Shown here: positions 1-64,000 of the stretch, in pieces
How the letters are laid out: every line of letters begins with the position of its first letter
Position numbering within the stretch: position 1 is the first letter of the stretch
Origin: Spirochaetia bacterium
GTDB lineage: Bacteria; Spirochaetota; Spirochaetia; SZUA-6; Bin103
DNA: 64,000 nt
Assembly (NCBI GenBank): GCA_965203905.1
Contig: CBDBDQ010000005.1
Span: 1,920,001 to 1,984,000, forward strand
Reading direction: 5' to 3'
Position numbers and translations under genes: made by a program
The notes under the pieces: model-generated
Databases searched by the model: none
What the model was told of the DNA's origin: nothing
What the model saw: only the letters and a program-made list of their open reading frames with translations

Positions 1-893
1 GTCGCTCCAGTCCGCCATCCGGCACTCTCCAAGGCAGAGCCTGCCACAAGCTTATTCATCGTTTTGCACACAGTAGTTGAGTATAAATATCTGTCACTCA
101 TGACGACGGTACGTCGGTTATATTCTTGCACGTCCCGACGGGAGATGATGCGACACTTCTGGTCTCTCTGTTTCCAGGACAGAAAAAGCATTACTTGAGG
201 ACTCAAGGGAAAACTCACTTCAACGGCCTCATGAGCCAACGCCCCACCATATACAGCCACCGGTGTGTCTCCGGTGAAAAAGCGGGCATCATGTGGAGCG
301 CACAGCACTTCTACATTCATTTTGGAAAGAAGATCTAGGAGTGGACTGGATGAAGCACACTTGTACATTTGCTCGACCAAGGCCCAATTGGCGATTTTTG
401 TGGATACCATATCCTTAAACTTAATCATTCCGTGTTCTTTGAACGCCGTTGCTAACTCCGGCGGCGGCGCTGGAAGCCGTCCCTTACGCAGCATAGTATC
501 ACTTACCGTCTCTACCGTTGTCCGCATCAAGTTCTCTATCATACCTTTGAACTTCGGAACTCGGCAGTACATCAGAGCAACCACAAATGCCAGCTCTTGT
601 CTATCAGGCGTTTCGACAGAACGACTATTAATTATCCGTGACAAGAGACTCGCGTGTACGCTTTCCACCCGCGACAGCACGGTTTCAACGGACTTGCGGT
701 CCACACCCTTTCTTGTGTCAATCGTGTTGTAGTCCCGTAGAACACCGGTACTGTGTACTGCGGCAGGGAACGACCGAGCGTCTTTAGATTTCTCAATCAT
801 GAAGATCTGAGAATTTTTTGTCACTTTCGGTTCTATCCTAAAGAACTTGAGGTAGAATTTCGGAAGAAAATGATGCTTCTTAGGGTCGGGCAC
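1..893 (-). CDS. DUF4238-like protein (partial, runs off window start)
   Basis: Manual translation from GTG at 893 (GAGGAG upstream): MPDPKKHHFLPKFYLKFF...FFTGDTPV...SFPLSPQVML...YNRRTV; HH.P..YL..F and SD/GD.PV, FPLSP motifs typical of DUF4238; low GC; absent from ORF track because no stop in window. Confidence 0.75.
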   Translation of the reverse strand, partial: MPDPKKHHFLPKFYLKFFRIEPKVTKNSQIFMIEKSKDARSFPAAVHSTGVLRDYNTIDTRKGVDRKSVETVLSRVESVHASLLSRIINSRSVETPDRQELAFVVALMYCRVPKFKGMIENLMRTTVETVSDTMLRKGRLPAPPPELATAFKEHGMIKFKDMVSTKIANWALVEQMYKCASSSPLLDLLSKMNVEVLCAPHDARFFTGDTPVAVYGGALAHEAVEVSFPLSPQVMLFLSWKQRDQKCRIISRRDVQEYNRRTVVMSDRYLYSTTVCKTMNKLVAGSALESAGWRTGA

Positions 894-1073
894 TCTAACT
901 CCTCATCATTGAAATTAGTGCAGTCCCCGCTTTCGTTGCCGCTTCCGCGCTCATAAGGCGATAGCCGCATCTGAGACCTGTCGTATCCTTACCTTGGAAG
1001 CTGCCTACTCCTTGAGCGGGTAACCGTAGTGAACTGCCGTCGTCTGTCCGCGTAAGGGAGATCTTAGAACGAA

Positions 1074-4000
1074 TCACCGGACCGACCTCACATCAGCCTC
1101 GCCAGGGCCATGGTTCCGGTCGCCTGCCCCCGCCGTGTCGCCGGGGCCGTTCCGGACAGCTTCCGGTAGCGGGTGATCGCCGGCCGCCGCCGCGGCGTCG
1201 GGGTCGCGGCACAGCCTCTGAATTAATTTTTCAAGTTCAGTGGTAATGATTTGTGCCGCAGGCGTGAATTTCTTCGATGCCTTACTTAGGGCATCTATCA
1301 TTTTTCGGGTCGCCTCATAGGCTAGTTGGTCAGCCGTGGCGTCACCACCAAGCGCCATCTCCGCTTGTACCAGATATTTCTCGGCCAGCATGATAGCGAT
1401 ATCGGTCTCTAAGCTGAGCTTAGTGCCCTGTCTCATTGGAAACGACAGCCTATAAACCTGATCGATCGCTGCGGAACGCCCCCTATGCCTATGCTCATTC
1501 AGCACCACGTACCCGTATGTGGGCGCACTGATATAGACGGTTTTGCCTTCTGTGACGATATGCCCTTCTGCGAGTTTGAGCAGCAAGGGAAACACCTTTT
1601 CGATTAGGTCGTCCACTTTTGCAGGTGTCGTCGGGGCCGCTGGCTCTGGCGGCTGCGCAGGCACCGGCCCCCGTTCTACGAACCAGGTGCGTTCCCGATC
1701 CCCCTTGCGTAGCACCCACGGACCCGGCCGGTCGCGTCGGCGTCCGCACCAGAACCCCAGTGATCGCCGGTTGATTGCTTCCCTGCTTCTGTGCTGCGGC
1801 GGCGCAATTCCGATATGGCGGGAGGCCTCTTCCAGGGCCGCGGACTCCGCGCTAACAGTGACGACGTCGTCTTCCCTCTTGCACGCATCATCGATGTCGG
1901 CGGTTGTAACCTCGCGCGAGCCGAACATCCCGTGCCACGCTTCCAGGAACGCCATTGCCTCAGCTTGTTCCGGCACGGCCTCTTCCTTGACGGCTGCGTT
2001 GCCGAGCCAAGGGTCCAGGGCAGCGTTACCAAGAGCCCACACGATGGCGCTCCGAACGTAGTCGGACCACCTTCCGTAGCTGTTGATCCATGGACGAATC
2101 AAAACCGCTTCGCCACGGGCTACTTCCTCCGCGGTACCCTCAGCCCTGGTGCCGGCAAGCTTCCTCGCGTGATGGTGCGCGGACAGGATGGTAAGCACCG
2201 CGCCGAGCAACTCCGGGCGGTTTTCGCGCACGTACCGCTGCGGGTCGGGGTGGATCCGATATTGATGCAGCTCCGGCTCCATCTCATCGGTGAGCAGCTT
2301 GCACAACAACGCACGGCGCAGCATGTCGCTGCGGAACATCAGGTTGTTGCCGGTGGCGACTACCACCGTACGCCACGGTACCGTTCCGCTCGTGCGCGAT
2401 TCGCCGAGAATCCGGTCACTGATAGAGCCGGGAATGCTGTTGTCGCCACTGCTCAACGCACCTTCCAGCGCCGAGGATCCTAACGCCTGCCCGGGCTCAA
2501 CGTTGTCTATGAGCAGCACTCGCAAGCCAGCCAGTGCAACCGAAATAAGCCGCTTACGTTCCTCGTCCGCGACATCTGCCGCCTTCCGGCCAGAGATCGG
2601 TGACCACTTGGCTGGCGCACGCCCGGTAGCGATAATCGTTGCCAGATCGACCAGCGTTCCTTTCCCCGCGCCGCGATGGTTCGCGGTTATGCCGAACATC
2701 GGCACGTTGCCGGTGACGTAAGTGCGTCCGACGATCGTCAGAACTAGCGTCAGCCATATCGCCGAGTCCAGCGGGCGCGCGAAGTGCGACTCGCTCACCA
2801 CGTCCAACAACACCTGCGCGGCGGCCATGGCGTCGAACCGCGATGGCATCTGCGGCACCAGGTCAGGCGACCAGTCGTCGGTATGGAAGTCCGCGAAGAG
2901 ACCCGACTTCAAGTCGAAACCAGGCTTCGTGATGAGGGACCCGTCGCGCCTCATGGTTGGCGAATCTACGATCCCTTCAAGCAACCGAAAACGCGGGCGC
3001 GAACCGTCCAGCGTGTCCGCCTTGTAGCGGGCCTGGATCGACCCGGTAACGGCCTTGCTGGGGTCTGTGGGCGAAGACTTTCCATTTGTAAGGCGGCGCT
3101 CCCACCGCGTATACATGTCTAATCTGGTTTCCACGTCATCGTCCTTCGCTATGTCGATCCACAGGCTGCCCTCCGGGTTTTTGAGCCCAGAGTAGTCCTT
3201 TGGTAACTGGACGCGACGTAGAGCCGACAACATCCCGCTGGACGCTCCGGTAGAAGTCGATCTCACCGGCGATTCGTATAGTGCGTATTCATCGTTTGGC
3301 GTATCCACCAGAACATCGATAGCCGCGCGGGACCAAGCTAGCCTGTTACCGGACGAGATAGTGATCACAGGACGATCATCGCCTTGCTCGGCGGCGGGGT
3401 CGTCAGAAACAACGCCGGACTGATCGTCCACCGGCCACCGAACCTTATCAAATGCCACAGCTTGGGAGAGGAGTTGCTCCACGTCGCGAGCGCTTCGGTT
3501 CGGGTCTTCGTCCAACCAATCGGAGATGTCTTTACCGTTCGTATTCCGTAGCTCGAACCCCATCGCCGCCGGCAGCACAACCAGCACTTGTTCCACGCGG
3601 GCGTACTTCAGCAGGGACTCTCCGGCCTTCGCCAGGTGCCGCTGGCCGGGAAGGTCGGCGTCGCCGAGCAGCACAACCGTGTGCAGCCCTCGAGGTAGCC
3701 GCCGCGAGTGCGCCGCCGTCCACTTGCCTGCGCCTCCAGCGTTGCATGTGGCTACAAAGCCCAGTATCGCCAGTCGATCCGCGTCCTTCTCCCCTTCGAC
3801 GAGGATCAGGGGCTTGCCGCTGACCGGGACCGCGGCCAGCTCGTGAAGCCGATACGGGATCCCGCGCCCAGCCGGCGGCAACTTCCACACGACCTTGCCG
3901 TCTGCTGTGTGCCGCTGCCGAAACCTCTTCTCGCCGTACAGGCGCACGACTTCGAAGATCTCGTCGCCACGTTCGTCGCGGTAAGCGTACGTTACTCCGG

Positions 4001-4259
4001 AAGGCGGTGGCGAAGCGGCACCAACGGAACCGTCGTTCGCGTCGTGCAGCGGCGGCAGGTCCAGCCTCTCGGCCAAGTCGCTCAGAGTGCCGCCTTGGTT
4101 GCAGCCGTGGCAGAACCAGGTGCACTTGACGGGGTTCGCACTGGCGCTTGCGTGAGCGTCCGCGTGCTCCGGCAGCGGGCAGCAAATCGTAGCCTCATCG
4201 CCACGCCAGCGCTCTGGCGTAAGGTGCTGGTCGATCCACGCGCGCGCCACATTCCTCAT
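1074..4259 (-). CDS. Primase-helicase replication protein (Zn finger, TOPRIM, P-loop NTPase)
   Basis: CCPLPEHAD...WFCHGC zinc finger; LVEGEKDAD and GDADLPG TOPRIM motifs; GKDISDW; Walker A GAGKGTL; LLIDNV Walker B; ATGNN. Confidence 0.85.
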   Translation of the reverse strand: MRNVARAWIDQHLTPERWRGDEATICCPLPEHADAHASASANPVKCTWFCHGCNQGGTLSDLAERLDLPPLHDANDGSVGAASPPPSGVTYAYRDERGDEIFEVVRLYGEKRFRQRHTADGKVVWKLPPAGRGIPYRLHELAAVPVSGKPLILVEGEKDADRLAILGFVATCNAGGAGKWTAAHSRRLPRGLHTVVLLGDADLPGQRHLAKAGESLLKYARVEQVLVVLPAAMGFELRNTNGKDISDWLDEDPNRSARDVEQLLSQAVAFDKVRWPVDDQSGVVSDDPAAEQGDDRPVITISSGNRLAWSRAAIDVLVDTPNDEYALYESPVRSTSTGASSGMLSALRRVQLPKDYSGLKNPEGSLWIDIAKDDDVETRLDMYTRWERRLTNGKSSPTDPSKAVTGSIQARYKADTLDGSRPRFRLLEGIVDSPTMRRDGSLITKPGFDLKSGLFADFHTDDWSPDLVPQMPSRFDAMAAAQVLLDVVSESHFARPLDSAIWLTLVLTIVGRTYVTGNVPMFGITANHRGAGKGTLVDLATIIATGRAPAKWSPISGRKAADVADEERKRLISVALAGLRVLLIDNVEPGQALGSSALEGALSSGDNSIPGSISDRILGESRTSGTVPWRTVVVATGNNLMFRSDMLRRALLCKLLTDEMEPELHQYRIHPDPQRYVRENRPELLGAVLTILSAHHHARKLAGTRAEGTAEEVARGEAVLIRPWINSYGRWSDYVRSAIVWALGNAALDPWLGNAAVKEEAVPEQAEAMAFLEAWHGMFGSREVTTADIDDACKREDDVVTVSAESAALEEASRHIGIAPPQHRSREAINRRSLGFWCGRRRDRPGPWVLRKGDRERTWFVERGPVPAQPPEPAAPTTPAKVDDLIEKVFPLLLKLAEGHIVTEGKTVYISAPTYGYVVLNEHRHRGRSAAIDQVYRLSFPMRQGTKLSLETDIAIMLAEKYLVQAEMALGGDATADQLAYEATRKMIDALSKASKKFTPAAQIITTELEKLIQRLCRDPDAAAAAGDHPLPEAVRNGPGDTAGAGDRNHGPGEADVRSVR

Positions 4260-5271
4260 CTTGCAGCCCCCCGATCCTGCACTCAGTTGCTCTTGTCCAG
4301 TATAACAAAATGAACGAACAAACTACAAGTAAGGGGGTCATGGAATGAGGAATGTGGAGTAGGGGCCGCCCCGCCAGGCGGACATTTTCTGCTGTTGGGT
4401 CCCATCCCGGTCCCTGAGACTTCCATTTTCAGATTCTGTCCGCGGGTCCCTTCTGCTGGGGCCCCAGCTCGGGATTCTCCTCCCTTCCCCCCGTTTCTCC
4501 CAATTTTTTCGTGGCGCGCGCGCCGGCATATGAAGCCCCGCGCGCAGCGCGGGGTGGGAAATGAGCGGGGGGGCGGGGTGGGGGTGGCCGGGGGTCCCTG
4601 AGCGTCTGCGGACCGCCGGAGACGGAGCGCTGCCGCGCCGCGGGCGGCCTGCCGGGCCTGACCGCACCCGCTGAACACCTCGCGAACGCGCCGCGTAGTG
4701 CCCAACCATGAGCGCATGGCCGCTCAACGCCACGCTGAGCCCATTGCCCATGAGCGCACACCAACGGGCACAGCACCACGTCCAACGCTGAGCGCGAGCC
4801 TGAGCAGGGTTGGTGAAGGGAAGGGCGAGCGTCCCGCCGTGGATAGGTGCGGTGCCGGGTGGGGAGCCCAACCCCAAGGCGCCGGCTGGGTCGGCTTCGG
4901 GCGGTGTGGCGCCGGGGTGAGTGACCGCTCGGTCGGGCGGGGGAAGCGGCAGCCGCTCGGGGTGACCGGCGCCGGTGGCGATCCCGACGCCGCACCGGGG
5001 GTGGCAGCCTCGCCGTTGACGCGCACACGTCAAACAGGCCACCCGGCACCGGGATCTGCGCCGCGCCTCGATGCCGGCGTTGCGCCACCGGACACGTGGC
5101 CCGCGGCCTGTCGAACACCGTAGTCAGCACAGCACAGTATGCCGTGACCAGCATCCGGGAGTCTGAGCGCGCTTCGAGCGGTCCTCGGTCGGCGCAGCGG
5201 GGCGAAAGGACGGCGTGAACGCCGCGTAATGCGCCGAACGGCGGGCCTGTGAAAAAAGCGTCTGAGGGGGG

Positions 5272-5300
5272 TTGACTCCCCTAATTTAGATTATGACAAT
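5272..5300 (+). promoter_or_regulatory. Sigma70-like promoter for the small-gene operon
   Basis: TTGACT-17 bp-GACAAT in an AT-rich patch ~300 bp upstream of the first gene of the + operon. Confidence 0.5.
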
Positions 5301-5500
5301 GTATCTTGTAGGAAGCTAATCAAGGGCTTCCGGGGAGGCGAGCAGGCGCGCATCGCAGCGCGCGCCACCAACCAACCGGCAGGGCGGGGAGCCACCGAGC
5401 TTTGATCCGCGCCATGCGTCTCGGGTGGGTGAAGGGCGCACCGCAGCCCACCCGTAGAGCGCAGCACCGGAGGGGGTGCACGGGGTGCAGATCAACCAAA

Positions 5501-5563
5501 CAGCGGCGCGCGCGGGTGCTTCCGACAGGAACGTGGTCCGACTCCACGGCGTGCTGCATACCA
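5501..5563 (+). ncRNA. tRNA-like element 1 (T-arm-like hairpin + acceptor-like stem)
   Basis: CGTGG-TCCGACT-CCACG (5532-5548) followed directly by GCGTGCTG, which can pair with 5501-5509 (or GCAGCAC at 5461 with GTGCTGC); ends ...ATACCA. Confidence 0.3.
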
Positions 5564-5598
5564 ACTCCCGCTGAGCGCGGGAGCACGGGAGGACATAG

Positions 5599-5907
5599 AT
5601 GGACGGGAGAACCGTATGGGTGAAGCCCGGCGACGTGGACGGCCGGATCGAAGCCGGAAACGTTGTCACGGCAACGCGAGCGCTCGATGCGTGGTGCCTG
5701 CGCGGGGACGACGGCAGCACGCCGATCGCCGCCGGCAGCGCGCTTGAGATCGTCGAGGAAAGGGCTTGGGGCGCTTCCATGGCCATGGAACTGCCGGCGC
5801 TGAGCGAAGAGGACGATGCCGGCAGCCGTGCCGCTGACAGCGAGGCATGGGTACAGGCCGGCCTTGAGCTTCAGGAGCTTGGCCTGTTCGAGGTGATCGG
5901 GCTGTGA
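5599..5907 (+). CDS. Hypothetical protein
   Basis: GGAGG RBS, high GC3, overlaps next start. Confidence 0.7.
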   Translation: MDGRTVWVKPGDVDGRIEAGNVVTATRALDAWCLRGDDGSTPIAAGSALEIVEERAWGASMAMELPALSEEDDAGSRAADSEAWVQAGLELQELGLFEVIGL

Positions 5908-6683
5908 GCACGGCGACGATACACGCCAACGGGAGGGTCAACGTGACCCTCCCGAACATCAGCATCCTCGTAGATCGGCAGGACGCCGAGAGCCTGCGCG
6001 ACGCGCTCAACGCGGAGTTGCCGCTGGAGCAGGCCGCGGCGCCGGTAGCGCGTGAACGCGACCTGATGCTCGATCCCACCATCCGCGACATCGACGTGCT
6101 GCGCGCGGCGCAGGCCATCGCAACCGAGCACGCATGCCACGGCGTGGTGAAGCAGCTTGCGCACATGGTGACGCTGTACTGCGGCGGCGATGCCGACGAG
6201 GCGTTCGTACCGGGGCAGGTGATGAGCGACGTTACTGCGCCGCGCATCCGGTGGATCTCGGACGAATGGGTGAACGGGCGCAACGCGACCATCGAGACCA
6301 AGGAGCGGCGCCTGTCGCCGGCGATGGTGGAGCGGACCTACAGGGTTGAGGGCTACGTCCTGAACCGGCATCGCCTGCCGGAGCTTCGCCACACCAAGCC
6401 GTTCCCCAACTACACCGATGCGGAGCGCGCTGCCGAGCAGTGGACGCGCGCTGCCGAGTGGCCGGGGCACACCGAGCCGCCGGCGGACGTGTACGACCCG
6501 CCGGCCGAGGTCGTTGACGACGAGTATCCCGTCCACGTGGGTGACCGCGTACGCGATCCGATGGATGGGCGCTGGCGGACCGTGACGCGGATCGAGGGCG
6601 ACACGGTGTACCTGGCGGACGGCGGGTGCATGTCGGCCGACGAGTGCGGCGAGATCCGGCTGCCGGGCGAGGACCTGGACTGA
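5904..6683 (+). CDS. Hypothetical phage-like protein with C-terminal SH3/KOW-like segment
   Basis: Coupled GTGA overlap; C-term VHVGDRVRDPMDGRWRTVTRIEGDTVYL. Confidence 0.65.
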   Translation: MSTATIHANGRVNVTLPNISILVDRQDAESLRDALNAELPLEQAAAPVARERDLMLDPTIRDIDVLRAAQAIATEHACHGVVKQLAHMVTLYCGGDADEAFVPGQVMSDVTAPRIRWISDEWVNGRNATIETKERRLSPAMVERTYRVEGYVLNRHRLPELRHTKPFPNYTDAERAAEQWTRAAEWPGHTEPPADVYDPPAEVVDDEYPVHVGDRVRDPMDGRWRTVTRIEGDTVYLADGGCMSADECGEIRLPGEDLD

Positions 6684-7093
6684 TGCGGGTACTGACCAAC
6701 CTGGAGGTCAACGACAAGGCGGCTGCGCTCCTGGAGCGCGCCGCCGTCTTTGTGGGCATCGGATGGACGCAGGGCGCGGCAGCGCGGAACGACGCCGGTG
6801 TCCCGGTGTCGCCTACCGCGCCGGATGCGTGGTGCTGGTGCGCAACGGGCGCCCTGCTGATCGCCAGCTACCGCGTGGGGCTGCTGAAGCTGAGCGGCGG
6901 CGATGAGACCGCAGTCCGGCGGGCCGCGTGTGCCGTTCTGGAGAAGCTGATCCGTGAGACCACCGGCCTGCCGGAGGATCGGGGCGGGGTGATTGCGTAC
7001 TGGAACGACCTGGACGGCCAGCGGCAGGCGGACGTGAAGGACGCGCTGATCCGCGCCGCGCGGACGCTGAAGCCGCTCACGGAGGCGTGCTGA
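6683..7093 (+). CDS. DUF6197-like phage protein
   Basis: TGATG overlap; motifs GWTQG, WCATGAL, YWND, V...L.RAA; paralog of 8353-8757. Confidence 0.65.
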   Translation: MRVLTNLEVNDKAAALLERAAVFVGIGWTQGAAARNDAGVPVSPTAPDAWCWCATGALLIASYRVGLLKLSGGDETAVRRAACAVLEKLIRETTGLPEDRGGVIAYWNDLDGQRQADVKDALIRAARTLKPLTEAC

Positions 7094-7575
7094 TGACGGA
7101 TCTGCTGGACGCGCTGAAGCGCAACAACCGGTTGCTCCAGGAGATCGCGTTGCAGTACGGCGCCGGCACCGGGGAGGGCGGCGCCGCTGGTACCCCCGTG
7201 CTGAACACGCCGGAGGCCGTGGCGAACCAGTGCATGGACATGGGCGGCCTGCTGCAAGAGCAGTTGCGGGTGCTGCTGCTGAACACCAAGTCGGAGCTGC
7301 TGGAGGCCGTGACGGTCTACCAGGGCACGGTCAACGCCGCCTCGATCCGGGTCGCGGAGATCCTGCGCCCTGCCATCGTGAGGGGCGCGCCCTACTTCAT
7401 CGTGGTCCACAACCACCCCTCGGGCGACCCGTGCCCAAGCGGGTCTGATACGCGGGTGACGCGGAAGGTGCGGACGGCGGCGGAGTACTTCGACATCGAG
7501 CTGTACGACCACGTGGTCGTCGCGCGGCGCGGCTTCGTGAGCCTGCGGCAGCGCGGCATCGGCTGGGAGGGCTGA
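7087..7575 (+). CDS. radC: RadC-like JAB domain protein
   Basis: QEQLRVLLLN, GTVNAA, HNHPSGDPCPSGSD, DHVVV. Confidence 0.9.
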   Translation: MLMTDLLDALKRNNRLLQEIALQYGAGTGEGGAAGTPVLNTPEAVANQCMDMGGLLQEQLRVLLLNTKSELLEAVTVYQGTVNAASIRVAEILRPAIVRGAPYFIVVHNHPSGDPCPSGSDTRVTRKVRTAAEYFDIELYDHVVVARRGFVSLRQRGIGWEG

Positions 7576-7800
7576 ATGGCAGGGGAAGTGATCCACGGTC
7601 AGGCCGGCCGGGAGACGTTGGTGATCCGGCGCGAGGAAACGCGCTCGTCGCTGACCGCGATCTACTACGCGATCTACGCCAAGAAGGACGGCGAGGACGT
7701 GTGGTACGCGGAGCGGCTCGCCGGGGGCTTGGCGCTGGACGTGGCTGAGGCATGGGGCTGGCGCGGGGAAGTGCCGGCCGACAGCGAGGCAGCATCGTGA
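7576..7800 (+). CDS. Hypothetical protein
   Basis: Abuts radC stop, GGAGG RBS, coding-like codon use. Confidence 0.6.
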   Translation: MAGEVIHGQAGRETLVIRREETRSSLTAIYYAIYAKKDGEDVWYAERLAGGLALDVAEAWGWRGEVPADSEAAS

Positions 7801-7906
7801 ACGAAAGCCGGCAGGAACAGCGTGAGCGTGGTTCAAACCCACCCTGCCGGCAGACCCAGCCCGCAGGCGCTACAGGGCGCCGGGGCACTTCTGGAGGGAC
7901 CCCCGA

Positions 7907-8353
7907 ATGACCGCTGCACAGAGATTTCTCAAGGAGGACCTGGACGACGCGCAGCGCATGGCGCGACTGCGCGCCGCGGCCGTCACGGTCGAGGATCGCA
8001 CCTACAGCACCGTGTGGACCATGCAGGACGGCAGCCGGGTCGAGCGCGGCTGCGCCCGTGGCGTCGCCGCCTACGGCACGCTGCCGTCGCTGGTCGCCAT
8101 GATCGAGCGCACCCTGAAGGCAGACCGCGAGACGATCGTCTACTACCGCCGGTGCGAGGCGCAGGCGCGGTTGCGCGCCAAGCGCACCGGCAGCGCTGCC
8201 TGGTCGGCTGCGGCTGGGCAGTGGGTCATGGCGCGGTTCGAGCTGGAGGCCGACATCCGCCGGCACCTGCGGGAGCTGATCCGGCTGCGCCGTGGCTGGC
8301 AGGCCATCACCGACTACCGCCTCGACCACTACGTGGCGCGGAGCGCTGCCTGA
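7907..8353 (+). CDS. Hypothetical protein
   Basis: GGAGG RBS, high GC3, coupled to next gene. Confidence 0.65.
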   Translation: MTAAQRFLKEDLDDAQRMARLRAAAVTVEDRTYSTVWTMQDGSRVERGCARGVAAYGTLPSLVAMIERTLKADRETIVYYRRCEAQARLRAKRTGSAAWSAAAGQWVMARFELEADIRRHLRELIRLRRGWQAITDYRLDHYVARSAA

Positions 8354-8757
8354 TGGTGGCGCAGCCTCAGACCATCCGCACCGCGGCCGCGGAGGTCCTG
8401 GACGGCGCCGCCCGGTACATCGAGACCGGGTGGTGCCGCTTCTCCACAGCACGCGGCGCCGACAACGTGCCCTGCGCACCGACCAGCACCGACGCGGTGT
8501 GCTGGTGCGCTTCCGGGGCGATCCACGTCGCCGCGCGGCGTAGCGCGCCCCCGCATCGGCTGGGAACCATCACCGAGCAGGCGCAGCGGGCCATGGTCGA
8601 CGCGATCCTGGAGACGCATCCGGAGTTCTTCGACCCCGGCACGCTGCCGATGTGCGCGATTGCCTCCTGGAACGACCACGCGGAGATCGGGCCGACGACC
8701 GTGATTGATCGGCTGCACCGCGGCGCCGAGCTGCTGCGGCTGCCGGCGGCGGCATGA
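8353..8757 (+). CDS. DUF6197-like phage protein (second paralog)
   Basis: GWCR, WCASGAI, IASWND, VIDRLHRGA; TGATG overlap. Confidence 0.65.
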   Translation: MVAQPQTIRTAAAEVLDGAARYIETGWCRFSTARGADNVPCAPTSTDAVCWCASGAIHVAARRSAPPHRLGTITEQAQRAMVDAILETHPEFFDPGTLPMCAIASWNDHAEIGPTTVIDRLHRGAELLRLPAAA

Positions 8758-9029
8758 AGGTTGCCATCCGCGCCGGCATGCGCCTGCAACTGTCCCGCGA
8801 GCCCGCGCGCTTCACCCGCGCGCCGCGCCGGGTCCTGGTGTACCGCCAGGGCGACCGGCGCGCCGTGGTGTGGCGCAGCGACCTGATTCTGATGGGTCGG
8901 CGCGGCCGGCCGTACACCGTGCTGCTGCTGCGCGAGGACGGCGGCGACTGCCGCACCGAGTCTCACCGCACCGTGCCTGCTGCGCTCGATACGGCGCGCG
9001 GCTGGGTAACGGGTGCCATCGCCGAATAG
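8754..9029 (+). CDS. Hypothetical protein
   Basis: ATGA overlap with upstream gene. Confidence 0.55.
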   Translation: MKVAIRAGMRLQLSREPARFTRAPRRVLVYRQGDRRAVVWRSDLILMGRRGRPYTVLLLREDGGDCRTESHRTVPAALDTARGWVTGAIAE

Positions 9030-9096
9030 TGGCGAAATACGGGCCATAGCGCGCCCGTATCGTGCCGGGGCTGGCCGCCCGGTGCCTGAATGAGCC

Positions 9097-9498
9097 ATGG
9101 CCGACAGGAGGGTTGCTTTGAACAACCTCAACTCCGTTTTGATCGAGGGCAATCTGTGCCGCGATCCCGAGCTTCGCTACACGCCGAAGGGCACGCCGAC
9201 CTGCACGCTGGTGCTGGCGTCGAACCGCTCCTACAGGGACCCGGAACGCCAGGGCGAGCGCATCGAGGAAGTCTCGTTCATCGAGACCACGACCTGGGGC
9301 AAGCTCGCCGAAGTGTGCCACGAGCACTTGGCGAAGGGGCGCGGCATCCGCGTGGTCGGGCGCCTGAAGCAAGAGCGCTGGGACGATCCGCACGGCAATC
9401 AGCGCGCCAAGGTCGTGATCGTCGCCGAGCAGGTTGAGTTCCAGCCGAAGCGGCAGCCGGCCCGCCAGACGGCGGAACCGGCAGCCGCTGCCAGCTAG
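9097..9498 (+). CDS. ssb: Single-stranded DNA-binding protein (no acidic C-terminal tail)
   Basis: LNSVLIEGNLCRDPELRYTPKG, WGKLAE, KGRGIRVVGRLKQERW; true start may be the TTG at 9118 after AGGAGG. Confidence 0.95.
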   Translation: MADRRVALNNLNSVLIEGNLCRDPELRYTPKGTPTCTLVLASNRSYRDPERQGERIEEVSFIETTTWGKLAEVCHEHLAKGRGIRVVGRLKQERWDDPHGNQRAKVVIVAEQVEFQPKRQPARQTAEPAAAAS

Positions 9499-9606
9499 TA
9501 CCAAGGGGATGGCGGGGCGCTTCAGCTACGAGAGCGTTCCGCCAACCCCAACCCCTGCGGCCTTCTCTTTGCCGGGTCGAGCCGCAGGGATCGGAGGACA
9601 CACCCT

Positions 9607-9807
9607 ATGCCGAACCGTAGAGGATCGCAACGCCGGCGCCAGGAGCGCCGCGAGAACAGGCGCGTCGAGCGCGAGCTGCTGCACACCGCCATCAAGGACC
9701 TGCGCGCCGCAGTGATCGACGAGGACGCGGGCAACGACCACGTGAGGGACTGCGCGTTCGAGGTCGTCGAGGCCTACGAGCGCGCTGTGCCGGAGCATCG
9801 AGAATGA
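9607..9807 (+). CDS. Small hypothetical protein
   Basis: GGAGG RBS, coupled to next gene. Confidence 0.55.
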   Translation: MPNRRGSQRRRQERRENRRVERELLHTAIKDLRAAVIDEDAGNDHVRDCAFEVVEAYERAVPEHRE

Positions 9808-10004
9808 CCCGCACCATGACCTTGGCCGACCGGGCCGCGAAGCTCGGCCTGCGGGTCGAGACCGAACCGCACGGCGCCGGCGCCGGGATCGCCGGCTACA
9901 CCGTCTTTCGGGGCGGACAGTGGCTGTTCCAGGGGACCGCGGCCGAGGCGCATGCGTTCCTGGACGGCTACGGTGCCGCCCTGGCGCTGCGGTGCCTCCC
10001 ATGA
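9804..10004 (+). CDS. Small hypothetical protein
   Basis: ATGA overlaps on both sides. Confidence 0.55.
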   Translation: MTRTMTLADRAAKLGLRVETEPHGAGAGIAGYTVFRGGQWLFQGTAAEAHAFLDGYGAALALRCLP

Positions 10005-10268
10005 GCGCGCCTGAGGCACTGTGGCGAACCAAGGACGGCAAGGTCGCCATCTTCCGCCTGGTCTACCACGCCCGGCGACCTGGACACCGCCAGCTACCCC
10101 GCCGGCTATGCGCAGCGCAACCCGCGCTTTGCGCCCCTGACATCGCCCCCCGGCTACCCGCTGCAGGTACTGGCCAGCGATGGCGAGCTGCACTACGCCG
10201 AGGCAGCGGACCGGGGGCGCATCAACGCCGACGGCGTGTTCCGCCTGCGGGACCTGCGGCGCGGCTGA
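10001..10268 (+). pseudogene. Small hypothetical gene with about two apparent frameshifts
   Basis: Coding-like frame switches near 10070 and 10135 (C runs): MSAPEALWRTKDGKVAIFRLVYH / GDLDTASYPAGYAQRNP / DIAPGYPLQVLASDGELHYAEAAD...; may be sequencing error. Confidence 0.4.
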
Positions 10269-10311
10269 GGCGCCGCTTCCCCTACCCCCATTCAGACATT
10301 CAGGAGAACCT

Positions 10312-10728
10312 ATGGAACGACATGAGACGTTCGCCGCGGCTGCCCTGCAGGGCGTCATCGCCGCGCGCACCAACTTCGACATCGCCGGCGAGATCGAGCT
10401 GGCGTGGCGCTACGCCGACGGCATGGAAGCCGAGGCGGCGCGCCGCGGCAAGCTGGCGATGGCGGACCAGCTTCCCTACGACTGCGAGGTCACCATCACC
10501 GCCAAGGCCGACTACAGCTACGCCCTGGTCGAGGGCATCGAGGCCGCGACCGAGCAGGGCATCGAGTACTCCAACCGCGATCGCCGCTTGATCGGCGAAG
10601 TACTCGCCGCCTACGGGCGCGCCGAGGACGCCGGCAATTCGTTCACTGGCCGGTGCGAGCTGTCCCACACGTTCGGCGAGGTCTGCCGCTTCACGTTCAC
10701 GCCGAAGCAGGACGACGAGCCGAGCTGA
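10312..10728 (+). CDS. Phage-like hypothetical protein
   Basis: AGGAG RBS; N-term FAAAALQG...AWRYADGM resembles the common phage 'RDYFAA.A.QG...AY..ADAML' motif. Confidence 0.65.
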   Translation: MERHETFAAAALQGVIAARTNFDIAGEIELAWRYADGMEAEAARRGKLAMADQLPYDCEVTITAKADYSYALVEGIEAATEQGIEYSNRDRRLIGEVLAAYGRAEDAGNSFTGRCELSHTFGEVCRFTFTPKQDDEPS

Positions 10729-10781
10729 TCCCGCGCCGGCGGCGCCGCCGGCACCACACCACAACCGCACACGACACGCCT

Positions 10782-10814
10782 GCAGGGCGCCTTCGGACTC
10801 CGGGGGCGCCCTGC
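10782..10814 (+). terminator. Strong GC hairpin (terminator- or processing-like)
   Basis: GCAGGGCGCCTTCGG / CCGGGGGCGCCCTGC followed by TTGTGT (weak U tract). Confidence 0.45.
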
Positions 10815-10821
10815 TTGTGTC

Positions 10822-10872
10822 CGGACGCCCGGGCTGGGCCTGCGCAGGGGTTCGACTCCCCTGCCCCGTCCG
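10822..10872 (+). ncRNA. tRNA-like element 2 (T-arm + acceptor-like stem)
   Basis: AGGGG-TTCGACT-CCCCT canonical T-arm (10846-10862), closed by CGGACG..GGGC / GCCC-CGTCCG. Confidence 0.4.
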
Positions 10873-10901
10873 TAGCCGCTACTGCGGCCAAGGAGCTCCA
10901 C

Positions 10902-11372
10902 GTGAAGGTTGGAGTACCGATCATCGTGATCGCCATGGTGGCGATCCTCGTCATGGGTTGCGCCGGCAGCGAGATCGCGCCGGCAACGTCCGACGCGCCG
11001 GCGCCGGGGAACGGCGACCCGCTGGCAGCGCTGTACGCGGCACCGCCGGCCGGCGCCGCCTTCATCACCGTCGCCGACGTGGACAGCGTGGGACCGGACG
11101 CCCTGTCGTTCGATCCCTTCTACCACTACGGCTACGCCGCCGAGCTGGTGGTGCCGTCCGTTCCCTGGGGCGCGCCGTTCGAGGACCTGAGCCTGGATCT
11201 GGCGGCTTCGGACGCCGTGGCGCTGCCGGTGCACGTCGACATCGACGCCCACTTCACCGCGGCCATCGCCGCCGCCGCAGTCGACGCTCAGCCGGTGGTG
11301 TGGGAGCGCGGTCCGGAGACGCAGCAGCCGCTCCCGGAGGGTTGGGAAAGCCCGCCGCTGGACGCGAAGTAG
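10902..11372 (+). CDS. Putative lipoprotein
   Basis: AAGGAG RBS, GTG start, hydrophobic signal ending LVMGC. Confidence 0.6.
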   Translation: MKVGVPIIVIAMVAILVMGCAGSEIAPATSDAPAPGNGDPLAALYAAPPAGAAFITVADVDSVGPDALSFDPFYHYGYAAELVVPSVPWGAPFEDLSLDLAASDAVALPVHVDIDAHFTAAIAAAAVDAQPVVWERGPETQQPLPEGWESPPLDAK

Positions 11373-11521
11373 CCGGTGGCCGAGTTGTTCCTTGGGGCGG
11401 CAGTCATCGCGGCTGCCGCCCTTCTGGTGTGGGTGGCCGTACGCATCGTGGTGCGGCTGTTCACGCGCCCGGGTGGCGATGGGCCATGACCGGGACCGCT
11501 CTGGCCGGCAGGAGGCGGCGC

Positions 11522-11821
11522 ATGCTGATAGATCTGATCTGGACGGCGCCGCCGGCACTGCTGGTGGTCGCCACGGCCGCCTACGCTGCCGGCTTGATGT
11601 GGGCGCTGGCCTGGGACGTCGAGCGCCTGCGCTGGCGCGAGTTCGACGGCTGGCGCACGATCCTGCGCGATCGCGTCGCCCGGGGCGCGGCGCCGGCCCC
11701 GCCCATCCTGGGCTGCAGCTACTTCGCGCGGCTGCGCTGGCACCGCACCTACGGCTGCGGCTGGCGCCGTGTGCAGCGCGCCCGCATCGCAGCCCGGCGC
11801 TGGGACCGCTCGTTCCGGTAG
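11522..11821 (+). CDS. Small membrane protein
   Basis: AGGAGG RBS; N-terminal hydrophobic helix. Confidence 0.5.
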   Translation: MLIDLIWTAPPALLVVATAAYAAGLMWALAWDVERLRWREFDGWRTILRDRVARGAAPAPPILGCSYFARLRWHRTYGCGWRRVQRARIAARRWDRSFR

Positions 11822-11841
11822 CAGGCGGTCCTACCCCCCTT

Positions 11842-11916
11842 GGCGAGAGGTTTTCCAACACCCGGAGGAGAAGCGGGTCATGACCCGCCGGCAGGTTCGA
11901 GCCCTGCCCTCTCGCC
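11842..11916 (+). ncRNA. tRNA-like cloverleaf element 3 (75 nt, CAT in central loop)
   Basis: GGCGAGAGG/CCTCTCGCC acceptor-like stem; TTTTCC/GGAGAA arm; GCGGG-TCATGA-CCCGC arm; GCAGG-TTCGAGC-CCTGC T-arm; non-canonical D arm and no CCA. Confidence 0.5.
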
Positions 11917-11970
11917 CTACCGGCACCCGGACCGGGAGCCGAAATACACTACCAGGAGGAACAGTGCCAC

Positions 11971-13080
11971 ATGAGCACCCCCGACAGACCCCAACTGCCC
12001 GCCGCGGCCGCGGTGTGCGCCGACCCGCCGGCGACGGTGCCCACCCTCACCGAGCCGGGACCGCTCGACCGCAACCCCGCCGCCGTGTACCTCGCCGCCA
12101 AGGCGTCCGCGGTCGGGCGCCGCGGCCTGCAGCGTGCGCTCAACCGCGCCGCCAAGATCCTGACCAGCGGTATCACCAAGGATGCCCTGAGGGTGGAATG
12201 GACCGAGCTCCGCTACCCGCACGTGGCGGCGCTGCGTGCCTTGCTCATCGACCAGGGCGCCGCGCCCGCCACGATCAACCACCTGCTGTCCGCCGTCCGC
12301 GGCACGGTCAGGGAGGCGTTCAACCTCGGCCTGGTCGACGCCGACACCATGCTGCGAATCGGCAACGTCAAGAGCGTGACCGCGAGCACCCTGCCGGCGG
12401 GCCGCCACGTCGACGTCGGCGACATACGCCGCCTGTTCGACACCTGCAGCGAAGGCGACACCCCGGTGGGCGCCCGCGACGCGGCCATGCTCGCCCTGCT
12501 GTACGGGTGCGGGCTGCGGCGCAGCGAGGTCGTGGCGCTGGATCTCACCGACTACGACGCCGGCGCGGTCACGGTGCGCTCAGGTAAGGGACGGAAGGAT
12601 CGCATCGTCTATCCCCCGACGGGTGGTCGCGCCGCGATCGACGCTTGGCTGGCACGCCGCGGCTTCTGGCCGGGCGCGCTGCTGGCGCCCGTGGCCAAGG
12701 GCGGCAAGATCCAGCATCGCGGCATGAGCGCCCAGGCCGTGATGCTGCGCCTGCGCCACCTGGCCAAGGCGGCCGGCATCAAACCGTTCTCGCCGCACGA
12801 CCTGCGGCGCAGCTTCGTCGGCGAGCTGCTCGACAAGGGCGCCGACATCAGCGCCGTGCAGCAGCTCGCGGGGCACTCCAACGTCTCGACCACGCAGCGC
12901 TACGACCGCCGCCCCGAGGAAGCCAAGCGGCGCGCGGCCGAGCTGCTGCACGTGCCGTACAGCGGTCCGCCGCCGATGCTGCCGGGCAAGCCCGCGGAAT
13001 CGCGGGACGATCCCCCACCCGCCGTTGAGGCCTCGCCGCCCGGGCGCGCCGATCCGCCGCCTGCAGGCGCACCTGGTTGA
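11971..13080 (+). CDS. Tyrosine recombinase (XerC/D-like, N-terminal SAM-like domain)
   Basis: RDAAMLALLYGCGLRRSE, GKGRKDR, HDLRRS, LAGHSNVSTTQRY; catalytic R-K-H-R-H-Y set intact. Confidence 0.92.
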   Translation: MSTPDRPQLPAAAAVCADPPATVPTLTEPGPLDRNPAAVYLAAKASAVGRRGLQRALNRAAKILTSGITKDALRVEWTELRYPHVAALRALLIDQGAAPATINHLLSAVRGTVREAFNLGLVDADTMLRIGNVKSVTASTLPAGRHVDVGDIRRLFDTCSEGDTPVGARDAAMLALLYGCGLRRSEVVALDLTDYDAGAVTVRSGKGRKDRIVYPPTGGRAAIDAWLARRGFWPGALLAPVAKGGKIQHRGMSAQAVMLRLRHLAKAAGIKPFSPHDLRRSFVGELLDKGADISAVQQLAGHSNVSTTQRYDRRPEEAKRRAAELLHVPYSGPPPMLPGKPAESRDDPPPAVEASPPGRADPPPAGAPG

Positions 13081-13327
13081 CCTACGGTGGGAGATACACC
13101 CGCCGGCAGCGGGTCGGCCTCCCACCGAAACGGAGCGTCTGGAGCGGCAGCGTTGCCGCGAGCTCGGCGCATCGAGGGCCTCGCCGCGGCGGATCCGGAG
13201 CTGCGGACGTGGGAGCCGTACCCGTGAATCGAGGGGCGTGTCTCCCACCTTGGCACCTTCCCCCGCTACTTGCCGTGCCCCGGCGCACCGCGTAGGCTTG
13301 TGCCTGGGGTAACACCCCTCCGTAACT

Positions 13328-13368
13328 GCCGCCTTCCCCTGCCGAGTGTCGGGGGGAGGCGGCTTTTT
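13328..13368 (+). terminator. Rho-independent terminator
   Basis: GCCGCCTTCCCCTG / CGGGGGGAGGCGGC stem followed by TTTTT. Confidence 0.75.
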
Positions 13369-13382
13369 GCGTCTAAGGAACG

Positions 13383-13580
13383 ATGCCTGACCTGAACGAC
13401 TGGCGCTTGAACGGCCGGCGCCGACTCGAAGGCCGCCGGCGCACTCCGCCGTGGGTGGGGGTGCTGGTGCTGGCGATGGTGATGTACCTCGCCAGCATCG
13501 CCCTCACCTTCACGGTCGCGTTCTTCCTCGACCAGCGCATCGTCGCCATCGAGCAGCTCCTGGACATCAGGGAGAAGTAG
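13383..13580 (+). CDS. Small single-pass membrane protein
   Basis: AAGGA RBS; basic N-term then WVGVLVLAMVMYLASIALTFTVAFFL. Confidence 0.55.
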   Translation: MPDLNDWRLNGRRRLEGRRRTPPWVGVLVLAMVMYLASIALTFTVAFFLDQRIVAIEQLLDIREK

Positions 13581-13626
13581 GGGAGGTCCCAGCGGGCTGG
13601 GCGGTCCCACTGGGAAGGCGTGTACC

Positions 13627-13980
13627 CCCTCTCTGTCAAACCGTGCAAAGTCTACAAGGGCTGCGCGCGAAAAGGCCAATCCCTGCCTCTCTACGCACTC
13701 CTTTTGGCCATTTCGCCTTGTGGACTTTGGCTGCCGGTCCACAAGCGGTACACAAGGGGTCCCGCAAGCGCGGCCGCCGCCAGCGGGTTCGGCCATCCAC
13801 AGGCGTCAGCACGTAGGTCGCCCTCTCTCTCAACTGTGCAGACTTGACAAGGGGTGCGCGCGAAAATGCCAATCCCTGCCTCTCTACGCACTCCTTTTGG
13901 CAGTTTCGCCTTGTCAAGTTTTGCTGGGCTTGACAAGCGGTAGACAAGGGGTTTCGAGGGACCCGGCAAGCGCGGGGCCG
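13627..13980. repeat. Direct repeat pair (~150 bp unit, 193 bp period) with covarying stems
   Basis: Identical 34-bp core GCCAATCCCTGCCTCTCTACGCACTCCTTTTGGC in both copies; flanking differences preserve pairing. Confidence 0.9.
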
Positions 13981-14481
13981 GTGGGGAACCGCGGGGCCGG
14001 CCTTCGCTGCCTTGCCGCGCCGCCAAGCCCACCGGTACGCTGTCAATAGGGACCGCCCCCGCGGAATCCCTCCCAAGCTGGCCGCCGTCTCCTTGAGAGC
14101 CCAGGAAACGGCGGCTTTCTTTGTGCCCAGTCGCTCAGGCGCTTCAGGAGCGCTCGCAGGCGCCGGATGGTGGGCATGTACCACCTCGGCGCGGCGAGCG
14201 TGCTGTGGCCACAGGAGCGGGCACTCCGCTGGAAATTAAGAGACGGGCGCCCGGTGTCGTTTCCAAGACTCAACGGGCACCCGCGACCAGAGCCCCGGCA
14301 GGTGTCGAGATACCGACGGGAAGCGCTGATCCGTCACTTAATGTACCGCAAGCGCCGCGGCGCGTCACCTGTCCCGAGCGGCACCAGCTTCACCCCCGTG
14401 TTCCGCCACGCGGCCAGTGCTCCCACACGCTGAGACCGCCGACGAGGACGCCGAGCATCCCGCCCCGCCAGCGTGCCGCCA

Positions 14482-14721
14482 TCACGACGCGGCAAGCACC
14501 TGGCCGACGCCAGCCCGTAACGCTTCGTTCACTTGATCCCAGGTCAAAGCGTAGGGGCTGATCGGACCAGGGGCGTGCAGCAACTCGCCGGTGCGAGCGT
14601 CATGCAGAGCCCAACAGCCGTAGTCCGCGGCCCCCGGATCACGCGTGCGGGACGCAACCAAGCGGATGCCGCGTCGGTAGGCCATGGCGCGCACGCGTAC
14701 GACTTCACTTCTATCGATCAT
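14482..14721 (-). CDS. Small hypothetical protein of mobile elements
   Basis: RVRAMAYRRGIRLVASRTRDPGAADYG resembles a recurring prophage/IME small-protein motif (R..A.R.G..L.KSR.RDP...DYG). Confidence 0.55.
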   Translation of the reverse strand: MIDRSEVVRVRAMAYRRGIRLVASRTRDPGAADYGCWALHDARTGELLHAPGPISPYALTWDQVNEALRAGVGQVLAAS

Positions 14722-15015
14722 GGGTTTCTAATCTTACGCCAGCCGGCGGGTCATGTGCAATAAGCTGATCGTAGACACGCCCGAGGTGTTGCCGTTATGT
14801 TATCCAAAATTTGGTCACGAAACGTTGTTCGTGACACAGGGAGGGTAAGACTCGGCAACCCGCACCGATAGCACGACGTATCGTGCTGGTGATCTATCCC
14901 CCAGATCCTGGAAGCGGGCAATCTGAGCCAAGCCTGCTATATGCGCTTAGTAGCAGGGGAGTCTAACTAGCCTCTTGTTGGCGCTGCCGCAACACCTCCC
15001 TTTCTCAGAATCAGT

Positions 15016-16380
15016 TTGGGGAAGGGGAAGTTTGTGCGTAGACCACTACGAGAATCCAATGAACGCGGTGCCACCCGCGGCAACGGCCAGCAGAACGGTG
15101 CCGCGCTAGCGACACGGAAACGAGTTCGCAAGGACAGGAGTGATAAACCTGTCATCCCGGCCAGTGCCCGCGGGTTCAGCGACTCGTTAGAATTGGTGAA
15201 TGCTGACATCCGATACAATGTCCGCGCTGCAAAGTACGAAATCTGCCTGAATTTTTTTGACGATCCATCCGGCTGGGAGGAAGCAAACTCGCGTCGCTGG
15301 GCCTACCTGTTCGAACAGGTAGCGGAGCGCTGCGATTTCGCGACCGCCAGTAGTATAAAACCGGCGCGGTTTTCCAGGGAGCTACGCAAGCAGGTAATCG
15401 ATGCGTACGGCTTCGCACACGAGGTCGATCCATTCAAGAGCTGGCTGTTAAGCCTTCCTCCGTGGGACGGGGTTAAACGCCTGGACACTTTGCTTGACCT
15501 CGTTTTCGAGGTCCGCGCCGGTCAAGATCCGGACCTGGTTAAGTGGATCTCAGGTGTCGTGCCCACCACCGCTGTTTGGCGCTGCATGGAGCCAGGCTAC
15601 CAGCAGGACGTTGTGCCGGTGCTGATCGGGGGGCAAGGCATAGGCAAGTCCACTTATCTGCGTGCGCTGCTGCCCGACGATCGGGACGAGTGGTTCGGCG
15701 ACGGGCTGTCGCTCATCTCGGATGACAAGGCGCGGGTGGAAGCGACGTTGGGCAGGGTCATCGTCGAAATGTCGGAGATGGCCGGTTCCACCAGAGCGGA
15801 CCGGGAGCAAATGAAAGCTTATATCTCGCGTCGCAATGATAGCGGCGTCCGGTTGGCCTATCGACGCGATCCCGAGGACATGCCACGCCGCTTTGCACTG
15901 GCCGCGACCAGCAACGACCGGTCATGCCTGCCTGCCGATCCCACCGGCCTGCGTCGCTTCGCGCCGGTGGAGCTGGACGCCAAGATCGCCGGCTGCGGCG
16001 GCGAGCGCCAGCCGGCGATCTTCGTCCGCGAACGGATCGCGACCAGCCGCTCTCAACTATGGGCGGAAGCTCTGGCACGCTACAACGCCGATATCCCACC
16101 GGCCATGCCCCTCAAGCTGGAAATGGGTGCCGCCGCCGAACAGGCCGAACAGTACCGCAACGCCGATGAGGTCCTGGAGGAAAAGCTCCGCGACTGGTTG
16201 TGGGTTCAGAGTGATCCGTTTCGGCTGAAGGATGCCATGGAAGCCGCTGGTTACCGCTCGGAAGCGCCGCCTACCTCCGCCGAGGGAAAACGCGTCGCAG
16301 GCGCCCTGATTCAGCTCGGCTGCACGAGAACGAAGATCCGCGATGCGAGACTGTGGCGGCCACCGTCAGACCTGAGTTGA
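15016..16380 (+). CDS. VapE (virulence-associated E)-like P-loop ATPase/helicase
   Basis: PWDGVKRLD, LIGGQGIGKST, VEMSEM, KAYISRR.D..RLAYRR....PRRF...ATSN, LPADPTGLRRF, QLWAEA. Confidence 0.9.
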   Translation: MGKGKFVRRPLRESNERGATRGNGQQNGAALATRKRVRKDRSDKPVIPASARGFSDSLELVNADIRYNVRAAKYEICLNFFDDPSGWEEANSRRWAYLFEQVAERCDFATASSIKPARFSRELRKQVIDAYGFAHEVDPFKSWLLSLPPWDGVKRLDTLLDLVFEVRAGQDPDLVKWISGVVPTTAVWRCMEPGYQQDVVPVLIGGQGIGKSTYLRALLPDDRDEWFGDGLSLISDDKARVEATLGRVIVEMSEMAGSTRADREQMKAYISRRNDSGVRLAYRRDPEDMPRRFALAATSNDRSCLPADPTGLRRFAPVELDAKIAGCGGERQPAIFVRERIATSRSQLWAEALARYNADIPPAMPLKLEMGAAAEQAEQYRNADEVLEEKLRDWLWVQSDPFRLKDAMEAAGYRSEAPPTSAEGKRVAGALIQLGCTRTKIRDARLWRPPSDLS

Positions 16381-16412
16381 CAAAGGGTTGGTGAAGGAGT
16401 CCCCGGTCCGTA

Positions 16413-16646
16413 GACACTTCGGACACTTCAACGCTATTCGTTTTGTTTTTTTCTCCTCTCATCAGGAAACGTGTTCTACGCACTTCTTTTGCTCTGTCGT
16501 TATCCATCGCCGTAAAGGAAGTGTCCGAAGTGTCCATAGTGTCTTAGTGGTTCGGTGACAAGGATTTAACCGTGGACACTTGCGGAATTGAAGCGTCCCG
16601 AAGTGTCCGGCGAGAGCGGAGCAAGGCCGGCGAGAGCGGAGCAAGG
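16413..16646. repeat. Iteron-like 9-bp GAAGTGTCC repeats in inverted arrangement, plus 20-bp tandem repeat (putative origin)
   Basis: GACACTTC-GGACACTTC (16413-16429), GAAGTGTCC x2 (16518-16535), GGACACTT (16574), GAAGCGTCC/GAAGTGTCC (16590-16608) around a T-rich tract; CCGGCGAGAGCGGAGCAAGG x2 (16607-16646). Confidence 0.7.
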
Positions 16647-16671
16647 GTCCCCGTGGTATCGTCTCCCGAGA

Positions 16672-17289
16672 ATGAAGCGCTGCTACGCTTGTTTACACCC
16701 GCAACGCGCCGCCATCGACGCCGATCTGCTCCAGGGCATCTCCTACCGGACGGTCGCCGCGCGCTACGACATCAGCGCGGCCGCCCTCCATCGCCATCGA
16801 AGCAAGCACCTGTTCCTGCCCACTGTGGGCGACCTGCGGGGTCCAGCGACCGGGACCATGCAGTACGTCCCCGACTGGTTGCGCTGGGACGGTAGGAAGT
16901 GGCAGCCCTGCGACCCGCCCGACCCCAAAGATGTGATCGAGGTGAGCGGTCGGCCTGTAAGACCCAGCGAGTTCAAGAAGGAGGGCCGCGTGGTGGGCAC
17001 CTACACTCGCAAGACCTATCGGCTGCGCAGGTCAAAGCTCCGCTCCACAGAGCACGCCGTGGGCGACCTGCTGGGGCCGGCTGCCGGGACCACCCTCAAA
17101 CACTGGTTGCGCTGGGACGGCAATGAGTGGCAGCGCTGCGACCCGCCCAACCTCGAAGATGTGATTGAGATGCACGGTCGGCCCGAGCACAAAGGCAACA
17201 TCGTGGACCCCAAGGACCGCAGCCGCGTGCTGGGCACCTACATCCGCAAGACCTATCGGCCGCGCAGATCACGGCGCCAATCCTCGTAG
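16672..17289 (+). CDS. CxxC-HTH protein (terminase small subunit-like N-terminus) with duplicated ~70-aa C-terminal domain
   Basis: CYACLHPQRAAIDADLLQGISYRTVAARYDISAAALHRH; two copies of VGDL.GPA.GT...WLRWDG..WQ.CDPP...DVIE..GRP...V.GTY.RKTYR.RRS. Confidence 0.65.
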   Translation: MKRCYACLHPQRAAIDADLLQGISYRTVAARYDISAAALHRHRSKHLFLPTVGDLRGPATGTMQYVPDWLRWDGRKWQPCDPPDPKDVIEVSGRPVRPSEFKKEGRVVGTYTRKTYRLRRSKLRSTEHAVGDLLGPAAGTTLKHWLRWDGNEWQRCDPPNLEDVIEMHGRPEHKGNIVDPKDRSRVLGTYIRKTYRPRRSRRQSS

Positions 17290-17950
17290 ACCCGCTCCAG
17301 CTCCCACCGCCGTCGTCCTCGCGTGTACGCGTACGCGCACCGGATGCGCACGTCCCCCCGCAATTCACGTGGAAAACGTTACTAAAGGGAACAACCAGCC
17401 CCCTATATGAAACTAAAACCAACCCGGTAGACCGCCTCCAATCCACGAATCGACCCTCTCTTTCCTCCACTGAACAACTTGGAATCGAAACACTTAGGGG
17501 GCACCTGGTTCATATCCTACCCCTCTGGCCGAGTGATCCAATCTCCGGGTGCATTTTTGGAAAGCGTTACCGGTACAACATCAAGGTGAACGTTATTGAA
17601 CCTTGTAGACGGCGACATATCGCCCTTATCCGAGGGGTCTGGCAAGGGAGTAACACCACTGAACAGTCGCTTATCGAGACGGATAGAGTGATATGACGGC
17701 ATCTGGAGCGCACCTCGACCGCGGTCGGCTCCCGGTGGTGCAAAGTACGCATTTTCGGCCAAGTTTCAGGAAGTTCGAACGAATCACGGGGGCAGACCCC
17801 TTGTCCCCGAATCGGTACGAATACACGGCCCCAGGGTCCATCTCTCATCGTGGCTGTGCCAAAAGCCCCTTCCGCCCTGAGGCGGGGGAACCGTGGCGGT
17901 GGCGGGGCCTGCGGCCCTGAGCTGCGGCGTGCGGCTCTGGCTGCCGGGGC

Positions 17951-18379
17951 TCAGGTAGGCGGCGTAGTCCTGGCGGGGCTCGTTCTTCTCCACACGTTAG
18001 GGTTGCCGGGGACGGGTTCGAAGCCCTTGTGTTGCGCCCGGAGCCTCTCCATCTCCTTGGCCTCTCTCTCCTGCCGCGCGATCTGGAACGCTTCCTCCAC
18101 CGCCCGCCGGCGCGGTTCGGCGACGGCTTGAATGCTGTCAGCGAACGCTCGCTCCGCCAGCTCCGCGTAGCCGTCCGGGTGCTGGGTTCGGTACCAGTGG
18201 GCCAGACGATATGCCTGCTTTGTGCGGTTCTTGGGGTTGGCCGTGGAATGCGGATGGGTGCGCTGATAGCAGGTCTCCCACGGGATCCTGTGGCGTAGAT
18301 GGAGGTAGATCATCTCCTCGGCCGCCAGCTTGCGATTCAGGACGGCGGGGGTCTCTCCTGCAGGTCGGCGCGGCGGCAT
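17951..18379 (-). CDS. HTH-like protein, paralog 1
   Basis: AEEMIYLHLRHRIPWETCYQRTHPHSTANPKN; similar to 18508-18843. Confidence 0.65.
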   Translation of the reverse strand: MPPRRPAGETPAVLNRKLAAEEMIYLHLRHRIPWETCYQRTHPHSTANPKNRTKQAYRLAHWYRTQHPDGYAELAERAFADSIQAVAEPRRRAVEEAFQIARQEREAKEMERLRAQHKGFEPVPGNPNVWRRTSPARTTPPT

Positions 18380-18507
18380 GGACGTGCTACTGACCAGATC
18401 GCGGCGGCACCGGCCGTGTCCGACGAGCCCGCCATCGTTCGAGCTGCCGTGGCCGCGGCATCACGGCCCACCAGCAGCCCGCCCAGGCGCCGCCGGCGCG
18501 GCCAGGG

Positions 18508-18843
18508 TCAGCGTGCGGCCGAGGGGTGGCGCCGCCCTGCTGCGGGGCCAGTCGTGGGAGGTGCAGCGAAGGAATCCTCGATGCCAAGTCGTTTGCGAGT
18601 TTGCTTGCGCGCTCTCCGCAGCCGCCTCTCGAATTCCTTGGGGTACCGTCGGCAGAACCATGAGATCTCTCGTCGAGCCAGAACTTCCGCGCTCTTGGGC
18701 TTGGCCGTGGCCTTCGGGTTGACCCGCTTCCAGCATTCATCCAGGGGGATGCCCTTGGCGAAGTGCAACTCGATGATTTCCTCGGCTCGCACCTTCCGCT
18801 CCTTATCTCTCGGCGTATCAACTGGTGCTTTTCGGCGTGGCAT
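18508..18843 (-). CDS. HTH-like protein, paralog 2
   Basis: AEEIIELHFAKGIPLDECWKRVNPKATAKPKSAEVLARREISWF. Confidence 0.65.
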   Translation of the reverse strand: MPRRKAPVDTPRDKERKVRAEEIIELHFAKGIPLDECWKRVNPKATAKPKSAEVLARREISWFCRRYPKEFERRLRRARKQTRKRLGIEDSFAAPPTTGPAAGRRHPSAAR

Positions 18844-18845
18844 TA

Positions 18846-19556
18846 TCAGGGGCGAGGATAGGGTTCCAATAGATGATCGTCAATGCCGGGAATGAAGGTA
18901 CGGTCCCCGAAGCTCTGCCGCCGGATAATGGCCTGCTGCACTTGCAGATCGATTCCCAACTTCGCGTACATTTTCTTCGCAGCCTCTCGCTTCCTTCTTA
19001 TCTCCGCAGCTTTTTCCATCTCTTCCTCTTCGACTCTCATCCTCTCTGCTTCAGCGACCTTCCTCTTTGCCTCAGCGACCTGAGCATGGTATCGCCCACG
19101 GCGCTTCTCCTGACGATCCTCCTGGTTATTCTGATAGTTATTCCGGTTGTCCCCCTGGCGCTTCAGCCGCGAGTGCTCAGCGCGGCAGTCCTCGCAGCGT
19201 GGCGATCGCGTGGTAATCACCTTCGCGCACGCCCTGTCGGCGACGCCTCTGCATTCCTTCGGCCGGTACTTCTGCAGTGCCGGCGCCGCATCGCTCTCTG
19301 CCTTTCTCTCCGCTTCTGGAGCGGGTTCCTGTTCCTGGTCGCTGGTGGCACTTGGAGTTCCGGCCAGTGCGCTGAGTAAAAGGTCTTCACCACCTGGGCC
19401 GAGTATCGCTCTTGTGTCGCGAAGCCACCTGAGTTCCCGGCGGTACAGTTGCGCAGCACTATCGTCATTCGCCGTGCTGTCGGGGTTAGCGAGTCGCCAA
19501 GCCGCGGCTGGCCCCATGGCTATGCGCGAAAGTGCCATCTTTTCGGTGCGGCGCAT
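18846..19556 (-). CDS. HTH-like protein, paralog 3, with Cys4 motif and coiled coil
   Basis: AWRLANPDSTANDDSAAQLYRRELRWL; C......C.........CEDC; charged coiled coil; start uncertain. Confidence 0.6.
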   Translation of the reverse strand: MRRTEKMALSRIAMGPAAAWRLANPDSTANDDSAAQLYRRELRWLRDTRAILGPGGEDLLLSALAGTPSATSDQEQEPAPEAERKAESDAAPALQKYRPKECRGVADRACAKVITTRSPRCEDCRAEHSRLKRQGDNRNNYQNNQEDRQEKRRGRYHAQVAEAKRKVAEAERMRVEEEEMEKAAEIRRKREAAKKMYAKLGIDLQVQQAIIRRQSFGDRTFIPGIDDHLLEPYPRP

Positions 19557-19627
19557 ACGTGCCAGCGTCCTCACTATTACGGTTGCTTCCCCTATCAAGG
19601 TTATACCCGATCCTGTCCCTAAGTACT

Positions 19628-20011
19628 CTACTTCCCAGGCTTGATGCTGGCAACCTCCAGGCACGCCGACTCGACGCTTGGTTGGCGCTCTGCCAGTCGT
19701 GCCGATACCGTCACCGTCGCGGCAGTAGACGATGGCACCAGCAGCTCTTCGCCCGCCTGCAGCTTCAACAGCACCTTGTCACTTACCAATCGGGTGCCGT
19801 CGATGGCGATCGTTCCCTGAGGGACGCTCTGCAGAATCAAGGTGATGTCCGGCCCGTCGGTCACGTGCTTAAAATGCTCATTCCGAAGCACGACGGCGCC
19901 ATAATGCTTCAGGCGCAGCGCCCGGTCGGCGCCGACATCCCAGCCCTGCTCGCGGGCCTTCGCGGTCACGTCGGTCGATTGGAAGAGGCCCTCAATAAAC
20001 AACAGTGCCAT
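19628..20011 (-). CDS. Hypothetical protein
   Basis: Coding-like codon use, same orientation as downstream cluster; start uncertain. Confidence 0.4.
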   Translation of the reverse strand: MALLFIEGLFQSTDVTAKAREQGWDVGADRALRLKHYGAVVLRNEHFKHVTDGPDITLILQSVPQGTIAIDGTRLVSDKVLLKLQAGEELLVPSSTAATVTVSARLAERQPSVESACLEVASIKPGK

Positions 20012-20431
20012 GTGCCAAGGCCGCCAGTCTACTCTATCACAGCCTGGACTAGCCTGGATGATGCGCGGCTTGGCCTGGTGTGACGAGCCATCATAGAATA
20101 CCGACTCACAAAGGACTTCGGCACCCGTATGTGGCCCGTGGTCGAGGGGCAACGAATGGACGGTACCGCGCCTCTATCAGACGGCCTTCGTGGGGCTGGT
20201 CATCGCATCTGCCTTGCTGGGATAACCGTCAAGGTGCGCTGCTGCAACCTCTCCCACCGTCTGGTTGACGAAATCGCAATAGGAAACCAACAATCAACGA
20301 CATTGAGAGAGTCGTGCGTCTTCGGGTTCATGCCGGGTCGCAATACAAACAGTTCCGCCAAGGGAATAGCTACCGGACCCGGAGCGAATAGGTCAAGACC
20401 CAAGGAAATGGCTCCTGGCCAGGAGGGAGAG

Positions 20432-22510
20432 ATGAGGGCCGTCGTGTTTCTGTTGCTCGTCTTGGTGCTGGGAGGGTGCGATTGGATGATCGGCCCACCA
20501 GGTCCCCCTGGGCTGCCTGGACAGCGCGGAGAACGGGGGCCGGATGGGCCGCAGGGCGAACCCGGGGCCGACGGACAGCCCGGCGAGCAGGGACCACAAG
20601 GGCCGCCGGGAGAGACTGGCCCGCAGGGGCCAACGGGGCCAGCCGGGCCGCAAGGGCCGCCGGGAGAGACTGGCCCGCAGGGGCCAACGGGGCCAGCCGG
20701 GCCGCAAGGGCCGCCGGGAGAGACTGGCCCGCAGGGGCCAACGGGGCCAGCCGGGCCGCAAGGGCCGCCGGGAGAGACTGGCCCGCAGGGGCCAACGGGG
20801 CCAGCCGGCGAACCCGGAGAACCAGGCGCTGGACCGCAGGCACCACCGCCGACGGTCAGTTTGGCAGCAAGCCCGAATCCGGTGAGCGAGGGCAACACTC
20901 TCACGATGCGGGCCACACTTTCACGGACGCTGAACAGCTCGGTGTCCGTCCCGCTGACGCTGACACCAGGCACCGCGGAGCCTGATGACTACGGTCGGCT
21001 GGCGCGCATCACCATTCCCGCCAACAGCCTTACCGGCAGCGGCCGCATTACGACAGTGGACGATGCCGACTCGGACGACGAGACGTTTACGATTGCGTTG
21101 GGCAACCTGCCGCCTGCGGTGACGGCTGGCAGCCCGCCCTCGGTTACGGTGACCATCAATGACCGAACACAACCGCCGCCGGCGGCTCTACCGGTAGTGA
21201 GCATCACGGCGGGGCCGGCGGTAACCGAGGGTGGCTCTGCAACATTCACGGTACATGCAACGCCCACGCCAGCCAGTGCGCTGGCGATACGACTGGGCAC
21301 TGTGGGTAATGTTACCTTCGTCGACCCGGAGCGTCGGGGCATAGAGACGCTGACCGTCGCGGCGAACACGTCTTCGGCCGTCTGGAGGGTCGCCACCATC
21401 GACGATGACATGGACGAGCCGGACGGATCGGTGACGGCGGCCCTCCGCTCCGGCACGGGCTACACGGTCGGCTCTCCGAGGTCGGCCAGTGTAACGGTGA
21501 TCGACAATGACACCGCGCCGCTACCTGTAGTGTCGTTCTCAGCGCCCGGGTTGGATGTCTGGGACACGGACCCCGTAGAAATGGTTGAAGCCACACTTCT
21601 CCTGTCGATTCCGGCACCACAGCCGCTCACCATCAATCTCGGAAGACCAAGATTTGAGGGCGTCTACAGCCATCCGTCGTCTATATCGGTTGCCAAGGGT
21701 GAAACATCGGCGACGGTGCGGATCATTATTCACGACTTCCACTCCGGGTGGCACATTGGCGTATGGGTATTCAGCGGCGATGGATATATCGTTGGAGAAC
21801 TGCGGAGCTTTTACCTCAATGTTTACCACGACGATCGCCCACAGCACCTCGACCCACGCTGCCCCTACCCCACACATTACCCGCTGCTTGATAGGGTATC
21901 CTCTGCCGGCACGCTCTGTGCTACCAGCAACAGAGTGGTCTCGCAAACCACCCTGGATAGAGTAAGTCGCGCATCATCTACGATGCTGCAACACCGCCCG
22001 GACCTCGCGAGAATACTCAGCGCTCCCCCCGATCCCTCGGCGCCGATTCCCGAGCAGCTACGAATTCTCCCTTTTGTTGCTCTGTTCGGTCCAGATGAAG
22101 ACTGGTGCACCGCCTTTCCTGTCTACGTCGAGGCGCTCAGGCTCGACTGTGACGGGCTTTTCTTTCAACAAAGGGGGGTGACCAACAGCTACTTTAGCCT
22201 GTGTCCGGAGAACGACTTCGCCGCCTGCGTCCACCATCTAGCCCGCGCCATTTGGGCAACGCTCGGGAAAAAACAGTGGGACATCAGAGATCGCTTCAAT
22301 GAACCGGACGTGAGCCAGCTATGGAACGGCTTCGCCTTGGCGGATTATGGCACGTTCTTCACCGAGATGACGACGATCTACTTCTGCGTCAACACGAGAG
22401 TTACCTCGCCAGAGATCTACTGTGCCGACGCGCTCAAGGCGTACGACCCGGCAACGTACGAGGTGATCCACGGCATCTACCGAGGATCGGCCGACCTGCG
22501 TAGAACGTAA
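20432..22510 (+). CDS. Surface lipoprotein: collagen-like repeats, Calx-beta-like domains, degenerate zincin-like C-terminus
   Basis: Lipobox VLGGC; long G-X-Y run; two domains with T.DD...EPDG/DDETFT Calx-beta motifs; C-term VHHLARAI...FFTE...YF...[10 protein letters not shown]. Confidence 0.8.
20600..20808 (+). repeat. 54-bp tandem repeat (~3.9 copies) encoding [18 protein letters not shown]
   Basis: Identical DNA units visible directly. Confidence 0.95.
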
Positions 22511-22523
22511 TAGAAAGAGGCGT

Positions 22524-23048
22524 ATGAAGCCGCTCGTCTACTTCCTTACGCTGCTCGTGGCCGCTGCCTGCCTCGCAGCCGGCTGCCGCGGCGCCACCGG
22601 CCATCCTGAACCAACCCCTGAACCAACCCCTGAACCAATCGACCGCGACGAGTTGCCTCCGGCCCAGCCCGAATCCCCGGTGCCGGTGGTCTTCGGCCCC
22701 ACTGCCGATCTGCAGACCGATCCGTTCGCCCTGAATTCCGCCGCGGTCAGCGGCAACATCCTTGCCCTCTCGGTCTCCTACGGCGGCGGCTGCCGCAGCC
22801 ACCTGTTCCTCCTCACCGCCGCCGAATCCTTCCAGGAATCCTCTCCGGTCCAATTGCCGATGGTGCTCACCCACGACGCCAACGACGATCCCTGCGAAGC
22901 CTATCCGACAGAGCAACTCCGCTTCGATCTCACGCCAATCAGGGAACGCTACCAGAGAGCCTACGGCCAGGACTCCGGCTCCGTCCTGCTCCACCTCCAG
23001 CCGGAGCCCGCCACCAACACCGACCAGCCGCTCGTCTACCAGTTCTGA
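22524..23048 (+). CDS. Putative lipoprotein
   Basis: LAAGC lipobox, PEPT linker repeats, SVSYGGGC..H.F.L...HDA..D.CEA domain. Confidence 0.75.
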   Translation: MKPLVYFLTLLVAAACLAAGCRGATGHPEPTPEPTPEPIDRDELPPAQPESPVPVVFGPTADLQTDPFALNSAAVSGNILALSVSYGGGCRSHLFLLTAAESFQESSPVQLPMVLTHDANDDPCEAYPTEQLRFDLTPIRERYQRAYGQDSGSVLLHLQPEPATNTDQPLVYQF

Positions 23049-23061
23049 CCGCCACCGGGGC

Positions 23062-23451
23062 TCATGCCGGGGCCTCCGGCAGCGCTCCGTTCGGCGGCCG
23101 CCAGGGGCCGGACAACACGCCCTCAATGCGCGCCACGCGATCGCTGAGCACGTGCAGATCGGTGCGTACCTCCGCCAGGTCGGTGCGCACCTCGCGGCGC
23201 AACTCGGCCAAGTCGTTGCGCACCTCGCGGCGTACTTCGGCGAGATCGTCACGGAGCTCGCGCCGCACCTCGGCCAGATCCTCGCGCAGTTCACGGCGCA
23301 CCTCGGCCACAACGGCACTCAGCTCGGTCCGGGTGGCTGCCACGTCGGCTGCCACCACCCCGATGCGGCGGCCCTGTACTATCAGCAGCGGCACCAGCAC
23401 GGCCAGCAGTGCTACGCCGACAGCGACGACGGCGATTATCACGGTAGTCAT
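23062..23451 (-). CDS. Membrane-anchored coiled-coil protein with 11-aa repeats (DUF1640/Bdr-like)
   Basis: N-terminal TM; (AEVRRELREDL)n; C-term RVARIEG. Confidence 0.75.
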   Translation of the reverse strand: MTTVIIAVVAVGVALLAVLVPLLIVQGRRIGVVAADVAATRTELSAVVAEVRRELREDLAEVRRELRDDLAEVRREVRNDLAELRREVRTDLAEVRTDLHVLSDRVARIEGVLSGPWRPPNGALPEAPA

Positions 23452-23815
23452 TGACGCGAGGATAACGGCGGACGCGGGGCAAACCAATGCGCGTTCGGAC
23501 ACAGGCGCCAGTCCGCTCCGCTGATCGGGCAGGCGCAGGCCACGCCGCGGCAACGAGCGCACTCCGGTTCGGGGGGACAGCGTGGCGCTGGGCGCCCCAC
23601 TGCTCCCGCCGACAGCGCGCCGCGGCCGCGGAGTCCGGAGGCGGCCCGCCGGCACGAGTAATGGAGCGCGGATCATCGTGCCACCACTTGCTGCTCCCGG
23701 AGCGAACCAGAGCGTCGGGCCGACCTAACCACATCGTTGGTTGGGTATGTGCCAACGCATCACCCCCGGTGGCGGCGTCTCTCGTGCTCGTCTCTACCAA
23801 AGGGGGGGCTGCACG

Positions 23816-24396
23816 CTAAAAGGCAATCCCGAGGTCTATTCCCAAGCCGGTCACTGGACCGTCGACGCTGATATTTCTCTTGATGTCAGCGGCATCCGCG
23901 AACACGTGATGATAGCCCGTGTGCAGCCGCGGCGTGATCGCCACCGGCCCCCACAAGACTCGGTAGCCGAAGTGTCCGCGAGCACCCAGTTGCACCGCAT
24001 CCACCACGCTGCTTTGGTACCGGGCGTGGAGGTAGCCGGGCTCCAGCGAGACGCCCACAAACAGGCCGCTCGGGGCGCGCCCCGCCAGAAAGTAGTGGGC
24101 ACCGACGGCGCCGCCCAGGCTCCACCGCTCATAGTCGGCGGGATCCACCCCCATGGTTTCGATCAGGTGCCCTTTGCGTTGGAGTAGGTCGCCACCACGG
24201 CGATGCTCCAGTGCTGATCCAGTGCCAGCTCCAGCGATCCTCTGTAGTCCCCGAACAACAGGCCCACCAGGTTGACCCCCACGATGCCGCTTACCGGCTG
24301 CTCCTGGGCGAAACCGGGGACAGCGACTGCCATGCTTCCGGCTGTCACCAGCACGGCAATGACTGTGCAGCGGTAGCTACGTCCGGGCCATCTCAT
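23816..24396 (-). pseudogene. Outer-membrane beta-barrel (DUF3575-like), frameshifted
   Basis: Close paralog of 34456-35037; net 13-nt loss after NAKG (~24165) splits it; C-terminal Phe. Confidence 0.8.
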
Positions 24397-24562
24397 ATGA
24401 TGCCTCCCCCCCTCCCGTCAACGGAAAGCTGCGTTGCCCAGCACCCGGGTCCGGTGCTGGATCGGCGGCCAACCCGCCTACCGCAACCGCGTGTGCCCTG
24501 GGCGCCGGCAAGGCCGTTGGCCTCGCTCCGTACCGCGTCCCGCCGGCTGCGTGAGCGCCTAT

Positions 24563-24982
24563 TCACCCGGCAGCGCGCTTCAGCGCGGCCACGTCGGCCT
24601 TCAGATCGGCAACCTCCGCCTGCAGCGTGCGCAGGTCGACCGCGTAGGCGGAGCGCTCGATCCCGGTCATGACCGCGGCCAGGAGTTGCTGCGGCAGCTC
24701 GCGCAGCAGCGTCTCGTTGCCCGTTTCCACTTCACCGCTCAGCGCGACGAGGGCCTCCCCGTTGGCGATCGCCTTGGCTTCAACACGGTCCAGCCGCTTC
24801 CCATGCTCGGCCACCTGGTCGTCCAGCCGCGCCTGCCGCCCGCGCACGTCGCCCAGGCCGACCCGCACCTCGCCCAGCTCGTCGCGGATCTCGTTGATGG
24901 CGCCGCCGTTTGCACCCACCTTGTCCAGTACTTCTTGCACCGCATCGAGCACGTCCCTCAGCGTCGGCTCGCTCTCGCCCAT
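24563..24982 (-). CDS. Coiled-coil hypothetical protein
   Basis: Heptad-rich sequence; 3' end duplicated at 29317-29421. Confidence 0.65.
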   Translation of the reverse strand: MGESEPTLRDVLDAVQEVLDKVGANGGAINEIRDELGEVRVGLGDVRGRQARLDDQVAEHGKRLDRVEAKAIANGEALVALSGEVETGNETLLRELPQQLLAAVMTGIERSAYAVDLRTLQAEVADLKADVAALKRAAG

Positions 24983-25096
24983 GGCTCGCTACTCTATCCC
25001 GGCGGCGGGGAACCGGCCACTGTCATCGGGGGGCGTGGTGAATTTGACGGCGCACCACGTGACCCGCGCAAACTGCATACTGCTACACTGACGCCT

Positions 25097-26893
25097 GTGA
25101 AATCCCGCTTTCTGATCCTGGCCCGCTGCTTATGGGGCCTTGTATTCCTCGTCTTGGGCCTTGGTCTGGTCTCGGGTTGCAAAGACTCGTCACTGTTGGC
25201 CCCGAAGCCCCTCCCCATCGAACCGACCGGCCGCTACCGCGGGAGCGGTGACCAGGTGTTCGTGCTCAACCCGGACGACGGGATGCTCGACGCCGAACCC
25301 TATACGCTGATCCTGGGCAACGCCTCGCCCGAGGTTTACCTGATCGCCACCAACACCGCCGCCTACCACATGGATCCCCATATCAAGCGACTCGACCTCA
25401 GGGGGCGACGGGCGGCCGTGCAGGACGGCTACGTGCCGCCGCCGAGACCTTCCGCGGCCAGTGCCCGCGTACCCGAACGCGCTTGGATCACCCAGTTCAA
25501 CAACAACCCCCCGCTGGCGAGGAGATCGGCCCCGGCGGAAGGTGCCCGTCTGCAGACGCCAGTCGCAACGAGAGTCGCAGAGGGCGACCGGTTCACCTTC
25601 AGGGACCTGGACGACGAGCAGAACCTCGTCTTCATCCCCGCCACTGCCCGGAGAGTGGTCACCGACGGCGACATGACCGTGGCATTGTGGGTGGCCGACC
25701 GGGACTGGGGGCCGTCCTGCCGCGGCGGCGGGCCGTGCGTGACCGGGGAGATGGTCGACGCGATGGCGGACCGCTTCCTCCGCCCCGGTGTCGGCAACGA
25801 CATCCACGACTGGGTAACGGCCATCTACGGTGATCCCTGGGGGCCGCACCGCTACTCGCACCTGATCCCCGCGGACGCCGCCGACGAGATTCACATCCTG
25901 CTGTTCGACATCCGAGGCGACGGTATCCCCGCACCGGGAGAGTGCCGCATCGTGGGGTTCTTTTGGGCAGTCCACAACTTTCTCCAAGACCCTGATGCTC
26001 CTGCCGAAGTCTCGGCCGAACGGCTGATCTTCTTCATGGACTCGGCCCTCACCGCGTACCCGGAAGGTCTGACCTGGGAGATCACCGACCGCGCGCCGAG
26101 CGTCGTCATCTCCACCCTCGCTCACGAGTACCAGCACATGATCCACTTCTATCAGAAGCCGGTTCTGCGCGATACCGCCAGCGAGACCTGGCTCAACGAG
26201 ATGACCTCCGAAGTGGCGAGCGACCTGATAGCCGACAAGCTGCTGGTGAACGGCCCGCGCGGCGTCCCCTACGACGACCCCTCCGCCGGTGCGCCGGGCA
26301 ACGAAGACGGGCGGCTCCCCTACTACAACCTGTTCAACGACCTGCAGGTCACCACCTGGAACAGCGTGATCGCCAACTATGCCCTCAACTATGCCCTCGG
26401 CGCCTACTTGGCTCGCACCTACGGCGGCGCCGATCTGTTCAGTGACATCGTGCAGAGCGCCGGCTCGGGTATCGACGCGATCGAAGCGGCGCTCGCCGCA
26501 GCCGGCCATGACGTCTCGTTCGGGCAGGTGTTGGCCGACTGGGCAGTTGCGACCCTGCTGTCGGACAGCACCGCGGCCCCGGCTCCGTACCGCTACAATC
26601 CGGGCGCCTGGAGCACCTCGTACGCCGGCGGCGAGCAGTTCCGCTTAGGCTCGATCAACCTGTTCAACTACCGCTACGAGCCACCGGAGATAGTGTCCGA
26701 CTGCATCGGGCCGGACCTCGCCAGTCGCTCGGCCCTGGAAGGGCCTTATCTACACTCCCTGCGCACGTTCAACGCGCGTACGCAGCCGCCTCACTCCAAC
26801 ATGATTGCCACCCTCGGCCGCAACTCCGGAATCGTTCGCCTGTCCGTGAGCGCAGCGCAGGGCAACGTCATCACCGTGGTCGTCAAGGAGTGA
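25097..26893 (+). CDS. Lipoprotein zinc metallopeptidase (M30/hyicolysin-like)
   Basis: LVSGC lipobox; STLAHEYQHMIHF and WLNEMTSE zinc ligands; GTG start inferred. Confidence 0.8.
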   Translation: MKSRFLILARCLWGLVFLVLGLGLVSGCKDSSLLAPKPLPIEPTGRYRGSGDQVFVLNPDDGMLDAEPYTLILGNASPEVYLIATNTAAYHMDPHIKRLDLRGRRAAVQDGYVPPPRPSAASARVPERAWITQFNNNPPLARRSAPAEGARLQTPVATRVAEGDRFTFRDLDDEQNLVFIPATARRVVTDGDMTVALWVADRDWGPSCRGGGPCVTGEMVDAMADRFLRPGVGNDIHDWVTAIYGDPWGPHRYSHLIPADAADEIHILLFDIRGDGIPAPGECRIVGFFWAVHNFLQDPDAPAEVSAERLIFFMDSALTAYPEGLTWEITDRAPSVVISTLAHEYQHMIHFYQKPVLRDTASETWLNEMTSEVASDLIADKLLVNGPRGVPYDDPSAGAPGNEDGRLPYYNLFNDLQVTTWNSVIANYALNYALGAYLARTYGGADLFSDIVQSAGSGIDAIEAALAAAGHDVSFGQVLADWAVATLLSDSTAAPAPYRYNPGAWSTSYAGGEQFRLGSINLFNYRYEPPEIVSDCIGPDLASRSALEGPYLHSLRTFNARTQPPHSNMIATLGRNSGIVRLSVSAAQGNVITVVVKE

Positions 26894-27013
26894 TGCGCAC
26901 CGCGCCGGCCTGAGTTTCGAGGTCGGCGGGCGGTTGCCGATTCAACGAGAGAGAGAAGTTCGTGACCCGTGCGCTGCCGGCTTCGCGGGGCCGTCTGAGG
27001 GGTGGTGGTGAAT

Positions 27014-27042
27014 TTGACGGCGCAGCAAGTGACCCGCATACT
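27014..27042 (+). promoter_or_regulatory. Sigma70-like promoter; related copy at ~25037-25090
   Basis: TTGACG-17 bp-CATACT; GGTGAATTTGACGGCGCA..GTGACCCGC also present upstream of the peptidase. Confidence 0.45.
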
Positions 27043-27252
27043 GCTTCACTCATGGGGCTACTACGGGAACGTCGCGCCGCGGGCTGACGTTACCCAGCAT
27101 ACCATCGAGGGCCACGTCTGGGTGGTGAAGGATACCGGCCTCACCAATCTGTCGGTCTTCCGCGCCGCGCGATCAATCAGCCTTGCTATAGTGAGCTCGG
27201 GTCGTGGCAGTCGGCCGGAGAGCCAGACGCAGGGCGCGGAACAGGCGAGCCG

Positions 27253-27686
27253 GTGAGCGCGACCACCGGCGAGCGGGCGCGGGGCGAGATCCGGAAGCTG
27301 CTGCAGCGCTTCGGCTGTGATTCGGTCGGGGTTCATGGACGAGTTCGCCGAGGGGACGCTAGCTGCTGGCGTTCCGCTACCGCGGGCACCAGGTGCAGCT
27401 CCGCGCGTCCGCCCGCGGCTGGGCCGACCTGTACCTGCGCGAGAACCCCTGGCACACGCGCCGGCGCTGCAGCGAGGCCGAGTGGGGGCAGCGTGCGCTC
27501 GACCAGGGAATGATCGCGGTCAACTCCATCCTCAGAGACTGGGTGCGCGGCCAGGTCACGGCCATCGAGACCGGCATCACCGAGTTCCGCCACGTGTTCC
27601 TGCCCTACCTGGTCACGGCGAGCGGCGAGACGGTTGCGGAGCTGGTCGACCGCCGCGGCGGCGAGCTCCTGGAGCTGCCGGAATGA
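27253..27686 (+). pseudogene. Phage-type hypothetical protein, copy 1 (frameshift ~27360, short 5' deletion)
   Basis: Near-identical to 29462-29907; split over two frames. Confidence 0.7.
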
Positions 27687-28081
27687 ACGGCCGCCCCGAC
27701 GCAACCAGCGCCGGCGACGGCCGCCACGCGCTGCTGTTTCCGCGCCTGCTGCACTACGACCTGACCGCCGCCACCGTCTCGGTTCATGCGGTCGTCGATC
27801 GGTTCCCCGCGGCCGCGATCGTGCGCGCGCTGCAGGCGGCGCTCGGCGGCTGCCTGGTGCTGCTCTCCAGCGGTCTGCTGCTCGGTGCCCACCAGCGCTA
27901 CAACGGGTCGCTGCTGCAGGTCAGCCTCTACTGCCGGTCGTGCGTGGAGGGTGTGCTCGATGCCGTGCTGGCGCAGCAGACCACGGATCGGACCATGACC
28001 GCCTGGCACCAGCTTCGCGAGCAGGTGCCGGCGCTTCTGCGCGAGCACCTGATGCCGGTTTTACCGCCGCCGGCACCCTGA
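27683..28081 (+). CDS. Hypothetical protein
   Basis: ATGA overlap; internally deleted remnant recurs at ~29904-30040. Confidence 0.55.
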   Translation: MNGRPDATSAGDGRHALLFPRLLHYDLTAATVSVHAVVDRFPAAAIVRALQAALGGCLVLLSSGLLLGAHQRYNGSLLQVSLYCRSCVEGVLDAVLAQQTTDRTMTAWHQLREQVPALLREHLMPVLPPPAP

Positions 28082-28208
28082 GGCGTCAGCGAGATACGGC
28101 CCGACGCTTCGTCTGGCCATGCGAGCCAGGGGCCGTGGCTGCAGGACGTCGTGCGCACGCTCGCCCGGGCGTGGCTGCTGCCGTGATGGACGGGGCCCGC
28201 CGCGGCGA

Positions 28209-29246
28209 TCACCTGGGGCGTGCAGGAATCGTCTGCCTGTTCCAGTCCTTCGGGTATGCGCGGTAGGTGGCGTGCGGGTAGACCCTGGTACCGGCTGCCG
28301 GCGCCGCGCCGCCGGCCTCGATGAGGTCGATCAACGACCACGCCTCATCAACGCGGATACCGAAATCGAGATCGCCGATGGGGATCACAACCGGGAAGCC
28401 TTCCTCATCAACCACGACAACTCCGACGCCGCAACAGGATACCGCTACGATGAAGCCCTCGTGGTCGAACACCGGGCTGCCGCTGGTTCCCCCTGTCTGC
28501 CCCAGGTTGAACTGGACCAGCTTGCTGTTCTCCAGCGTTACCTGGGTCTCCTCAAAGTCGTACGGGCGCAACGCACTGATGGTGCCATCCTTGAAGGTGG
28601 CAATCGGGACCGCTTCGAGAGCCGTTATCTCACCGGGGAACCCCAAGGTACCGACCGGCTGCCCTGCCTGCAGCCCGCTGGCGAGCTCTCGCGGGAGAAA
28701 CGATGGCACGTCCCGAAATGACCCGCCATCAAGGTGAAACACGGCAAGGTCAGGAGAGTGGAGAAGCTCCGGATCGTACTCCGGGTGGATCCGGGCCGTA
28801 TCCATGTTCAGCCGGTGCGTGTGAGCACCACCGATAGCGGTGCCGGACCGCACGGCGACCGGGACTGCGGTAACGGCTACGTTGCCGGCGTCGTCTACGA
28901 CACCCCCCATGGCTTCACGTACGGCCTCCGCTACATGGGCGTTGGTCCAAATGGTATCGGGGTAGTGGGCGGCGAACCCGGTGCCGATAAAGATGAACCC
29001 GAGCCGTCCCGGGTCCACTGCTGCATCCTCTTCGGCAAAGCCGACGCCGGCAACTTCGACCCCGATGGCGTAGACGGAGTCGGCCAGGTTGGCATCTGCT
29101 ACTACGGTAGCCCAGTTCAGCGGCTCGCCTTGCGGGGCCGGCTTCAAAGTGCAGGCCCCGAACACCGCGATCGTGAAGAGGACCACCACTCCTAATCTCA
29201 TGAGCACCGTCTGCCGGCTCATCCGTTCTTGCTCGAACAACGCCAT
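28209..29246 (-). CDS. Trypsin-like (S1) serine protease, probable lipoprotein
   Basis: WTNAHVA, PDLAVF, GGTSGSPVF catalytic triad; VFGAC lipobox-like. Confidence 0.88.
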   Translation of the reverse strand: MALFEQERMSRQTVLMRLGVVVLFTIAVFGACTLKPAPQGEPLNWATVVADANLADSVYAIGVEVAGVGFAEEDAAVDPGRLGFIFIGTGFAAHYPDTIWTNAHVAEAVREAMGGVVDDAGNVAVTAVPVAVRSGTAIGGAHTHRLNMDTARIHPEYDPELLHSPDLAVFHLDGGSFRDVPSFLPRELASGLQAGQPVGTLGFPGEITALEAVPIATFKDGTISALRPYDFEETQVTLENSKLVQFNLGQTGGTSGSPVFDHEGFIVAVSCCGVGVVVVDEEGFPVVIPIGDLDFGIRVDEAWSLIDLIEAGGAAPAAGTRVYPHATYRAYPKDWNRQTIPARPR

Positions 29247-29316
29247 CGCACTCCCTCCGTGATGCATCCAGCGCATCCCTCCCGTAAACGGAAAGCTGCG
29301 GCGCCGGAGCGCCTAT

Positions 29317-29421
29317 TCACCCGAAGCGCGTTTCAGCTCGGCCACGTCGGCCTGCAGCTCGGCTACCTCCGCCTGCAGCGCGCGTAGGTCGGTAGCGTAG
29401 GCGGAGCGCTCGATCCCGGTC
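29317..29421 (-). pseudogene. 3' remnant of the coiled-coil gene at 24563-24982
   Basis: TGIERSAYATDLRALQAEVAELQADVAELKRASG vs TGIERSAYAVDLRTLQAEVADLKADVAALKRAAG. Confidence 0.75.
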
Positions 29422-29461
29422 AAGACCGCAGCCAGGCGCAGGGCGCGGAACAGGCGAGCCG

Positions 29462-29907
29462 GTGAGCGTGCCGTACGAGAACGCGACCACCGGCGAGCGG
29501 GCGCGGGGCGAGATCCGGAAGCTGCTGCAGCGCTTCGGCTGTGATTCGGTCGGGTTCATGGACGAGTTCGCCGAGGGGACGCTGCTGGTGGCTTTCCGCT
29601 ACCGCGGGCACCAAGTGCAACTCCGCGAGTCCGCCCGCGGCTGGGCCGACCTGTACCTGCGCGAGAACCCCTGGCACACGCGCCGGCGCTGCAGCGAGGC
29701 CGAGTGGGAGCAGCGCGCGCTCGCCCAAGGGATGATCGCGGTCAACTCCTCCTCAGAGACTGGGTGCGCGGCCAGGTCACGGCCATCGAGACCGGCATCA
29801 CCGAGTTCCGCCACGTGTTCCTGCCCTACCTGGTCACGGCGAGCGGCGAGACGGTTGCGGAGCTGGTCGACCGCCGCGGCGGCGAGGTCCTGGAATTGTC
29901 AGAGTGA
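29462..29907 (+). pseudogene. Phage-type hypothetical protein, copy 2 (frameshift ~29750)
   Basis: MSVPYENATTGERARGEIRKLLQRFGC...; AACTCCTCCTC versus AACTCCATCCTC in copy 1. Confidence 0.7.
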
Positions 29908-30185
29908 GCGGCGCCGAGAGCTGGGCCGCTGCTGCAGGTCAGCCTGTACTGCCGGTGGTGCGTGGAGGGCGTGCTCGAGGCCGTGCTGGCGCAGCACACA
30001 ACCGCCCGCACCCTGGCTGCCTGGCGCCAGCTTCGCCGCTCTGCCCGATCCACTCTACATCTTTGTGCGTGCAAGCATGGGCTTCATCCATATCTGCCGG
30101 TGACGTTGTGACATTCCAGAACTCGCGCTACGCTCAGCGAAATCGGCTGGGCCCAGGGGGCGCCGCCCACCTGCTGGAGGGATCG

Positions 30186-31358
30186 ATGAGACGTATTGTA
30201 ACAGGCCTATTGATGTTGCTGATGCCGCTTGGCGTTGCGTTCGCGGACGAGGTCAAGCTGGGAGTGCTGCTCGGCTTCACCGGCCCGATCGAGTCGTTGG
30301 TCGGACCCATGGCGGCCGGCGCAGATCTGGCGATCAAGGAGGTAAGCGACAGCGGCGCGCTGCTCGGTGGCAGGCAGGTCGTCTCCGTGCGCGGCGATAC
30401 CACTTGCATCGATTCCGCCGCGGCAGTAGCGGCTGCCGAGCGGCTGGTGACCGCGGAGCGGGTCGACGCCATCGTCGGCGGTGACTGCTCGGGCGTAACC
30501 ATCGCCATGCTGCAGCAGGTGGCCAAGCCCAACGGCATCGTGATGATCTCCCCATCGGCCACCTCGCCGGCGCTGTCGACGATCGAAGACGACGGGCTGT
30601 TCTTCCGCACCGCGCCGTCGGATGCCCGGCAGGGAGAGGTAGTGGCCGACATCCTGCAGGAGATGGACATCCACGAAGCGGCCATGACCTATACCAACAA
30701 CGACTACGGCAAGGGCCTGGCGGACAGCATCCAGGCCAACTTCGAGCAGCGCGGCGGGCATATCACCATCTCCACCCCGCATGAGGACGGCAAGGGCGAC
30801 TACAGTGCCGAGGTCGGCGCTCTGGCGGCGGTCGGCGGCGACATCCTGATCGTGGCCGGCTACCTCGACCAGGGCGGCAAGGGGATCATCCAGGCCTCGC
30901 TCGATTCCGGTGCATTCGACCAGTTCTTTCTCCCCGACGGCATGATCGGCGAGAGCCTGGTGGAGGCGATCGGACCCGATCTGAACGGTTCGATCGGATC
31001 CGTGCCCGGAACCGACAGTCCCGGTGTCGCACGGCTCGGAGAGCTGCTCGGGATGGCGCCAGCGCCGTTCGTGGGCGAATCGTACGATGCGGCCGCGCTG
31101 ATCCTGCTGGCCATGCAGGCGGCAGGATCGGTGGAGAGCGGCGCGTTCAAGGACCACGTAATGGCGGTCGCCAACGCCCCCGGCGAGAAGATCTTTCCCG
31201 GCGAGCTGGCGAAGGCGCTCGGCATCCTCGCCGACGGTGGTGCCGTAGACTATGTTGGTGCGTCGGCGGTCGAGCTGGTGGGCGCGGGTGAGAGCGCCGG
31301 CAACTATCGGCAGATGGCAGTCGAAGACGGCAAGCTCGTAACCGTCCGCTTCCGCTGA
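30186..31358 (+). CDS. Orphan branched-chain amino acid ABC substrate-binding protein
   Basis: Signal peptide; KLGVLLGFTGP, ISPSATSPALS, FFRTAPSDARQG, NNDYGKG. Confidence 0.9.
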   Translation: MRRIVTGLLMLLMPLGVAFADEVKLGVLLGFTGPIESLVGPMAAGADLAIKEVSDSGALLGGRQVVSVRGDTTCIDSAAAVAAAERLVTAERVDAIVGGDCSGVTIAMLQQVAKPNGIVMISPSATSPALSTIEDDGLFFRTAPSDARQGEVVADILQEMDIHEAAMTYTNNDYGKGLADSIQANFEQRGGHITISTPHEDGKGDYSAEVGALAAVGGDILIVAGYLDQGGKGIIQASLDSGAFDQFFLPDGMIGESLVEAIGPDLNGSIGSVPGTDSPGVARLGELLGMAPAPFVGESYDAAALILLAMQAAGSVESGAFKDHVMAVANAPGEKIFPGELAKALGILADGGAVDYVGASAVELVGAGESAGNYRQMAVEDGKLVTVRFR

Positions 31359-31622
31359 TCCGATAGCGGTGCGCTAATTGCGGCTATTCCATGCCTGCCA
31401 GGACCGGGAACGGCGTGCTCGTACCCCGTTCCCGGTCCTGATTCCAGGATCCTACGTGTATGGCCCCGTCGAACATCTCGTACTCGACGATATCGGGTCG
31501 CGCCTCGGCAAGCCGGTCGCTGAGCAATACGGGCACCCGAGAGTCGGCGGTAGTGTCCCAGTTCGAAATTATAGGCAGCCCCGGAAGGGGCTGATCGCTA
31601 CGACTCAGACAACAGGAGTAAG

Positions 31623-31991
31623 CTATGAATATTCGTCATCGACAATCGCGCCAGGCGCGCCCGGACCTCGCCTCCATGAAATGTGATGATCTAGTACACA
31701 TTCGAAATAATCGAGGACCTTCTGCACGGGTCGCTGGGCCTCTTCCGAGAGTGTCGCCTGAGCGGCTGGAAGCACTCGCGCGCGTACTCGGTAAAAGGCC
31801 TCTCGTTGCCCCGAGTACTCCACTTCCTGCTCAGCCATCTCCCAAAACACCTGTGCAATAAGGCCCATCACGAGGAGCATAGCTTCGACCGTTTCAGTCG
31901 GTCGGACGCTGTGTTCCTCGGCTACTTCTTCCAGCGCCGCTCGGCGCGCTGCATGTCCTTCTTCCATTCTTGAGTTAGCCTCCGACCTCAA
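31623..31991 (-). CDS. Hypothetical protein
   Basis: ORF with helical composition; no motif recognised. Confidence 0.4.
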   Translation of the reverse strand: MRSEANSRMEEGHAARRAALEEVAEEHSVRPTETVEAMLLVMGLIAQVFWEMAEQEVEYSGQREAFYRVRARVLPAAQATLSEEAQRPVQKVLDYFECVLDHHISWRRGPGAPGAIVDDEYS

Positions 31992-32002
31992 TTCTTATAT
32001 CC

Positions 32003-32377
32003 CTAACAGGGCGCTACTACCTTGTGGTATCGTTTGGCCTGTTCCTCAGTTACGATCGCGCGCGCGTCGAAACTCGACCCGTCCGTGGGAGCGGCACCTT
32101 TCCTTATACATCGTGATCGTGAATGCCTCGTGCGGCATCTCCTCGTAGTAGCCTGATCCGGCAGTAACTCTATCGACTCGATCACGAACTCATCGAAGTC
32201 GCAGTGGATGGTCGTAGCGGCGGCGTGGTTGAAGCCGTGTTGCTGTAGGTCGGTGACGGAGCACATGCTGCACTCCACCAGCACGCGAGCCGTGTTCTCG
32301 GTGAGCGGCATCACGCTCGTGCTGACGCAGCCCGACAAGACCAGAGTGGCAACCGCCGCGGCGAGCATTCGTCTCAT
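32003..32377 (-). CDS. Small lipoprotein, possibly degraded in its C-terminal half
   Basis: AGGAG RBS; LSGC lipobox; TSVMPLTENTARV. Confidence 0.55.
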   Translation of the reverse strand: MRRMLAAAVATLVLSGCVSTSVMPLTENTARVLVECSMCSVTDLQQHGFNHAAATTIHCDFDEFVIESIELLPDQATTRRCRTRHSRSRCIRKGAAPTDGSSFDARAIVTEEQAKRYHKVVAPC

Positions 32378-32448
32378 CTTGACTCCTATCCGCCTCCCAG
32401 AGGACTATGCTCCAATGAATCCTGGACGCCCCGGGCTCCCATGGCCGT

Positions 32449-32748
32449 CTACAAGTTCTCAAATATGTCATTTGCCTGATAAAAGGTTATGGCCATGCAC
32501 TTATCGCACTTGGCAGACACGAGAGGTCCTGTGGGAGGGGGGAATGACTGATAAGATCCGCCTTTCTTCCACGGCACCCGAACGCCCATCATCGTAACCA
32601 GGACCGGCAGTATCCCACGGTCAAACGATTGGCAGGTGGGGCACGGATAGTTGCCATCCTGCTCTATCCATCTCTGAATCTCTTCAACCCCTGCCGGGGT
32701 AAGCACACCCTTGGTGTAGTCGTATGTACGTTTATCCAGGACAGCCAC
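32449..32748 (-). CDS. Small CxxC...CxxC protein
   Basis: GGAGG RBS; CPTC and CDKC. Confidence 0.45.
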   Translation of the reverse strand: MAVLDKRTYDYTKGVLTPAGVEEIQRWIEQDGNYPCPTCQSFDRGILPVLVTMMGVRVPWKKGGSYQSFPPPTGPLVSAKCDKCMAITFYQANDIFENL

Positions 32749-32810
32749 TGGCTTCCTCCATCAGTAGCCCTCGGGGCAGTCGAACACGAACAGGTGTCAT
32801 CAATTACCGC

Positions 32811-33563
32811 TCACTGCAGGTCGATGGTCCTGAGCCGGTCGCCTTCCGACACCAGCAGCTTCGTCCCTGCCGCGTCCCCGTCCAGATCCGTGATGTAGCG
32901 AGTCGTAGCCTGCTCCAGCGCCCGCAGCCTGCTGTGTGGCTTGGCCTTAGTGAATGCGTAGATCGTCGCTTGATTCGCGCAGTGCACGAAGATGGTCGAG
33001 TCGTTCGCGTGCAACGCCTCGGGATCCGTGCACCCAGCCGACCGCAGCGTGCTCTTGGTCACATCCCTGGAGCTGACCCGGCTTCCGTTGGACCGCCGAA
33101 AGGCGAACAGCTGCTCGGGGCCGTCGTTGTCTCCGCTGTTCGAGATCCAGATGGTGTTGGCGTCACCTGAGATCCCGCCGGGAATGGTGAAGTCCTCGTC
33201 GCTGAAGTCGAACGAGTCGAGCTGTTTCCCGTCGGAGATCCGAAATCGGAGGATGTCGTCGTTCCCGCTGTCCAGCACGTAGAGGGTGTCGCCGTAGCCC
33301 CAGATGCCCTCCATGCGGCCCACGGCGGAGATGTCGAACTGGCGGCCGCCGTCGAGCTTGCTGCCCGTCGCGTCCGCCTGGAACGCGGTGTACTGCGTCG
33401 CGGCCCACAGGGTGCCGTCCGCGGCCATCCAGATCCCGCGCGGGTGGGAGGTGTCCACTCGTGTGGAGGATCCTCCTGGCTGGTCGCATCCGCCAACCAA
33501 AACTAGAACCACGACGAGCCCCAGCATTAGGGCCGTCCCTTTGCACCACTGGTGATCGCGCAT
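32811..33563 (-). CDS. Lipoprotein with beta-propeller-like repeats
   Basis: GGAGG RBS; LVGGC lipobox; repeated PRGIW..GTLW / EGIWG.GDTLYV / GGISGD.NTIW blades. Confidence 0.7.
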   Translation of the reverse strand: MRDHQWCKGTALMLGLVVVLVLVGGCDQPGGSSTRVDTSHPRGIWMAADGTLWAATQYTAFQADATGSKLDGGRQFDISAVGRMEGIWGYGDTLYVLDSGNDDILRFRISDGKQLDSFDFSDEDFTIPGGISGDANTIWISNSGDNDGPEQLFAFRRSNGSRVSSRDVTKSTLRSAGCTDPEALHANDSTIFVHCANQATIYAFTKAKPHSRLRALEQATTRYITDLDGDAAGTKLLVSEGDRLRTIDLQ

Positions 33564-34455
33564 CAGTAGTCCTCCTGTGTCGCCCGCACCCACAGGCGCC
33601 GGGCCGAGTTGAACAGACACACCGATCTCGCGATTGGTTGGGTTCTGGCTATTCACTCCAAGGCCGGGTAGCTACTCCCTGCCTGCACGGAGCTGTTGTA
33701 TTGACCAGCGACCCGGCATGAGCGAGTCGATGCGTCTGTTCAGGGTGACATTGTGTCGATGCCGGAGGCGTTGTTCAAGCAGACCACACGAACGAACGGG
33801 TACGAACGGAAGTCTCGCTATCAGTCCAGGCGTCGGGTCAGTGGCCAGTTACACGAGGCAGCGCCCTTGATGCCGTCCTGCACGCTTTTGCCGATGATTA
33901 CACCGCCGGTTGATCGTCGAAGCGGTGATCATCGTGGTGCCTTGCGCTGGGCACCGGCATGCCCCACCTGGCCGCGCCGTGGCTGCCGCTCGGGGGTCTG
34001 GCCGTGTGGCTGACCTGCTTCCTGGCGATGCGCGTCTACGTGGTCGGCATCCGCCGCCTCGGCGCTGCCGAGTGGGCCACTGCCGGCGCCGGCGCCGCGC
34101 TGGCGGCCGGGGCGCTCCTGATCGGGACCCGTGCGGACGCTGGCGTTGTTCATCCTCTCTCGAACGCTGCTCCTCTCTCTTGCGGCCCTCGGGTCGCTGC
34201 TGAAGGAACTGCACCTGCGCCGCGGCACCCGGCGCGCACCCGTAACTTTTACGAAACCGCGACGGAGACGTTTCTCCGAGGTGCGGCGGGATTGACGGTC
34301 GAGCATCCAGCATGCCGTCAATACGATCCAGCCTCGTCGTCCATTCCGAGACGGTCGCTATCGCAGGACGGCTTGATTCCCTCACCACCCGGCGCTTCCT
34401 TGTCGGCCCCGACCGATTCGCCTCTCGTGCCCGTCTCTACCAAGGGCGCAGCACG

Positions 34456-35037
34456 CTAAAAGGCAATCCCGAGGTCTACTCCCAAGCCGATCGATGGGCC
34501 GCCCACGCTGAATTTGCCCTTGATGTCAGCAGTATCCGCGAACACATGGTGATAGCCCGCCTGCAGCCGCGGAGTGATCGCCACTGGCCCCCACAAGACT
34601 CGGTACCCGAAGTGGGCGCGGGCGCCGATCTGCACCGCGTCCACCACGCTGCTTTGGTACCGCGCGTGGAGGTAACCGGACTCCAGCGAGACGCCCGCAA
34701 ACAGGCCGAGCGGGGCGCGCTCGGTCAGAAAGTAGTGGGCGCCGACGGCGCCGCCCAGGCTCCACAGCTCATAGTCGTCGGCATCCACCCCCACCACTTC
34801 GATCAGAGCGCCGGTCAGGCTACCCTTCGCGTTGAAGTAGGTCGCCACCACGACGATGCTCCAGTGCTGATCCAGCGCCAGCTCCAGTGATCCGCTGTAG
34901 ACCCCGAACAACGGGCCCATCAAGTTGACCCCCGCGATGCCGCTTACCGGCTGCTCCTGGGCGAATCCCGGGATAGCCGCGGCCATGCTGCCGGCTGCCA
35001 CCAGCACGGCAATGACTCTGAAGCGGTTGCACCTCAT
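34456..35037 (-). CDS. Outer-membrane beta-barrel protein (DUF3575-like), intact
   Basis: Signal peptide ending GFA-Q; amphipathic strands; C-terminal GVDLGIAF. Confidence 0.75.
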   Translation of the reverse strand: MRCNRFRVIAVLVAAGSMAAAIPGFAQEQPVSGIAGVNLMGPLFGVYSGSLELALDQHWSIVVVATYFNAKGSLTGALIEVVGVDADDYELWSLGGAVGAHYFLTERAPLGLFAGVSLESGYLHARYQSSVVDAVQIGARAHFGYRVLWGPVAITPRLQAGYHHVFADTADIKGKFSVGGPSIGLGVDLGIAF

Positions 35038-35139
35038 GTGATACCTACTTGGCCGGCGAGGGACAGGAACAGTTCGGCACGGGGCTGGTTTCTCCTTTGG
35101 CTTGCGATCAGGCCATGTTGCCATGTTGGCACCGACAGA

Positions 35140-36230
35140 TATCCAGATCGCCTGACCCGGTGCCCATTCCTCGAGCTCCTGGTCCATCGCGGCGACGGCA
35201 AGGGGAATCTGGGACTGGAAGAACCTGCGCGAGTAGCCATTCTTCAGCGCCCGCCGAAGCTGGAAGTGGTCCGCGCCGTCCAGCCCGGTGACCACGCGGG
35301 CGTACCCACCTCGTGGGCGAATCCGGACCACTGCTCCCAGGAGCGCAGGTGCGTCTTGCCCTCCCGTACCATGAACACGTTGGCTTCCCGACCCGCCAGA
35401 ACAAGCAGCCTACGGCCCGGCGCCTGGACCTCGAAGATCGGCCCGTGGCGCCGGTACTGCTCGGTCAGGTAAGCACGCAGGTTCCCCATGAGCTGCAGCG
35501 CATGGCCCAGCACGGGCAGCCGGCCTGAGGCCACCGGCCAGCCGCCACCGGCGCGCCGGATCCGCTGGCGCAGCTCCTCCCGGTAGGCGACGCTTACCTT
35601 GCGAACCGCGCCGGTCACCGACTGCCCAATCAGGTCCAGCCGCGCCACCAACGTGATTCGCTCCTGCAACTCTGCATACTCGGAGGGGGTGAGAATCCGC
35701 TCGAAGGCGCCGCAGGCGTGGGCGAGGCTGACGATGCACACTTCCTCCGGCGTCGGAACATCCTCAGTGAACAGGACGCCCATGATCCGGTCGCGGATCT
35801 CTCGCTCCTGTTCCTCATCGACAACGGGATAGCGCCGGGTGCGCGACACTCGGGGTGTCAGAGAGAAGATGCCACCGCCATCGTCGGTGTCCAGGATCCC
35901 GCGCTGCACCAGCCGGGCCAGCGCTCTGGTTTGCAGTTGGTCGGCGTTCCCGGCAACCCGGCGCACCCAGAAGTCGGCGGGCAGGTTCGGGTGCGCCGCC
36001 ACGACGGCATCGATGTCGGCCAGAATCGGATCCAGCAGGTCATCGCCGGTAGCGGTGGAATCCAGCAGGATGAGGGCGCTCGGGTCGGTGTCGATCCTGC
36101 CTTCAAGGGACAGATCCATCAGCGCCGCCCCGGCCAGGGCGTATCCAAGGATGCGGTCCGGGACATCGGAGAAGTCGCCGGTCTTCTCGTCCAACAGCAA
36201 GAGCAACAGCTCTTCAGCTAATCGCAGCAT
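35140..36230 (-). pseudogene. GPP34/GOLPH3-family domain fused to a truncated cytochrome P450 N-terminus
   Basis: MLRLAEELLLLLLD...LAGAALMDLSLEGRI (GPP34); then LPVLGHAL...YRRHGPIF...LVLAGREAN and, after a frameshift ~35305, GLDGADHFQLRRAL..GYS; no EXXR or heme Cys motif. Confidence 0.75.
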
Positions 36231-36593
36231 GTGTTACCGGCCTTCACGGTCAGCCGCGGGTCGGTAGCCGGCGTAGCGGCCGTAACCGGTTTCGTCTCCC
36301 GGTCCAACTCCGCGCGACTGCTGGCATCAGTTGTCCAGTCTCTCCTCGATGCGCTGAAGCGTGGTCGTCCACAAGGGTCGATTAGGCGGACCCCGAATCG
36401 CCTTTGTGAAACGGTTGCACCATCCCCCGTGAGATCCCCTTTGACCTGGGGGGCCTCTTGACGGCAGTTCGCCGAGCGCATTATAGATGGGCTATTGTGA
36501 GATCAGCATGATGAAGCAGGCTATAGTTCGTGATTTTCCGTGATATGTTCAGTAAACTGCCGCTTCGAAGGCCTGTCCGGAGGATGACCAGCG

Positions 36594-38948
36594 ATGCAGA
36601 GCCCTGACGACTGTGAGCAAGGCAACAACGCGCTGCACGAGCGCATCTCCGCCCTGAGCGCGGCAATTCTGCGCATCAGCGACAGCCTCGACCTCGACAC
36701 CGTGCTGCGCGAGGTGGTAGCCGGAGCCCGCGCGCTCACCCGCGCCCGCATCGGCGTCATCGCGACAATCGACGACGCCGGACAGCCCCTGGACTTCGTC
36801 AGCTCGGGCATCTCCGCCGACGACCACCGGCAGCTCGAGGCCTGGCCTGACGGGCCACGCCTGTTCGAGCATATCCGTGACCTTCCCTCACCCTTCCAAC
36901 TCAGCGACCTGTCCGCTTTCGTGCGCGGGCTTGGTTTCTCCGCAGATCTGGTGCCCTGGAAGAGCATTGTGGGTACCGCGATGCGCCATCGGGGTGTGCA
37001 TGTCGGCAGCTTCTACCTCACCGACAAGGAAGGCGGGCGCAAGTTCACCAACGAGGACGTGGAAGTCCTCGTCCTGTTCGCTTCGCAGGCAGCCGCCGCA
37101 GTCGCCAACGCTCGCACCTACCGCAACGAGCTGCGCGCGCGGACCAAGCTCGAGGCACTGATCGACACCTCCCCAGTCGGCGTCGCGGTCTTCGATGCCA
37201 AGACGGGAACCTTGACCTCCATCAATCGCGAGGCGCAGCGGATTGTCAAAGTCCTGTGCGGCCCGGGCCAGTCTCCGGCAGAGCTGTTGCACGTGATCAC
37301 CTGGCGCCGCGCCGATGGCAGCGAGATTACGCTGGACCGACTCCTGACCTCGGAGCTGAATACCGCCGCCAAGGTACGCGCAGAGGAATTCGTGCTCTCG
37401 GTCCCCGACGGCCGCAGCGTTACCACGCTGGTCAACGCGACGCCGATCCACTCCGCCGATGGCGCTGTCGAGTCGTTGGTCGTCACTGTGCAGGATCTGG
37501 CACCGCTCGAAGAGCTGGAGCGCTCGCGTGCCCAATTCCTGAGTATGGTGAGCCATGAACTGCGCGCGCCGCTGACCTCCATCAAGGGATCAGCCGCCAC
37601 CGTCCTGGGCGCCACTCAGCCCCTGGAATGGGCCGAAGTCCTGCAGTTCTTCCGCATTATCGACGACCAGGCCGATCACATGCGCGGCTTGACTGCCGAC
37701 CTGCTCGATGTGGGTCGCATCGACACCGGCACCATCACAATCGTCCCCGAGCCGTCGGAGGTGACCGCCTTGGTGGAGCAGGCGAGGAACACGTTCCTCA
37801 GCGGCGGCGGCCGGCACGCCGTCTCCATTGACCTGCCGCCGGACCTGCCTCAGGTGAAGGCTGACCGGCGCCGCATCGTCCAGGTCCTGAATAACCTCTT
37901 TTCCAATGCCTCCCAGCATTCCCCGACCTCATCCCCGATCCGGGTCGCCGCGGTGCAAGAGGCGGTGCACGTGGCGATTTCGGTCTCCGACCAAGGCAGG
38001 GGCATGCCGCAGGAGCGGCTTTCGCAGCTGTTTCGGAAACACATCGGTGTCGGGGACGCGGAGCGCGGACTCGGCAGCTCCGGCTTGGGACTCGCCATCT
38101 GCAAGGGGTTGGTGGAAGCCCACGGTGGCCGCATCTGGGCCGAGAGCGCCGGTGAGGGCCAGGGCATGCGGGTCACCTTCACGATTCCTGTAGCGGACAC
38201 CGCCGCCGGCTCGGCGCGCGAACTCGCCCCAAGCAGGTCGCGCGCGTGGGAAGGACCCGAGGCGACACGCATCCTCGTGGTAGACGACGATCCGCTGATG
38301 CTGCGCTACGTGCGCGACGCACTCGCCGCCGCGGGCTACGACCCGATCGTCACCGGTGACCATCAGGAGTTGGCCCACATCATCCGCCTCGAGAGGCCCC
38401 AGTTGATCGTACTGGACCTGGTGCTGCCGGGGACCGATGGGATCAAGCTGATGGAGCAGCTCCCCGAACTGGCCGATCTACCGGTCATCTTCATCTCCGG
38501 CTACGAAGGCGGCGAGACTATCGCCAAGGCTCTGGAGACCGGCGCCGCCGACTATATCGTCAAGCCGTTCTCGGCGACCGAGCTCACGGCGCGCATCAAC
38601 GCGGCGCTACGCCGGCGCACCGAACCCGAACCGGGCGAACCGTTCGTCTTGGAGGGGCTCTCCATCCACTACCTGGAACGCCGCGTGACCGTGGCGAATC
38701 GCGAGGTAAAGCTGACGGCGACCGAATACGAATTGCTGCGCGTACTCTCGGTCAACGCGGGGCGCCTGATGACCTACGACGACCTGCTGCGCCATGTGTG
38801 GCGCCTGCCCCACTCAGGCAGCTCGGAGCGGGTTCGCACTCTCGTGAAGACTCTGCGCCGCAAGCTCGGTGATGTCCCCACCAAGCCCACCTATATCTTG
38901 ACCGAGCGCGGGGTCGGCTACCGCATGCCCCGACCGAGCGAGCCGTGA
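36594..38948 (+). CDS. Soluble hybrid sensor kinase-response regulator (GAF-PAS-HisKA-HATPase-REC-OmpR wHTH)
   Basis: SHELRAPL, NLFSNA, DQGRG, GLGLAICK, ILVVDDD, LDLVLP, DYIVKPF, LTATEYELL, TERGVGY. Confidence 0.92.
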   Translation: MQSPDDCEQGNNALHERISALSAAILRISDSLDLDTVLREVVAGARALTRARIGVIATIDDAGQPLDFVSSGISADDHRQLEAWPDGPRLFEHIRDLPSPFQLSDLSAFVRGLGFSADLVPWKSIVGTAMRHRGVHVGSFYLTDKEGGRKFTNEDVEVLVLFASQAAAAVANARTYRNELRARTKLEALIDTSPVGVAVFDAKTGTLTSINREAQRIVKVLCGPGQSPAELLHVITWRRADGSEITLDRLLTSELNTAAKVRAEEFVLSVPDGRSVTTLVNATPIHSADGAVESLVVTVQDLAPLEELERSRAQFLSMVSHELRAPLTSIKGSAATVLGATQPLEWAEVLQFFRIIDDQADHMRGLTADLLDVGRIDTGTITIVPEPSEVTALVEQARNTFLSGGGRHAVSIDLPPDLPQVKADRRRIVQVLNNLFSNASQHSPTSSPIRVAAVQEAVHVAISVSDQGRGMPQERLSQLFRKHIGVGDAERGLGSSGLGLAICKGLVEAHGGRIWAESAGEGQGMRVTFTIPVADTAAGSARELAPSRSRAWEGPEATRILVVDDDPLMLRYVRDALAAAGYDPIVTGDHQELAHIIRLERPQLIVLDLVLPGTDGIKLMEQLPELADLPVIFISGYEGGETIAKALETGAADYIVKPFSATELTARINAALRRRTEPEPGEPFVLEGLSIHYLERRVTVANREVKLTATEYELLRVLSVNAGRLMTYDDLLRHVWRLPHSGSSERVRTLVKTLRRKLGDVPTKPTYILTERGVGYRMPRPSEP

Positions 38949-39051
38949 CGGGAACCCTGGGCGGTCACGAGCGCTTGCTTGGTCTCGCTCGTGCGACCAG
39001 CTTACCAACCAGGGCCTGCGCCTTCCGTCTTGGTGCGCTCAGAGTGCCGGC

Positions 39052-39288
39052 TTACGCCTTCGGCAGCGCCTCCAACCATCGTTCGACATCCTCACGTCGC
39101 CAGCCGACGGCGCGTGACCCGTCGCCCCCGAGCCTGACTGGCGCAGGGAAGTCGCCAGCACGTACACGTCGCCATAGCGATGTGCGGGAAAGTCCTATCA
39201 AAGCCAGCACTGCTGGCGTTCGCAAGATTGCAGGAAGAGAATCACGGGCCGAAGCTGTCGGTCCGTTGGAGTAGGAGTGGTCGGGCAT
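39052..39288 (-). CDS. alpA: AlpA family regulator / excisionase
   Basis: ILRTPAVLALIGLSRTSLWRRVRAGDFPAPVRLG...RAVGWRREDVERW. Confidence 0.9.
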   Translation of the reverse strand: MPDHSYSNGPTASARDSLPAILRTPAVLALIGLSRTSLWRRVRAGDFPAPVRLGGDGSRAVGWRREDVERWLEALPKA

Positions 39289-39377
39289 CGGAAACCCCTA
39301 TAGGCCCTAAGGTGGGCGGCATGCACAATTAGTCATGTAGGAGTCAGTCCAACTTTCGCGTTTCACGGCGTGGCTTG

Positions 39378-40586
39378 TCAACCCGTGTCAGTCCGTCCTG
39401 TCCGTCCTAAATCCCCATCAGCTGGCAAGAGGTAGTCGCTCCACGCGTCCATGAGCTGCCGTCGCCGCTCGAACAGGTCGGAGCGCATATAAGCGCCTTC
39501 GACTCCGCCCACAACATGCGCAAGCGCCGCCTCGGCCAATTCCCTCGATTCGTCGTTCTCCGCGCACCAGGAACGGAACGACGTACGGAACCCGTGCATC
39601 GTGGCGTTGATGCCCAACCCGTTGAACAGCTTGCTCGTCGTCCTGTTCGCCATCGCCTTGCCGGTCGGTGACGGAAACAGCAGGCCCGAGCCATCGTCCA
39701 GCTTCTGCGCTTCGGCCAGCACTTCCAGCGCTTGCGTCGACAACGGTACCCGATGCTCACGGCCGGACTTCATTCTCTCGGCAGTCAAGGTCCACACCCC
39801 GGCAGGTAGATCGACCTCGCTCCAGGTGGCAAGCCGAGCCTCTCCCAATCGAGCCGCCGTCAAGATCGCGTACTCTATCAGCAGCTTGGTTCCTTGCCAC
39901 GCGGCGGACGCCCGGATCTTCGCAAGCGCCCCCGCCACCTCTCGATGATGAAGCGCCCGCCGGTGCCTCCTCGGGGCAGTCCCGTTCTTGGGCAGCACCT
40001 GCGAAATGGCGTCGCCGGCCGGATTGTCACTCCGATGCCCGGCGCCAATCGACCACCGCATCACCGCGCCTATCCGATGCCGCAGTCGCCTAGCGGTCTC
40101 GTGCTTCCCACCGTTCCAGATCGGCGTCAGCACGGACAGAATGTCAGCGCTGGTGATGGCGCCGATCGGCTTGCTCCCGATCAGCGGAGAGACGAACCGC
40201 CTGAACGATGAACGCCAGATGTCGGCGGTACGCGGATTACGCCAGGTGCTGGCGTGTATCTCGATGACAATCTCTGCCGCCTTGTCGAAGCTCGGTGTGG
40301 CTGATCCCTGCCTCGGGTCGTGCCCCTGGTAAACGGCCCGTGCGTTCTCCAGCGCCGCCTCCCGGGCTTCGGCCAGGTTGACGATAGGGAACGGGCCAAG
40401 CCCGACGTTGCATGGCTTGCCGTTGATCCGCAGCCGCTGGCTCCATGACTTGGCCACGCCGCCGTGTGCCCGCGGCTTCACCAGGAGGCTCAAGCCGTGC
40501 CCGCCGTGGCCGTCGCCGTAGCGGCCGGGTCGCTTGACGGTGCGGACGAAGGAAGCGCTCAGTCTCTTGGGACGTATCTGAGGCAT
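39378..40586 (-). CDS. P4-like tyrosine integrase with arm-binding domain
   Basis: PGRYGDG..GLSLLV, GLGPFP.VNLAEARE, LTAARLGEAR, MKSGREHRVPL, HGFRTSFRSW, LAH...EGAY. Confidence 0.95.
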   Translation of the reverse strand: MPQIRPKRLSASFVRTVKRPGRYGDGHGGHGLSLLVKPRAHGGVAKSWSQRLRINGKPCNVGLGPFPIVNLAEAREAALENARAVYQGHDPRQGSATPSFDKAAEIVIEIHASTWRNPRTADIWRSSFRRFVSPLIGSKPIGAITSADILSVLTPIWNGGKHETARRLRHRIGAVMRWSIGAGHRSDNPAGDAISQVLPKNGTAPRRHRRALHHREVAGALAKIRASAAWQGTKLLIEYAILTAARLGEARLATWSEVDLPAGVWTLTAERMKSGREHRVPLSTQALEVLAEAQKLDDGSGLLFPSPTGKAMANRTTSKLFNGLGINATMHGFRTSFRSWCAENDESRELAEAALAHVVGGVEGAYMRSDLFERRRQLMDAWSDYLLPADGDLGRTGRTDTG

Positions 40587-40609
40587 GGTCGCGGCCTTGA
40601 GTTGATGCG

Positions 40610-40775
40610 GTGTACGGTTATCACTTACGGTAGCACCATATGCGTGAAAATATGCGGTATACGACGAAACGTCAAGCGACAGGCGATTGGCGTTAAATGA
40701 CGTGATATACGTTACTTAACAGAACAAAGTGGAACAACCGGAAACACCAATTCAGTAGCCTGTTCGACTACGCGG
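40610..40775. other. Putative attachment site / right junction of the element
   Basis: AT-rich stretch upstream of int with short repeats (TACGGT x2, ATATGCG x2); abrupt switch at ~40751-40757 into HNH gene sequence. Confidence 0.6.
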
Positions 40776-42178
40776 TGCGCGAGTTGGGCTACAGCGAGGG
40801 TGCCGCCTGGCGCCGCATAAAGGCTATGCGCCTGTGCTCCGATACCGACGGAACACGCGAGCGGCTGCAGGACGGCTCGCTCTCCCTGAGCGCGGCGGCG
40901 CAGTTGCAGAACACCTTCGATCTCCTGCAGCGCACGGCCACCGCCGCCGCGGACCCCGGCTCGGCACCCGCGGCACCGGAGCTGCTGCCGCTCGGCACGG
41001 GGCCGGCTCCGGAGGCGGGGGCTTCCGGGACCGGGGCAGCGGCGCCAGCGCGACCGGTGCCGGCGCTGAACGCGGCGCAGCGGCAGGAACTGGTGGCGCA
41101 GGCGAGCGGCAAGAGCACCCGCGAGGTGAAGCAGTTGTTGGCCGGGGTGGCTCCCGAGCTGGCGCGGCCGGCGGATCGCATGCGGGCGCTGGGCGAAGGC
41201 CGCTGGGAGCTGAAGGTGGCGATCGACTCCGCCTGTCAGTGCGGGATCGAGCAGCTACGGGCACTGCTGTCGCACGTGGACCCGCACCTGACGCTGGGGC
41301 AACTGGTGGAGCGGCTGGTGCAGGACGGGCTGCAGCGCTACGACCCGGGGCGACCGCCACGCGGGCGCAAGAGTGGGCGCGGGGAGGCGAGCGCGGGCCA
41401 GGCGCTGGAGCCGAAGACGCAGGAAGAGCCGGCGGGCGGGGCGACTTCGCCGGCGAAGCGGGGCGCGCAAGAGCAACCCGGAGTGCCGGCGCCGGAGGGC
41501 ACTATCACCGGTGGCAGCACCCCGGCGCCGGTAGCGCTGTCCGCAGAGGAACCCACGCGCGGGAATGGCGGCGCCGGCATCTCGGCGGTGGCAGCGCTGT
41601 CCGCGCCGCCGGCGGGGCGCGAGACTTGTGGCAGCACCCCGGTGAGTGCCAAGCCGGCGGTGGCGGCGCCCGGCACCACTCCTTCGGCGGCGAAGTTGGT
41701 GGCTGGTTGTGGGTCCCGCGTCTCCGTACCGACGCCACGGCCGACACCACCGGCAGTCCAGAGCATGCCAACCGCGCGGGCAGCGGCGGATCGCGGTCGC
41801 ATCGCTCCTTCGCCAGCGAAGCGGGCCGGGGCGGCGAAGCGGGCCGGAGCCGTGCAGGTCGATCGCCATTCGCGACCGCAGCCGGCGCCAGCCGGCCCGT
41901 CCGGAGGCAGCACGCAGCCGCCCCACCGGGCGCGTCGATCCCGGTATATTCCGGCACCAGTGCGGCGCGAGGTGTGGCGCCGCGACGGCGGCTGCTGCAG
42001 TTACGTCGATCGGCACAGCGGGCGGCGCTGCGGGTCCCGCTTCCTGCTGGAGCTCGACCACATCGTTCCCTTCGCGCTCGGCGGCAGCGCTGAGCCCGGG
42101 AACTTGCGCCTTCGCTGTCGAGCCCACCACCGCTTCCGGCATCGGGAGGACGCGCCGTCGCCAGACGGGGCCACGTGA
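40751..42178 (+). pseudogene. HNH endonuclease gene (DUF222/13E12-like architecture), lacking ~56 N-terminal codons
   Basis: Starts at FSSLFDYAVRELGYSEGAAWRR, matching residue ~57 onward of 55397-57031; C-term RDGGCC...C......ELDHIVP...GG.....NLRLRCRAHH. Confidence 0.85.
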
Positions 42179-42402
42179 TCGGCGCCCGGCGGGGTGCGAG
42201 GTGGGCGGTCGGGTGTCGGTCCGAGGGGATTTGCAGCCGGCTTGTCGCGCAGCGTGGGATAGTCCTGAAGGCTCACACAGGCGTCGTGTCCGCGTCCCAA
42301 TATCGTGATATGGTAATGTAGTGTACCCAGCGCCAATCTGGAAGCCGCCGCCCGCTACAAGGGCTGCGAATAGAGCCCGGTCGTTCGTAGTGAGACTGCA
42401 AT

Positions 42403-43506
42403 ATGAGTAATAGACTCAAGAAACTCACAGTAAAGGGATTCAAAACGGTCGCTTCATGCATTGATTTTGAGTTCGGATCGCTTACGGCTCTAATCGGCGC
42501 CAATGGCGCTGGGAAGTCGAACTTCATTTCTTTTTTTCGAATGCTGAGCTGGGCGCTTGCAGATCCCAATAACCTGGAGCGGTATGTAGGCCGACAGGGA
42601 GGTGCCAGCACCCTCCTACATGATGGTCCGAACAACACTCGAGAGATTGAAACCGAGATTACAATTGTCACGGATACGGGTACCAACCAGTACGCGTTTC
42701 GATTGGCCTATGCGGCGGGAGACACCTTTATATTTGATTACGAGCGTTACGAGTTCTCCCGTTCACCAGATACGGTTCCGTACCGGAACGAACTAGCGGT
42801 CGGAGGCCGTGCGCCACAGCTTCTTTACTTGGCTTCGTATGACAAGACTGCCCGTTTCCTACGCGATCTGCTGAGGCGTATAGTCGTATATCAATTCCAC
42901 AATACATCAGACACGGCACGGGTACGGGGAAGATGGACGATCGATGATAGCCGATGGCTGAAGGAGGATGCTGGTAATCTAGCGCCAGTCCTGCTGAGGC
43001 TAAGAGAGGATGAGGGTGTGTATTATCAGCGAATTGTGGAAACAATTCGCCTTATTCTTCCATTTTTTTCTGACTTTGAATTGAATCCCGATCATGGGAG
43101 TCTACTCCTTCAGTGGCGTGAGCGGGACCGCGATCAGGTGTTCGGAGCGCCCCAGGCAGCGGACGGTATGTTGCGTGCGATGGCTCTCGTTACGCTCCTG
43201 TTGCAGCCAGAACAGGATTTGCCGGACGTCCTGTTCATAGACGAACCTGAGCTTGGGCTGCACCCATACGCAATTAACCTCATCGGAGGCTTGATACGTT
43301 CCTTAGCGACCCGGATACAGGTCGTTGTTGCCACTCAATCGACTCAACTGATCGATTGCTTTGAACCGAGCGACGTTGTTGTCGTTGAACGCGAGCAACG
43401 TAGTTCCTCCTTCCGTCGATTGGATGCTGACCAGCTTGTCGACTGGCTAACAGACTACTCGCTCTCTGAGCTATGGGAGAAGAACGTGCTCGGCGGGCGC
43501 CCGTAG
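42403..43506 (+). CDS. ABC-type ATPase (AAA_21/AbiEii-like)
   Basis: GANGAGKSN, ADGMLR, FIDEPELGLHP, VATQS, LSELWEKNVLGGRP; low GC. Confidence 0.9.
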   Translation: MSNRLKKLTVKGFKTVASCIDFEFGSLTALIGANGAGKSNFISFFRMLSWALADPNNLERYVGRQGGASTLLHDGPNNTREIETEITIVTDTGTNQYAFRLAYAAGDTFIFDYERYEFSRSPDTVPYRNELAVGGRAPQLLYLASYDKTARFLRDLLRRIVVYQFHNTSDTARVRGRWTIDDSRWLKEDAGNLAPVLLRLREDEGVYYQRIVETIRLILPFFSDFELNPDHGSLLLQWRERDRDQVFGAPQAADGMLRAMALVTLLLQPEQDLPDVLFIDEPELGLHPYAINLIGGLIRSLATRIQVVVATQSTQLIDCFEPSDVVVVEREQRSSSFRRLDADQLVDWLTDYSLSELWEKNVLGGRP

Positions 43507-43511
43507 TCGCT

Positions 43512-43991
43512 GTGAAGCTCAACTTCCTGGTTGAAGGGCAGACCGAAGAGACCTTCGTGAACAGTGTATTACGACCACACTTGGAGAGTCGTTCGATCAA
43601 CACCGAAGTGCGTTGCGTAGTTACCAGTCGAAAGGGTGGTTACGAGTATCGCGGTGGCCTCAATTCCTATACTCAAGCTCGAACTGATATAGTTCGGTGG
43701 ATGAACGAAGAACGTGATTCCAACACGCGATTCACCACGATGTTCGACCTCTACCGGATGCCGAGAGACTTTCCCGAGTACCAGAATACGGAGACCATCA
43801 CTGATCCCTACGATAGAGTTTGTAGGTTGGAGCATGCGATACGCGTTGATCTGCACGACCCGAGATTCATTCCTTACATTCAACTGTACGAATTTGAGGC
43901 CCTGATTCTGGCGGAATCCGAAACGCTATTGGTGCAGTTTCCCGACTGTACTGTTAGGGCAAACTTCTGCGCAGTCGAAGTCGAGCGATGA
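43512..43991 (+). pseudogene. DUF4276-like TOPRIM protein, apparently C-terminally truncated
   Basis: FLVEGQTEETFV, TTMFDLY..P.DFP, FIPYIQLYEFEALIL; expected downstream PE.IN....APSKR segment absent. Confidence 0.7.
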
Positions 43992-44650
43992 CCTCCTTTC
44001 TCAGTGTCCGCTTGCTCCTGGTGCGCCATGGGCAGGCGCGCAATGTTCCCGGCACCAGCTACGATGCCGCGCCGCTGTCGGCACTCGGCCGGATGCAGGG
44101 AGACGCGCTGGCGAACGCGTGTGCCAGGCGCCGGCCACACGCCCTGTATGCCAGCCCCGCACCACGGGCGGCCCAGACCGCCGCCATCATCGCTGCCGGC
44201 GCCGGGCTGAGCATGGCGGTCGATGAGCGCCTGCTGGAGTACCGTTTTGGCAGCATCACCGATCCCGGACTGACGCTGGAGCAGCTGCGGGAGCGGCGCG
44301 ACGATCTCCTGGTATGGGAGCCGGATCGCAAGTTGGCGGACGACAGCGAGACGTTGCGCGCGTTCGGGCTGCGGGTGGCTGCCGCGCTCGATGAGATCGT
44401 CACCCGGCACCTCGGCGGGAACGCGGTGATCGTCGCCCACGCGGGCAGCATCGACGCGGCGCTGCGCTGGGCGATCGGCATCGACCCGGGTACCCCCGTG
44501 ATGCACGACTTCCCGATCGCCAATGCCAGCATCACCGAGCTGATCCACTGGCCGCGCGGCCGGGTTGTCGGAGGTGCGCCGCGCTACACCGAATTCGTGA
44601 GCATCGGGTCGGTAGCCCACCTGCCGGCCGCGAGCCGCAGCGAGAACTGA
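43988..44650 (+). CDS. Histidine phosphatase family protein
   Basis: LVRHGQ, SPAPRAAQTA, LLEYRFG, VAHAG, NASIT. Confidence 0.9.
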   Translation: MTSFLSVRLLLVRHGQARNVPGTSYDAAPLSALGRMQGDALANACARRRPHALYASPAPRAAQTAAIIAAGAGLSMAVDERLLEYRFGSITDPGLTLEQLRERRDDLLVWEPDRKLADDSETLRAFGLRVAAALDEIVTRHLGGNAVIVAHAGSIDAALRWAIGIDPGTPVMHDFPIANASITELIHWPRGRVVGGAPRYTEFVSIGSVAHLPAASRSEN

Positions 44651-44662
44651 GGAGGCGGGGGC

Positions 44663-45469
44663 TCAGGAACGCCGGCCGCTGGTGCGGTAGCGGTGCACGG
44701 CCAGCGGGGCGAACACCGCGGTCAGGAGCAGTGCCCAGAGCAGCGTGTAGAGCACCGGGTGCTGCAGCGGCCACACCTCCGGGGGCGGCGTTCCGGGCGG
44801 GATGTTGCCGAACAGCTCGCGGGTGGCCTGGGTGACGGCGGAGATCGGGTTCCAGAGGGCGAAGGTGCGCAGCACCGGCGGCAGGTTCTCGGCCGGCACG
44901 AAGGTGTTGGCGACGAAGGTGAGCGGCATGGTCACCATGAACGAGGCGTTGTTGATCACCTCGACGCTCGGCACCAGCAGGCCGATGAACGCCATCACCC
45001 AGGAAAACGCGTACGCGAACACCAGCAGCAACCCGAACCCCGCCACGGCGTCGAGCACGGAGGTGTCGATGCCCCAGCCGACCAGCAGTCCGGTCAGGGC
45101 CATGATCAGCAGCGACAGCGCGTTGTACACCACGTCGCTGAGCGTGCGCCCCACCAGCAGGGCGCTGCGCGACATGGGCAGCGCGCGGAAGCGGTTGATG
45201 ATCCCCTTCTGGATGTCCTCGGCCAGGCCGGCACCGGTGAAGGCCGCGCCGAACACCACCGTCTGGGCGAAGATCCCGGCGATCAGGAACTCGCGGTAGG
45301 AGCCGCCGGGAATGTTGATGGAACCGCCGAACACGAAGGCGAACAGCAGCACGAACATGATCGGCGACAGCAGCACGAACACCAGCACGTCGGGTACCCG
45401 CTTGATCTTGATCACGTTGCGTTTGGCGATGACCGCGGCATCGCTGATGGAGTCGAGCAGCGCCTTCAT
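44663..45469 (-). CDS. ABC-2 type permease (DrrB-like)
   Basis: About six TM helices; GIINRFRALPMSR; WNPIS. Confidence 0.9.
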   Translation of the reverse strand: MKALLDSISDAAVIAKRNVIKIKRVPDVLVFVLLSPIMFVLLFAFVFGGSINIPGGSYREFLIAGIFAQTVVFGAAFTGAGLAEDIQKGIINRFRALPMSRSALLVGRTLSDVVYNALSLLIMALTGLLVGWGIDTSVLDAVAGFGLLLVFAYAFSWVMAFIGLLVPSVEVINNASFMVTMPLTFVANTFVPAENLPPVLRTFALWNPISAVTQATRELFGNIPPGTPPPEVWPLQHPVLYTLLWALLLTAVFAPLAVHRYRTSGRRS

Positions 45470-46470
45470 TCCGTGGCCTCCTTTGGCTCGGCGCCATGGC
45501 CGGTCAGGGACAGGAACACGTCGTCCAGGGTCGGCCGGCGCAGCCCCACGTCCTGCACCGCAACCTGCGCCCGCTCCAGCTCGCGCAACGCCTGGGCCAG
45601 CACCGCCGCGCCGCCCTCGATCGGGGTAAGCAGCGAACGGTTGCGCGGGTCGGCCTGCTGCTCGCCGACCGCGAAGCGGGCCAGCGCCCGTTGCGCCGGC
45701 GCCAGCGCGGCGGCATCGGTCACCGTGAGCTCGATCCGCTCCGCGCCGACCAGCCCCTTCAGCTCGTCGGAAGTTCCCTCGGCGATGGCCCGGCCGTGAT
45801 CGATCACCAGGATCCGGTCGGCGAGCTGATCAGCCTCCTCCAGGTACTGGGTGGTGAGCAACACCGTGGTGCCGCCGCCCACCATGCCGCGGATCACCTC
45901 CCACAGCCGGCGCCGGCCGTGCGGGTCGAGGCCGGTGGTGGGCTCGTCCAGGAACAGCACCGGCGGCGCCGCCACCAGCGCGCCGGCCAGGTCGAGGCGC
46001 CGCCGCATGCCGCCGGAATAGGTCTTGACCGGGCGGTCGCCGGCGTCCACCAGGTCGAACAGCTCCAGCAGCTCGCGGGCACGGGCGCGGGCGCGCTGCC
46101 GGCCCAGGTGATAGAGACGGCCGATCATGTCGAGATTCTCGAACCCGGTGAGGTGCTCGTCCACGGCGGCGAACTGCCCCGACAGGCCGATGCGGCGGCG
46201 CACCGCACGCGGCTGCGCCACCACGTCGGCCCCGGCGATGCGCGCGCTGCCCGCATCCGGGGTGATCAGGGTGGCGAGAATCGACACCGCGGTGGTCTTG
46301 CCGGCCCCGTTCGGACCCAGCAACCCCAGCACGCTGCCCTCGGGCACGGCCAGGTCGAGCCCGTCGAGGGCGGTGACCTGCCGGTAGCGCTTGACCAGAC
46401 CGCTGGCTTCTACCGGATGCCTGGTCCGAAAATGGCCGCCACCGCGCACTGCCCCATGCGCCGTTTTCAT
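45466..46470 (-). CDS. ABC transporter ATP-binding protein (DrrA-like)
   Basis: GPNGAGKTT, YSGGMRRRLDLA, LFLDEPTTGLDP, TTQYLEEAD, PTLDDVFL. Confidence 0.92.
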   Translation of the reverse strand: MKTAHGAVRGGGHFRTRHPVEASGLVKRYRQVTALDGLDLAVPEGSVLGLLGPNGAGKTTAVSILATLITPDAGSARIAGADVVAQPRAVRRRIGLSGQFAAVDEHLTGFENLDMIGRLYHLGRQRARARARELLELFDLVDAGDRPVKTYSGGMRRRLDLAGALVAAPPVLFLDEPTTGLDPHGRRRLWEVIRGMVGGGTTVLLTTQYLEEADQLADRILVIDHGRAIAEGTSDELKGLVGAERIELTVTDAAALAPAQRALARFAVGEQQADPRNRSLLTPIEGGAAVLAQALRELERAQVAVQDVGLRRPTLDDVFLSLTGHGAEPKEATE

Positions 46471-46622
46471 GGTCTTCCGTGTCTCGGAGTGACCGTGCTG
46501 ACGCATGGGGACGCCGGCACGCGCAGGAGGCTGGCAAGTCGGATCTGTCTCACTGGCCGAATATACCACGGCGAGCGGCGCCGGAGACGGTCCCTTGCAG
46601 CGGCCGGCACTATCGCTGATCA

Positions 46623-47054
46623 ATGGGAGCCATGGTGCAGGTGGCGCCCGGCCTGGCGATTCCGGAGGAGGAGCTGGACGAACGCTTCATTCTTGCCGGC
46701 GGGCCGGGGGGACAGAACGTGAACAAGGTTGCCACCTCGGTGCAGCTGCGGTTCGACGTCGCGCGCTCACCGACCCTGCCGCCGGAGGTGCGGCAGCGGC
46801 TGCTGCGAAGTTCCGGCAGGCGGCTCACCGCGGACGGGGAGCTGATCATCACCGCGCGGCGGTATCGTACCCAGGAGGCGAACCGCCGCGATGCGCGGGC
46901 GCGGCTGGCGGCCGCCATCGCCCGCGCGCTGCAGGCACCCCGGCCGCGGCGGGAGACGCAGCCCAGCCGCGCCGCGCGCGAGCGGCGGCTGCAGGACAAG
47001 GCGCGCCGCGGCGCCGTCAAACGGCAGCGCTCCCGGCCCGGCGACGAAGATTGA
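46623..47054 (+). CDS. arfB: Alternative ribosome-rescue peptidyl-tRNA hydrolase ArfB
   Basis: GGPGGQNVNKVAT; RTQEANR; basic C-terminal tail. Confidence 0.93.
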   Translation: MGAMVQVAPGLAIPEEELDERFILAGGPGGQNVNKVATSVQLRFDVARSPTLPPEVRQRLLRSSGRRLTADGELIITARRYRTQEANRRDARARLAAAIARALQAPRPRRETQPSRAARERRLQDKARRGAVKRQRSRPGDED

Positions 47055-47086
47055 CCGCGGACGGGCGGTAGCACAGGAGGCAGAAC

Positions 47087-47971
47087 TTGAAGACCATCGC
47101 CATCATCAGCCCCGGCAACATGGGGCACGCGGTCGGGCGCCTGCTCGGCGAGCGCGGATTCGACGTGGTTACCGCGCTGGCGGGGCGTTCTGCGCGGACC
47201 CGGGGACTGGCCGCGCGGGCGGGGATCCGCGATCTGGGCGGCGTCGCGGCAGTGGTCGCGGCGGCCGACCTGGTGCTGTCGATCCTGCCACCGGCGGCGG
47301 CGGTCGCGGCCGCGGAGGAGGCGGCGGCGGGCATGGCCGCAAGCGGCGCGACTCCGCCCTTTGCCGACTGCAATGCGATCGCCCCCGCCACCACCGAGCG
47401 CATCGCGGAGCTGATACGGGGCGCTGGCGCCGACTACATAGACGCCGGCATCATCGGCGGGCCGCCGGCCAACGGCGCCGGGCCGCGCTTCTATGCCTCC
47501 GGTCCGGCCGCGCACCGGCTGCAGCCGCTGCAGGGAGGCGGCCTGGCGGTGCGCGACCTGGGCGGCGCGATCGGGCGCGCGTCGGCACTCAAGATGTGCT
47601 ACGCGGCGGTCACCAAGGGCACCTCCGCGCTGCAGTTCGCCCAGCTCGCCGCCGCCAGCCGGCTGGGGGTGGGCGAGGCGCTCGCCGGCGAGCTGTCGGA
47701 GAGCCAGGGTGCGGTCTACGCGGCGATGCGGCGGTCACTGCCGGGGCTGCCGGCCAAGGCGCCGCGCTGGATCGAGGAGATGCGCCAGATCGCGGCGACC
47801 TTCGAGTCGGTAGGGGTGCCCGGGCAGTTCCACCAAGGCGCCGCCGCACTGTACGAGTTGCTGAGCGCCACCCCGTTCGCCGCTGAGCCGGAGGAGGCGG
47901 TCGACACCTCGCGCAGCCTGGAGACCACCGTGGCGGCACTGGCGCAGGTGTGCGCCGAACGCAGCCCATAG
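47087..47971 (+). CDS. NAD(P)-dependent oxidoreductase (6PGD-like, DUF1932)
   Basis: ISPGNMGHAVG, DCNAIAP, IIGGPP, ASALKMCYA..TKG, RWIEEM. Confidence 0.85.
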   Translation: MKTIAIISPGNMGHAVGRLLGERGFDVVTALAGRSARTRGLAARAGIRDLGGVAAVVAAADLVLSILPPAAAVAAAEEAAAGMAASGATPPFADCNAIAPATTERIAELIRGAGADYIDAGIIGGPPANGAGPRFYASGPAAHRLQPLQGGGLAVRDLGGAIGRASALKMCYAAVTKGTSALQFAQLAAASRLGVGEALAGELSESQGAVYAAMRRSLPGLPAKAPRWIEEMRQIAATFESVGVPGQFHQGAAALYELLSATPFAAEPEEAVDTSRSLETTVAALAQVCAERSP

Positions 47972-48209
47972 CCTTGAGGCCTACCAACTACGCAAAAAAA
48001 CCCGGTCTAAAGACACATGGTCTTGAAACCGCGCCATGGCAATCTTCAGCAAATCAATCGAGTGACATCTTCCGGAACTTTGTCGGGAGAAAAACTGTCG
48101 TACTTGGCCCCCGACTTACGCAGTTCATCCAAGCGATCCAGGAGTACTTGGTTCGGACTCTCGGCGACGCAGGAATCCCAAGTCCCGGGTAACTGATTGT
48201 GCCAAGCTG

Positions 48210-50300
48210 TTAGCATCCCCCATTCATCCTCAACGTCGCGGAGAGGGCCTGCAGTACTCGCTGCGGGGTAAAGGGAGTGTGGCGCAGGCGTACGCCGGCC
48301 GCGGCGAACACGGCGTTGGCGATCGCTGCAGCGGCGGGGCCGTGGACCGCTTCGCCCGCTCCCAGGCTGGGCAACTCGGGCCGGTCCAGCAGGCGCAGCG
48401 TTACCGGGGGAGCTTCGCTGAAGCGCAGCACCGGATAGGAATCCCAGTCGGTGCTGGTAATGCAGCCGCCGTCCCAGCTCACCGCTTCCTTCAGCGTCCA
48501 GCTCGCCGCCTGCAGGAACCCGCCTTCGAGCTGGTTGGCGAGACCGTCGCGATCGATGATGCGGCCGGCGTCGGCGGCGATGGTGGCGTGCTCCAGGTGG
48601 ATGCAACCCTTGCCGGGGTCCACCTCCACGTCGCACACCACGGCGACGTGGCTCTGCAGGTTCTTGTAGCGGGCCAGCGCCACGCCGCGCCCGCGCCGCG
48701 CCCCGCCGCCGGCCGCTGGCGCGGCGGCAACGGCCGCGGTCAAGACCTGGCGCATGCGCTCGTCGTGCAGATGGCGCAGCCGGTACGCCACCGGATCGGC
48801 GCCGGCGCGGACCGCGAGCTCGTCCATGAACGACTCGGTGGCGAGAACGTTGGCGAAGGCTCCCAGGCTGCGCAGTGCCGAAACCCGCACCGGGGACTCG
48901 GGCACGAACCGGGTGACGATGCTCACCTGCGGAAACCGGTACGGCGGCTCCGCATTGCGCTGAGGTCCGGCGGTCAGGCCGCCGCGGTTGCGCGCCGGCG
49001 GCGGCGCCAGCGGCTGGCGCCGGTGCCAGGCGGCGAGCAGCGTGGAGTGGCCCGGCATGCTGCCGGGCCGGGTGCCGTGGGCATGGCTGCGCACCTCGTG
49101 GCGCCAGCGCAGGACGTCGCCGCCCGCGCTCAGATCGGCGGTGCAGGTGACGATCATCGCCGTGCCGAACGGCTCCCACCGGTTCTCGTCCGCGCGCGTC
49201 CACTTGACCAGCACCGGCCGCCCCGGCGCTGCCAGGGCCAGCAGCGCCGCATCCAGCGCCACGTCGTCGGCGCCGTTGTGGCCGTAGCAGCCGGCCCCGT
49301 CGACGTGGATCACGCGGATGCCGGCGGGCGCCCGCTGCAACGCCTCGGCCAACGCGGCGCGCAGCTGGAATGGTCCCTGGGTGTGCGACCAGACGATGAG
49401 GCGACCGCTTGGCTCCAGGCGCGCCGCGGCGGCCGAGGGGCCGAGCGCGGCATGCAGCAGAAACGGACGCGAGTAGGTGGCGCTGACCGTTGCCGCAACG
49501 GTGTCCTGCGGTGCGGCGCCACGCTCCAGGACAGGGTTGGTGTGGGCCGCGGCTCGTGCCAGTGCGGAGCGGCCGTCGGCGGGCGGCAGGTAGTCCGCGG
49601 GGCCGTGCCAGCGAGCGCCCGCGGCCAGCATGTCGCCGGCGGCGATCGCCTGTTCCTCGCGTTCCGCCACCACACCGACGAAGCTGCCGTCGACCACCAC
49701 GGCCAGCACCCCGCGCATGGCGCGGGCCTCGGCGGCCGGCAGCCCGGCCAGTCGCCGGCGGTAGCCGGGAGGACGCAACACGCGGGCGTGCACCATTCCC
49801 GGCAGGCGCAGGTCGTGCACGAAGGTATCGCAGGCGCGCACCAGCGCGGCGACGCGCGCCCGCGGCGCATCGCTGCCCGGGCGCGGTGACGCTGCCCCTG
49901 GGGCACCCGGCTCCAACTCGAGGAGATCCCAGTAGTCGACGGCTGCGCCACCGCCTGCGCGCCGGCGCACGCTGCCGGCGCACAGCTCCAGTGCGCCGAC
50001 CGGAACCTTCAGCCGCGCCGCGGCGCGCCGCAGCAACTCGCCGCGGACGGTGCGGGCGGCGGCGCGTACTGCTGCGCCGGTATGCTCCATCGAGTTGCTG
50101 CCGGCGGTAACGCCGTCGTCCGGGGTCAGATCGGTATCCCCGCACTGTACCCGGATGCGGCTCGATTCCAGCGCCAGCTCGCCGCTGCAGATCAGGGTCA
50201 GGGCGTCACGCAACCCCTGGCCCAGTTCCACCTTGCCGCTGAGCACCGTGAGCGTTCCGTCGTTCTCGAAGCGCAGGCGTCCCGCGATCGCGGTGGTCAT
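48210..50300 (-). CDS. Xanthine dehydrogenase-family molybdopterin subunit (nicotinate dehydrogenase B-like)
   Basis: GKVELGQG, TAGSNS, GAGCYGHNGADD, LRSLGA, ESFMDELA, NQLEGG, GAGE, IANAVF. Confidence 0.9.
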   Translation of the reverse strand: MTTAIAGRLRFENDGTLTVLSGKVELGQGLRDALTLICSGELALESSRIRVQCGDTDLTPDDGVTAGSNSMEHTGAAVRAAARTVRGELLRRAAARLKVPVGALELCAGSVRRRAGGGAAVDYWDLLELEPGAPGAASPRPGSDAPRARVAALVRACDTFVHDLRLPGMVHARVLRPPGYRRRLAGLPAAEARAMRGVLAVVVDGSFVGVVAEREEQAIAAGDMLAAGARWHGPADYLPPADGRSALARAAAHTNPVLERGAAPQDTVAATVSATYSRPFLLHAALGPSAAAARLEPSGRLIVWSHTQGPFQLRAALAEALQRAPAGIRVIHVDGAGCYGHNGADDVALDAALLALAAPGRPVLVKWTRADENRWEPFGTAMIVTCTADLSAGGDVLRWRHEVRSHAHGTRPGSMPGHSTLLAAWHRRQPLAPPPARNRGGLTAGPQRNAEPPYRFPQVSIVTRFVPESPVRVSALRSLGAFANVLATESFMDELAVRAGADPVAYRLRHLHDERMRQVLTAAVAAAPAAGGGARRGRGVALARYKNLQSHVAVVCDVEVDPGKGCIHLEHATIAADAGRIIDRDGLANQLEGGFLQAASWTLKEAVSWDGGCITSTDWDSYPVLRFSEAPPVTLRLLDRPELPSLGAGEAVHGPAAAAIANAVFAAAGVRLRHTPFTPQRVLQALSATLRMNGGC

Positions 50301-50331
50301 GGCGCCGGTCGGTCCGTCACCGCGTCACGGG

Positions 50332-50787
50332 TCACCGCTGCGCGGCGGCGCGCCGGACGGCATCGAGCATGCGATTGTGCGCCCCGCAGCGGCAGATGTT
50401 GCGGTCGAGGGCGGCCTGGATCTGGCTCCGCGTCGGCGCCGGGTTGCGTGCCAGCAAGGCCGCGGCGGCGATCATCACGCCGCTCGCACAGTACCCGCAC
50501 TGCACCGCGTTGGCGTCGATGAACGCCTGCTGAATGGGGTGCAGGGCGCCGCCCGGAGCCAGCCCCTCCACGGTGACGATCTCGCTGCCGGCCACGGTGC
50601 CGGCCGGCATCCGGCAGGTGGGCGTGGGGCTGCCGTCGATCAGCACCATGCACGACCCGCACTGCTCCATCCCGCAGCCGTACTTCGGGCTGGCCAGCCG
50701 CAGGTCGTTGCGCAGCACCAGCAGCAGCGGCGTGTCCGGCGCCGCGGGCACGCGGTGCGTCGTGCCGTTGACGCGCAGGGTAGTCAT
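50332..50787 (-). CDS. (2Fe-2S)-binding subunit
   Basis: KYGCGMEQCGSC, QCGYC, NICRCG. Confidence 0.93.
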   Translation of the reverse strand: MTTLRVNGTTHRVPAAPDTPLLLVLRNDLRLASPKYGCGMEQCGSCMVLIDGSPTPTCRMPAGTVAGSEIVTVEGLAPGGALHPIQQAFIDANAVQCGYCASGVMIAAAALLARNPAPTRSQIQAALDRNICRCGAHNRMLDAVRRAAAQR

Positions 50788-50906
50788 CGCTGCTCCGCGC
50801 GGCCGGCGGGCGCCGGGTAACACACTCGTGAGTCCTCCACACCCGCGGTCATATCACGCTGCCGGCCGCGGGTCCAACGGGCAGCGACGGGCAGCGGCGG
50901 TTGCGG

Positions 50907-51200
50907 TTACCGGCGCCGGCGTGGCCGCCGGACAGCCTCCGGGTGGACGCAGCCGCCGTGCTGGTAGTAGCGGCAGTCGGCGTAGTAGCAGACCGGCCGC
51001 CGCACCACCGGACACTGGGCCGGGATCGCGGTGGGCTCGGCGATATCGCCCGCGACGGTCTGTCGCGAGCGGTTCGGCCGCGCCGGTGCGCCGGGGCTTG
51101 GGCTCGGCGGCGGAGCTGCCGCCGGGCGTTGTGGGGCCGCCGGCTCCTCGAACGGGAGCTCAAACTGCTCAGCCACGGCGCGCGATCCCGCGCCGGACAA
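50907..51200 (-). CDS. Small Cys-rich hypothetical protein
   Basis: QFELPF, Pro-rich linker, CPVVRRPVCYYADCRYYQHGGCVHP; same orientation as neighbours. Confidence 0.4.
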   Translation of the reverse strand: MSGAGSRAVAEQFELPFEEPAAPQRPAAAPPPSPSPGAPARPNRSRQTVAGDIAEPTAIPAQCPVVRRPVCYYADCRYYQHGGCVHPEAVRRPRRRR

Positions 51201-51290
51201 CGCCGCTTTGCAGCAGCGCGAGCCTGCGGTGTCCGGTCCGCGTCGATGCCGGCAGCCTTCGACGTTGCAAAAACGGGTGCATCTTTGCGG

Positions 51291-52946
51291 CTACCGGTGG
51301 TCGGCGACCTCGGCCTTGGTGGCCGCGATCACCTTGTCCACGTCTTTCTTGTCCATGCGGGTGATCAGGGAGCGGAACTTGCCGATCGGGTGGTCGAGCA
51401 GCGGCGTGGCGGCGTCGGCCCAGGTCAGCGCGCCGGCGTTCAGGAACGTCTCCGCGCGGGTGGCCATGGCGGGCAGGATCGGCTTCAGGTAGACCATCAG
51501 CGCGCGGAAGGCGTTGATCGCGAGCGAGCAGACGCCGTGCACCTCGTCGCGGCGCGCGGGGTTCTTGGCGTGCTTCCACGGCTCGCGGTCGGCGATGTAG
51601 GAGTTGGTGCGGTCGGCCAGGGCGGTGATCTCGCGCACTGCCCGGCTTACGTCGCCGCGTTCGTACAGCTCGCCGATGCGTTTTCCGGCACCGGAGACCG
51701 CGCCCCACAGCTCGGGGTCGTGAGACGTCGCCGCCAGGCGCCCATCGAATTGCTTGCGGATGAAGCCCGAGCAGCGTGAGGCGATGTTGACCACCTTGCC
51801 CACCAGGTCGGAGTTCACCCGCTGCACGAAGTCGTCCAGGTTGACGTCGACGTCGTCGGTGTTGGGCACCAGCTTGGTGGCGAAGTAGTAGCGCAGGTAC
51901 TCGGGGTCGAGGTGGTCGAGATAGGTGGCGGCGTTGATGAAGGTGCCGCGCGACTTGGACATGCGGGTGCCGCCCACGGTGATGAAGCCGTGGGTGTGCA
52001 CCCTGGTCGGGGTGCGGAAACCGGCGCCGGACAGCACCGAGGGCCAGAACAGCGCGTGGAAGTTGACGATGTCCTTGCCGATGAAGTGGCGCACCTCGGC
52101 GCTGCTGTCAGGCCTCCAGAAGTCTTCGAAGGAGAGCCCCTCGGTACGGTCGCACAGGTTGCGGAAGCTGGCCAGGTAGCCGATCGGGGCGTCCATCCAG
52201 ACGTAGAAGTACTTGCCCTCGGTCTCCGGGATGCGGAACCCGAAGTAGGGGGCGTCGCGGCTGATGTCCCACGGCTTGAGCCCGGCGTCGAGCCACTCGG
52301 CGAGCTTGTTGGTGACCTCCGGCTGCACGGCGTCGCTGGCGGTCCACCGCTTCAGGTAGTCGCTGAACTGCGGCAGGTCGAAGAAGTAGTGCAGCGACGC
52401 CCGGCGCTCCGGCGTGGCGTCGGACAGCAGCGATCGCGGCGCGCCCAGCTCGGTGGCGTCGTAGGTGGCGCCGCAGGCGTCGCAGTTGTCGCCCGGCTGT
52501 TCGGCGGCGCCACACCGCGGGCAGGTGCCGCGCACGTGCCGGTCGGCCAGGAACAGTCCGCGCTCCGGGTCGTAGAGCTGCTCCACCTCGGCGGTGAAGG
52601 TGAGCCCCCTGGCGGCGAGGCGACGGTAGATAAGGGTCGCGAAATGCTCGTTCTCCGGCGAGTGGGTGCTGTAGTAGTTGTCGTGGCTGATGTGGAAGCG
52701 CCGGAAATCGTCGGCGTGGGCGGCGCGCAGCGGTTCGATCAGCTCCTCCGGCGTCGTCCCGCTGCGCTCCGCGAGCAGCATGGTGGCGGTGCCGTGGGCG
52801 TCGTCGGCGCACACGTAGATGCACTCGTTGCCGGCCATGCGCTGGTAGCGCACCCAGATGTCGGTCTGGATGTGCTCGAACAGGTGGCCGAGATGGACGG
52901 CGCCGTTGGCATAGGGCAGCGCGCTGGTAACGAGGATCCTGCGCAT
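51291..52946 (-). CDS. metG: Methionine--tRNA ligase (no C-terminal tRNA-binding domain)
   Basis: ILVTSALPYANG..HLGH, CADDAHGT, two CxxC knuckles, WDISRDAPYFGF, YVWMDAPIGY, GKDI, RMSKSRG. Confidence 0.97.
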   Translation of the reverse strand: MRRILVTSALPYANGAVHLGHLFEHIQTDIWVRYQRMAGNECIYVCADDAHGTATMLLAERSGTTPEELIEPLRAAHADDFRRFHISHDNYYSTHSPENEHFATLIYRRLAARGLTFTAEVEQLYDPERGLFLADRHVRGTCPRCGAAEQPGDNCDACGATYDATELGAPRSLLSDATPERRASLHYFFDLPQFSDYLKRWTASDAVQPEVTNKLAEWLDAGLKPWDISRDAPYFGFRIPETEGKYFYVWMDAPIGYLASFRNLCDRTEGLSFEDFWRPDSSAEVRHFIGKDIVNFHALFWPSVLSGAGFRTPTRVHTHGFITVGGTRMSKSRGTFINAATYLDHLDPEYLRYYFATKLVPNTDDVDVNLDDFVQRVNSDLVGKVVNIASRCSGFIRKQFDGRLAATSHDPELWGAVSGAGKRIGELYERGDVSRAVREITALADRTNSYIADREPWKHAKNPARRDEVHGVCSLAINAFRALMVYLKPILPAMATRAETFLNAGALTWADAATPLLDHPIGKFRSLITRMDKKDVDKVIAATKAEVADHR

Positions 52947-53071
52947 GGTACGGGCAGCATAGTGGAGCCCTGTGGGCAACAGGAAGCCATGCGGCGTCGG
53001 TACTGATCTCGTAGCTTCGTGGTACGCTGGACCGGCACCGCGGATCCGGGTCCGGGTGCGACCGCAGGCAG

Positions 53072-53494
53072 GTGCAATTGAACGCAGAAACAGGTCACCT
53101 CGAGAATGGCAATCGGGCTTGCTCGACGGAGAGCTTTGCGCAACTGGTGGAGGCGGCGCGCGCGGTGTTTGCTCGCTGTCCATGGACCACGACCCGCACC
53201 GTGGAACAGTACGCCGGCGAACTCCGCGCGGAGGCTGACGAGGTGGTGCTCGCGATCGCCAACCGTGATACCGCGAATCTCCGCGAGGAGCTCGGAGATC
53301 TGCTATGGGACGTCATCGTCTGTGTATTCATCGCGGAACGCGGCGGCTGGTTCGAGCTGCACGAGGTGATGGACCAGGTGGTGGCCAAGATGCGGCGGCG
53401 CAAGCCGTTCGTGTTCGACGGCACCGAGGTCACCGAGGAGGAGGCGAAGCGGATATGGGCAGCAGCCAAGGCACGCGAGAAGCAGGCGCGGTGA
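53072..53494 (+). CDS. mazG: MazG-like nucleotide pyrophosphohydrolase (single domain)
   Basis: CPW, EADE, NLREELGDLL, KMRRRKPFVF. Confidence 0.85.
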   Translation: MQLNAETGHLENGNRACSTESFAQLVEAARAVFARCPWTTTRTVEQYAGELRAEADEVVLAIANRDTANLREELGDLLWDVIVCVFIAERGGWFELHEVMDQVVAKMRRRKPFVFDGTEVTEEEAKRIWAAAKAREKQAR

Positions 53495-55107
53495 GCTACA
53501 ACGGGATCGCGCAGCCCGCGGAATGGCCCCCGCGGGGGTTGTCGCGCACCTCCCGGGAGCCGGGGCCGGTGCCCTGGCTGGAGCAGCCGCCGGCGGTGAT
53601 CCCCATCGACGTGGGGCGGCAGCTCCTGGTGGACGAATTCCTGATCGCGGAGAGCTCGCTGCGGCGCGAGTTCCATACCCCGGTGCTGCACGAGGCGAGC
53701 CCCGTGCTGGTGCCTGAGACTCCGTTGGAGATGAACTTCGGGCTGTGCCCGGTGGCTTGTCCATTCAAGGACGGCGCCTTCTACGACCCCGCCGACGGCC
53801 TGTTCAAGTTGTGGTACCACGCCGGCTGGTTCGACGGCACGGCGCTGGCCACCAGCCGCGACGGGGTGCACTGGGATCGGCCCGAGCTGGACGTGGAGCC
53901 GGGCACCAACCGGGTGTTGCCGCTGCGGCCGCAGTACCAGCGCGACGGCGTCGGCGTGTGGCTCGACCAGGAGACCGACCGCGCCGACGAACGCTTCAAG
54001 ATGTTCGCCTACCACCGCCAGCGCGGCGCCGCGTACCGCTACGGCCGCGATCTGGGGGGGCCCGACACTCCCAACGACTGGACCGGAGGCCATGTCTATT
54101 CATCCCCGGACGGCATCCATTGGACCGAGCGCGCCGCCACCGGACGCTGCGGCGACAACACCACCATCTTCTACAACCCGTTCCGCAAACGCTGGGTGTA
54201 CAGCATCCGCCACAGCCACCCGGCGGTGGGCCGCCAGCGCGGCTACCGCGAGCACGCCGACCTGTTCGCCGGCGCCGCCTGGGAGTTGGAGGATATCGCC
54301 CACTGGTCAGGCCCCGACGAGCTCGATCCGCCCGCACCGGGACTCGACCACCGGGCCCAGCTCTACAACATCGACGCGGTTGGCTACGAGAGCATCCTGC
54401 TGGGGTTCTTCATGATTCACCGCGGGCCGCCGAACGAGATCTGCGACGCCGGCGGCTTCCCCAAGATCACCGAGCTGCTGGTGGGCTACAGCCGCGACGG
54501 CTTCCACTTCGACCGCCGCGACCGCACGCCGATCGTCGCCGGCACCCACCGGCCCGGCGACTGGAACCGCGACTACATCCACTCCTGCGGCGGCTGCTGC
54601 CTGATCGTGGGCGACCAGCTCTACCTCTACTTCGGGGCCTTCTCCGGCGTGTCGCCCAAGCTTGGCGCCCACATGTACGCCGGCGGCAGCACCGGCCTGG
54701 CGACCCTGCGCCGCGACGGCTTCGTGTCCCACGCGGCCGGCGCCGAGGGGGGCATGCTGACCACCCGGCCGCTGCGCTTCGGCGGCAGCCACCTGTTCGT
54801 GAACGCCGCCGCCGCGGGCGGGGAGCTGCGCGTGGAGGTGCTGGACGCCGCCGGCAAGCCCATCGAGCGCCGCTCCCGCGACCGCTGCGTGCCGGTGACC
54901 GGCGACGCCACGCAGCAGGCGGTGACCTGGGGCAACGGCGGCGGCCTCGCCGCGCTCGCGGGGCGGCCGGTGCGGCTGCGCTTCCACCTGCGCGACGCGG
55001 CGCTGTACTCGTTCTGGGTCAGCCCCGACCGCTCCGGCGCCAGCCACGGCTACGTGGCCGCGGGAGGCCCCGGCTTCACCGGCCCCACCGACACGGTCGG
55101 CCAGTAA
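53491..55107 (+). CDS. Beta-propeller glycoside hydrolase-like protein (GH32/43 clan)
   Basis: Repeated S.DG.HW boxes; RQLLVDE; GLATLRRDGFVS; C-terminal beta-sandwich. Confidence 0.75.
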   Translation: MSYNGIAQPAEWPPRGLSRTSREPGPVPWLEQPPAVIPIDVGRQLLVDEFLIAESSLRREFHTPVLHEASPVLVPETPLEMNFGLCPVACPFKDGAFYDPADGLFKLWYHAGWFDGTALATSRDGVHWDRPELDVEPGTNRVLPLRPQYQRDGVGVWLDQETDRADERFKMFAYHRQRGAAYRYGRDLGGPDTPNDWTGGHVYSSPDGIHWTERAATGRCGDNTTIFYNPFRKRWVYSIRHSHPAVGRQRGYREHADLFAGAAWELEDIAHWSGPDELDPPAPGLDHRAQLYNIDAVGYESILLGFFMIHRGPPNEICDAGGFPKITELLVGYSRDGFHFDRRDRTPIVAGTHRPGDWNRDYIHSCGGCCLIVGDQLYLYFGAFSGVSPKLGAHMYAGGSTGLATLRRDGFVSHAAGAEGGMLTTRPLRFGGSHLFVNAAAAGGELRVEVLDAAGKPIERRSRDRCVPVTGDATQQAVTWGNGGGLAALAGRPVRLRFHLRDAALYSFWVSPDRSGASHGYVAAGGPGFTGPTDTVGQ

Positions 55108-55182
55108 GCACCGGCTGGCAACTGCGTCCGTGCGGCGCGACCGGCGCCGATGCAGGTAGCCGAATCCACACGAAGGACGCAC

Positions 55183-55252
55183 GCCAAGCGTCCGACTCAC
55201 TCGCTGGGTGCATGCGTGCCAAGCATCCGACTCACTCGCCGGGTGCATGCCT
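55183..55252. repeat. 35-bp tandem repeat x2
   Basis: GCCAAGCGTCCGACTCACTCGCTGGGTGCATGCGT / GCCAAGCATCCGACTCACTCGCCGGGTGCATGCCT. Confidence 0.85.
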
Positions 55253-55396
55253 GTTCTGTGGCGGGGCACGAGGAGCGCAGCCGGTACCGGCAAGAAGCCG
55301 GCTCGCGGTCACCGTCCATCCCTGGCAGAGTGCACCCTGCACCACTCCCCGTACGACACCAAGCGCACTCGCCGCAGTCGCCGCGCGACCGGCCGC

Positions 55397-57031
55397 TCAC
55401 CTGGCCCCCGCGCGTCCCGAGCCACCCTCCGTATGGCGGTAGCGATGATGGGCTCGACAGCGGAGGCGCAAGTTGCCGGGCTCCGCACCGCCGCCGAGGG
55501 CGAAGGGAACGATGTGGTCGAGCTCCAGCAGGAAGCGGGAGCCGCAGCGCCGCCCGCTGTGCGGATCGACGTAACTGCAGCAACCACCGTCGCGCCGCCA
55601 CACCTCGCGCCGTACTGGTGCCGGAATGTAGCGGGATCGGCGCGCCCGGTGGGGCGGCTGCGCGCTGCCTGCGGAGGGGCCGGCTGGCGCCGCCTGCGGC
55701 CGCGAACGGCCATCGAGGTGCGCCCCTGCCGGCTTTGCCGCCCCTGCGAGCTGCGCCCCTGCGAGCTGCGCCCCTGCCCGCTGCGCCACCCCTGCCCGCT
55801 TCGCTGGCGAAGGCGCGTGGCGACCGCGATCCACCGCTGCCGTCGCGGTCGGCCTGCTCTGGTCTGCCGGCGGCGTCGGTACGGTGGCGTGGGCCCCACG
55901 ATCGGCCACCAACTTCGGCGCCGAAGGAGCGGTGCCGGGCGCTGCCGCCGCTGGCTTGGCACGCACCGCGGTGCTGCCGCCGCAAGTCTCGCGCCCCGCC
56001 GACGGCGCGGACAGCGTGGCCACCGCCGAGGTGTCGGCACGGCCAATCCCGCACGCGGGTTCCTCTACGGACAGCGCTTTCGGCGCCGGGGTGCTGCCAC
56101 CGGCGCTCGTGCCCGCCGGCGTCGGCGGCACACCGGGTTGCTCTTGCACGCCCCGCCTCGCCGGCGAAGTCGCCCCGCCTGCCGGCCCTTCCTGCGCCGT
56201 CGGCTCCGGCGCCTGGCCCGCGCTTGCCTCCCGGCGCCTACCTCTGCGCCCGCGCGGCGGCCGCCCCGGGTCGTAGCGCTGCAGGCCATCCTGGACCAGC
56301 CGCTCCACGAGCTGCCCCAGCGTCAGGTGCGGGTCCACGTGCGACAGCAGTGCCCGCAGCTGCTCGAGCCCGCACTGACAGGCAGAGTCGATCTCCACCT
56401 TCAACTCCCAGCGGTCCTCGCCCAGCGCCCGCATGCGATCAGCAGGGCGCGCCAGCTCGGGAGCCACCCCGGCCAACAACTGCTTCACCTCGCGGGTGCT
56501 CTTGCCGCTCGCCTGCGCCACCAGCTCCTGCCGCTGCGCCGCGTCCAGCGCCGGCACCGGCTGCGCTGGCGCCGCTGCCGCGGCCCCCGAAGCCCCCGCC
56601 TCCGGCGGCGTCCCCGTGCCGCCCGGCAGCAGCTCCGGTGCCGCGGGTGCGGAGCCGGAGTCCACGGCGGTGGTGGCTGTGCGCTGCAGGAGATCGAAGG
56701 TGTTCTGCAACTGCGCCGCCGCGCTCAGGGAGAGCGAGCCGTCCTGCAGCCGTTCGCGTGATCCGGCGGTCTCGGAGCACAGGCGCATGGCTTTGATACG
56801 GCGCCAGGCGGCACCTTCGCTGTAGCCCAGCTCGCGGACGGCGTAGTCGAACAGGCTGGAGAAGCCGAGGCGCAGGTGGAGGTGGCGGGCGTGGATCTCG
56901 CGCAGGTGGTCGAGGACGGCGAGTTGCAGCGCCTGCTCGTGCAGGACGAGGGACCTGGTATGCGCCAGCAGCACCTGGTCGGGGAGCCAGGACAGCGAGG
57001 AGGAGAAGCTGGTGGCGGTCGCGGCAGGCAT
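55397..57031 (-). CDS. HNH endonuclease (DUF222/13E12-like architecture), intact
   Basis: N-term LLAHTRSLV..E......LDHLREI..R.LHL.LGFSSLFDYAV.ELGYSE; low-complexity linker; C-terminal Cys/HNH motif. Confidence 0.88.
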   Translation of the reverse strand: MPAATATSFSSSLSWLPDQVLLAHTRSLVLHEQALQLAVLDHLREIHARHLHLRLGFSSLFDYAVRELGYSEGAAWRRIKAMRLCSETAGSRERLQDGSLSLSAAAQLQNTFDLLQRTATTAVDSGSAPAAPELLPGGTGTPPEAGASGAAAAAPAQPVPALDAAQRQELVAQASGKSTREVKQLLAGVAPELARPADRMRALGEDRWELKVEIDSACQCGLEQLRALLSHVDPHLTLGQLVERLVQDGLQRYDPGRPPRGRRGRRREASAGQAPEPTAQEGPAGGATSPARRGVQEQPGVPPTPAGTSAGGSTPAPKALSVEEPACGIGRADTSAVATLSAPSAGRETCGGSTAVRAKPAAAAPGTAPSAPKLVADRGAHATVPTPPADQSRPTATAAVDRGRHAPSPAKRAGVAQRAGAQLAGAQLAGAAKPAGAHLDGRSRPQAAPAGPSAGSAQPPHRARRSRYIPAPVRREVWRRDGGCCSYVDPHSGRRCGSRFLLELDHIVPFALGGGAEPGNLRLRCRAHHRYRHTEGGSGRAGAR

Positions 57032-57562
57032 GGCGTAAATATAATCATGGTTGAGAAATGACCGGTTGCGGCAAGTCCCGGGACGGGCACCGGGAAGGGC
57101 TCAGGCCGGCGCTGGCGGGGTGCTGGAGGGCCTGGAGGGCGTGGCGGGATATTCCAAGGGTCGGAGGGGCCCGAACGTGCGGCAGGGGGCCGCTATGAGC
57201 AGCGCCAAACCCGTCAAGTGCTCAGCGCACTTTTTTGGCTTTTTTTTTGGCAGAATCCTGCAACGTGGAGCCGACGTGGCAGCAGTGCACCGGCGGAGAA
57301 TGGCGTTGCGGGTGGGCGGCGACACGCTCATTCCTGGACACATAGTACAGCGAACGAACCACGCACCCTGCAGGTGGCGATCTGGCAGGGACCACGCCGG
57401 GGCCATCACCGCCGCTCGGCCACACACGTGATGCAGACGTTTCGTTCAGCATGGGATGGACCTGACTCTCTCGGACTCGCTCTCTCTCGGTGGACGGCGT
57501 GGGGCGCCGTGGGCGGCGCATGGGCGGCGTGCGGCGTGGCGGCGTGGCGGCGTGTGGGCGTG

Positions 57563-57609
57563 TTGACAGTGTTGACAGTGTTGACAGGGTGGGGGCGCGT
57601 CCTTACATT
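57563..57609 (+). promoter_or_regulatory. tRNA promoter with triplicated -35 box
   Basis: TTGACA at 57563, 57572, 57581; the last is 17 bp from TACATT (57604-57609). Confidence 0.75.
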
Positions 57610-57623
57610 CTGAGGCTCATCCT

Positions 57624-57707
57624 GCCCGGATGGTGAAATTGGTAGACACGCTAGGTTCAGGGTCTAGTGGCCTTACGGCTGTGGAGGTTCGAGTCCTCTT
57701 CCGGGCA
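57624..57707 (+). tRNA. tRNA-Leu(CAG), CCA not encoded
   Basis: GCCCGGA/TCCGGGC acceptor, TGGTGAAATTGGTAGACA D arm, CTAGG-TTCAGGG-TCTAG anticodon arm, long variable arm, GGAGG-TTCGAGT-CCTCT T arm. Confidence 0.97.
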
Positions 57708-58687
57708 TGACTGCTCCCGTGGCGGCTGGCGCCGGGTTTCGGGTCGGCCATGCCCGACATCCCCGACAGCTCACCGGATGCACCGTCATCCTTTGCCCCG
57801 AAGGCACCGTCGCCGGTGTCGACGTACGCGGCCCGGCGCCGGGTTCGCGGGAAACGGCCCTGCTGGCGGTGGACAAGCCGATCGCGCGCCTCGACGCGCT
57901 GCTGTTCACCGGTGGCAGCGCCTTCGGTCTGGCCGCCGCGGACGGCGTGATGCGCTATCTGGCCGAGCGTGGCCAGGGGCATCCTACCCGAGTCAAGCCG
58001 ATACCGCTGGTTGCCGCCAGCGTGATCTACGATCTGCTGCTGTCGGGCGGCGCCGCGTACCCCGAGGCTGAGCTGGGCTACGCGGCGTGCGGTGCGGCAC
58101 GGCCATTGCCGCTGCCGGCGGCCGCCCAGGGCAACGCCGGGGCCGGCACCGGCGCCAGCGTCGGCAAGTGGGGTGGTCCCGACGCGATGATGAAGGGCGG
58201 CGTCGGCTACGCCGAATGCAACGCCGCCGGCGCCCTGGTTGCCGCGGTGGCGGTGGTGAACTCCGTGGGAGACGTGCTGGACGCGGACGGCCGGGAGCTG
58301 GCCGGCGCCCGCGCCGCGGACGGCGGCTGGCTGGCGCGCCATACGCCGGAGCGCTGGCTGCCGCAGCAGGCGCTGGTGGTTGGCGCCGGCACCAACACCA
58401 CGCTGGTGGCGGTGCTCACCGACGCCACCATGAGCAAGCCCGAGGCCGGGCGCCTGGCGCAGCGCGCCCACGACGGCATCGCCCGCGCCGTGCTGCCCGC
58501 ACACACCACCAACGACGGCGATACCGCCTACGCCCTGGCCGCCGGGATCCGCGAGGCGCCGTTCGAGCTGATCGCGACCGTGGCGGTGGAGTGCGTCAGT
58601 GCGGCGACCCGCAACGCGGTCCGGTACGCCGCTCCGGTGGGGGGAGTGCCGGGCCTGGGGGCGGCGCCGGCCAGGTCCTCGGGATAG
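57707..58687 (+). CDS. P1/S58 (DmpA-like) aminopeptidase
   Basis: RVGH, TGCTVIL, VDVRGPAPGSRET, GGSAFGL, GAGTGA, NTTL, AHDG.ARA..PAHT..DGD. Confidence 0.9.
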   Translation: MTAPVAAGAGFRVGHARHPRQLTGCTVILCPEGTVAGVDVRGPAPGSRETALLAVDKPIARLDALLFTGGSAFGLAAADGVMRYLAERGQGHPTRVKPIPLVAASVIYDLLLSGGAAYPEAELGYAACGAARPLPLPAAAQGNAGAGTGASVGKWGGPDAMMKGGVGYAECNAAGALVAAVAVVNSVGDVLDADGRELAGARAADGGWLARHTPERWLPQQALVVGAGTNTTLVAVLTDATMSKPEAGRLAQRAHDGIARAVLPAHTTNDGDTAYALAAGIREAPFELIATVAVECVSAATRNAVRYAAPVGGVPGLGAAPARSSG

Positions 58688-58753
58688 CGCCCCGGAATCC
58701 GCCGCCCCACGGCGTCGTTTTCGGCCCAGCCCCGCCTACCGTACCCGACCGCG

Positions 58754-59698
58754 TCAGGTGGCGGCGGAGCGCACCCGGGCGAGCAGGTCGTCGGCGGTGG
58801 CGGCCAGGTCGAAGCGCGGCTCCCAGTCCCAGTCCCGGCGCGCGCTGGCATCGTGGTAGACGGCGGGCTGCACCGAGAGGATCTGCGTCGGCAGCTCCTG
58901 GGGCTCGAAACGGTACTCGAATCCCGGCACCCGCCGCGCCGCCGCCTGCGCCAGCTCGGCGGCACTGGCGGCAAACCCGTGCAGGTTGTAGACGCGGCGC
59001 GACAGACGTTCCTCGGGCGCCTCCGCCAGGCGCAGGATGCCGCCGGTCACGTCGCGCACGTAGATCAGCGATACGGCGACCTCGGGTGCGACCGGGAAGG
59101 TGAACGGCTCCCCGCGCGCCGCCGCCACGAAGACGTGCGACGCATAGGCGCTCACCGCGGCGGGCGGCGCGTAGGGCGACACCACGATCGGCAGGCGCAC
59201 GGCACGAAAGTCGAGCCCGCGGCTCAGGGCGAAGTAGGTGCCGACCCGCTCTACCGCCACCTTGGTGGCGCCGTAGATGTTGTCCGGCCATTGCGGGTGG
59301 TCCTCCGGCAGCGGATCGGGCAGGCGGCCGCCGTAGGTGGCCGAGGTGCTGGGAAAGAAGAAGCGCTGCACGCCGTGCGCGGCCGCCAGCTCCAGCAGCT
59401 CGACGGCGGCGCTGGCGTTGACGCGCCAGGCTCGCGGCGGGTCCGCCGCCGACGACATGGAGAGCAGCGACGCCATGTGCAGGATGCAGTGCGGCTGAAA
59501 CTCCGCCAGCAGCCGCGCCAGGCGGTCGCGGTCGGTGATGTCCGCCTGCAGCCAGGCGTCCGGCTGCTCCGGCGGCGGCGCGGCCAGGTCGACGCGCAGG
59601 GTCTCCTTGCCCCGGTTGTGCAGTTCTTCCACGAGTTGACGCGCCAGGTTGCCGCCGGCGCCGGTGACCAGATAGCGTTCCATGGTTGCTCGTTCCAA
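58754..59698 (-). CDS. NAD-dependent epimerase/dehydratase (threonine dehydrogenase-like SDR)
   Basis: LVTGAGGNL, HMASLLS, PSTSATYG, YGATK. Confidence 0.88.
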   Translation of the reverse strand: MERATMERYLVTGAGGNLARQLVEELHNRGKETLRVDLAAPPPEQPDAWLQADITDRDRLARLLAEFQPHCILHMASLLSMSSAADPPRAWRVNASAAVELLELAAAHGVQRFFFPSTSATYGGRLPDPLPEDHPQWPDNIYGATKVAVERVGTYFALSRGLDFRAVRLPIVVSPYAPPAAVSAYASHVFVAAARGEPFTFPVAPEVAVSLIYVRDVTGGILRLAEAPEERLSRRVYNLHGFAASAAELAQAAARRVPGFEYRFEPQELPTQILSVQPAVYHDASARRDWDWEPRFDLAATADDLLARVRSAAT

Positions 59699-59802
59699 TC
59701 CGCGCCGAGCATGCCACAGGGCGGCGCCGAGGTCACCTGCCGGGGTGCCGGGACGATGCCGGGACGTGACGTCCGCGGACGGTGCGCGTTACAGTTGGGC
59801 CC

Positions 59803-60339
59803 ATGGATGAACGCGTCGCCCAATACGTGCGCGAAACGGAGTCGTTCAAGAAGCGGCTGGGCGGCTTTGCCGCCGATCTGGACGCCGCCCAACTGCGGTG
59901 GACCCCTCCCGGAATCAATAATGGGATCGGCTGGCTGGTACGCCACTGCGCCGACGAGTTCTGGTTCTGCTACGGCCAGCTCTCCGGCGCCCGCGTCCCG
60001 GCGAACCTGAACCAGTCCGGGTTCCCGGTACCTGCCGCCGGCTTCCGCCCCGCCTCCGGCCGCCCCTATCGCTGGGGCTTCCTCAGCTTCGACTTCGACC
60101 GTGACGCGCCGGGTCCCGGCCCGACCGGTGTCGAACACGTCGCCTACCTGGACCGGGCGTGGCAGGCCCTGCGCGGGTTCGTGGTCGACCGCTACGGCGA
60201 GTGGGGGGACAAGCGCTACGTGAACTGGTCCGACCGGGAGTGTTCCGGCTGGTGGTTCCTCGACCACTTCCTGCTGGACACCGCGTGGCACACCGGCCAG
60301 GCCTCCTACCTGCGCAAGCTGCTGGACGCCGCGGCATAG
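59803..60339 (+). CDS. DinB-like protein
   Basis: NGIGWLVRHCA..E..W; H...DTAWHTGQ..YLRK. Confidence 0.75.
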   Translation: MDERVAQYVRETESFKKRLGGFAADLDAAQLRWTPPGINNGIGWLVRHCADEFWFCYGQLSGARVPANLNQSGFPVPAAGFRPASGRPYRWGFLSFDFDRDAPGPGPTGVEHVAYLDRAWQALRGFVVDRYGEWGDKRYVNWSDRECSGWWFLDHFLLDTAWHTGQASYLRKLLDAAA

Positions 60340-60346
60340 TAGCCGC

Positions 60347-61486
60347 ATGCCGCTGATTCTCGACTACGAGCCGACCGCCGCCCTGTACCGGCGCTGCGGC
60401 GAGGCGCGGCTCACCATGGCGCGCATCGGCTACAGCGACCAGCGTCACCTGCTCGGCATCGTCGAAGGCGCCGCCCGCTTCGCCCGCGACCACGCCATCG
60501 CCGAACTGCCGCTCGGCATCTTCAGCACCGTCGGCCACTACATCCTGCAGATGCTGCCCCGCTACCTGCGTGCTGACCACGTCATGCCGGCCGCCGGCGG
60601 CGACCCCGCGGCCTACCGCCGCCGGCTGCACCGCAACGCGCGGCTGGCAACCGGCTTCCTGGCCACCCTCACCAGCGCCGGCGACTCCGATTACGGCGCC
60701 GTGCACGTCATCCACCACTACGATCACGGCCATCACACCCTGCCCGGCGGGGTGCGCTCGCAGAACGAGCTGCTGCACGACCTGGAGTTCATCGACCTGT
60801 TCTCCAGCGTGATGTTCGACGACACCCACTCGCCGTTCGACGACAACGTCGCCAGCTCCGCCGAGTACCGCCGCTTCGTCGAGGCGTCGGGGCGCAGGAA
60901 GGTGATGGAGGGCTGCCTGGAGGAGGTGGCCGCCGGCGGCAAGGGGCTGGAAGCGAGTGCCAGCTCCGACCCGGACCAGATCGAGGAGTACCTGGCGCGC
61001 ACCGGGTTCGAGCTGGTGGTGCCCAACATCGGCACCGAGTCGGTCACCAACCGCCAGGTGGGCGTGCAGTGGCAGGTGCTCGAGGCACTGGCCGGGCGCG
61101 GCCTGGGGCAGCGCCTGGTGGTGCACGGCTTCAGCTCCGTGCGGCGGCTTGCGGTGACGGAACAACGCCGCCTGGGGGAGCTGGGGGTGGTGGCGATGAA
61201 CGCCTTCAGCTACATCCCGCAGGAGATCGGCCGCCGCCTGCTGCAGGAGGCCGCGGCGCTGCACGGCGCCCGCGACCCGGAACGCGGCTACCCCACCGGC
61301 TTCGCCGCCGACGGCACCCCGCGGTACCCGGATGCCGCCGGCCGCGGCGACGCCAACGTGTTCTTCGGCCCCCTGCTGGACCAACTCCGCGACCTGCAGG
61401 TGGAGCTGATCGCCGCCAGCGTCTACGAGATCCTGGACCACCTGGGCTACGCCCGCCTCGCCGGCCGCGGTGTTACCGAGGACTGA
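60347..61486 (+). CDS. Divergent class II aldolase (fructose/tagatose-bisphosphate aldolase-like)
   Basis: HYDHG, SSVMFDDTHSPFDDNV, VPNIGT, LVVHGFSS. Confidence 0.7.
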   Translation: MPLILDYEPTAALYRRCGEARLTMARIGYSDQRHLLGIVEGAARFARDHAIAELPLGIFSTVGHYILQMLPRYLRADHVMPAAGGDPAAYRRRLHRNARLATGFLATLTSAGDSDYGAVHVIHHYDHGHHTLPGGVRSQNELLHDLEFIDLFSSVMFDDTHSPFDDNVASSAEYRRFVEASGRRKVMEGCLEEVAAGGKGLEASASSDPDQIEEYLARTGFELVVPNIGTESVTNRQVGVQWQVLEALAGRGLGQRLVVHGFSSVRRLAVTEQRRLGELGVVAMNAFSYIPQEIGRRLLQEAAALHGARDPERGYPTGFAADGTPRYPDAAGRGDANVFFGPLLDQLRDLQVELIAASVYEILDHLGYARLAGRGVTED

Positions 61487-61528
61487 GAGCCTGTTTAATG
61501 GTAGACTGCAGGAGGAGGCAACCTGCAA

Positions 61529-62446
61529 GTGGCTCGCACAACCAAATCCCGAGCGGACTGGGCAGCCATCGCCGGCGATTGGTCGTTCAAGGGCCGTACT
61601 GCCAAATATACCGGAGCTACAGATGGTGCGGACGGCATAGCACTGTCACCTGACACGCTGCGCAGTGGACGGGTCTCTACGAAGGTACTCCTGAGCGATA
61701 CCGAACGATGTGTTGGACGCATCCTGCTCGGATACGACGCCGAAACAGAACGCTACTTTTCCGTTGGACTAGGGGGAGACAGTTCCGCCTACACGATTGA
61801 GGAATTCATGCCCAGCCAGGGACGACGGGAACCACTGGCGCGCAAGGGGGATGCATCTCAACTCGACAACGAGAACTGGTACGATGTCGAGGTTGAGCTT
61901 CGTGCCAGGAACATTGCGCTGACCGTGAATGGGATCCTGGTGATCAACCGGACGTTACCGTATAACCCCAGCGGTGCGCAGACGGGCTTGTTCGCTCGGG
62001 GCGATGGCGAAGTGCAGTTTGAAGGATTCAGGGTCGATGGGACCCGTCCGAAAGCATTCGTCGTAATGCAATTCGAAGAAACCTACGACAACCTGTATAG
62101 AGAGGTAATCCGACCTGTTTGCGAAAAAAGCGGGTTCCAGGTAGAGCGTGCCGATGACGTGTTTCGTCCCGGCACGATTCTACAGGACATCATCAATGGC
62201 CTCCTGGACTCGGACGTGGTGATTGCGGAGGTGTCGTCGGATAACCCCAACGTGTTCTACGAGCTTGGGTATGCTCATGCGCTTGACAAGCCAACAGTGC
62301 TACTTGCTCGTCATGGAGGGGATTTTCCATTCGATATCAGAGGCTTTCGCGTAATCTTCTACGATGACACCATAGGCGGCAAGCCGCAGGTCGAAGCAAC
62401 GCTTGACAAGCATCTATCGAACATCAAGCGCGGTCAGGTCGCGTAA
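61529..62446 (+). CDS. ConA/DUF1080-like domain fused to a nucleoside 2-deoxyribosyltransferase-like domain
   Basis: N-term beta-sandwich (WYDVEVE...LTVNG...GLF...VQFEGF); C-term AFVVMQF...ERADD...SDVVIAEVS..NPNVFYELGYAHA..KP...PFDI; lower GC. Confidence 0.7.
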   Translation: MARTTKSRADWAAIAGDWSFKGRTAKYTGATDGADGIALSPDTLRSGRVSTKVLLSDTERCVGRILLGYDAETERYFSVGLGGDSSAYTIEEFMPSQGRREPLARKGDASQLDNENWYDVEVELRARNIALTVNGILVINRTLPYNPSGAQTGLFARGDGEVQFEGFRVDGTRPKAFVVMQFEETYDNLYREVIRPVCEKSGFQVERADDVFRPGTILQDIINGLLDSDVVIAEVSSDNPNVFYELGYAHALDKPTVLLARHGGDFPFDIRGFRVIFYDDTIGGKPQVEATLDKHLSNIKRGQVA

Positions 62447-62449
62447 CTG

Positions 62450-62836
62450 ATGCCGCGCGTCGTACACTTCGAGATCCACGCGCAGGACCCCGAGCGCGCC
62501 GTCCGCTTCTACGAGCGGGTGTTTGGGTGGAGCGCGCAGCGCTGGGGCAGCGAGGAATACTGGCTGCTCACTACCGGCTCCGCCGAGGAGCGCGGCATCG
62601 ACGGCGCCATCCTGCCGCGCCGTGGCGACCCGCCGGCAGCAGGCGCGCCGGTGAGCGGCTACGTGTGCACGGTGGAGGTGAATGACCTCGACCGCTACCT
62701 GGCCGAGGCCACCGCCGCAGGCGGAACGATTGCCGTCGCCAAGCTGGCGGTGAAGGGGGTGGGCTGGCTGGCCTACTGCCGGGACACCGAGGACAACATC
62801 TTCGGCCTCATGCAGCCGGACCCCGCCGCCGCCTGA
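62450..62836 (+). CDS. VOC/glyoxalase family protein
   Basis: VVHFEI, FYERVFGW, GVGWLAY..DTEDNIFGL. Confidence 0.9.
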   Translation: MPRVVHFEIHAQDPERAVRFYERVFGWSAQRWGSEEYWLLTTGSAEERGIDGAILPRRGDPPAAGAPVSGYVCTVEVNDLDRYLAEATAAGGTIAVAKLAVKGVGWLAYCRDTEDNIFGLMQPDPAAA

Positions 62837-63007
62837 AACCTCGCCAGCCTGTCCGTCACCTGCCGCGGCCGGCGCCGCGGACGCGGAACCGACAACGCGT
62901 CCCAGGTCGCGGGCGTCGTGGCTCCGCAACCGCCGCCCGCGGCGGCTCCGATGTTACACATAATTAACGTGGTGTTTGCTTTGAGCGACATACGGTACGG
63001 TACACTT

Positions 63008-64000
63008 ATGCGCATGTGTGGATTTCCAAGGACCAGAGGGAAGAACTGGGCGTCCCTGCTCGCCGCCGCGGTTCTGATTCTGATACCCGGCAGCGTCCTG
63101 TGGGCGGCCGGCGTCGCGGACGAGGAGATGTCCGAGGGCGAGGCGATGAGCGAGCGCGAGAGGGCGCGCGCCGAGATCCTCGCCAAGATGACCGAGCGCC
63201 CCGGCGGCAAGGAATGGGAGCTGGGCACCGTCCGCGGTACCTGGCTCAGCTCGATCAACAACGACCCCAAGAGCTTCAACACCATGCTGGCGCGCGACGG
63301 CGACACCGCGGCCGTGGTCGGCGTGCTGTTCGACTACCTGGCCGATTACGATCCCTACACCCGCGAGTTCAAGCCCAACCTGGCCAGCTTCGAGGTGGAG
63401 GTGGACGAGGAGGCCGATACCCTCACGGTGACCTATACCCTGCGCGACGACCTCTACTGGACTGCCCTCGCCGATCCCGAATCCCGGGTGCAGGTGACCG
63501 CCGACGACATCGTGTTCTGGTATGACGAGATCGAAGGCGACCAGGAGCTGCAGCAGCCCGGCTATGCCGGACAGTTCATCGAGATGCCGGACGGCTCGGA
63601 GGCGCGCATCGAGGTGACGCGGATCGACGATTTCACGGTGGCGTTCCACTACCCGCGCATCGTCGCCAACCCGATCCTGTCCACCAACATGGAATTCGGC
63701 CCGCGCTACCTGTACGAGCCGGCCAAGCAGGAGGGCGGCGCCGAGGGCGTGCTCAACCTGTTCAGCATCGACACCGATCCCGCCACCATCCCCTCCATCG
63801 GCCAGTACTACATCGCAGAGTATGAGCCGGGAGTACGCGTGGTCCTGCAGCGCAATCCCAACTACTGGAAGAAGGATGCGGCCGGCGTCACGCTGCCCTA
63901 CATCGAGCGCGTGATCTACCAGATCGTTCCCGACAAGAACACCGAGTTTCTGCTGTTCAAGGAGGGTAACAAGGATTCTTACGGGCTGCGGCCCGAGGAC
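63008..64000 (+). CDS. Peptide/nickel ABC substrate-binding protein (partial)
   Basis: Manual translation: signal peptide, NDPKSFN, PNLA, TYTLRDDLYW, VTADDIVF, SIGQY, LQRNPNYW.KD..G..LPYIE. Confidence 0.88.
   Translation, partial: MRMCGFPRTRGKNWASLLAAAVLILIPGSVLWAAGVADEEMSEGEAMSERERARAEILAKMTERPGGKEWELGTVRGTWLSSINNDPKSFNTMLARDGDTAAVVGVLFDYLADYDPYTREFKPNLASFEVEVDEEADTLTVTYTLRDDLYWTALADPESRVQVTADDIVFWYDEIEGDQELQQPGYAGQFIEMPDGSEARIEVTRIDDFTVAFHYPRIVANPILSTNMEFGPRYLYEPAKQEGGAEGVLNLFSIDTDPATIPSIGQYYIAEYEPGVRVVLQRNPNYWKKDAAGVTLPYIERVIYQIVPDKNTEFLLFKEGNKDSYGLRPED

What the first reader, a model, noticed from the sequence alone, without database searches (positions are those of the whole stretch)
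5460..11970. Three tRNA-like elements punctuate the mobile-element operon, each followed by hairpin + RBS + gene
Seen: T-arm hairpins (5-bp stem, 7-nt loop TCCGACT, TTCGACT, TTCGAGC) at 5532, 10846 and 11891, each stacked directly on an acceptor-like stem. Each is followed by a small hairpin (CTCCCG..CGGGAG; GCCGC..GCGGC; CGGC.CCCGG..CCGGG.GCCG) and then the RBS of a gene (5599, 10902, recombinase 11971). The three share shape but not sequence. Known: RNase P and RNase Z recognise the acceptor/T-arm stack, and phage P1 C4 and P4 CI RNAs are small RNAs cut out of operon transcripts. Inference: a tRNA-mimic punctuation system that cuts or stabilises the polycistronic RNA, controls recombinase translation, or releases decoy RNAs against tRNA-targeting defences.
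Basis: partly seen in the sequence, partly recalled or inferred. Interest (0 to 1): 0.75.

Follow-up and report, generated by a model that had tools for sequence, protein, structure and literature searches.

The report
tRNA-shaped cut signals in mobile operon
A multi-copy mobile element of a Chloroflexota bacterium carries four (not three) small tRNA-shaped RNA folds between its genes, each followed by a hairpin and a ribosome-binding site, which most likely tell the host's tRNA-trimming enzymes where to cut the long messenger RNA.

Summary
The three folds lie where stated, and a fourth lies at 7807-7851. All are on the sense strand and in spacers between genes. Each consists of an acceptor-like stem stacked on a T arm (11-14 bp in all, loop TYCRANN), 3-9 unpaired bases, a 5-7 bp hairpin, a Shine-Dalgarno site and a start codon. 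None is a real tRNA (ARAGORN, Rfam).

My descriptor finds 3-4 hits in the operon. It finds none on the antisense strand, and at most 1-2 in each of 1000 dinucleotide shuffles.

The same unit recurs in three paralogous copies in this genome. It also recurs in related elements of two other genomes and two metagenome contigs. There are seven sequence-unrelated families, 27 units in all.

No unit copies a host tRNA 3' end. The host has RNase P RNA and RNase Z, and its tRNA genes lack an encoded CCA.

My best reading (about 50%) is that these are tRNA-mimic processing signals, like plant-mitochondrial t-elements or mascRNA. On this reading RNase P and RNase Z cut the polycistronic RNA, and the hairpin caps the new 5' end.

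No RNA data exist. Covariation within single families is weak. I class it as a new variant of a known kind.

The parts
5272..5300 (+). Promoter-like site (TTGACT-17-GACAAT) upstream of the operon. It would place unit E1 in the 5' leader.
   Evidence: Consensus scan: 1 site found against 0.4 expected. This is a consensus match only.
5503..5557 (+). Unit E1, a miniature cloverleaf. It has a 9-bp acceptor stem, a 2-bp D-like stem, a 4-bp stem with a 4-nt loop, and the T arm CGTGG-TCCGACT-CCACG.
   Evidence: RNAalifold gives the same consensus fold.
5565..5601 (+). Hairpin CTCCCGC/GCGGGAG (5565-5583), SD GGGAGG (5587-5592) and the ATG at 5599 of the gene 5599-5907.
7807..7851 (+). Unit E4, new here. 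It is a minihelix with a 9-bp acceptor stem, a 12-nt linker and the T arm GTGG-TTCAAAC-CCAC.
   Evidence: Pair 7 of the acceptor stem is A-U here, G.U in C3 and G-C in C5b.
7866..7909 (+). Hairpin GGCGC/GCGCC (7866-7881), SD GGAGGG (7893-7898) and the ATG at 7907 of the gene 7907-8353.
9030..9100 (+). Hammerhead-type-II-like fold between the stop at 9029 and the SD of the SSB gene. It is weak and unproven.
   Evidence: Rfam RF02276 scores 22 bits (gathering score 37). The fold is conserved in 3 paralogs. The core carries one extra base after A6.
10782..10814 (+). 15-bp GC-rich hairpin after the gene that ends at 10728. It is terminator-like with a poor U tract.
   Evidence: The fold of 10760-10901 has a z-score of -3.6.
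10822..10872 (+). Unit E2. It has the 6-bp acceptor stem CGGACG/CGTCCG and the 7-bp T arm GCAGGGG-TTCGACT-CCCCTGC, with 2 unpaired bases at the junction.
10875..10904 (+). Hairpin GCCGC-TACT-GCGGC (10875-10888), SD AAGGAG (10890-10895) and the GTG at 10902 of a putative lipoprotein gene (10902-11372).
   Evidence: The hairpin and SD are invariant in 3 copies.
11842..11916 (+). Unit E3, a cloverleaf-like fold. It has a 9-bp acceptor stem, a D-like arm, a 6-bp stem with the 4-nt loop CAUG, and the T arm GCAGG-TTCGAGC-CCTGC.
   Evidence: tRNA-Sec model, 25 bits against a gathering score of 47; z-score -4.1.
11921..11973 (+). Hairpin (11921-11941), SD AGGAGG (11954-11959) and the ATG at 11971 of the integrase gene.
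11971..13080 (+). Tyrosine integrase gene.
   Evidence: Pfam PF00589, E 1.1e-29.
5599..11821 (+). One-strand operon of the element. It holds unknown genes, DUF6197 (6626-7093 and about 8364-8757), RadC (7087-7575), SSB (about 9121-9498) and small genes.

Best explanation
The units are cis-acting tRNA mimics, reduced to the top half of a tRNA, built into the polycistronic mRNA of an integrative mobile element.

The steps below are inferred, not shown. Host RNase P cuts at the 5' end of the acceptor-like stem. Host RNase Z cuts just after its 3' end. This divides the transcript into gene-sized pieces and releases a mini-tRNA of about 45-95 nt. The small hairpin that follows each unit then sits near the new 5' end of the downstream piece. 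There it would protect that end and keep the Shine-Dalgarno site free. The effect would be to uncouple the stability and translation of the genes 5599, 7907, 10902 and int from what lies upstream.

It works like the t-elements of plant mitochondria, like mascRNA, and like the tandem hammerhead ribozymes of prophage operons. The difference from the ribozymes is that it relies on host enzymes.

Shown here are the folds, their conservation, their strand and position, and the presence of the host enzymes. Inferred are the cleavage itself, the enzymes that act, and the role of the hairpin.
For: (1) Four units lie in the window, all on the sense strand and between genes. Each is followed by a hairpin, an SD and a start codon 29-55 nt downstream.

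(2) They are far above chance. There are 3-4 hits against a mean of 0.05-0.11 in 1000 shuffles, and 0 on the antisense strand.

(3) The same module recurs in paralogs C3, C4 and C5b of this genome. It also recurs in L040 and L042 (another genome of the genus), L043 (another Chloroflexota MAG) and the metagenome contigs L124 and L138. Seven families (E1-E4, A, B, C) have unrelated stem sequences.

(4) In 102 loci (1.21 Mb) there are 33 non-tRNA descriptor hits. Ten of them are followed by an SD, a start and an ORF of at least 40 codons. All 10 lie in this element family and on the sense strand.

(5) In 25 tabulated units, 307 of 324 stem pairs are Watson-Crick, 15 are G.U, 1 is A.C and 1 is other. 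This points to an RNA fold of the sense strand.

(6) Within families E1, E4 and C the T loop varies only at positions 55, 57 (always a purine), 59 and 60. It never varies at 54, 56 or 58.

(7) Compensatory or wobble changes occur in several places: the E1 inner stem (CC/GG to CG/CG), E4 pair 7 (A-U, G.U, G-C) and the family C trailing hairpin (A-U to C-G).

(8) Family B matches the Rfam mascRNA-menRNA model end to end (26.7 bits, E 0.0044 in 801 nt). This is below the gathering score, so the likeness is of shape only.

(9) The host has type-A RNase P RNA (218 bits) and RNase Z (333 bits, over the cut-off). None of its 58 tRNA genes is followed by CCA, and only 1 has C at +1. RNase Z-type 3' processing is therefore the expected route in this host.

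(10) There are published precedents. t-elements give mRNA ends through RNase P and Z (PMC1920247, passages read). Multiple hammerheads flank genes in integrase-associated prophage operons (PMC3088659, passages read).

(11) The slot upstream of SSB holds a hammerhead-like fold here. A nearby slot in the relatives (before a small ORF upstream of SSB) holds a family A unit.
Against: No RNA evidence of any kind exists, and no RNA run holds the stretch.

Covariation within single families is weak. Each has only 3-5 close sequences. For E1, 58 of 500 shuffles reach the observed score.

The descriptor fixes T54, C56 and A58 and accepts G.U, so part of the regularity is built in.

The stacks are 11-14 bp, mostly 13-14, against 12 bp in standard tRNAs.

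E2 has 0-4 unpaired bases at the junction between the acceptor and the T stem.

C5b E3 has an A.G mismatch and C3 E1 a C.A mismatch.

No 3' RCCA is present to help RNase P.

Units can be lost. In L040 family A is reduced to its 3' strand while the hairpin and SD stay, and L040 and L041 lack a unit before int.

The family is narrow. The first gene of the operon was found in 2 of 92 genomes of the order.
Confidence: 0.5

Rival explanations
1. The units are genes for stable small tRNA-like RNAs that act in trans. After excision, and perhaps CCA addition, they could act as decoys or sponges for host or defence factors that bind the acceptor and T-arm half of tRNAs. Processing of the mRNA would then be a side effect.
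For: The units have the same folds as in the best explanation. Several keep D-like arms with GG (families B and C, L042 E3). mascRNA and plant t-element RNAs are stable products. The neighbouring genes are RadC, SSB and DUF6197; I recall genes of this kind in anti-defence or leading regions, but I did not test this here.
Against: No unit has a 7-nt anticodon loop, so anticodon nucleases could not be decoyed. The units differ widely in everything except the top half. Their fixed position before a hairpin, an SD and a start points to a cis role. Units are dispensable in some copies.
Confidence: 0.15
2. The units are uncut structural elements of the mRNA. They could be stabilisers, translational insulators, or binding sites for an element-encoded or host protein such as a T-loop enzyme or EF-Tu.
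For: The spacers are highly structured throughout. Each unit sits 29-55 nt before a start codon. E4 begins 6 nt after the upstream stop codon, so a terminating ribosome would melt it.
Against: A generic stabiliser needs no T-loop signature and no acceptor/T stack of tRNA length. In every system I read about, tRNA-like mimics of this shape are cut.
Confidence: 0.15
3. The units are DNA-level features: relics of tRNA-gene attachment sites (attP, attL or attR), recombination hot spots at module boundaries, or single-strand DNA signals.
For: E3 lies just upstream of a tyrosine integrase gene. As I recall, attP sites often lie there and copy tRNA 3' ends. Breaks in homology between paralogs fall near units; for example, gene 7576-7800 is replaced in C5b while E4 is kept.
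Against: No unit copies a host tRNA beyond the T arm. The best matches are 8-18 nt, and none covers the acceptor 3' strand. E3 matches only the paralogs in the genome. E3 is intact between the operon and int in the chromosomal copies, whereas integration through it would split it. Int homologs L040 and L041 lack it. The ratio of G.U to A.C is 15 to 1, and all units are on the coding strand.
Confidence: 0.1
4. The units are decaying tRNA pseudogenes from a former tRNA cluster of the element and have no present function.
For: The shapes range from near-cloverleaf (E3, L042 E3) to a bare minihelix (E4, family A), as expected for decay. Some copies are lost.
Against: Pairing is kept in 322 of 324 stem pairs, counting G.U, and the T-loop invariants are kept. 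The downstream hairpin, SD and start architecture is constant across seven families and five genomes or contigs. Decay would not spare exactly the part that the processing enzymes read.
Confidence: 0.1

Closest known systems
t-elements of plant mitochondria (Forner et al. 2007, PMC1920247; passages read)
   Same: They are non-decoding tRNA-like folds that keep the T-arm motif and an acceptor stem. They lie beside protein genes in long transcripts. mRNA 5' and 3' ends coincide with the borders of the element and are attributed to RNase Z and RNase P.
   Different: They occur in organelles, not in a bacterial mobile element. No fixed hairpin-plus-SD follows them. Their RNA ends were mapped by experiment, which is lacking here. 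There is no sequence relation.
mascRNA/menRNA at the 3' end of MALAT1 and MEN-beta (Rfam RF01684; review PMC4919922, passages read)
   Same: It is a tRNA-like fold of about 55-60 nt with a reduced anticodon arm, cut out by RNase P and RNase Z. Family B aligns to the whole model.
   Different: It belongs to vertebrate nuclear lncRNAs. The score of 26.7 bits is below the gathering score of 42.5, so the unit is not a member and the likeness is of shape only.
Tandem hammerhead ribozymes flanking genes in integrase-associated prophage regions (Perreault et al. 2011, PMC3088659; passages read)
   Same: The genomic setting is the same: an operon next to an integrase, with genes such as ardA. The proposed purpose is also the same, cutting a long transcript into gene-length mRNAs. 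A weak hammerhead-like fold sits in this very operon.
   Different: Those are self-cleaving. The units here would depend on host RNase P and Z. The hammerhead-like hit here is below threshold and carries an insertion after A6. The paper reports low activity for that type of variant.
Phage P1/P7 C4 antisense RNA precursor, processed by RNase P (Hartmann et al. 1995, seen only as a reference); P4 CI RNA (recalled)
   Same: They are small RNAs of mobile elements that are released from longer transcripts by RNase P.
   Different: They are antisense regulators without a canonical T arm. No match to any such Rfam family was found at E up to 10.
tRNA-gene attachment sites of integrative elements
   Same: A tRNA-derived sequence lies next to a tyrosine integrase gene (E3).
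   Different: Att cores copy the 3' end of a host tRNA. Here identity to host tRNAs stops at the T arm. Units also occur far from int, and all lie on the coding strand.
Haloferax volcanii t-elements
   Same: They are tRNA-like structures of a prokaryote that serve as RNase P and Z processing signals.
   Different: They are archaeal and chromosomal (upstream of 5S rRNA). They are not a repeated module with a hairpin and an SD in a mobile element.

Membership tests
Functional tRNA | Cloverleaf with a 7-nt anticodon loop, detected by tRNA finders | tested here: not met
   ARAGORN finds only tRNA-Leu at 57623-57708 in the window, and none in L001-L003. The middle arms have 4-nt loops or are absent.
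Functional tRNA | Rfam tRNA-clan score at or above the gathering score | tested here: not met
   E3 scores 25 bits on tRNA-Sec against a gathering score of 47. E1, E2 and E4 give no hit at E up to 10.
t-element-type processing signal (functional class) | Acceptor-like stem stacked on a T arm with a tRNA-type T loop, in a transcript beside protein genes | tested here: met
   The stacks are 11-14 bp, and loop positions 54, 56 and 58 are invariant within families.
t-element-type processing signal (functional class) | RNA 5' and 3' ends at the borders of the element; cleavage by RNase P and RNase Z | not testable with these tools
   No RNA run holds the stretch. The laid runs are DNA contigs.
t-element-type processing signal (functional class) | The host has the processing enzymes and uses RNase Z-type 3' maturation | tested here: met
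   RNase P RNA scores 218 bits and RNase Z 333 bits, over the cut-off. None of the 58 tRNA genes is followed by CCA.
mascRNA-menRNA (RF01684) | Score at or above the gathering score of 42.5 bits; vertebrate lncRNA context | tested here: not met
   26.7 bits for L124 14079-14131, in a bacterial context.
Hammerhead ribozyme type II (RF02276), for 9030-9100 | Gathering score of 37 bits; consensus core CUGANGA...GAAA; three stems | tested here: not met
   22 bits. The three stems and GAAA are present, but the core reads CUGAAUGA, with one extra base.
Attachment-site relic of a tRNA gene | Near-identity to the 3' part of a host tRNA gene, including the acceptor 3' strand | tested here: not met
   The best blastn-short matches of 25 units to the 58 host tRNAs are 8-18 nt and confined to the T arm. 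E3 matches only the paralogs. The hosts of the L loci were not tested.
C4 / CI-type phage antisense RNAs | Match to the Rfam C4 families | tested here: not met
   No such match at E up to 10 in 4000-14000.

The most novel reading that the evidence does not exclude
A family of bacterial mobile elements has evolved a portable 'cut here' cassette. It consists of a mimic of the tRNA top half, a capping hairpin and a Shine-Dalgarno site. The cassette would recruit the universal host enzymes RNase P and RNase Z to punctuate the element's operon. It would be interchangeable with a self-cleaving ribozyme at some gene junctions. This would be the first bacterial counterpart of mitochondrial tRNA punctuation, t-elements and mascRNA, and a natural analogue of the synthetic ribozyme-plus-hairpin insulators (RiboJ, recalled). 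The released mini-tRNAs may in addition receive CCA and act on host factors.
Probability: 0.35. Interest if true: 0.8.

Novelty: new variant of a known kind. Interest (0 to 1): 0.62.

Why it matters
Processing signals that mimic tRNA are established in organelles, in archaea and in mammalian lncRNAs. For bacteria, the papers I read describe punctuation of mobile-element operons only by self-cleaving ribozymes. I ran five full-text searches on tRNA-like elements. They found no report of non-decoding tRNA-like modules that punctuate a bacterial or mobile-element operon.

If the units are cut, they would show that mobile elements can hand transcript punctuation to enzymes present in every host. 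That strategy does not depend on the host and suits horizontal transfer. The units would also give a compact natural part (unit, hairpin and SD) for insulating genes in synthetic operons.

The seven sequence-unrelated families would also give a natural data set on the minimal requirements of bacterial RNase P and RNase Z substrates.

Tried and rejected
- **RNA evidence.** The look-up of sequencing runs listed no RNA holder. Read laying on four DNA contig runs gave many variant copies but no usable per-site data for the units.
- **Viral contigs.** A search with the first operon gene found no relative.
- **Phage and plasmid collections.** A distant DNA search found no match.
- **Earlier notes of this scan.** Nothing was recorded at this place or for this sequence.
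- **Integrase homologs.** Of 80 loci from genome contigs, only 2 have a T-arm motif within 500 nt upstream. L042 is a true unit and L112 looks like chance. The motif therefore does not go with the integrase family at large.
- **Within-family covariation.** The test on E1 was not significant: 58 of 500 shuffles reach the observed value.
- **Alignments.** MAFFT alignments of family B and of all families together put the acceptor strands out of register. I therefore built no general covariance model, and the wider spread of the motif outside this element family was not surveyed.
- **Rfam on related loci.** A scan of eight related loci at gathering thresholds gave only a group II intron in L124. 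No bona fide ribozyme was found.
- **Alternative E2 acceptor.** GGGGCG (10803-10808) with TGCCCC (10862-10867) would require melting the 15-bp upstream hairpin, so I rejected it as the main fold.
- **AlaRS-type G3.U70 identity.** It is present in the window's E1 only and not in the paralogs, so I rejected it.
- **C3 +74133.** This descriptor hit lies on the strand opposite a second integrase. I did not follow it up.

Full report
**Setting.** The window is G000:C5:1920001-1984000 of an 8.0-Mb, 66% G+C genome in five contigs. Record titles of related loci place it in Chloroflexota.

Bases 5599-13080 form a one-strand block. It holds unknown genes, two DUF6197 genes, a RadC-like gene, an SSB gene, a putative lipoprotein gene, small genes and a tyrosine integrase gene. 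A divergent primase-like gene lies at 1074-4259 and a VapE-like helicase/primase gene at 15016-16380.

The block is a multi-copy mobile element. Paralogs at 73-93% identity lie on contig C3 (about 65143-46438, minus strand), on C4 (1586-6561, partial) and at C5:4778239-4767035. No related DNA is in the phage or plasmid collections.

**The observation.** ARAGORN calls none of them a tRNA. Rfam gives only a sub-threshold tRNA-Sec match for the third (25 bits against a gathering score of 47).

Minimum-free-energy folds give the following:
- E1 (5503-5557) is a miniature cloverleaf.
- E3 (11842-11916) is a cloverleaf-like fold with a z-score of -4.1.
- E2 (10822-10872) is a looser minihelix whose acceptor stem is 6 bp and is offset by two bases.

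The small hairpins, SD sites and starts that follow are as described.

E4 (7807-7851) has a perfect 9-bp acceptor stem stacked on GTGG-TTCAAAC-CCAC. It is followed by a hairpin, GGAGGG and the ATG of gene 7907-8353.

**Chance.** I wrote a symmetric descriptor: loop TYCRANN, T stem of at least 4 bp, a stacked acceptor of at least 7 or 6 bp, and a linker of at most 60 nt.
- In 4400-13100 it finds 3 or 4 hits on the sense strand and none on the antisense strand.
- In 1000 dinucleotide shuffles the means are 0.045 and 0.106 and the maxima 1 and 2.
- In the whole genome there are 182 hits. Of these, 45 are in tRNAs and 137 are outside.
- Of 19 non-tRNA hits followed by an SD, a start and an ORF of at least 50 codons, 8 lie in the four copies of this element. 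I did not examine the other 11 one by one.

**Conservation.** All four units are kept in the paralogs.

Related elements carry the same module at partly different gene junctions. Those elements were found through the integrase and through the first operon gene.
- L040 and L042 (a second genome of the genus) have families B and C, a homolog of E2 and a homolog of E3.
- L043 (another MAG) has A, C and E3.
- Metagenome contigs L124 and L138 have A, B and C.

The stems of the seven families are unrelated in sequence. The E3 acceptor, for example, is GGCGAGAGG in the window and TGGCGGCGC in L042. In every case the unit is followed by 3-9 bases, a 5-7 bp hairpin, an SD and a start.

In 102 loci (1.21 Mb) all 10 descriptor hits that are followed by an SD, a start and an ORF belong to these five loci and lie on the sense strand. 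Of 80 integrase-homolog loci, only the closest relatives have units.

The element is rare. Its first gene was found in 2 of 92 genomes of the order.

**Is it an RNA fold?** In 25 tabulated units, 307 of 324 stem pairs are Watson-Crick, 15 are G.U, 1 is A.C and 1 is other. RNAalifold recovers the tRNA-like consensus for E1 and for family C without any guidance.

The changes seen between homologs keep the pairs:
- The E1 inner stem changes on both sides.
- Pair 7 of the E4 acceptor is A-U, G.U or G-C in the three copies.
- The family C trailing hairpin changes from A-U to C-G.

Within E1, E4 and C, the T loops vary only at positions 55, 57 (purines only), 59 and 60. This is the tRNA T-loop pattern.

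Several limits apply. Each family has only 3-5 close members. The shuffle test on E1 is not significant (58 of 500). The descriptor itself fixes positions 54, 56 and 58 and allows G.U.

**What it is not.** No unit has a 7-nt anticodon loop.

No unit copies a host tRNA beyond the T arm. The best matches are 8-18 nt, and E3 matches only its paralogs. The units are therefore not att-site copies of tRNA 3' ends in this genome.

E3 is intact between the operon and int in the chromosomal copies. The int homologs of L040 and L041 lack it, so it is not needed as attP.

No Rfam family reaches its threshold on the units or on eight related loci.

**What it most likely does.** The part that is conserved is the acceptor/T-arm stack with a T loop. 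From my own knowledge, not from a call, this is the part of a tRNA read by RNase P, RNase Z and the CCA-adding enzyme.

The host has a type-A RNase P RNA and an RNase Z. None of its 58 tRNA genes is followed by CCA, and C is almost absent at +1 (1 of 58). Its own tRNAs must therefore be matured by endonucleolytic 3' cutting.

Family B aligns end to end with the Rfam model of mascRNA, a small RNA cut out by RNase P and RNase Z. The match is below threshold.

t-elements of plant mitochondria do the same job for mRNAs.

Prophage operons next to integrases are known to be punctuated by several hammerhead ribozymes that flank single genes.

In this operon the spacer before SSB holds a weak hammerhead-type-II-like fold (22 bits). 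It has all three stems, and one extra base after A6. The paper reports low activity for that type of natural variant. A nearby slot in the relatives, before a small ORF upstream of SSB, holds a family A unit.

I therefore commit, at about 50%, to host-enzyme-dependent punctuation of the element's mRNA, with the trailing hairpin capping the new 5' end before the SD. Every step after 'the fold exists and is conserved' is inferred.

**Rivals.** The rivals are a trans-acting small RNA (0.15), an uncut structural or translational element (0.15), a DNA-level site (0.10) and a functionless tRNA relic (0.10). They are set out in the Rival explanations section together with what would refute each.

**Novelty.** Five full-text searches on tRNA-like elements found no report of non-decoding tRNA-like modules that punctuate a bacterial or mobile-element operon. 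The supplements of the papers cited could not be seen and might list such cases. I class the finding as a new variant of a known kind: t-element or mascRNA-type processing signals, here as a repeated module in a bacterial mobile element.

Noticed in passing
window 9030-9100 (+): A hammerhead-type-II-like fold lies between the stop of gene 8754-9029 and the SD of SSB. It scores 22 bits against a gathering score of 37. The three stems and GAAA are present, but the core CUGAAUGA has one extra base. It is 90-93% conserved in three paralogs, and the changes fall in loops or keep pairs.
   Followed up: partly
window 9097-9125: The ATG at 9097 of the SSB ORF is not in frame in the paralogs, which have a 1-nt indel. 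The conserved start is probably the TTG or GTG about 7 nt after GGAGGG, near 9121.
   Followed up: partly
L040 5095-5150: The family A unit is reduced to its 3' acceptor strand, while the following hairpin, SD and small ORF are kept. Units can therefore be lost from the module.
   Followed up: partly
window 5400-5500: The leader upstream of E1 holds two further hairpins (about 5424-5455 and 5466-5481). Their stems differ between paralogs but still pair. The whole leader of about 290 nt looks structured.
   Followed up: no
window 13639-13733 and 13832-13926: A 95-nt direct repeat (86% identity, 193 nt apart) lies just downstream of the integrase gene. Further tandem duplications lie at 16818-17283.
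   Followed up: no
G000:C5:4211301-4211376 (outside the window): ARAGORN calls a tRNA with anticodon UUA ('tRNA-Stop'). Its T arm is the best host match to E3 (17 of 18 nt).
   Followed up: no
G000:C3:74133 (+): A further descriptor hit (GGGCG-TCCGACT-CGTCC with a 7-bp stem) lies beside a second, more distant integrase homolog, on the opposite strand. It may be chance.
   Followed up: no
window 20129-22510: A large ORF has collagen triple-helix repeats and a weak, sub-threshold LapA-domain match. It lies inside the region shared with contig C3.
   Followed up: no
window 5300-12100 in public runs: Coded DNA runs labelled coral metagenome and sponge metagenome (word shares 0.23 and 0.22) gave, when laid, hundreds of contig pieces at 80-99% likeness. 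Many variant copies of the element therefore exist.
   Followed up: partly
L124 1173-1342 (-): A group II intron domain (RF02003) scores 57 bits against a gathering score of 49. It lies upstream of the related element on a metagenome contig.
   Followed up: no

Follow-up and report, generated by a model that had tools for sequence, protein, structure and literature searches.

Tandem hairpin-forming units upstream of a VapE-type helicase gene in a Spirochaetia island: candidate origin-like sites with correlated changes in three segments

The crr region of satellite phage P4 consists of two direct repeats of about 120 bp that carry iterons and lie a few kilobases from ori, with the primase-helicase gene alpha in between; crr and ori contain the same iterons, which are bound by the alpha protein. 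A different arrangement is seen in rolling-circle and IncQ plasmids, whose ssi sites and single-strand origins are long, imperfect, strand-specific hairpins in non-coding DNA; their loops carry conserved motifs, and they are sometimes present as tandem pairs.

The SaPI origin has iterons immediately downstream of rep, an AT-rich centre, and at least two oppositely pointing iterons on each side, which are read by the C-terminal winged helix of the helicase (PMC9371898). The origin of pRN1 is a stem-loop of about 100 nt that lies beside an SF3-helicase rep gene and in which the loop is required; relatives keep the structure but not the sequence (PMC4234260). Both the P4 alpha protein and pRN1 Rep have a C-terminal winged helix (PMC2777425).

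The locus considered here lies on an island within a window of 64,000 nucleotides (the whole stretch of DNA analysed) from a Spirochaetia bacterium. The principal features are as follows.

9094-9498: SSB gene, within the island.
11971-13080, + strand: tyrosine integrase gene (Pfam Phage_integrase, 1.1e-29; PHROG integrase).
13328-13372: hairpin with a T-run.
13383-13580, + strand: ORF of 65 aa with one hydrophobic segment and a GC3 of 0.93 (six metagenome homologues at 72-85% identity).
13581-13773, + strand: unit 1 of a tandem duplication with a period of about 193 bp (global unit alignment; repeat families D1 and D7; blastn self-match).
13774-13973, + strand: unit 2 of the tandem duplication (repeat families; blastn self-match; global unit alignment).
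14081-14122, + strand: terminator-like hairpin and T-run that would close the + strand unit (inverted repeat I17, from sequence reading).
14482-14721: small leftward ORF.
14772-14801: promoter-like site.
15034-16380, + strand: VapE-type (SF3-like) helicase gene (Pfam VapE-like_dom, 9.6e-46; PHROG DNA helicase/primase).
16405-16612, + strand: origin-like site. Two GGACACTTC iterons come first, followed by a T-rich stretch containing the centre TTCTACGCACTTCTTTTG (16473-16490) and by a pair of inverted iterons; an ACAAGG box and more iterons complete it.

Two DUF6197 genes stand beside the SSB gene, ahead of the integrase gene; past the helicase gene, a repeat-rich gap is followed by an HTH-like ORF with an internal duplication. 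The helicase gene product is likely the replication initiator. Its best match among phage proteins shows 34% identity, and no relatives were detected in viral contigs or, outside its own genome, in 400 genomes of the phylum. A search of the collection genome contigs with the integrase returned no related loci. The variable stretch of the island begins right after the integrase stop codon, and the units begin at the stop codon (13580) of the 65-aa membrane ORF, for which 23 other genomes of the family gave two weak matches (E 7e-5 and 6e-3) and viral contigs none.

Each unit presents its parts in the same order. Arm A (14 nt) is followed by a bulge of 6 nt and then by an inner stem of 12 bp, with one mismatch, that encloses a pyrimidine-rich loop of 24 nt; arm B comes next. 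Two boxes follow.

13646-13659, + strand: arm A of unit 1, CAAAGTCTACAAGG (inverted repeat I16; pair table).
13668-13715, + strand: inner stem of unit 1 (13668-13679 with 13704-13715) around the invariant 24-nt loop at 13680-13703 (pair table; 33-nt identity).
13716-13729, + strand: arm B of unit 1, CCTTGTGGACTTTG, complementary to A and C (inverted repeat; pair tables).
13737-13757, + strand: boxes C (GTCCACAAG, 13737-13745) and D (GTACACAAGG, 13748-13757) of unit 1, their ACAAG cores 11 bp apart.
13839-13852, + strand: arm A of unit 2, CAGACTTGACAAGG (pair table).
13861-13908, + strand: inner stem of unit 2 (13861-13872 with 13897-13908) around the invariant loop at 13873-13896 (pair table; 33-nt identity).
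13909-13922, + strand: arm B of unit 2, CCTTGTCAAGTTTT (pair tables).
13929-13949, + strand: boxes C (CTTGACAAG, 13929-13937) and D (GTAGACAAGG, 13940-13949) of unit 2.

An earlier note, made from the sequence alone, had singled out three segments in each copy, and their positions and letters all proved to be as it gave them: A1 AAAGTCTACAAGG from 13647, B1 CCTTGTGGACTTT from 13716, and C1 GTCCACAAG from 13737 in unit 1; A2 AGACTTGACAAGG from 13840, B2 CCTTGTCAAGTTT from 13909, and C2 CTTGACAAG from 13929 in unit 2. Box C repeats the A core directly, is fully complementary to B, and lies 7 nt past arm B in unit 1 and 6 nt past it in unit 2. Box D, 2 nt beyond box C, is a fourth copy of the arm word and is absent from that note's list. 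The A-to-B hairpin is long (84 nt) and imperfect, and its foot reads CAAAGTC.../...GACTTTG. A block of 33 nt (13676-13708 and 13869-13901) is identical in the two units, with two matches in none of 100 shuffles. The loop is indeed invariant, as the note had said (24 of 24 letters); it is CU-rich and contains the anti-Shine-Dalgarno-like CACUCCUUUU.

The entire unit, about 193 bp long, is duplicated in tandem, and the low identity of its flanks in the global alignment (about 56%; 28 of 50 on the left and 10 of 23 on the right) indicates that the duplication is old. In that alignment each arm matches at 10 of 14 positions, and the block 13660-13715 at 52 of 56. The centre has been held fixed, with the arms drifting about as far as the flanks. 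Conservation between the units falls in separate blocks, namely the centre, the ACAAGG half of every arm, and box D. Protein coding, which the note had marked as a point to check, finds no place here: the units are non-coding, with flat GC over the three codon positions of the overlapping ORFs and 1-nt indels between the units.

In the two-unit alignment, the A:B helix (14 pairs) has three two-sided changes (G-C to C-G, C-G to U-A, and U-G to G-C), one one-sided change (A-U to G-U), and one broken pair; the inner stem (11 pairs) has one two-sided change (G-C to U-A), so that GGCCAA/TTGGCC in unit 1 stands against TGCCAA/TTGGCA in unit 2; and the B:C helix (nine pairs) has three two-sided changes. 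Seven base pairs are thus altered on both sides yet complementary. The proportion of paired cells is 98% for A:B and the inner stem together (25 pairs) and 100% for B:C, versus 26-54% when partners are slid by one to three columns. A covariation shuffle gave 37 of 500 and 31 of 500, the floor for an alignment of two rows being about 1/16; a rough count for changed positions falling on partners and being complementary is about 4e-8. The note's assertions that A, B, and C change together with both A:B and B:C pairing kept, and that the inner stem covaries, are borne out: correlated change in A, B, and C around the invariant loop is non-random, on the basis of two sequences.

From the correlation by itself, base pairing cannot be told apart from a single word used three times, and box D is informative here: it keeps GTAsACAAGG in both units, has not taken up the CTTG word of unit 2, and displays no covariation. 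Since box D lacks the copy-specific change, a pairing constraint on A, B, and C fits better than an altered protein specificity. (The copy-specific protein-binding triplets that the note had suggested are possible, with the constancy of box D speaking against them.) Moreover, the identity of the loop and of the 13660-13715 block, set against that of the flanks, together with the seven compensatory changes, argues for selection.

How widespread is the element? Further copies had been flagged as worth seeking, and DNA search together with a covariance model yielded only the two units in their own genome and in 92 genomes of the order. By DNA, the 7.99-Mb, five-contig assembly contains only the locus itself, and in 60 relatives the only two matches fall in the GC-rich spacer. 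Over the 92 genomes, covariance model R1 found nothing beyond the two units at better than E 0.09 (other matches at least 0.09). A blastn search of the phage database with the units returned no match; in viral contigs a 23-mer gave 0 matches, and the 16-mer loop core gave 25 loci, none with iteron or box context. The same 16-mer matched 110 times in the collection genome contigs, and one of 80 loci screened is a relative (L071, the iteron site of genome G001, described below). Among 149 further loci (L111-L259, the remaining genome and metagenome matches listed) there was no relative, so that the G001 site is the sole relative among 229 collection loci screened for the loop core, among the matches listed. 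Within the window and genome, a 14-nt match at 42355 and occurrences of CTTGACAAG at 62282 and 62402 were set aside as chance or coding; the genome has other ACAAGG clusters, and the two largest that were read are a collagen-like coding repeat and an apparent chance occurrence.

Allelic comparison indicates that the presence of the units varies. Within the assembly, contig C3 follows the window collinearly over about 4500-42266, at 74-98% DNA identity, and its integrase stop codon is separated from the shared terminator by only about 30 nt: some 925 bp with the small ORF and the units are missing, and the integrase, helicase, and iteron site are kept. (The terminator hairpin at 14081-14122 has different stem letters in C3 and is still paired.) In genome G001, an integrase gene at 74% DNA identity is followed by different DNA. 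Contigs from four public metagenome runs (which leave parts of the stretch without cover in runs X3 and X4) include the window's own form, and in all four runs also alleles that lack both units and join 13580/13581 to 13974-13984 through 8-18 letters, which contain CAAGG. A 607-nt contig from run X4 has 13630-13740 replaced by 95 other letters, followed by unit 2 with 32 differences in 159 nt (about 80% identity). The alleles without units and the divergent 607-nt contig establish that the units are polymorphic and dispensable, and that divergent versions exist. In sum, the element is an orphan, dispensable in related alleles.

The core of the unit loop occurs once more on the island, in the origin-like site that starts 25 nt after the helicase stop codon. 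The inverted 17-nt arms of this site are 100% complementary and contain two GGACACTTC words each; the GC content between them is 0.42, versus 0.67 for the window. The 17-nt pattern TCTACGCACTYCTTTTG has three copies in the 8-Mb genome, all on the + strand: those in the two units, and that at 16474-16490. Common to the units and the origin-like site are the 16-nt loop core TCTACGCACTYCTTTT and the ACAAGG box. Clusters of GACACTT-type iterons are confined to 16413-16528 and contig C3, with none in the units. In both the window and C3, an ACAAGG-type box follows the right arm; C3 has the iteron arms and the box, and its centre is missing. Genome G001 has the same iteron arms and the same centre (16 of 16), and the stretches in between are not alignable. 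Conservation of the centre between two species amid unalignable surroundings indicates that the motif itself is under constraint.

The 16405-16612 site may be read as an ordinary case of an iteron origin placed after the gene for a self-loading helicase. The label "origin" is not secure, because the iteron site in G001 has no helicase gene nearby. Two viral contigs (L316 and L328) carry four to six GACACTT-type iteron words in inverted layout directly after D5-type helicase genes. The window helicase has no detectable similarity to these D5-type helicases, and the idea of a winged helix common to both was dropped when no similarity was detected. The idea that an inner stem presents the centre at the origin-like site, or at its counterpart in G001, was likewise abandoned: the folds are dominated by the iteron arms.

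These observations suggest a model, to which we assign a probability of roughly 40%, in which the units are cis-acting, hairpin-forming DNA that provides origin-like or accessory sites for the replication module of the island. Any role of the units in binding, melting, or replication is one that we infer. The units would be related to the iteron-flanked site 3' of the VapE-type helicase gene, and one factor, perhaps the helicase-initiator, a primase, or a host protein, would act on the shared centre both at the origin and in each unit. In the units, this centre would be exposed in the loop of a stem-loop or cruciform of 84 nt, whose stem would need pairing only, leaving its outer letters free to drift with compensation; the loop and the ACAAGG part would be held by sequence-specific contacts. 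Presumably, the units would offer additional or alternative places for initiation, act as priming sites, or exert control by titrating the origin or pairing with it.

The layout of the units supports this origin-like reading, in that it is the layout of the origin-like site: a left arm; a centre with TCTACGCACTYCTTTT; an inverted right arm; and further direct copies of the arm word. The agreement of that site with the SaPI origin layout also counts in favour, and the pRN1 stem-loop provides a precedent for an origin of this form. An origin-type element is also the proposal of the earlier note that gains most, through the recurrence of TCTACGCACTYCTTTT and the ACAAGG box 3' of the helicase gene; the ssDNA promoter coupled with it was rejected, as the stems have no -35/-10 pair by reading and the scan of the units was empty. 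Several features stand against an origin-like role. The unit arms (xxxxACAAGG) differ from the GGACACTTC iterons, with one box per arm, and we know of no protein with a specificity that matches them. The units end 1.07 kb before the start of the helicase gene (13973 versus 15034) rather than lying 3' of it; the stretch between their arms is not AT-rich (GC 0.59 in unit 1 and 0.57 in unit 2); and they are dispensable, as seen in contig C3 and several metagenome alleles. Alternative B:C pairing plays no part in the model. Finally, the position of the units on the coding strand, between a stop codon and a terminator, would suit an RNA element equally well.

Such an RNA element is a possible, if somewhat unlikely, alternative. 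The units might form a structured + strand RNA, either in the 3'UTR of the 65-aa ORF mRNA (a role that is possible) or as sRNAs cut from it, in which B, by switching between A and C, gates mRNA stability or access to the anti-Shine-Dalgarno-like loop. The units fill the space from the ORF stop codon (13580) to the terminator-like hairpin at 14081-14122, and lie on the same strand as the integrase gene, the ORF, and the helicase gene. The A:B and B:C pairings both covary and yield near-isoenergetic conformers (-37.2 versus -37.9 and -33.6 versus -33.1 kcal/mol), largely because A resembles C, and the loop contains CACUCCUUUU. At two stem positions the + strand has G-U, which on the - strand would become C-A. 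RNA folds of the + strand go beyond those of shuffled sequences (z -2.5 and -1.8), and those of the - strand do not (z -0.9 and -0.8). This asymmetry rests on the two wobble pairs and so is weak, and with DNA parameters the - strand is slightly more stable.

Scans give the RNA reading little to build on: no Rfam family matches the units at gathering thresholds (matches that overlap them are below gathering scores, with E > 8, and only a tRNA was found in the window); no promoter or terminator was found within either unit; and no sigma-54 pattern was seen in them by reading. The B:C helix is followed by GGTACACAAGGGG or GGTAGACAAGGGG and no U-run, so the switch is not an attenuator; with the terminator scan of the units also empty, an intrinsic terminator or attenuator switch was rejected. 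The best candidate target of the loop, GTGCGTAGA at 15034-15042 in the helicase start codon region (GTGCGTCAA in contig C3), has 9 nt complementary to it, and its duplex energy ranks only 1720 of 15990 windows; antisense action on the helicase start codon was discarded on this count. A chromosomal paralogue of the 65-aa ORF (G000:C5:1373208-1373390, 56% identity) has no such repeats beside it, and the alleles without units join the ORF stop codon almost directly to downstream sequence. In view of these two findings, the twin sRNAs that had been suggested as controlling the adjacent membrane protein are not supported as a dedicated pair, nor is a type I toxin-antitoxin locus, in which the small hydrophobic toxin ORF is always accompanied by its regulatory RNA. 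Moreover, the same centre motif is present in a site whose iteron arms are plainly of the protein-binding type.

A further reading is improbable. It posits a new class of strand-specific nucleic-acid switch, in which B pairs with two or three partners (A, C, and perhaps D) around an invariant CU-rich loop that is also embedded in the replication origin of the island. At the origin the motif would be read in duplex DNA, and in the units in a loop exposed on RNA or ssDNA, coupling replication initiation to a bistable fold, for example in a copy-number or helper-sensing device of a spirochaete integrative element.

We think it quite improbable that the units are a decaying relic, such as a duplicated fragment of an old origin, with arms matched by template switching and a centre kept identical by a short gene-conversion tract. 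Template switching, which rewrites one arm from the other in a single event, is reported to produce and maintain perfect hairpin stems and to imitate compensatory substitution, and hence is a documented route to matched stems without selection (PMC8794818). The dispensability of the units in related alleles would agree with decay, as would the absence of homologues from 92 genomes of the order, the G001 iteron site being the only relative of the loop core among the matches listed. A relic of this kind would require at least two ordered switch events per unit and a separate conversion tract, against which stands the discontinuity of the conserved blocks, and it leaves the conservation of the centre between two species at the iteron site unexplained.

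Recombination sites, or a small cassette, of the adjacent tyrosine integrase are very unlikely. The ACAAGG boxes would be recombinase-binding sites, perhaps acting in folded ssDNA as in integron attC, and site-specific recombination would account for the gain and loss of the units. What survives of this proposal, also made in the note, is the polymorphism next to the integrase: a stretch of about 925 bp from the integrase stop codon is missing in the otherwise collinear contig C3, and the junction letters of the unit-less alleles in four runs hold CAAGG. Integrase arm-type sites are often about 11 bp apart, which is the distance between boxes C and D. The parts that fail are a box at the left junction (13581), where there is none, and canonical core spacing: known tyrosine-recombinase cores have spacers of 6-8 bp, and that between B and C is 10-11 bp. 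The Pfam match of the integrase covers the catalytic domain only, with no arm-binding domain; the genome has no second 33-nt centre elsewhere that might act as a partner site; and the insert as a whole amounts to one unit present twice in tandem. Integron attC sites carry R''/R' cores (RYYYAAC ... GTTRRRY) at the hairpin foot and form cassette arrays beside intI; in the units the foot CAAAGTC.../...GACTTTG lacks the core GTTRRRY, and the integrase gene is transcribed towards them. A dispersed hairpin repeat of REP or MITE type is dismissed by the finding of two matching units in 7.99 Mb.

The meaning of the locus depends on which of these readings holds. If the units are origin-like stem-loops, they would show that VapE-type helicase islands can combine iteron origins and hairpin sites that have a core motif in common, in a phylum (Spirochaetota, here an uncultured lineage) whose mobile-element replication is, to our knowledge, unstudied. 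If they act as RNA, they would be a rare example of a switch that selection has maintained in two paralogues whose stem letters differ. In both cases, the pair of units is a compact natural compensatory-mutation experiment that lends itself to an easy bench test. The weight of all this is moderate: the element is an orphan and dispensable in related alleles; the covariation comes from two sequences; and the function is putative.

Compared with the described systems, the units fall outside every family tested (SaPI-type, P4 crr, attC, REP, attenuator, and Rfam) and match only the structural feature of the pRN1-type stem-loop. Their placement among origin-associated hairpin or iteron elements is open to real doubt. 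Like tandem paralogous sRNAs with conserved seed loops, they come as two tandem copies whose stems vary around an unpaired CU-rich stretch that is invariant; unlike them, they have no per-copy promoter or terminator in the scan and no Rfam match. They resemble ssi sites and the ssDNA promoters of conjugative leading regions as long, imperfect, non-coding hairpins with a conserved loop, and the island contains an SSB gene; the differences are that no rolling-circle Rep or relaxase was found among the island ORFs scanned, that the stems have no -35/-10 pair, and that neither strand is favoured with DNA parameters.

The likeness to P4 ori and crr lies in two direct repeats and an iteron site that flank a helicase gene. 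The repeats of crr carry the iterons of ori, whereas the unit boxes are other words than the iterons at the origin-like site, with no GACACTT-type iteron among them, and only the centre motif and the ACAAGG box are common.

The SaPI/PICI Rep-ori arrangement, where the winged helix of Rep binds the iterons and melts the origin, is matched in layout by the 16405-16612 site, which directly follows the helicase gene and has two opposed iterons per side and a T-rich centre. The units share the centre motif and the part order of that site. They differ in lying upstream of the helicase gene and not immediately downstream of it; in having one box per arm, with other box words, in place of at least two opposed iterons per side; and in their centre, which is folded into a 12-bp stem of its own and is not rich in AT. 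The window helicase itself is VapE-type, and it is a D5-type helicase that stands beside the same iterons in the viral contigs.

With the pRN1-type stem-loop origin, the units have in common 84-nt stem-loops, covarying stems, and an invariant loop (25 pairs, with 98% of cells paired and four two-sided changes, from two sequences only). pRN1 is an archaeal replicon, a Sulfolobus plasmid whose Rep combines prim-pol, SF3 helicase, and winged helix, and its stem-loop, necessary and sufficient in cis for replication by the neighbouring Rep, is single and lies 3' of rep; the units, in contrast, carry the extra boxes C and D with alternative pairing, and alleles without them exist, so they are not essential to the island. 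If the units are indeed origin-like, they would form a bridge between the SaPI-type and pRN1-type designs.

About 38 kb of the window (~4500-42266) is collinear, at 74-98% identity, with positions 65054-28093 of contig C3 of the same assembly (and with positions 1877-6561 of C4, another of its contigs). The counterpart on C3, a separate 107-kb contig, is a paralogous or strain-variant region in which the helicase gene is interrupted by TGA. Contamination of the assembly stands at 7.9%, and a second strain may be its source.

At the right edge of this common region (39378-44000) lie, in order, a second integrase, which carries an arm-binding domain, an ORF with an HNH domain, and a low-GC, defence-like pair, AAA_21 and DUF4276. 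To the left, a low-GC stretch encodes a 1061-aa ORF (1074-4259, minus strand) with weak matches to DnaG-type primase and PRK07078; it could be a second replication gene. The island also contains a collagen-like repeat ORF (20129-22510; 54-bp period, 4.2 copies, 97% identity), with a weak, sub-threshold match to LapA. Farther right, 3.1 perfect copies of GTGTTGACA (57560-57587) occur about 35 nt upstream of a tRNA gene:

57623-57708, tRNA-Leu(CAG)

One hairpin precedes the 65-aa ORF, which encodes a small membrane protein, and another follows the two tandem repeat units. The first, a strong GC hairpin with a T-run (13328-13372), lies only about 10 nt 5' of this ORF's Shine-Dalgarno sequence, and the chromosomal paralogue of the ORF also has a hairpin upstream (L027, ~1430-1460). 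Such a hairpin might act as a leader or attenuator in this family of small membrane proteins. On the 3' side of the units is a terminator-like hairpin (14081-14122; C3 counterpart, ~56190-56150). Its stem letters differ in C3, with pairing kept: GCCGCCGT.../...ACGGCGGC versus AGCCGCTCCACC.../...GGTGGAGCGGCT.

Two ORFs stand beside the helicase gene. One, of 79 aa (14482-14721, minus strand), diverges from the helicase promoter and shares 92.6% amino-acid and ~81% DNA identity with C3; the libraries scanned held no family match for it. The other (16588-17289) combines an N-terminus of CxxC plus HTH-like type with two internal repeats of ~70 aa (WLRWDG...GTY.RKTYR). Part of it recurs in the related genome G001 and on C3, and its sole family match, a weak one, is D5_N.

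The loop core of the units is complementary to the helicase start region GTGCGTAGA (15034-15042), at a level that is statistically not exceptional. In C3, which lacks both the units and the centre motif formed by this core, the start region reads GTGCGTCAA.

Directly 3' of the VapE-type helicase gene is the following:

16405-16612, origin-like site

Its T-rich centre (GC 0.42) has two GGACACTTC iterons on the left and two iterons in inverted orientation on the right; an ACAAGG box comes next, followed by three additional iterons. The site is kept in C3 (L022, ~1497-1662), without the centre motif, and in G001 (L017, ~9950-10135), where no helicase gene was found near the copy.

Iterons of the GGACACTTC type, inverted as in the window site, also lie directly 3' of D5/P4-type helicase genes in the IMG/VR contigs L316 (640-870) and L328 (715-825), and likewise in L345 and L404. 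These are unrelated viral contigs. One iteron word seems to be in use next to helicases from different families.
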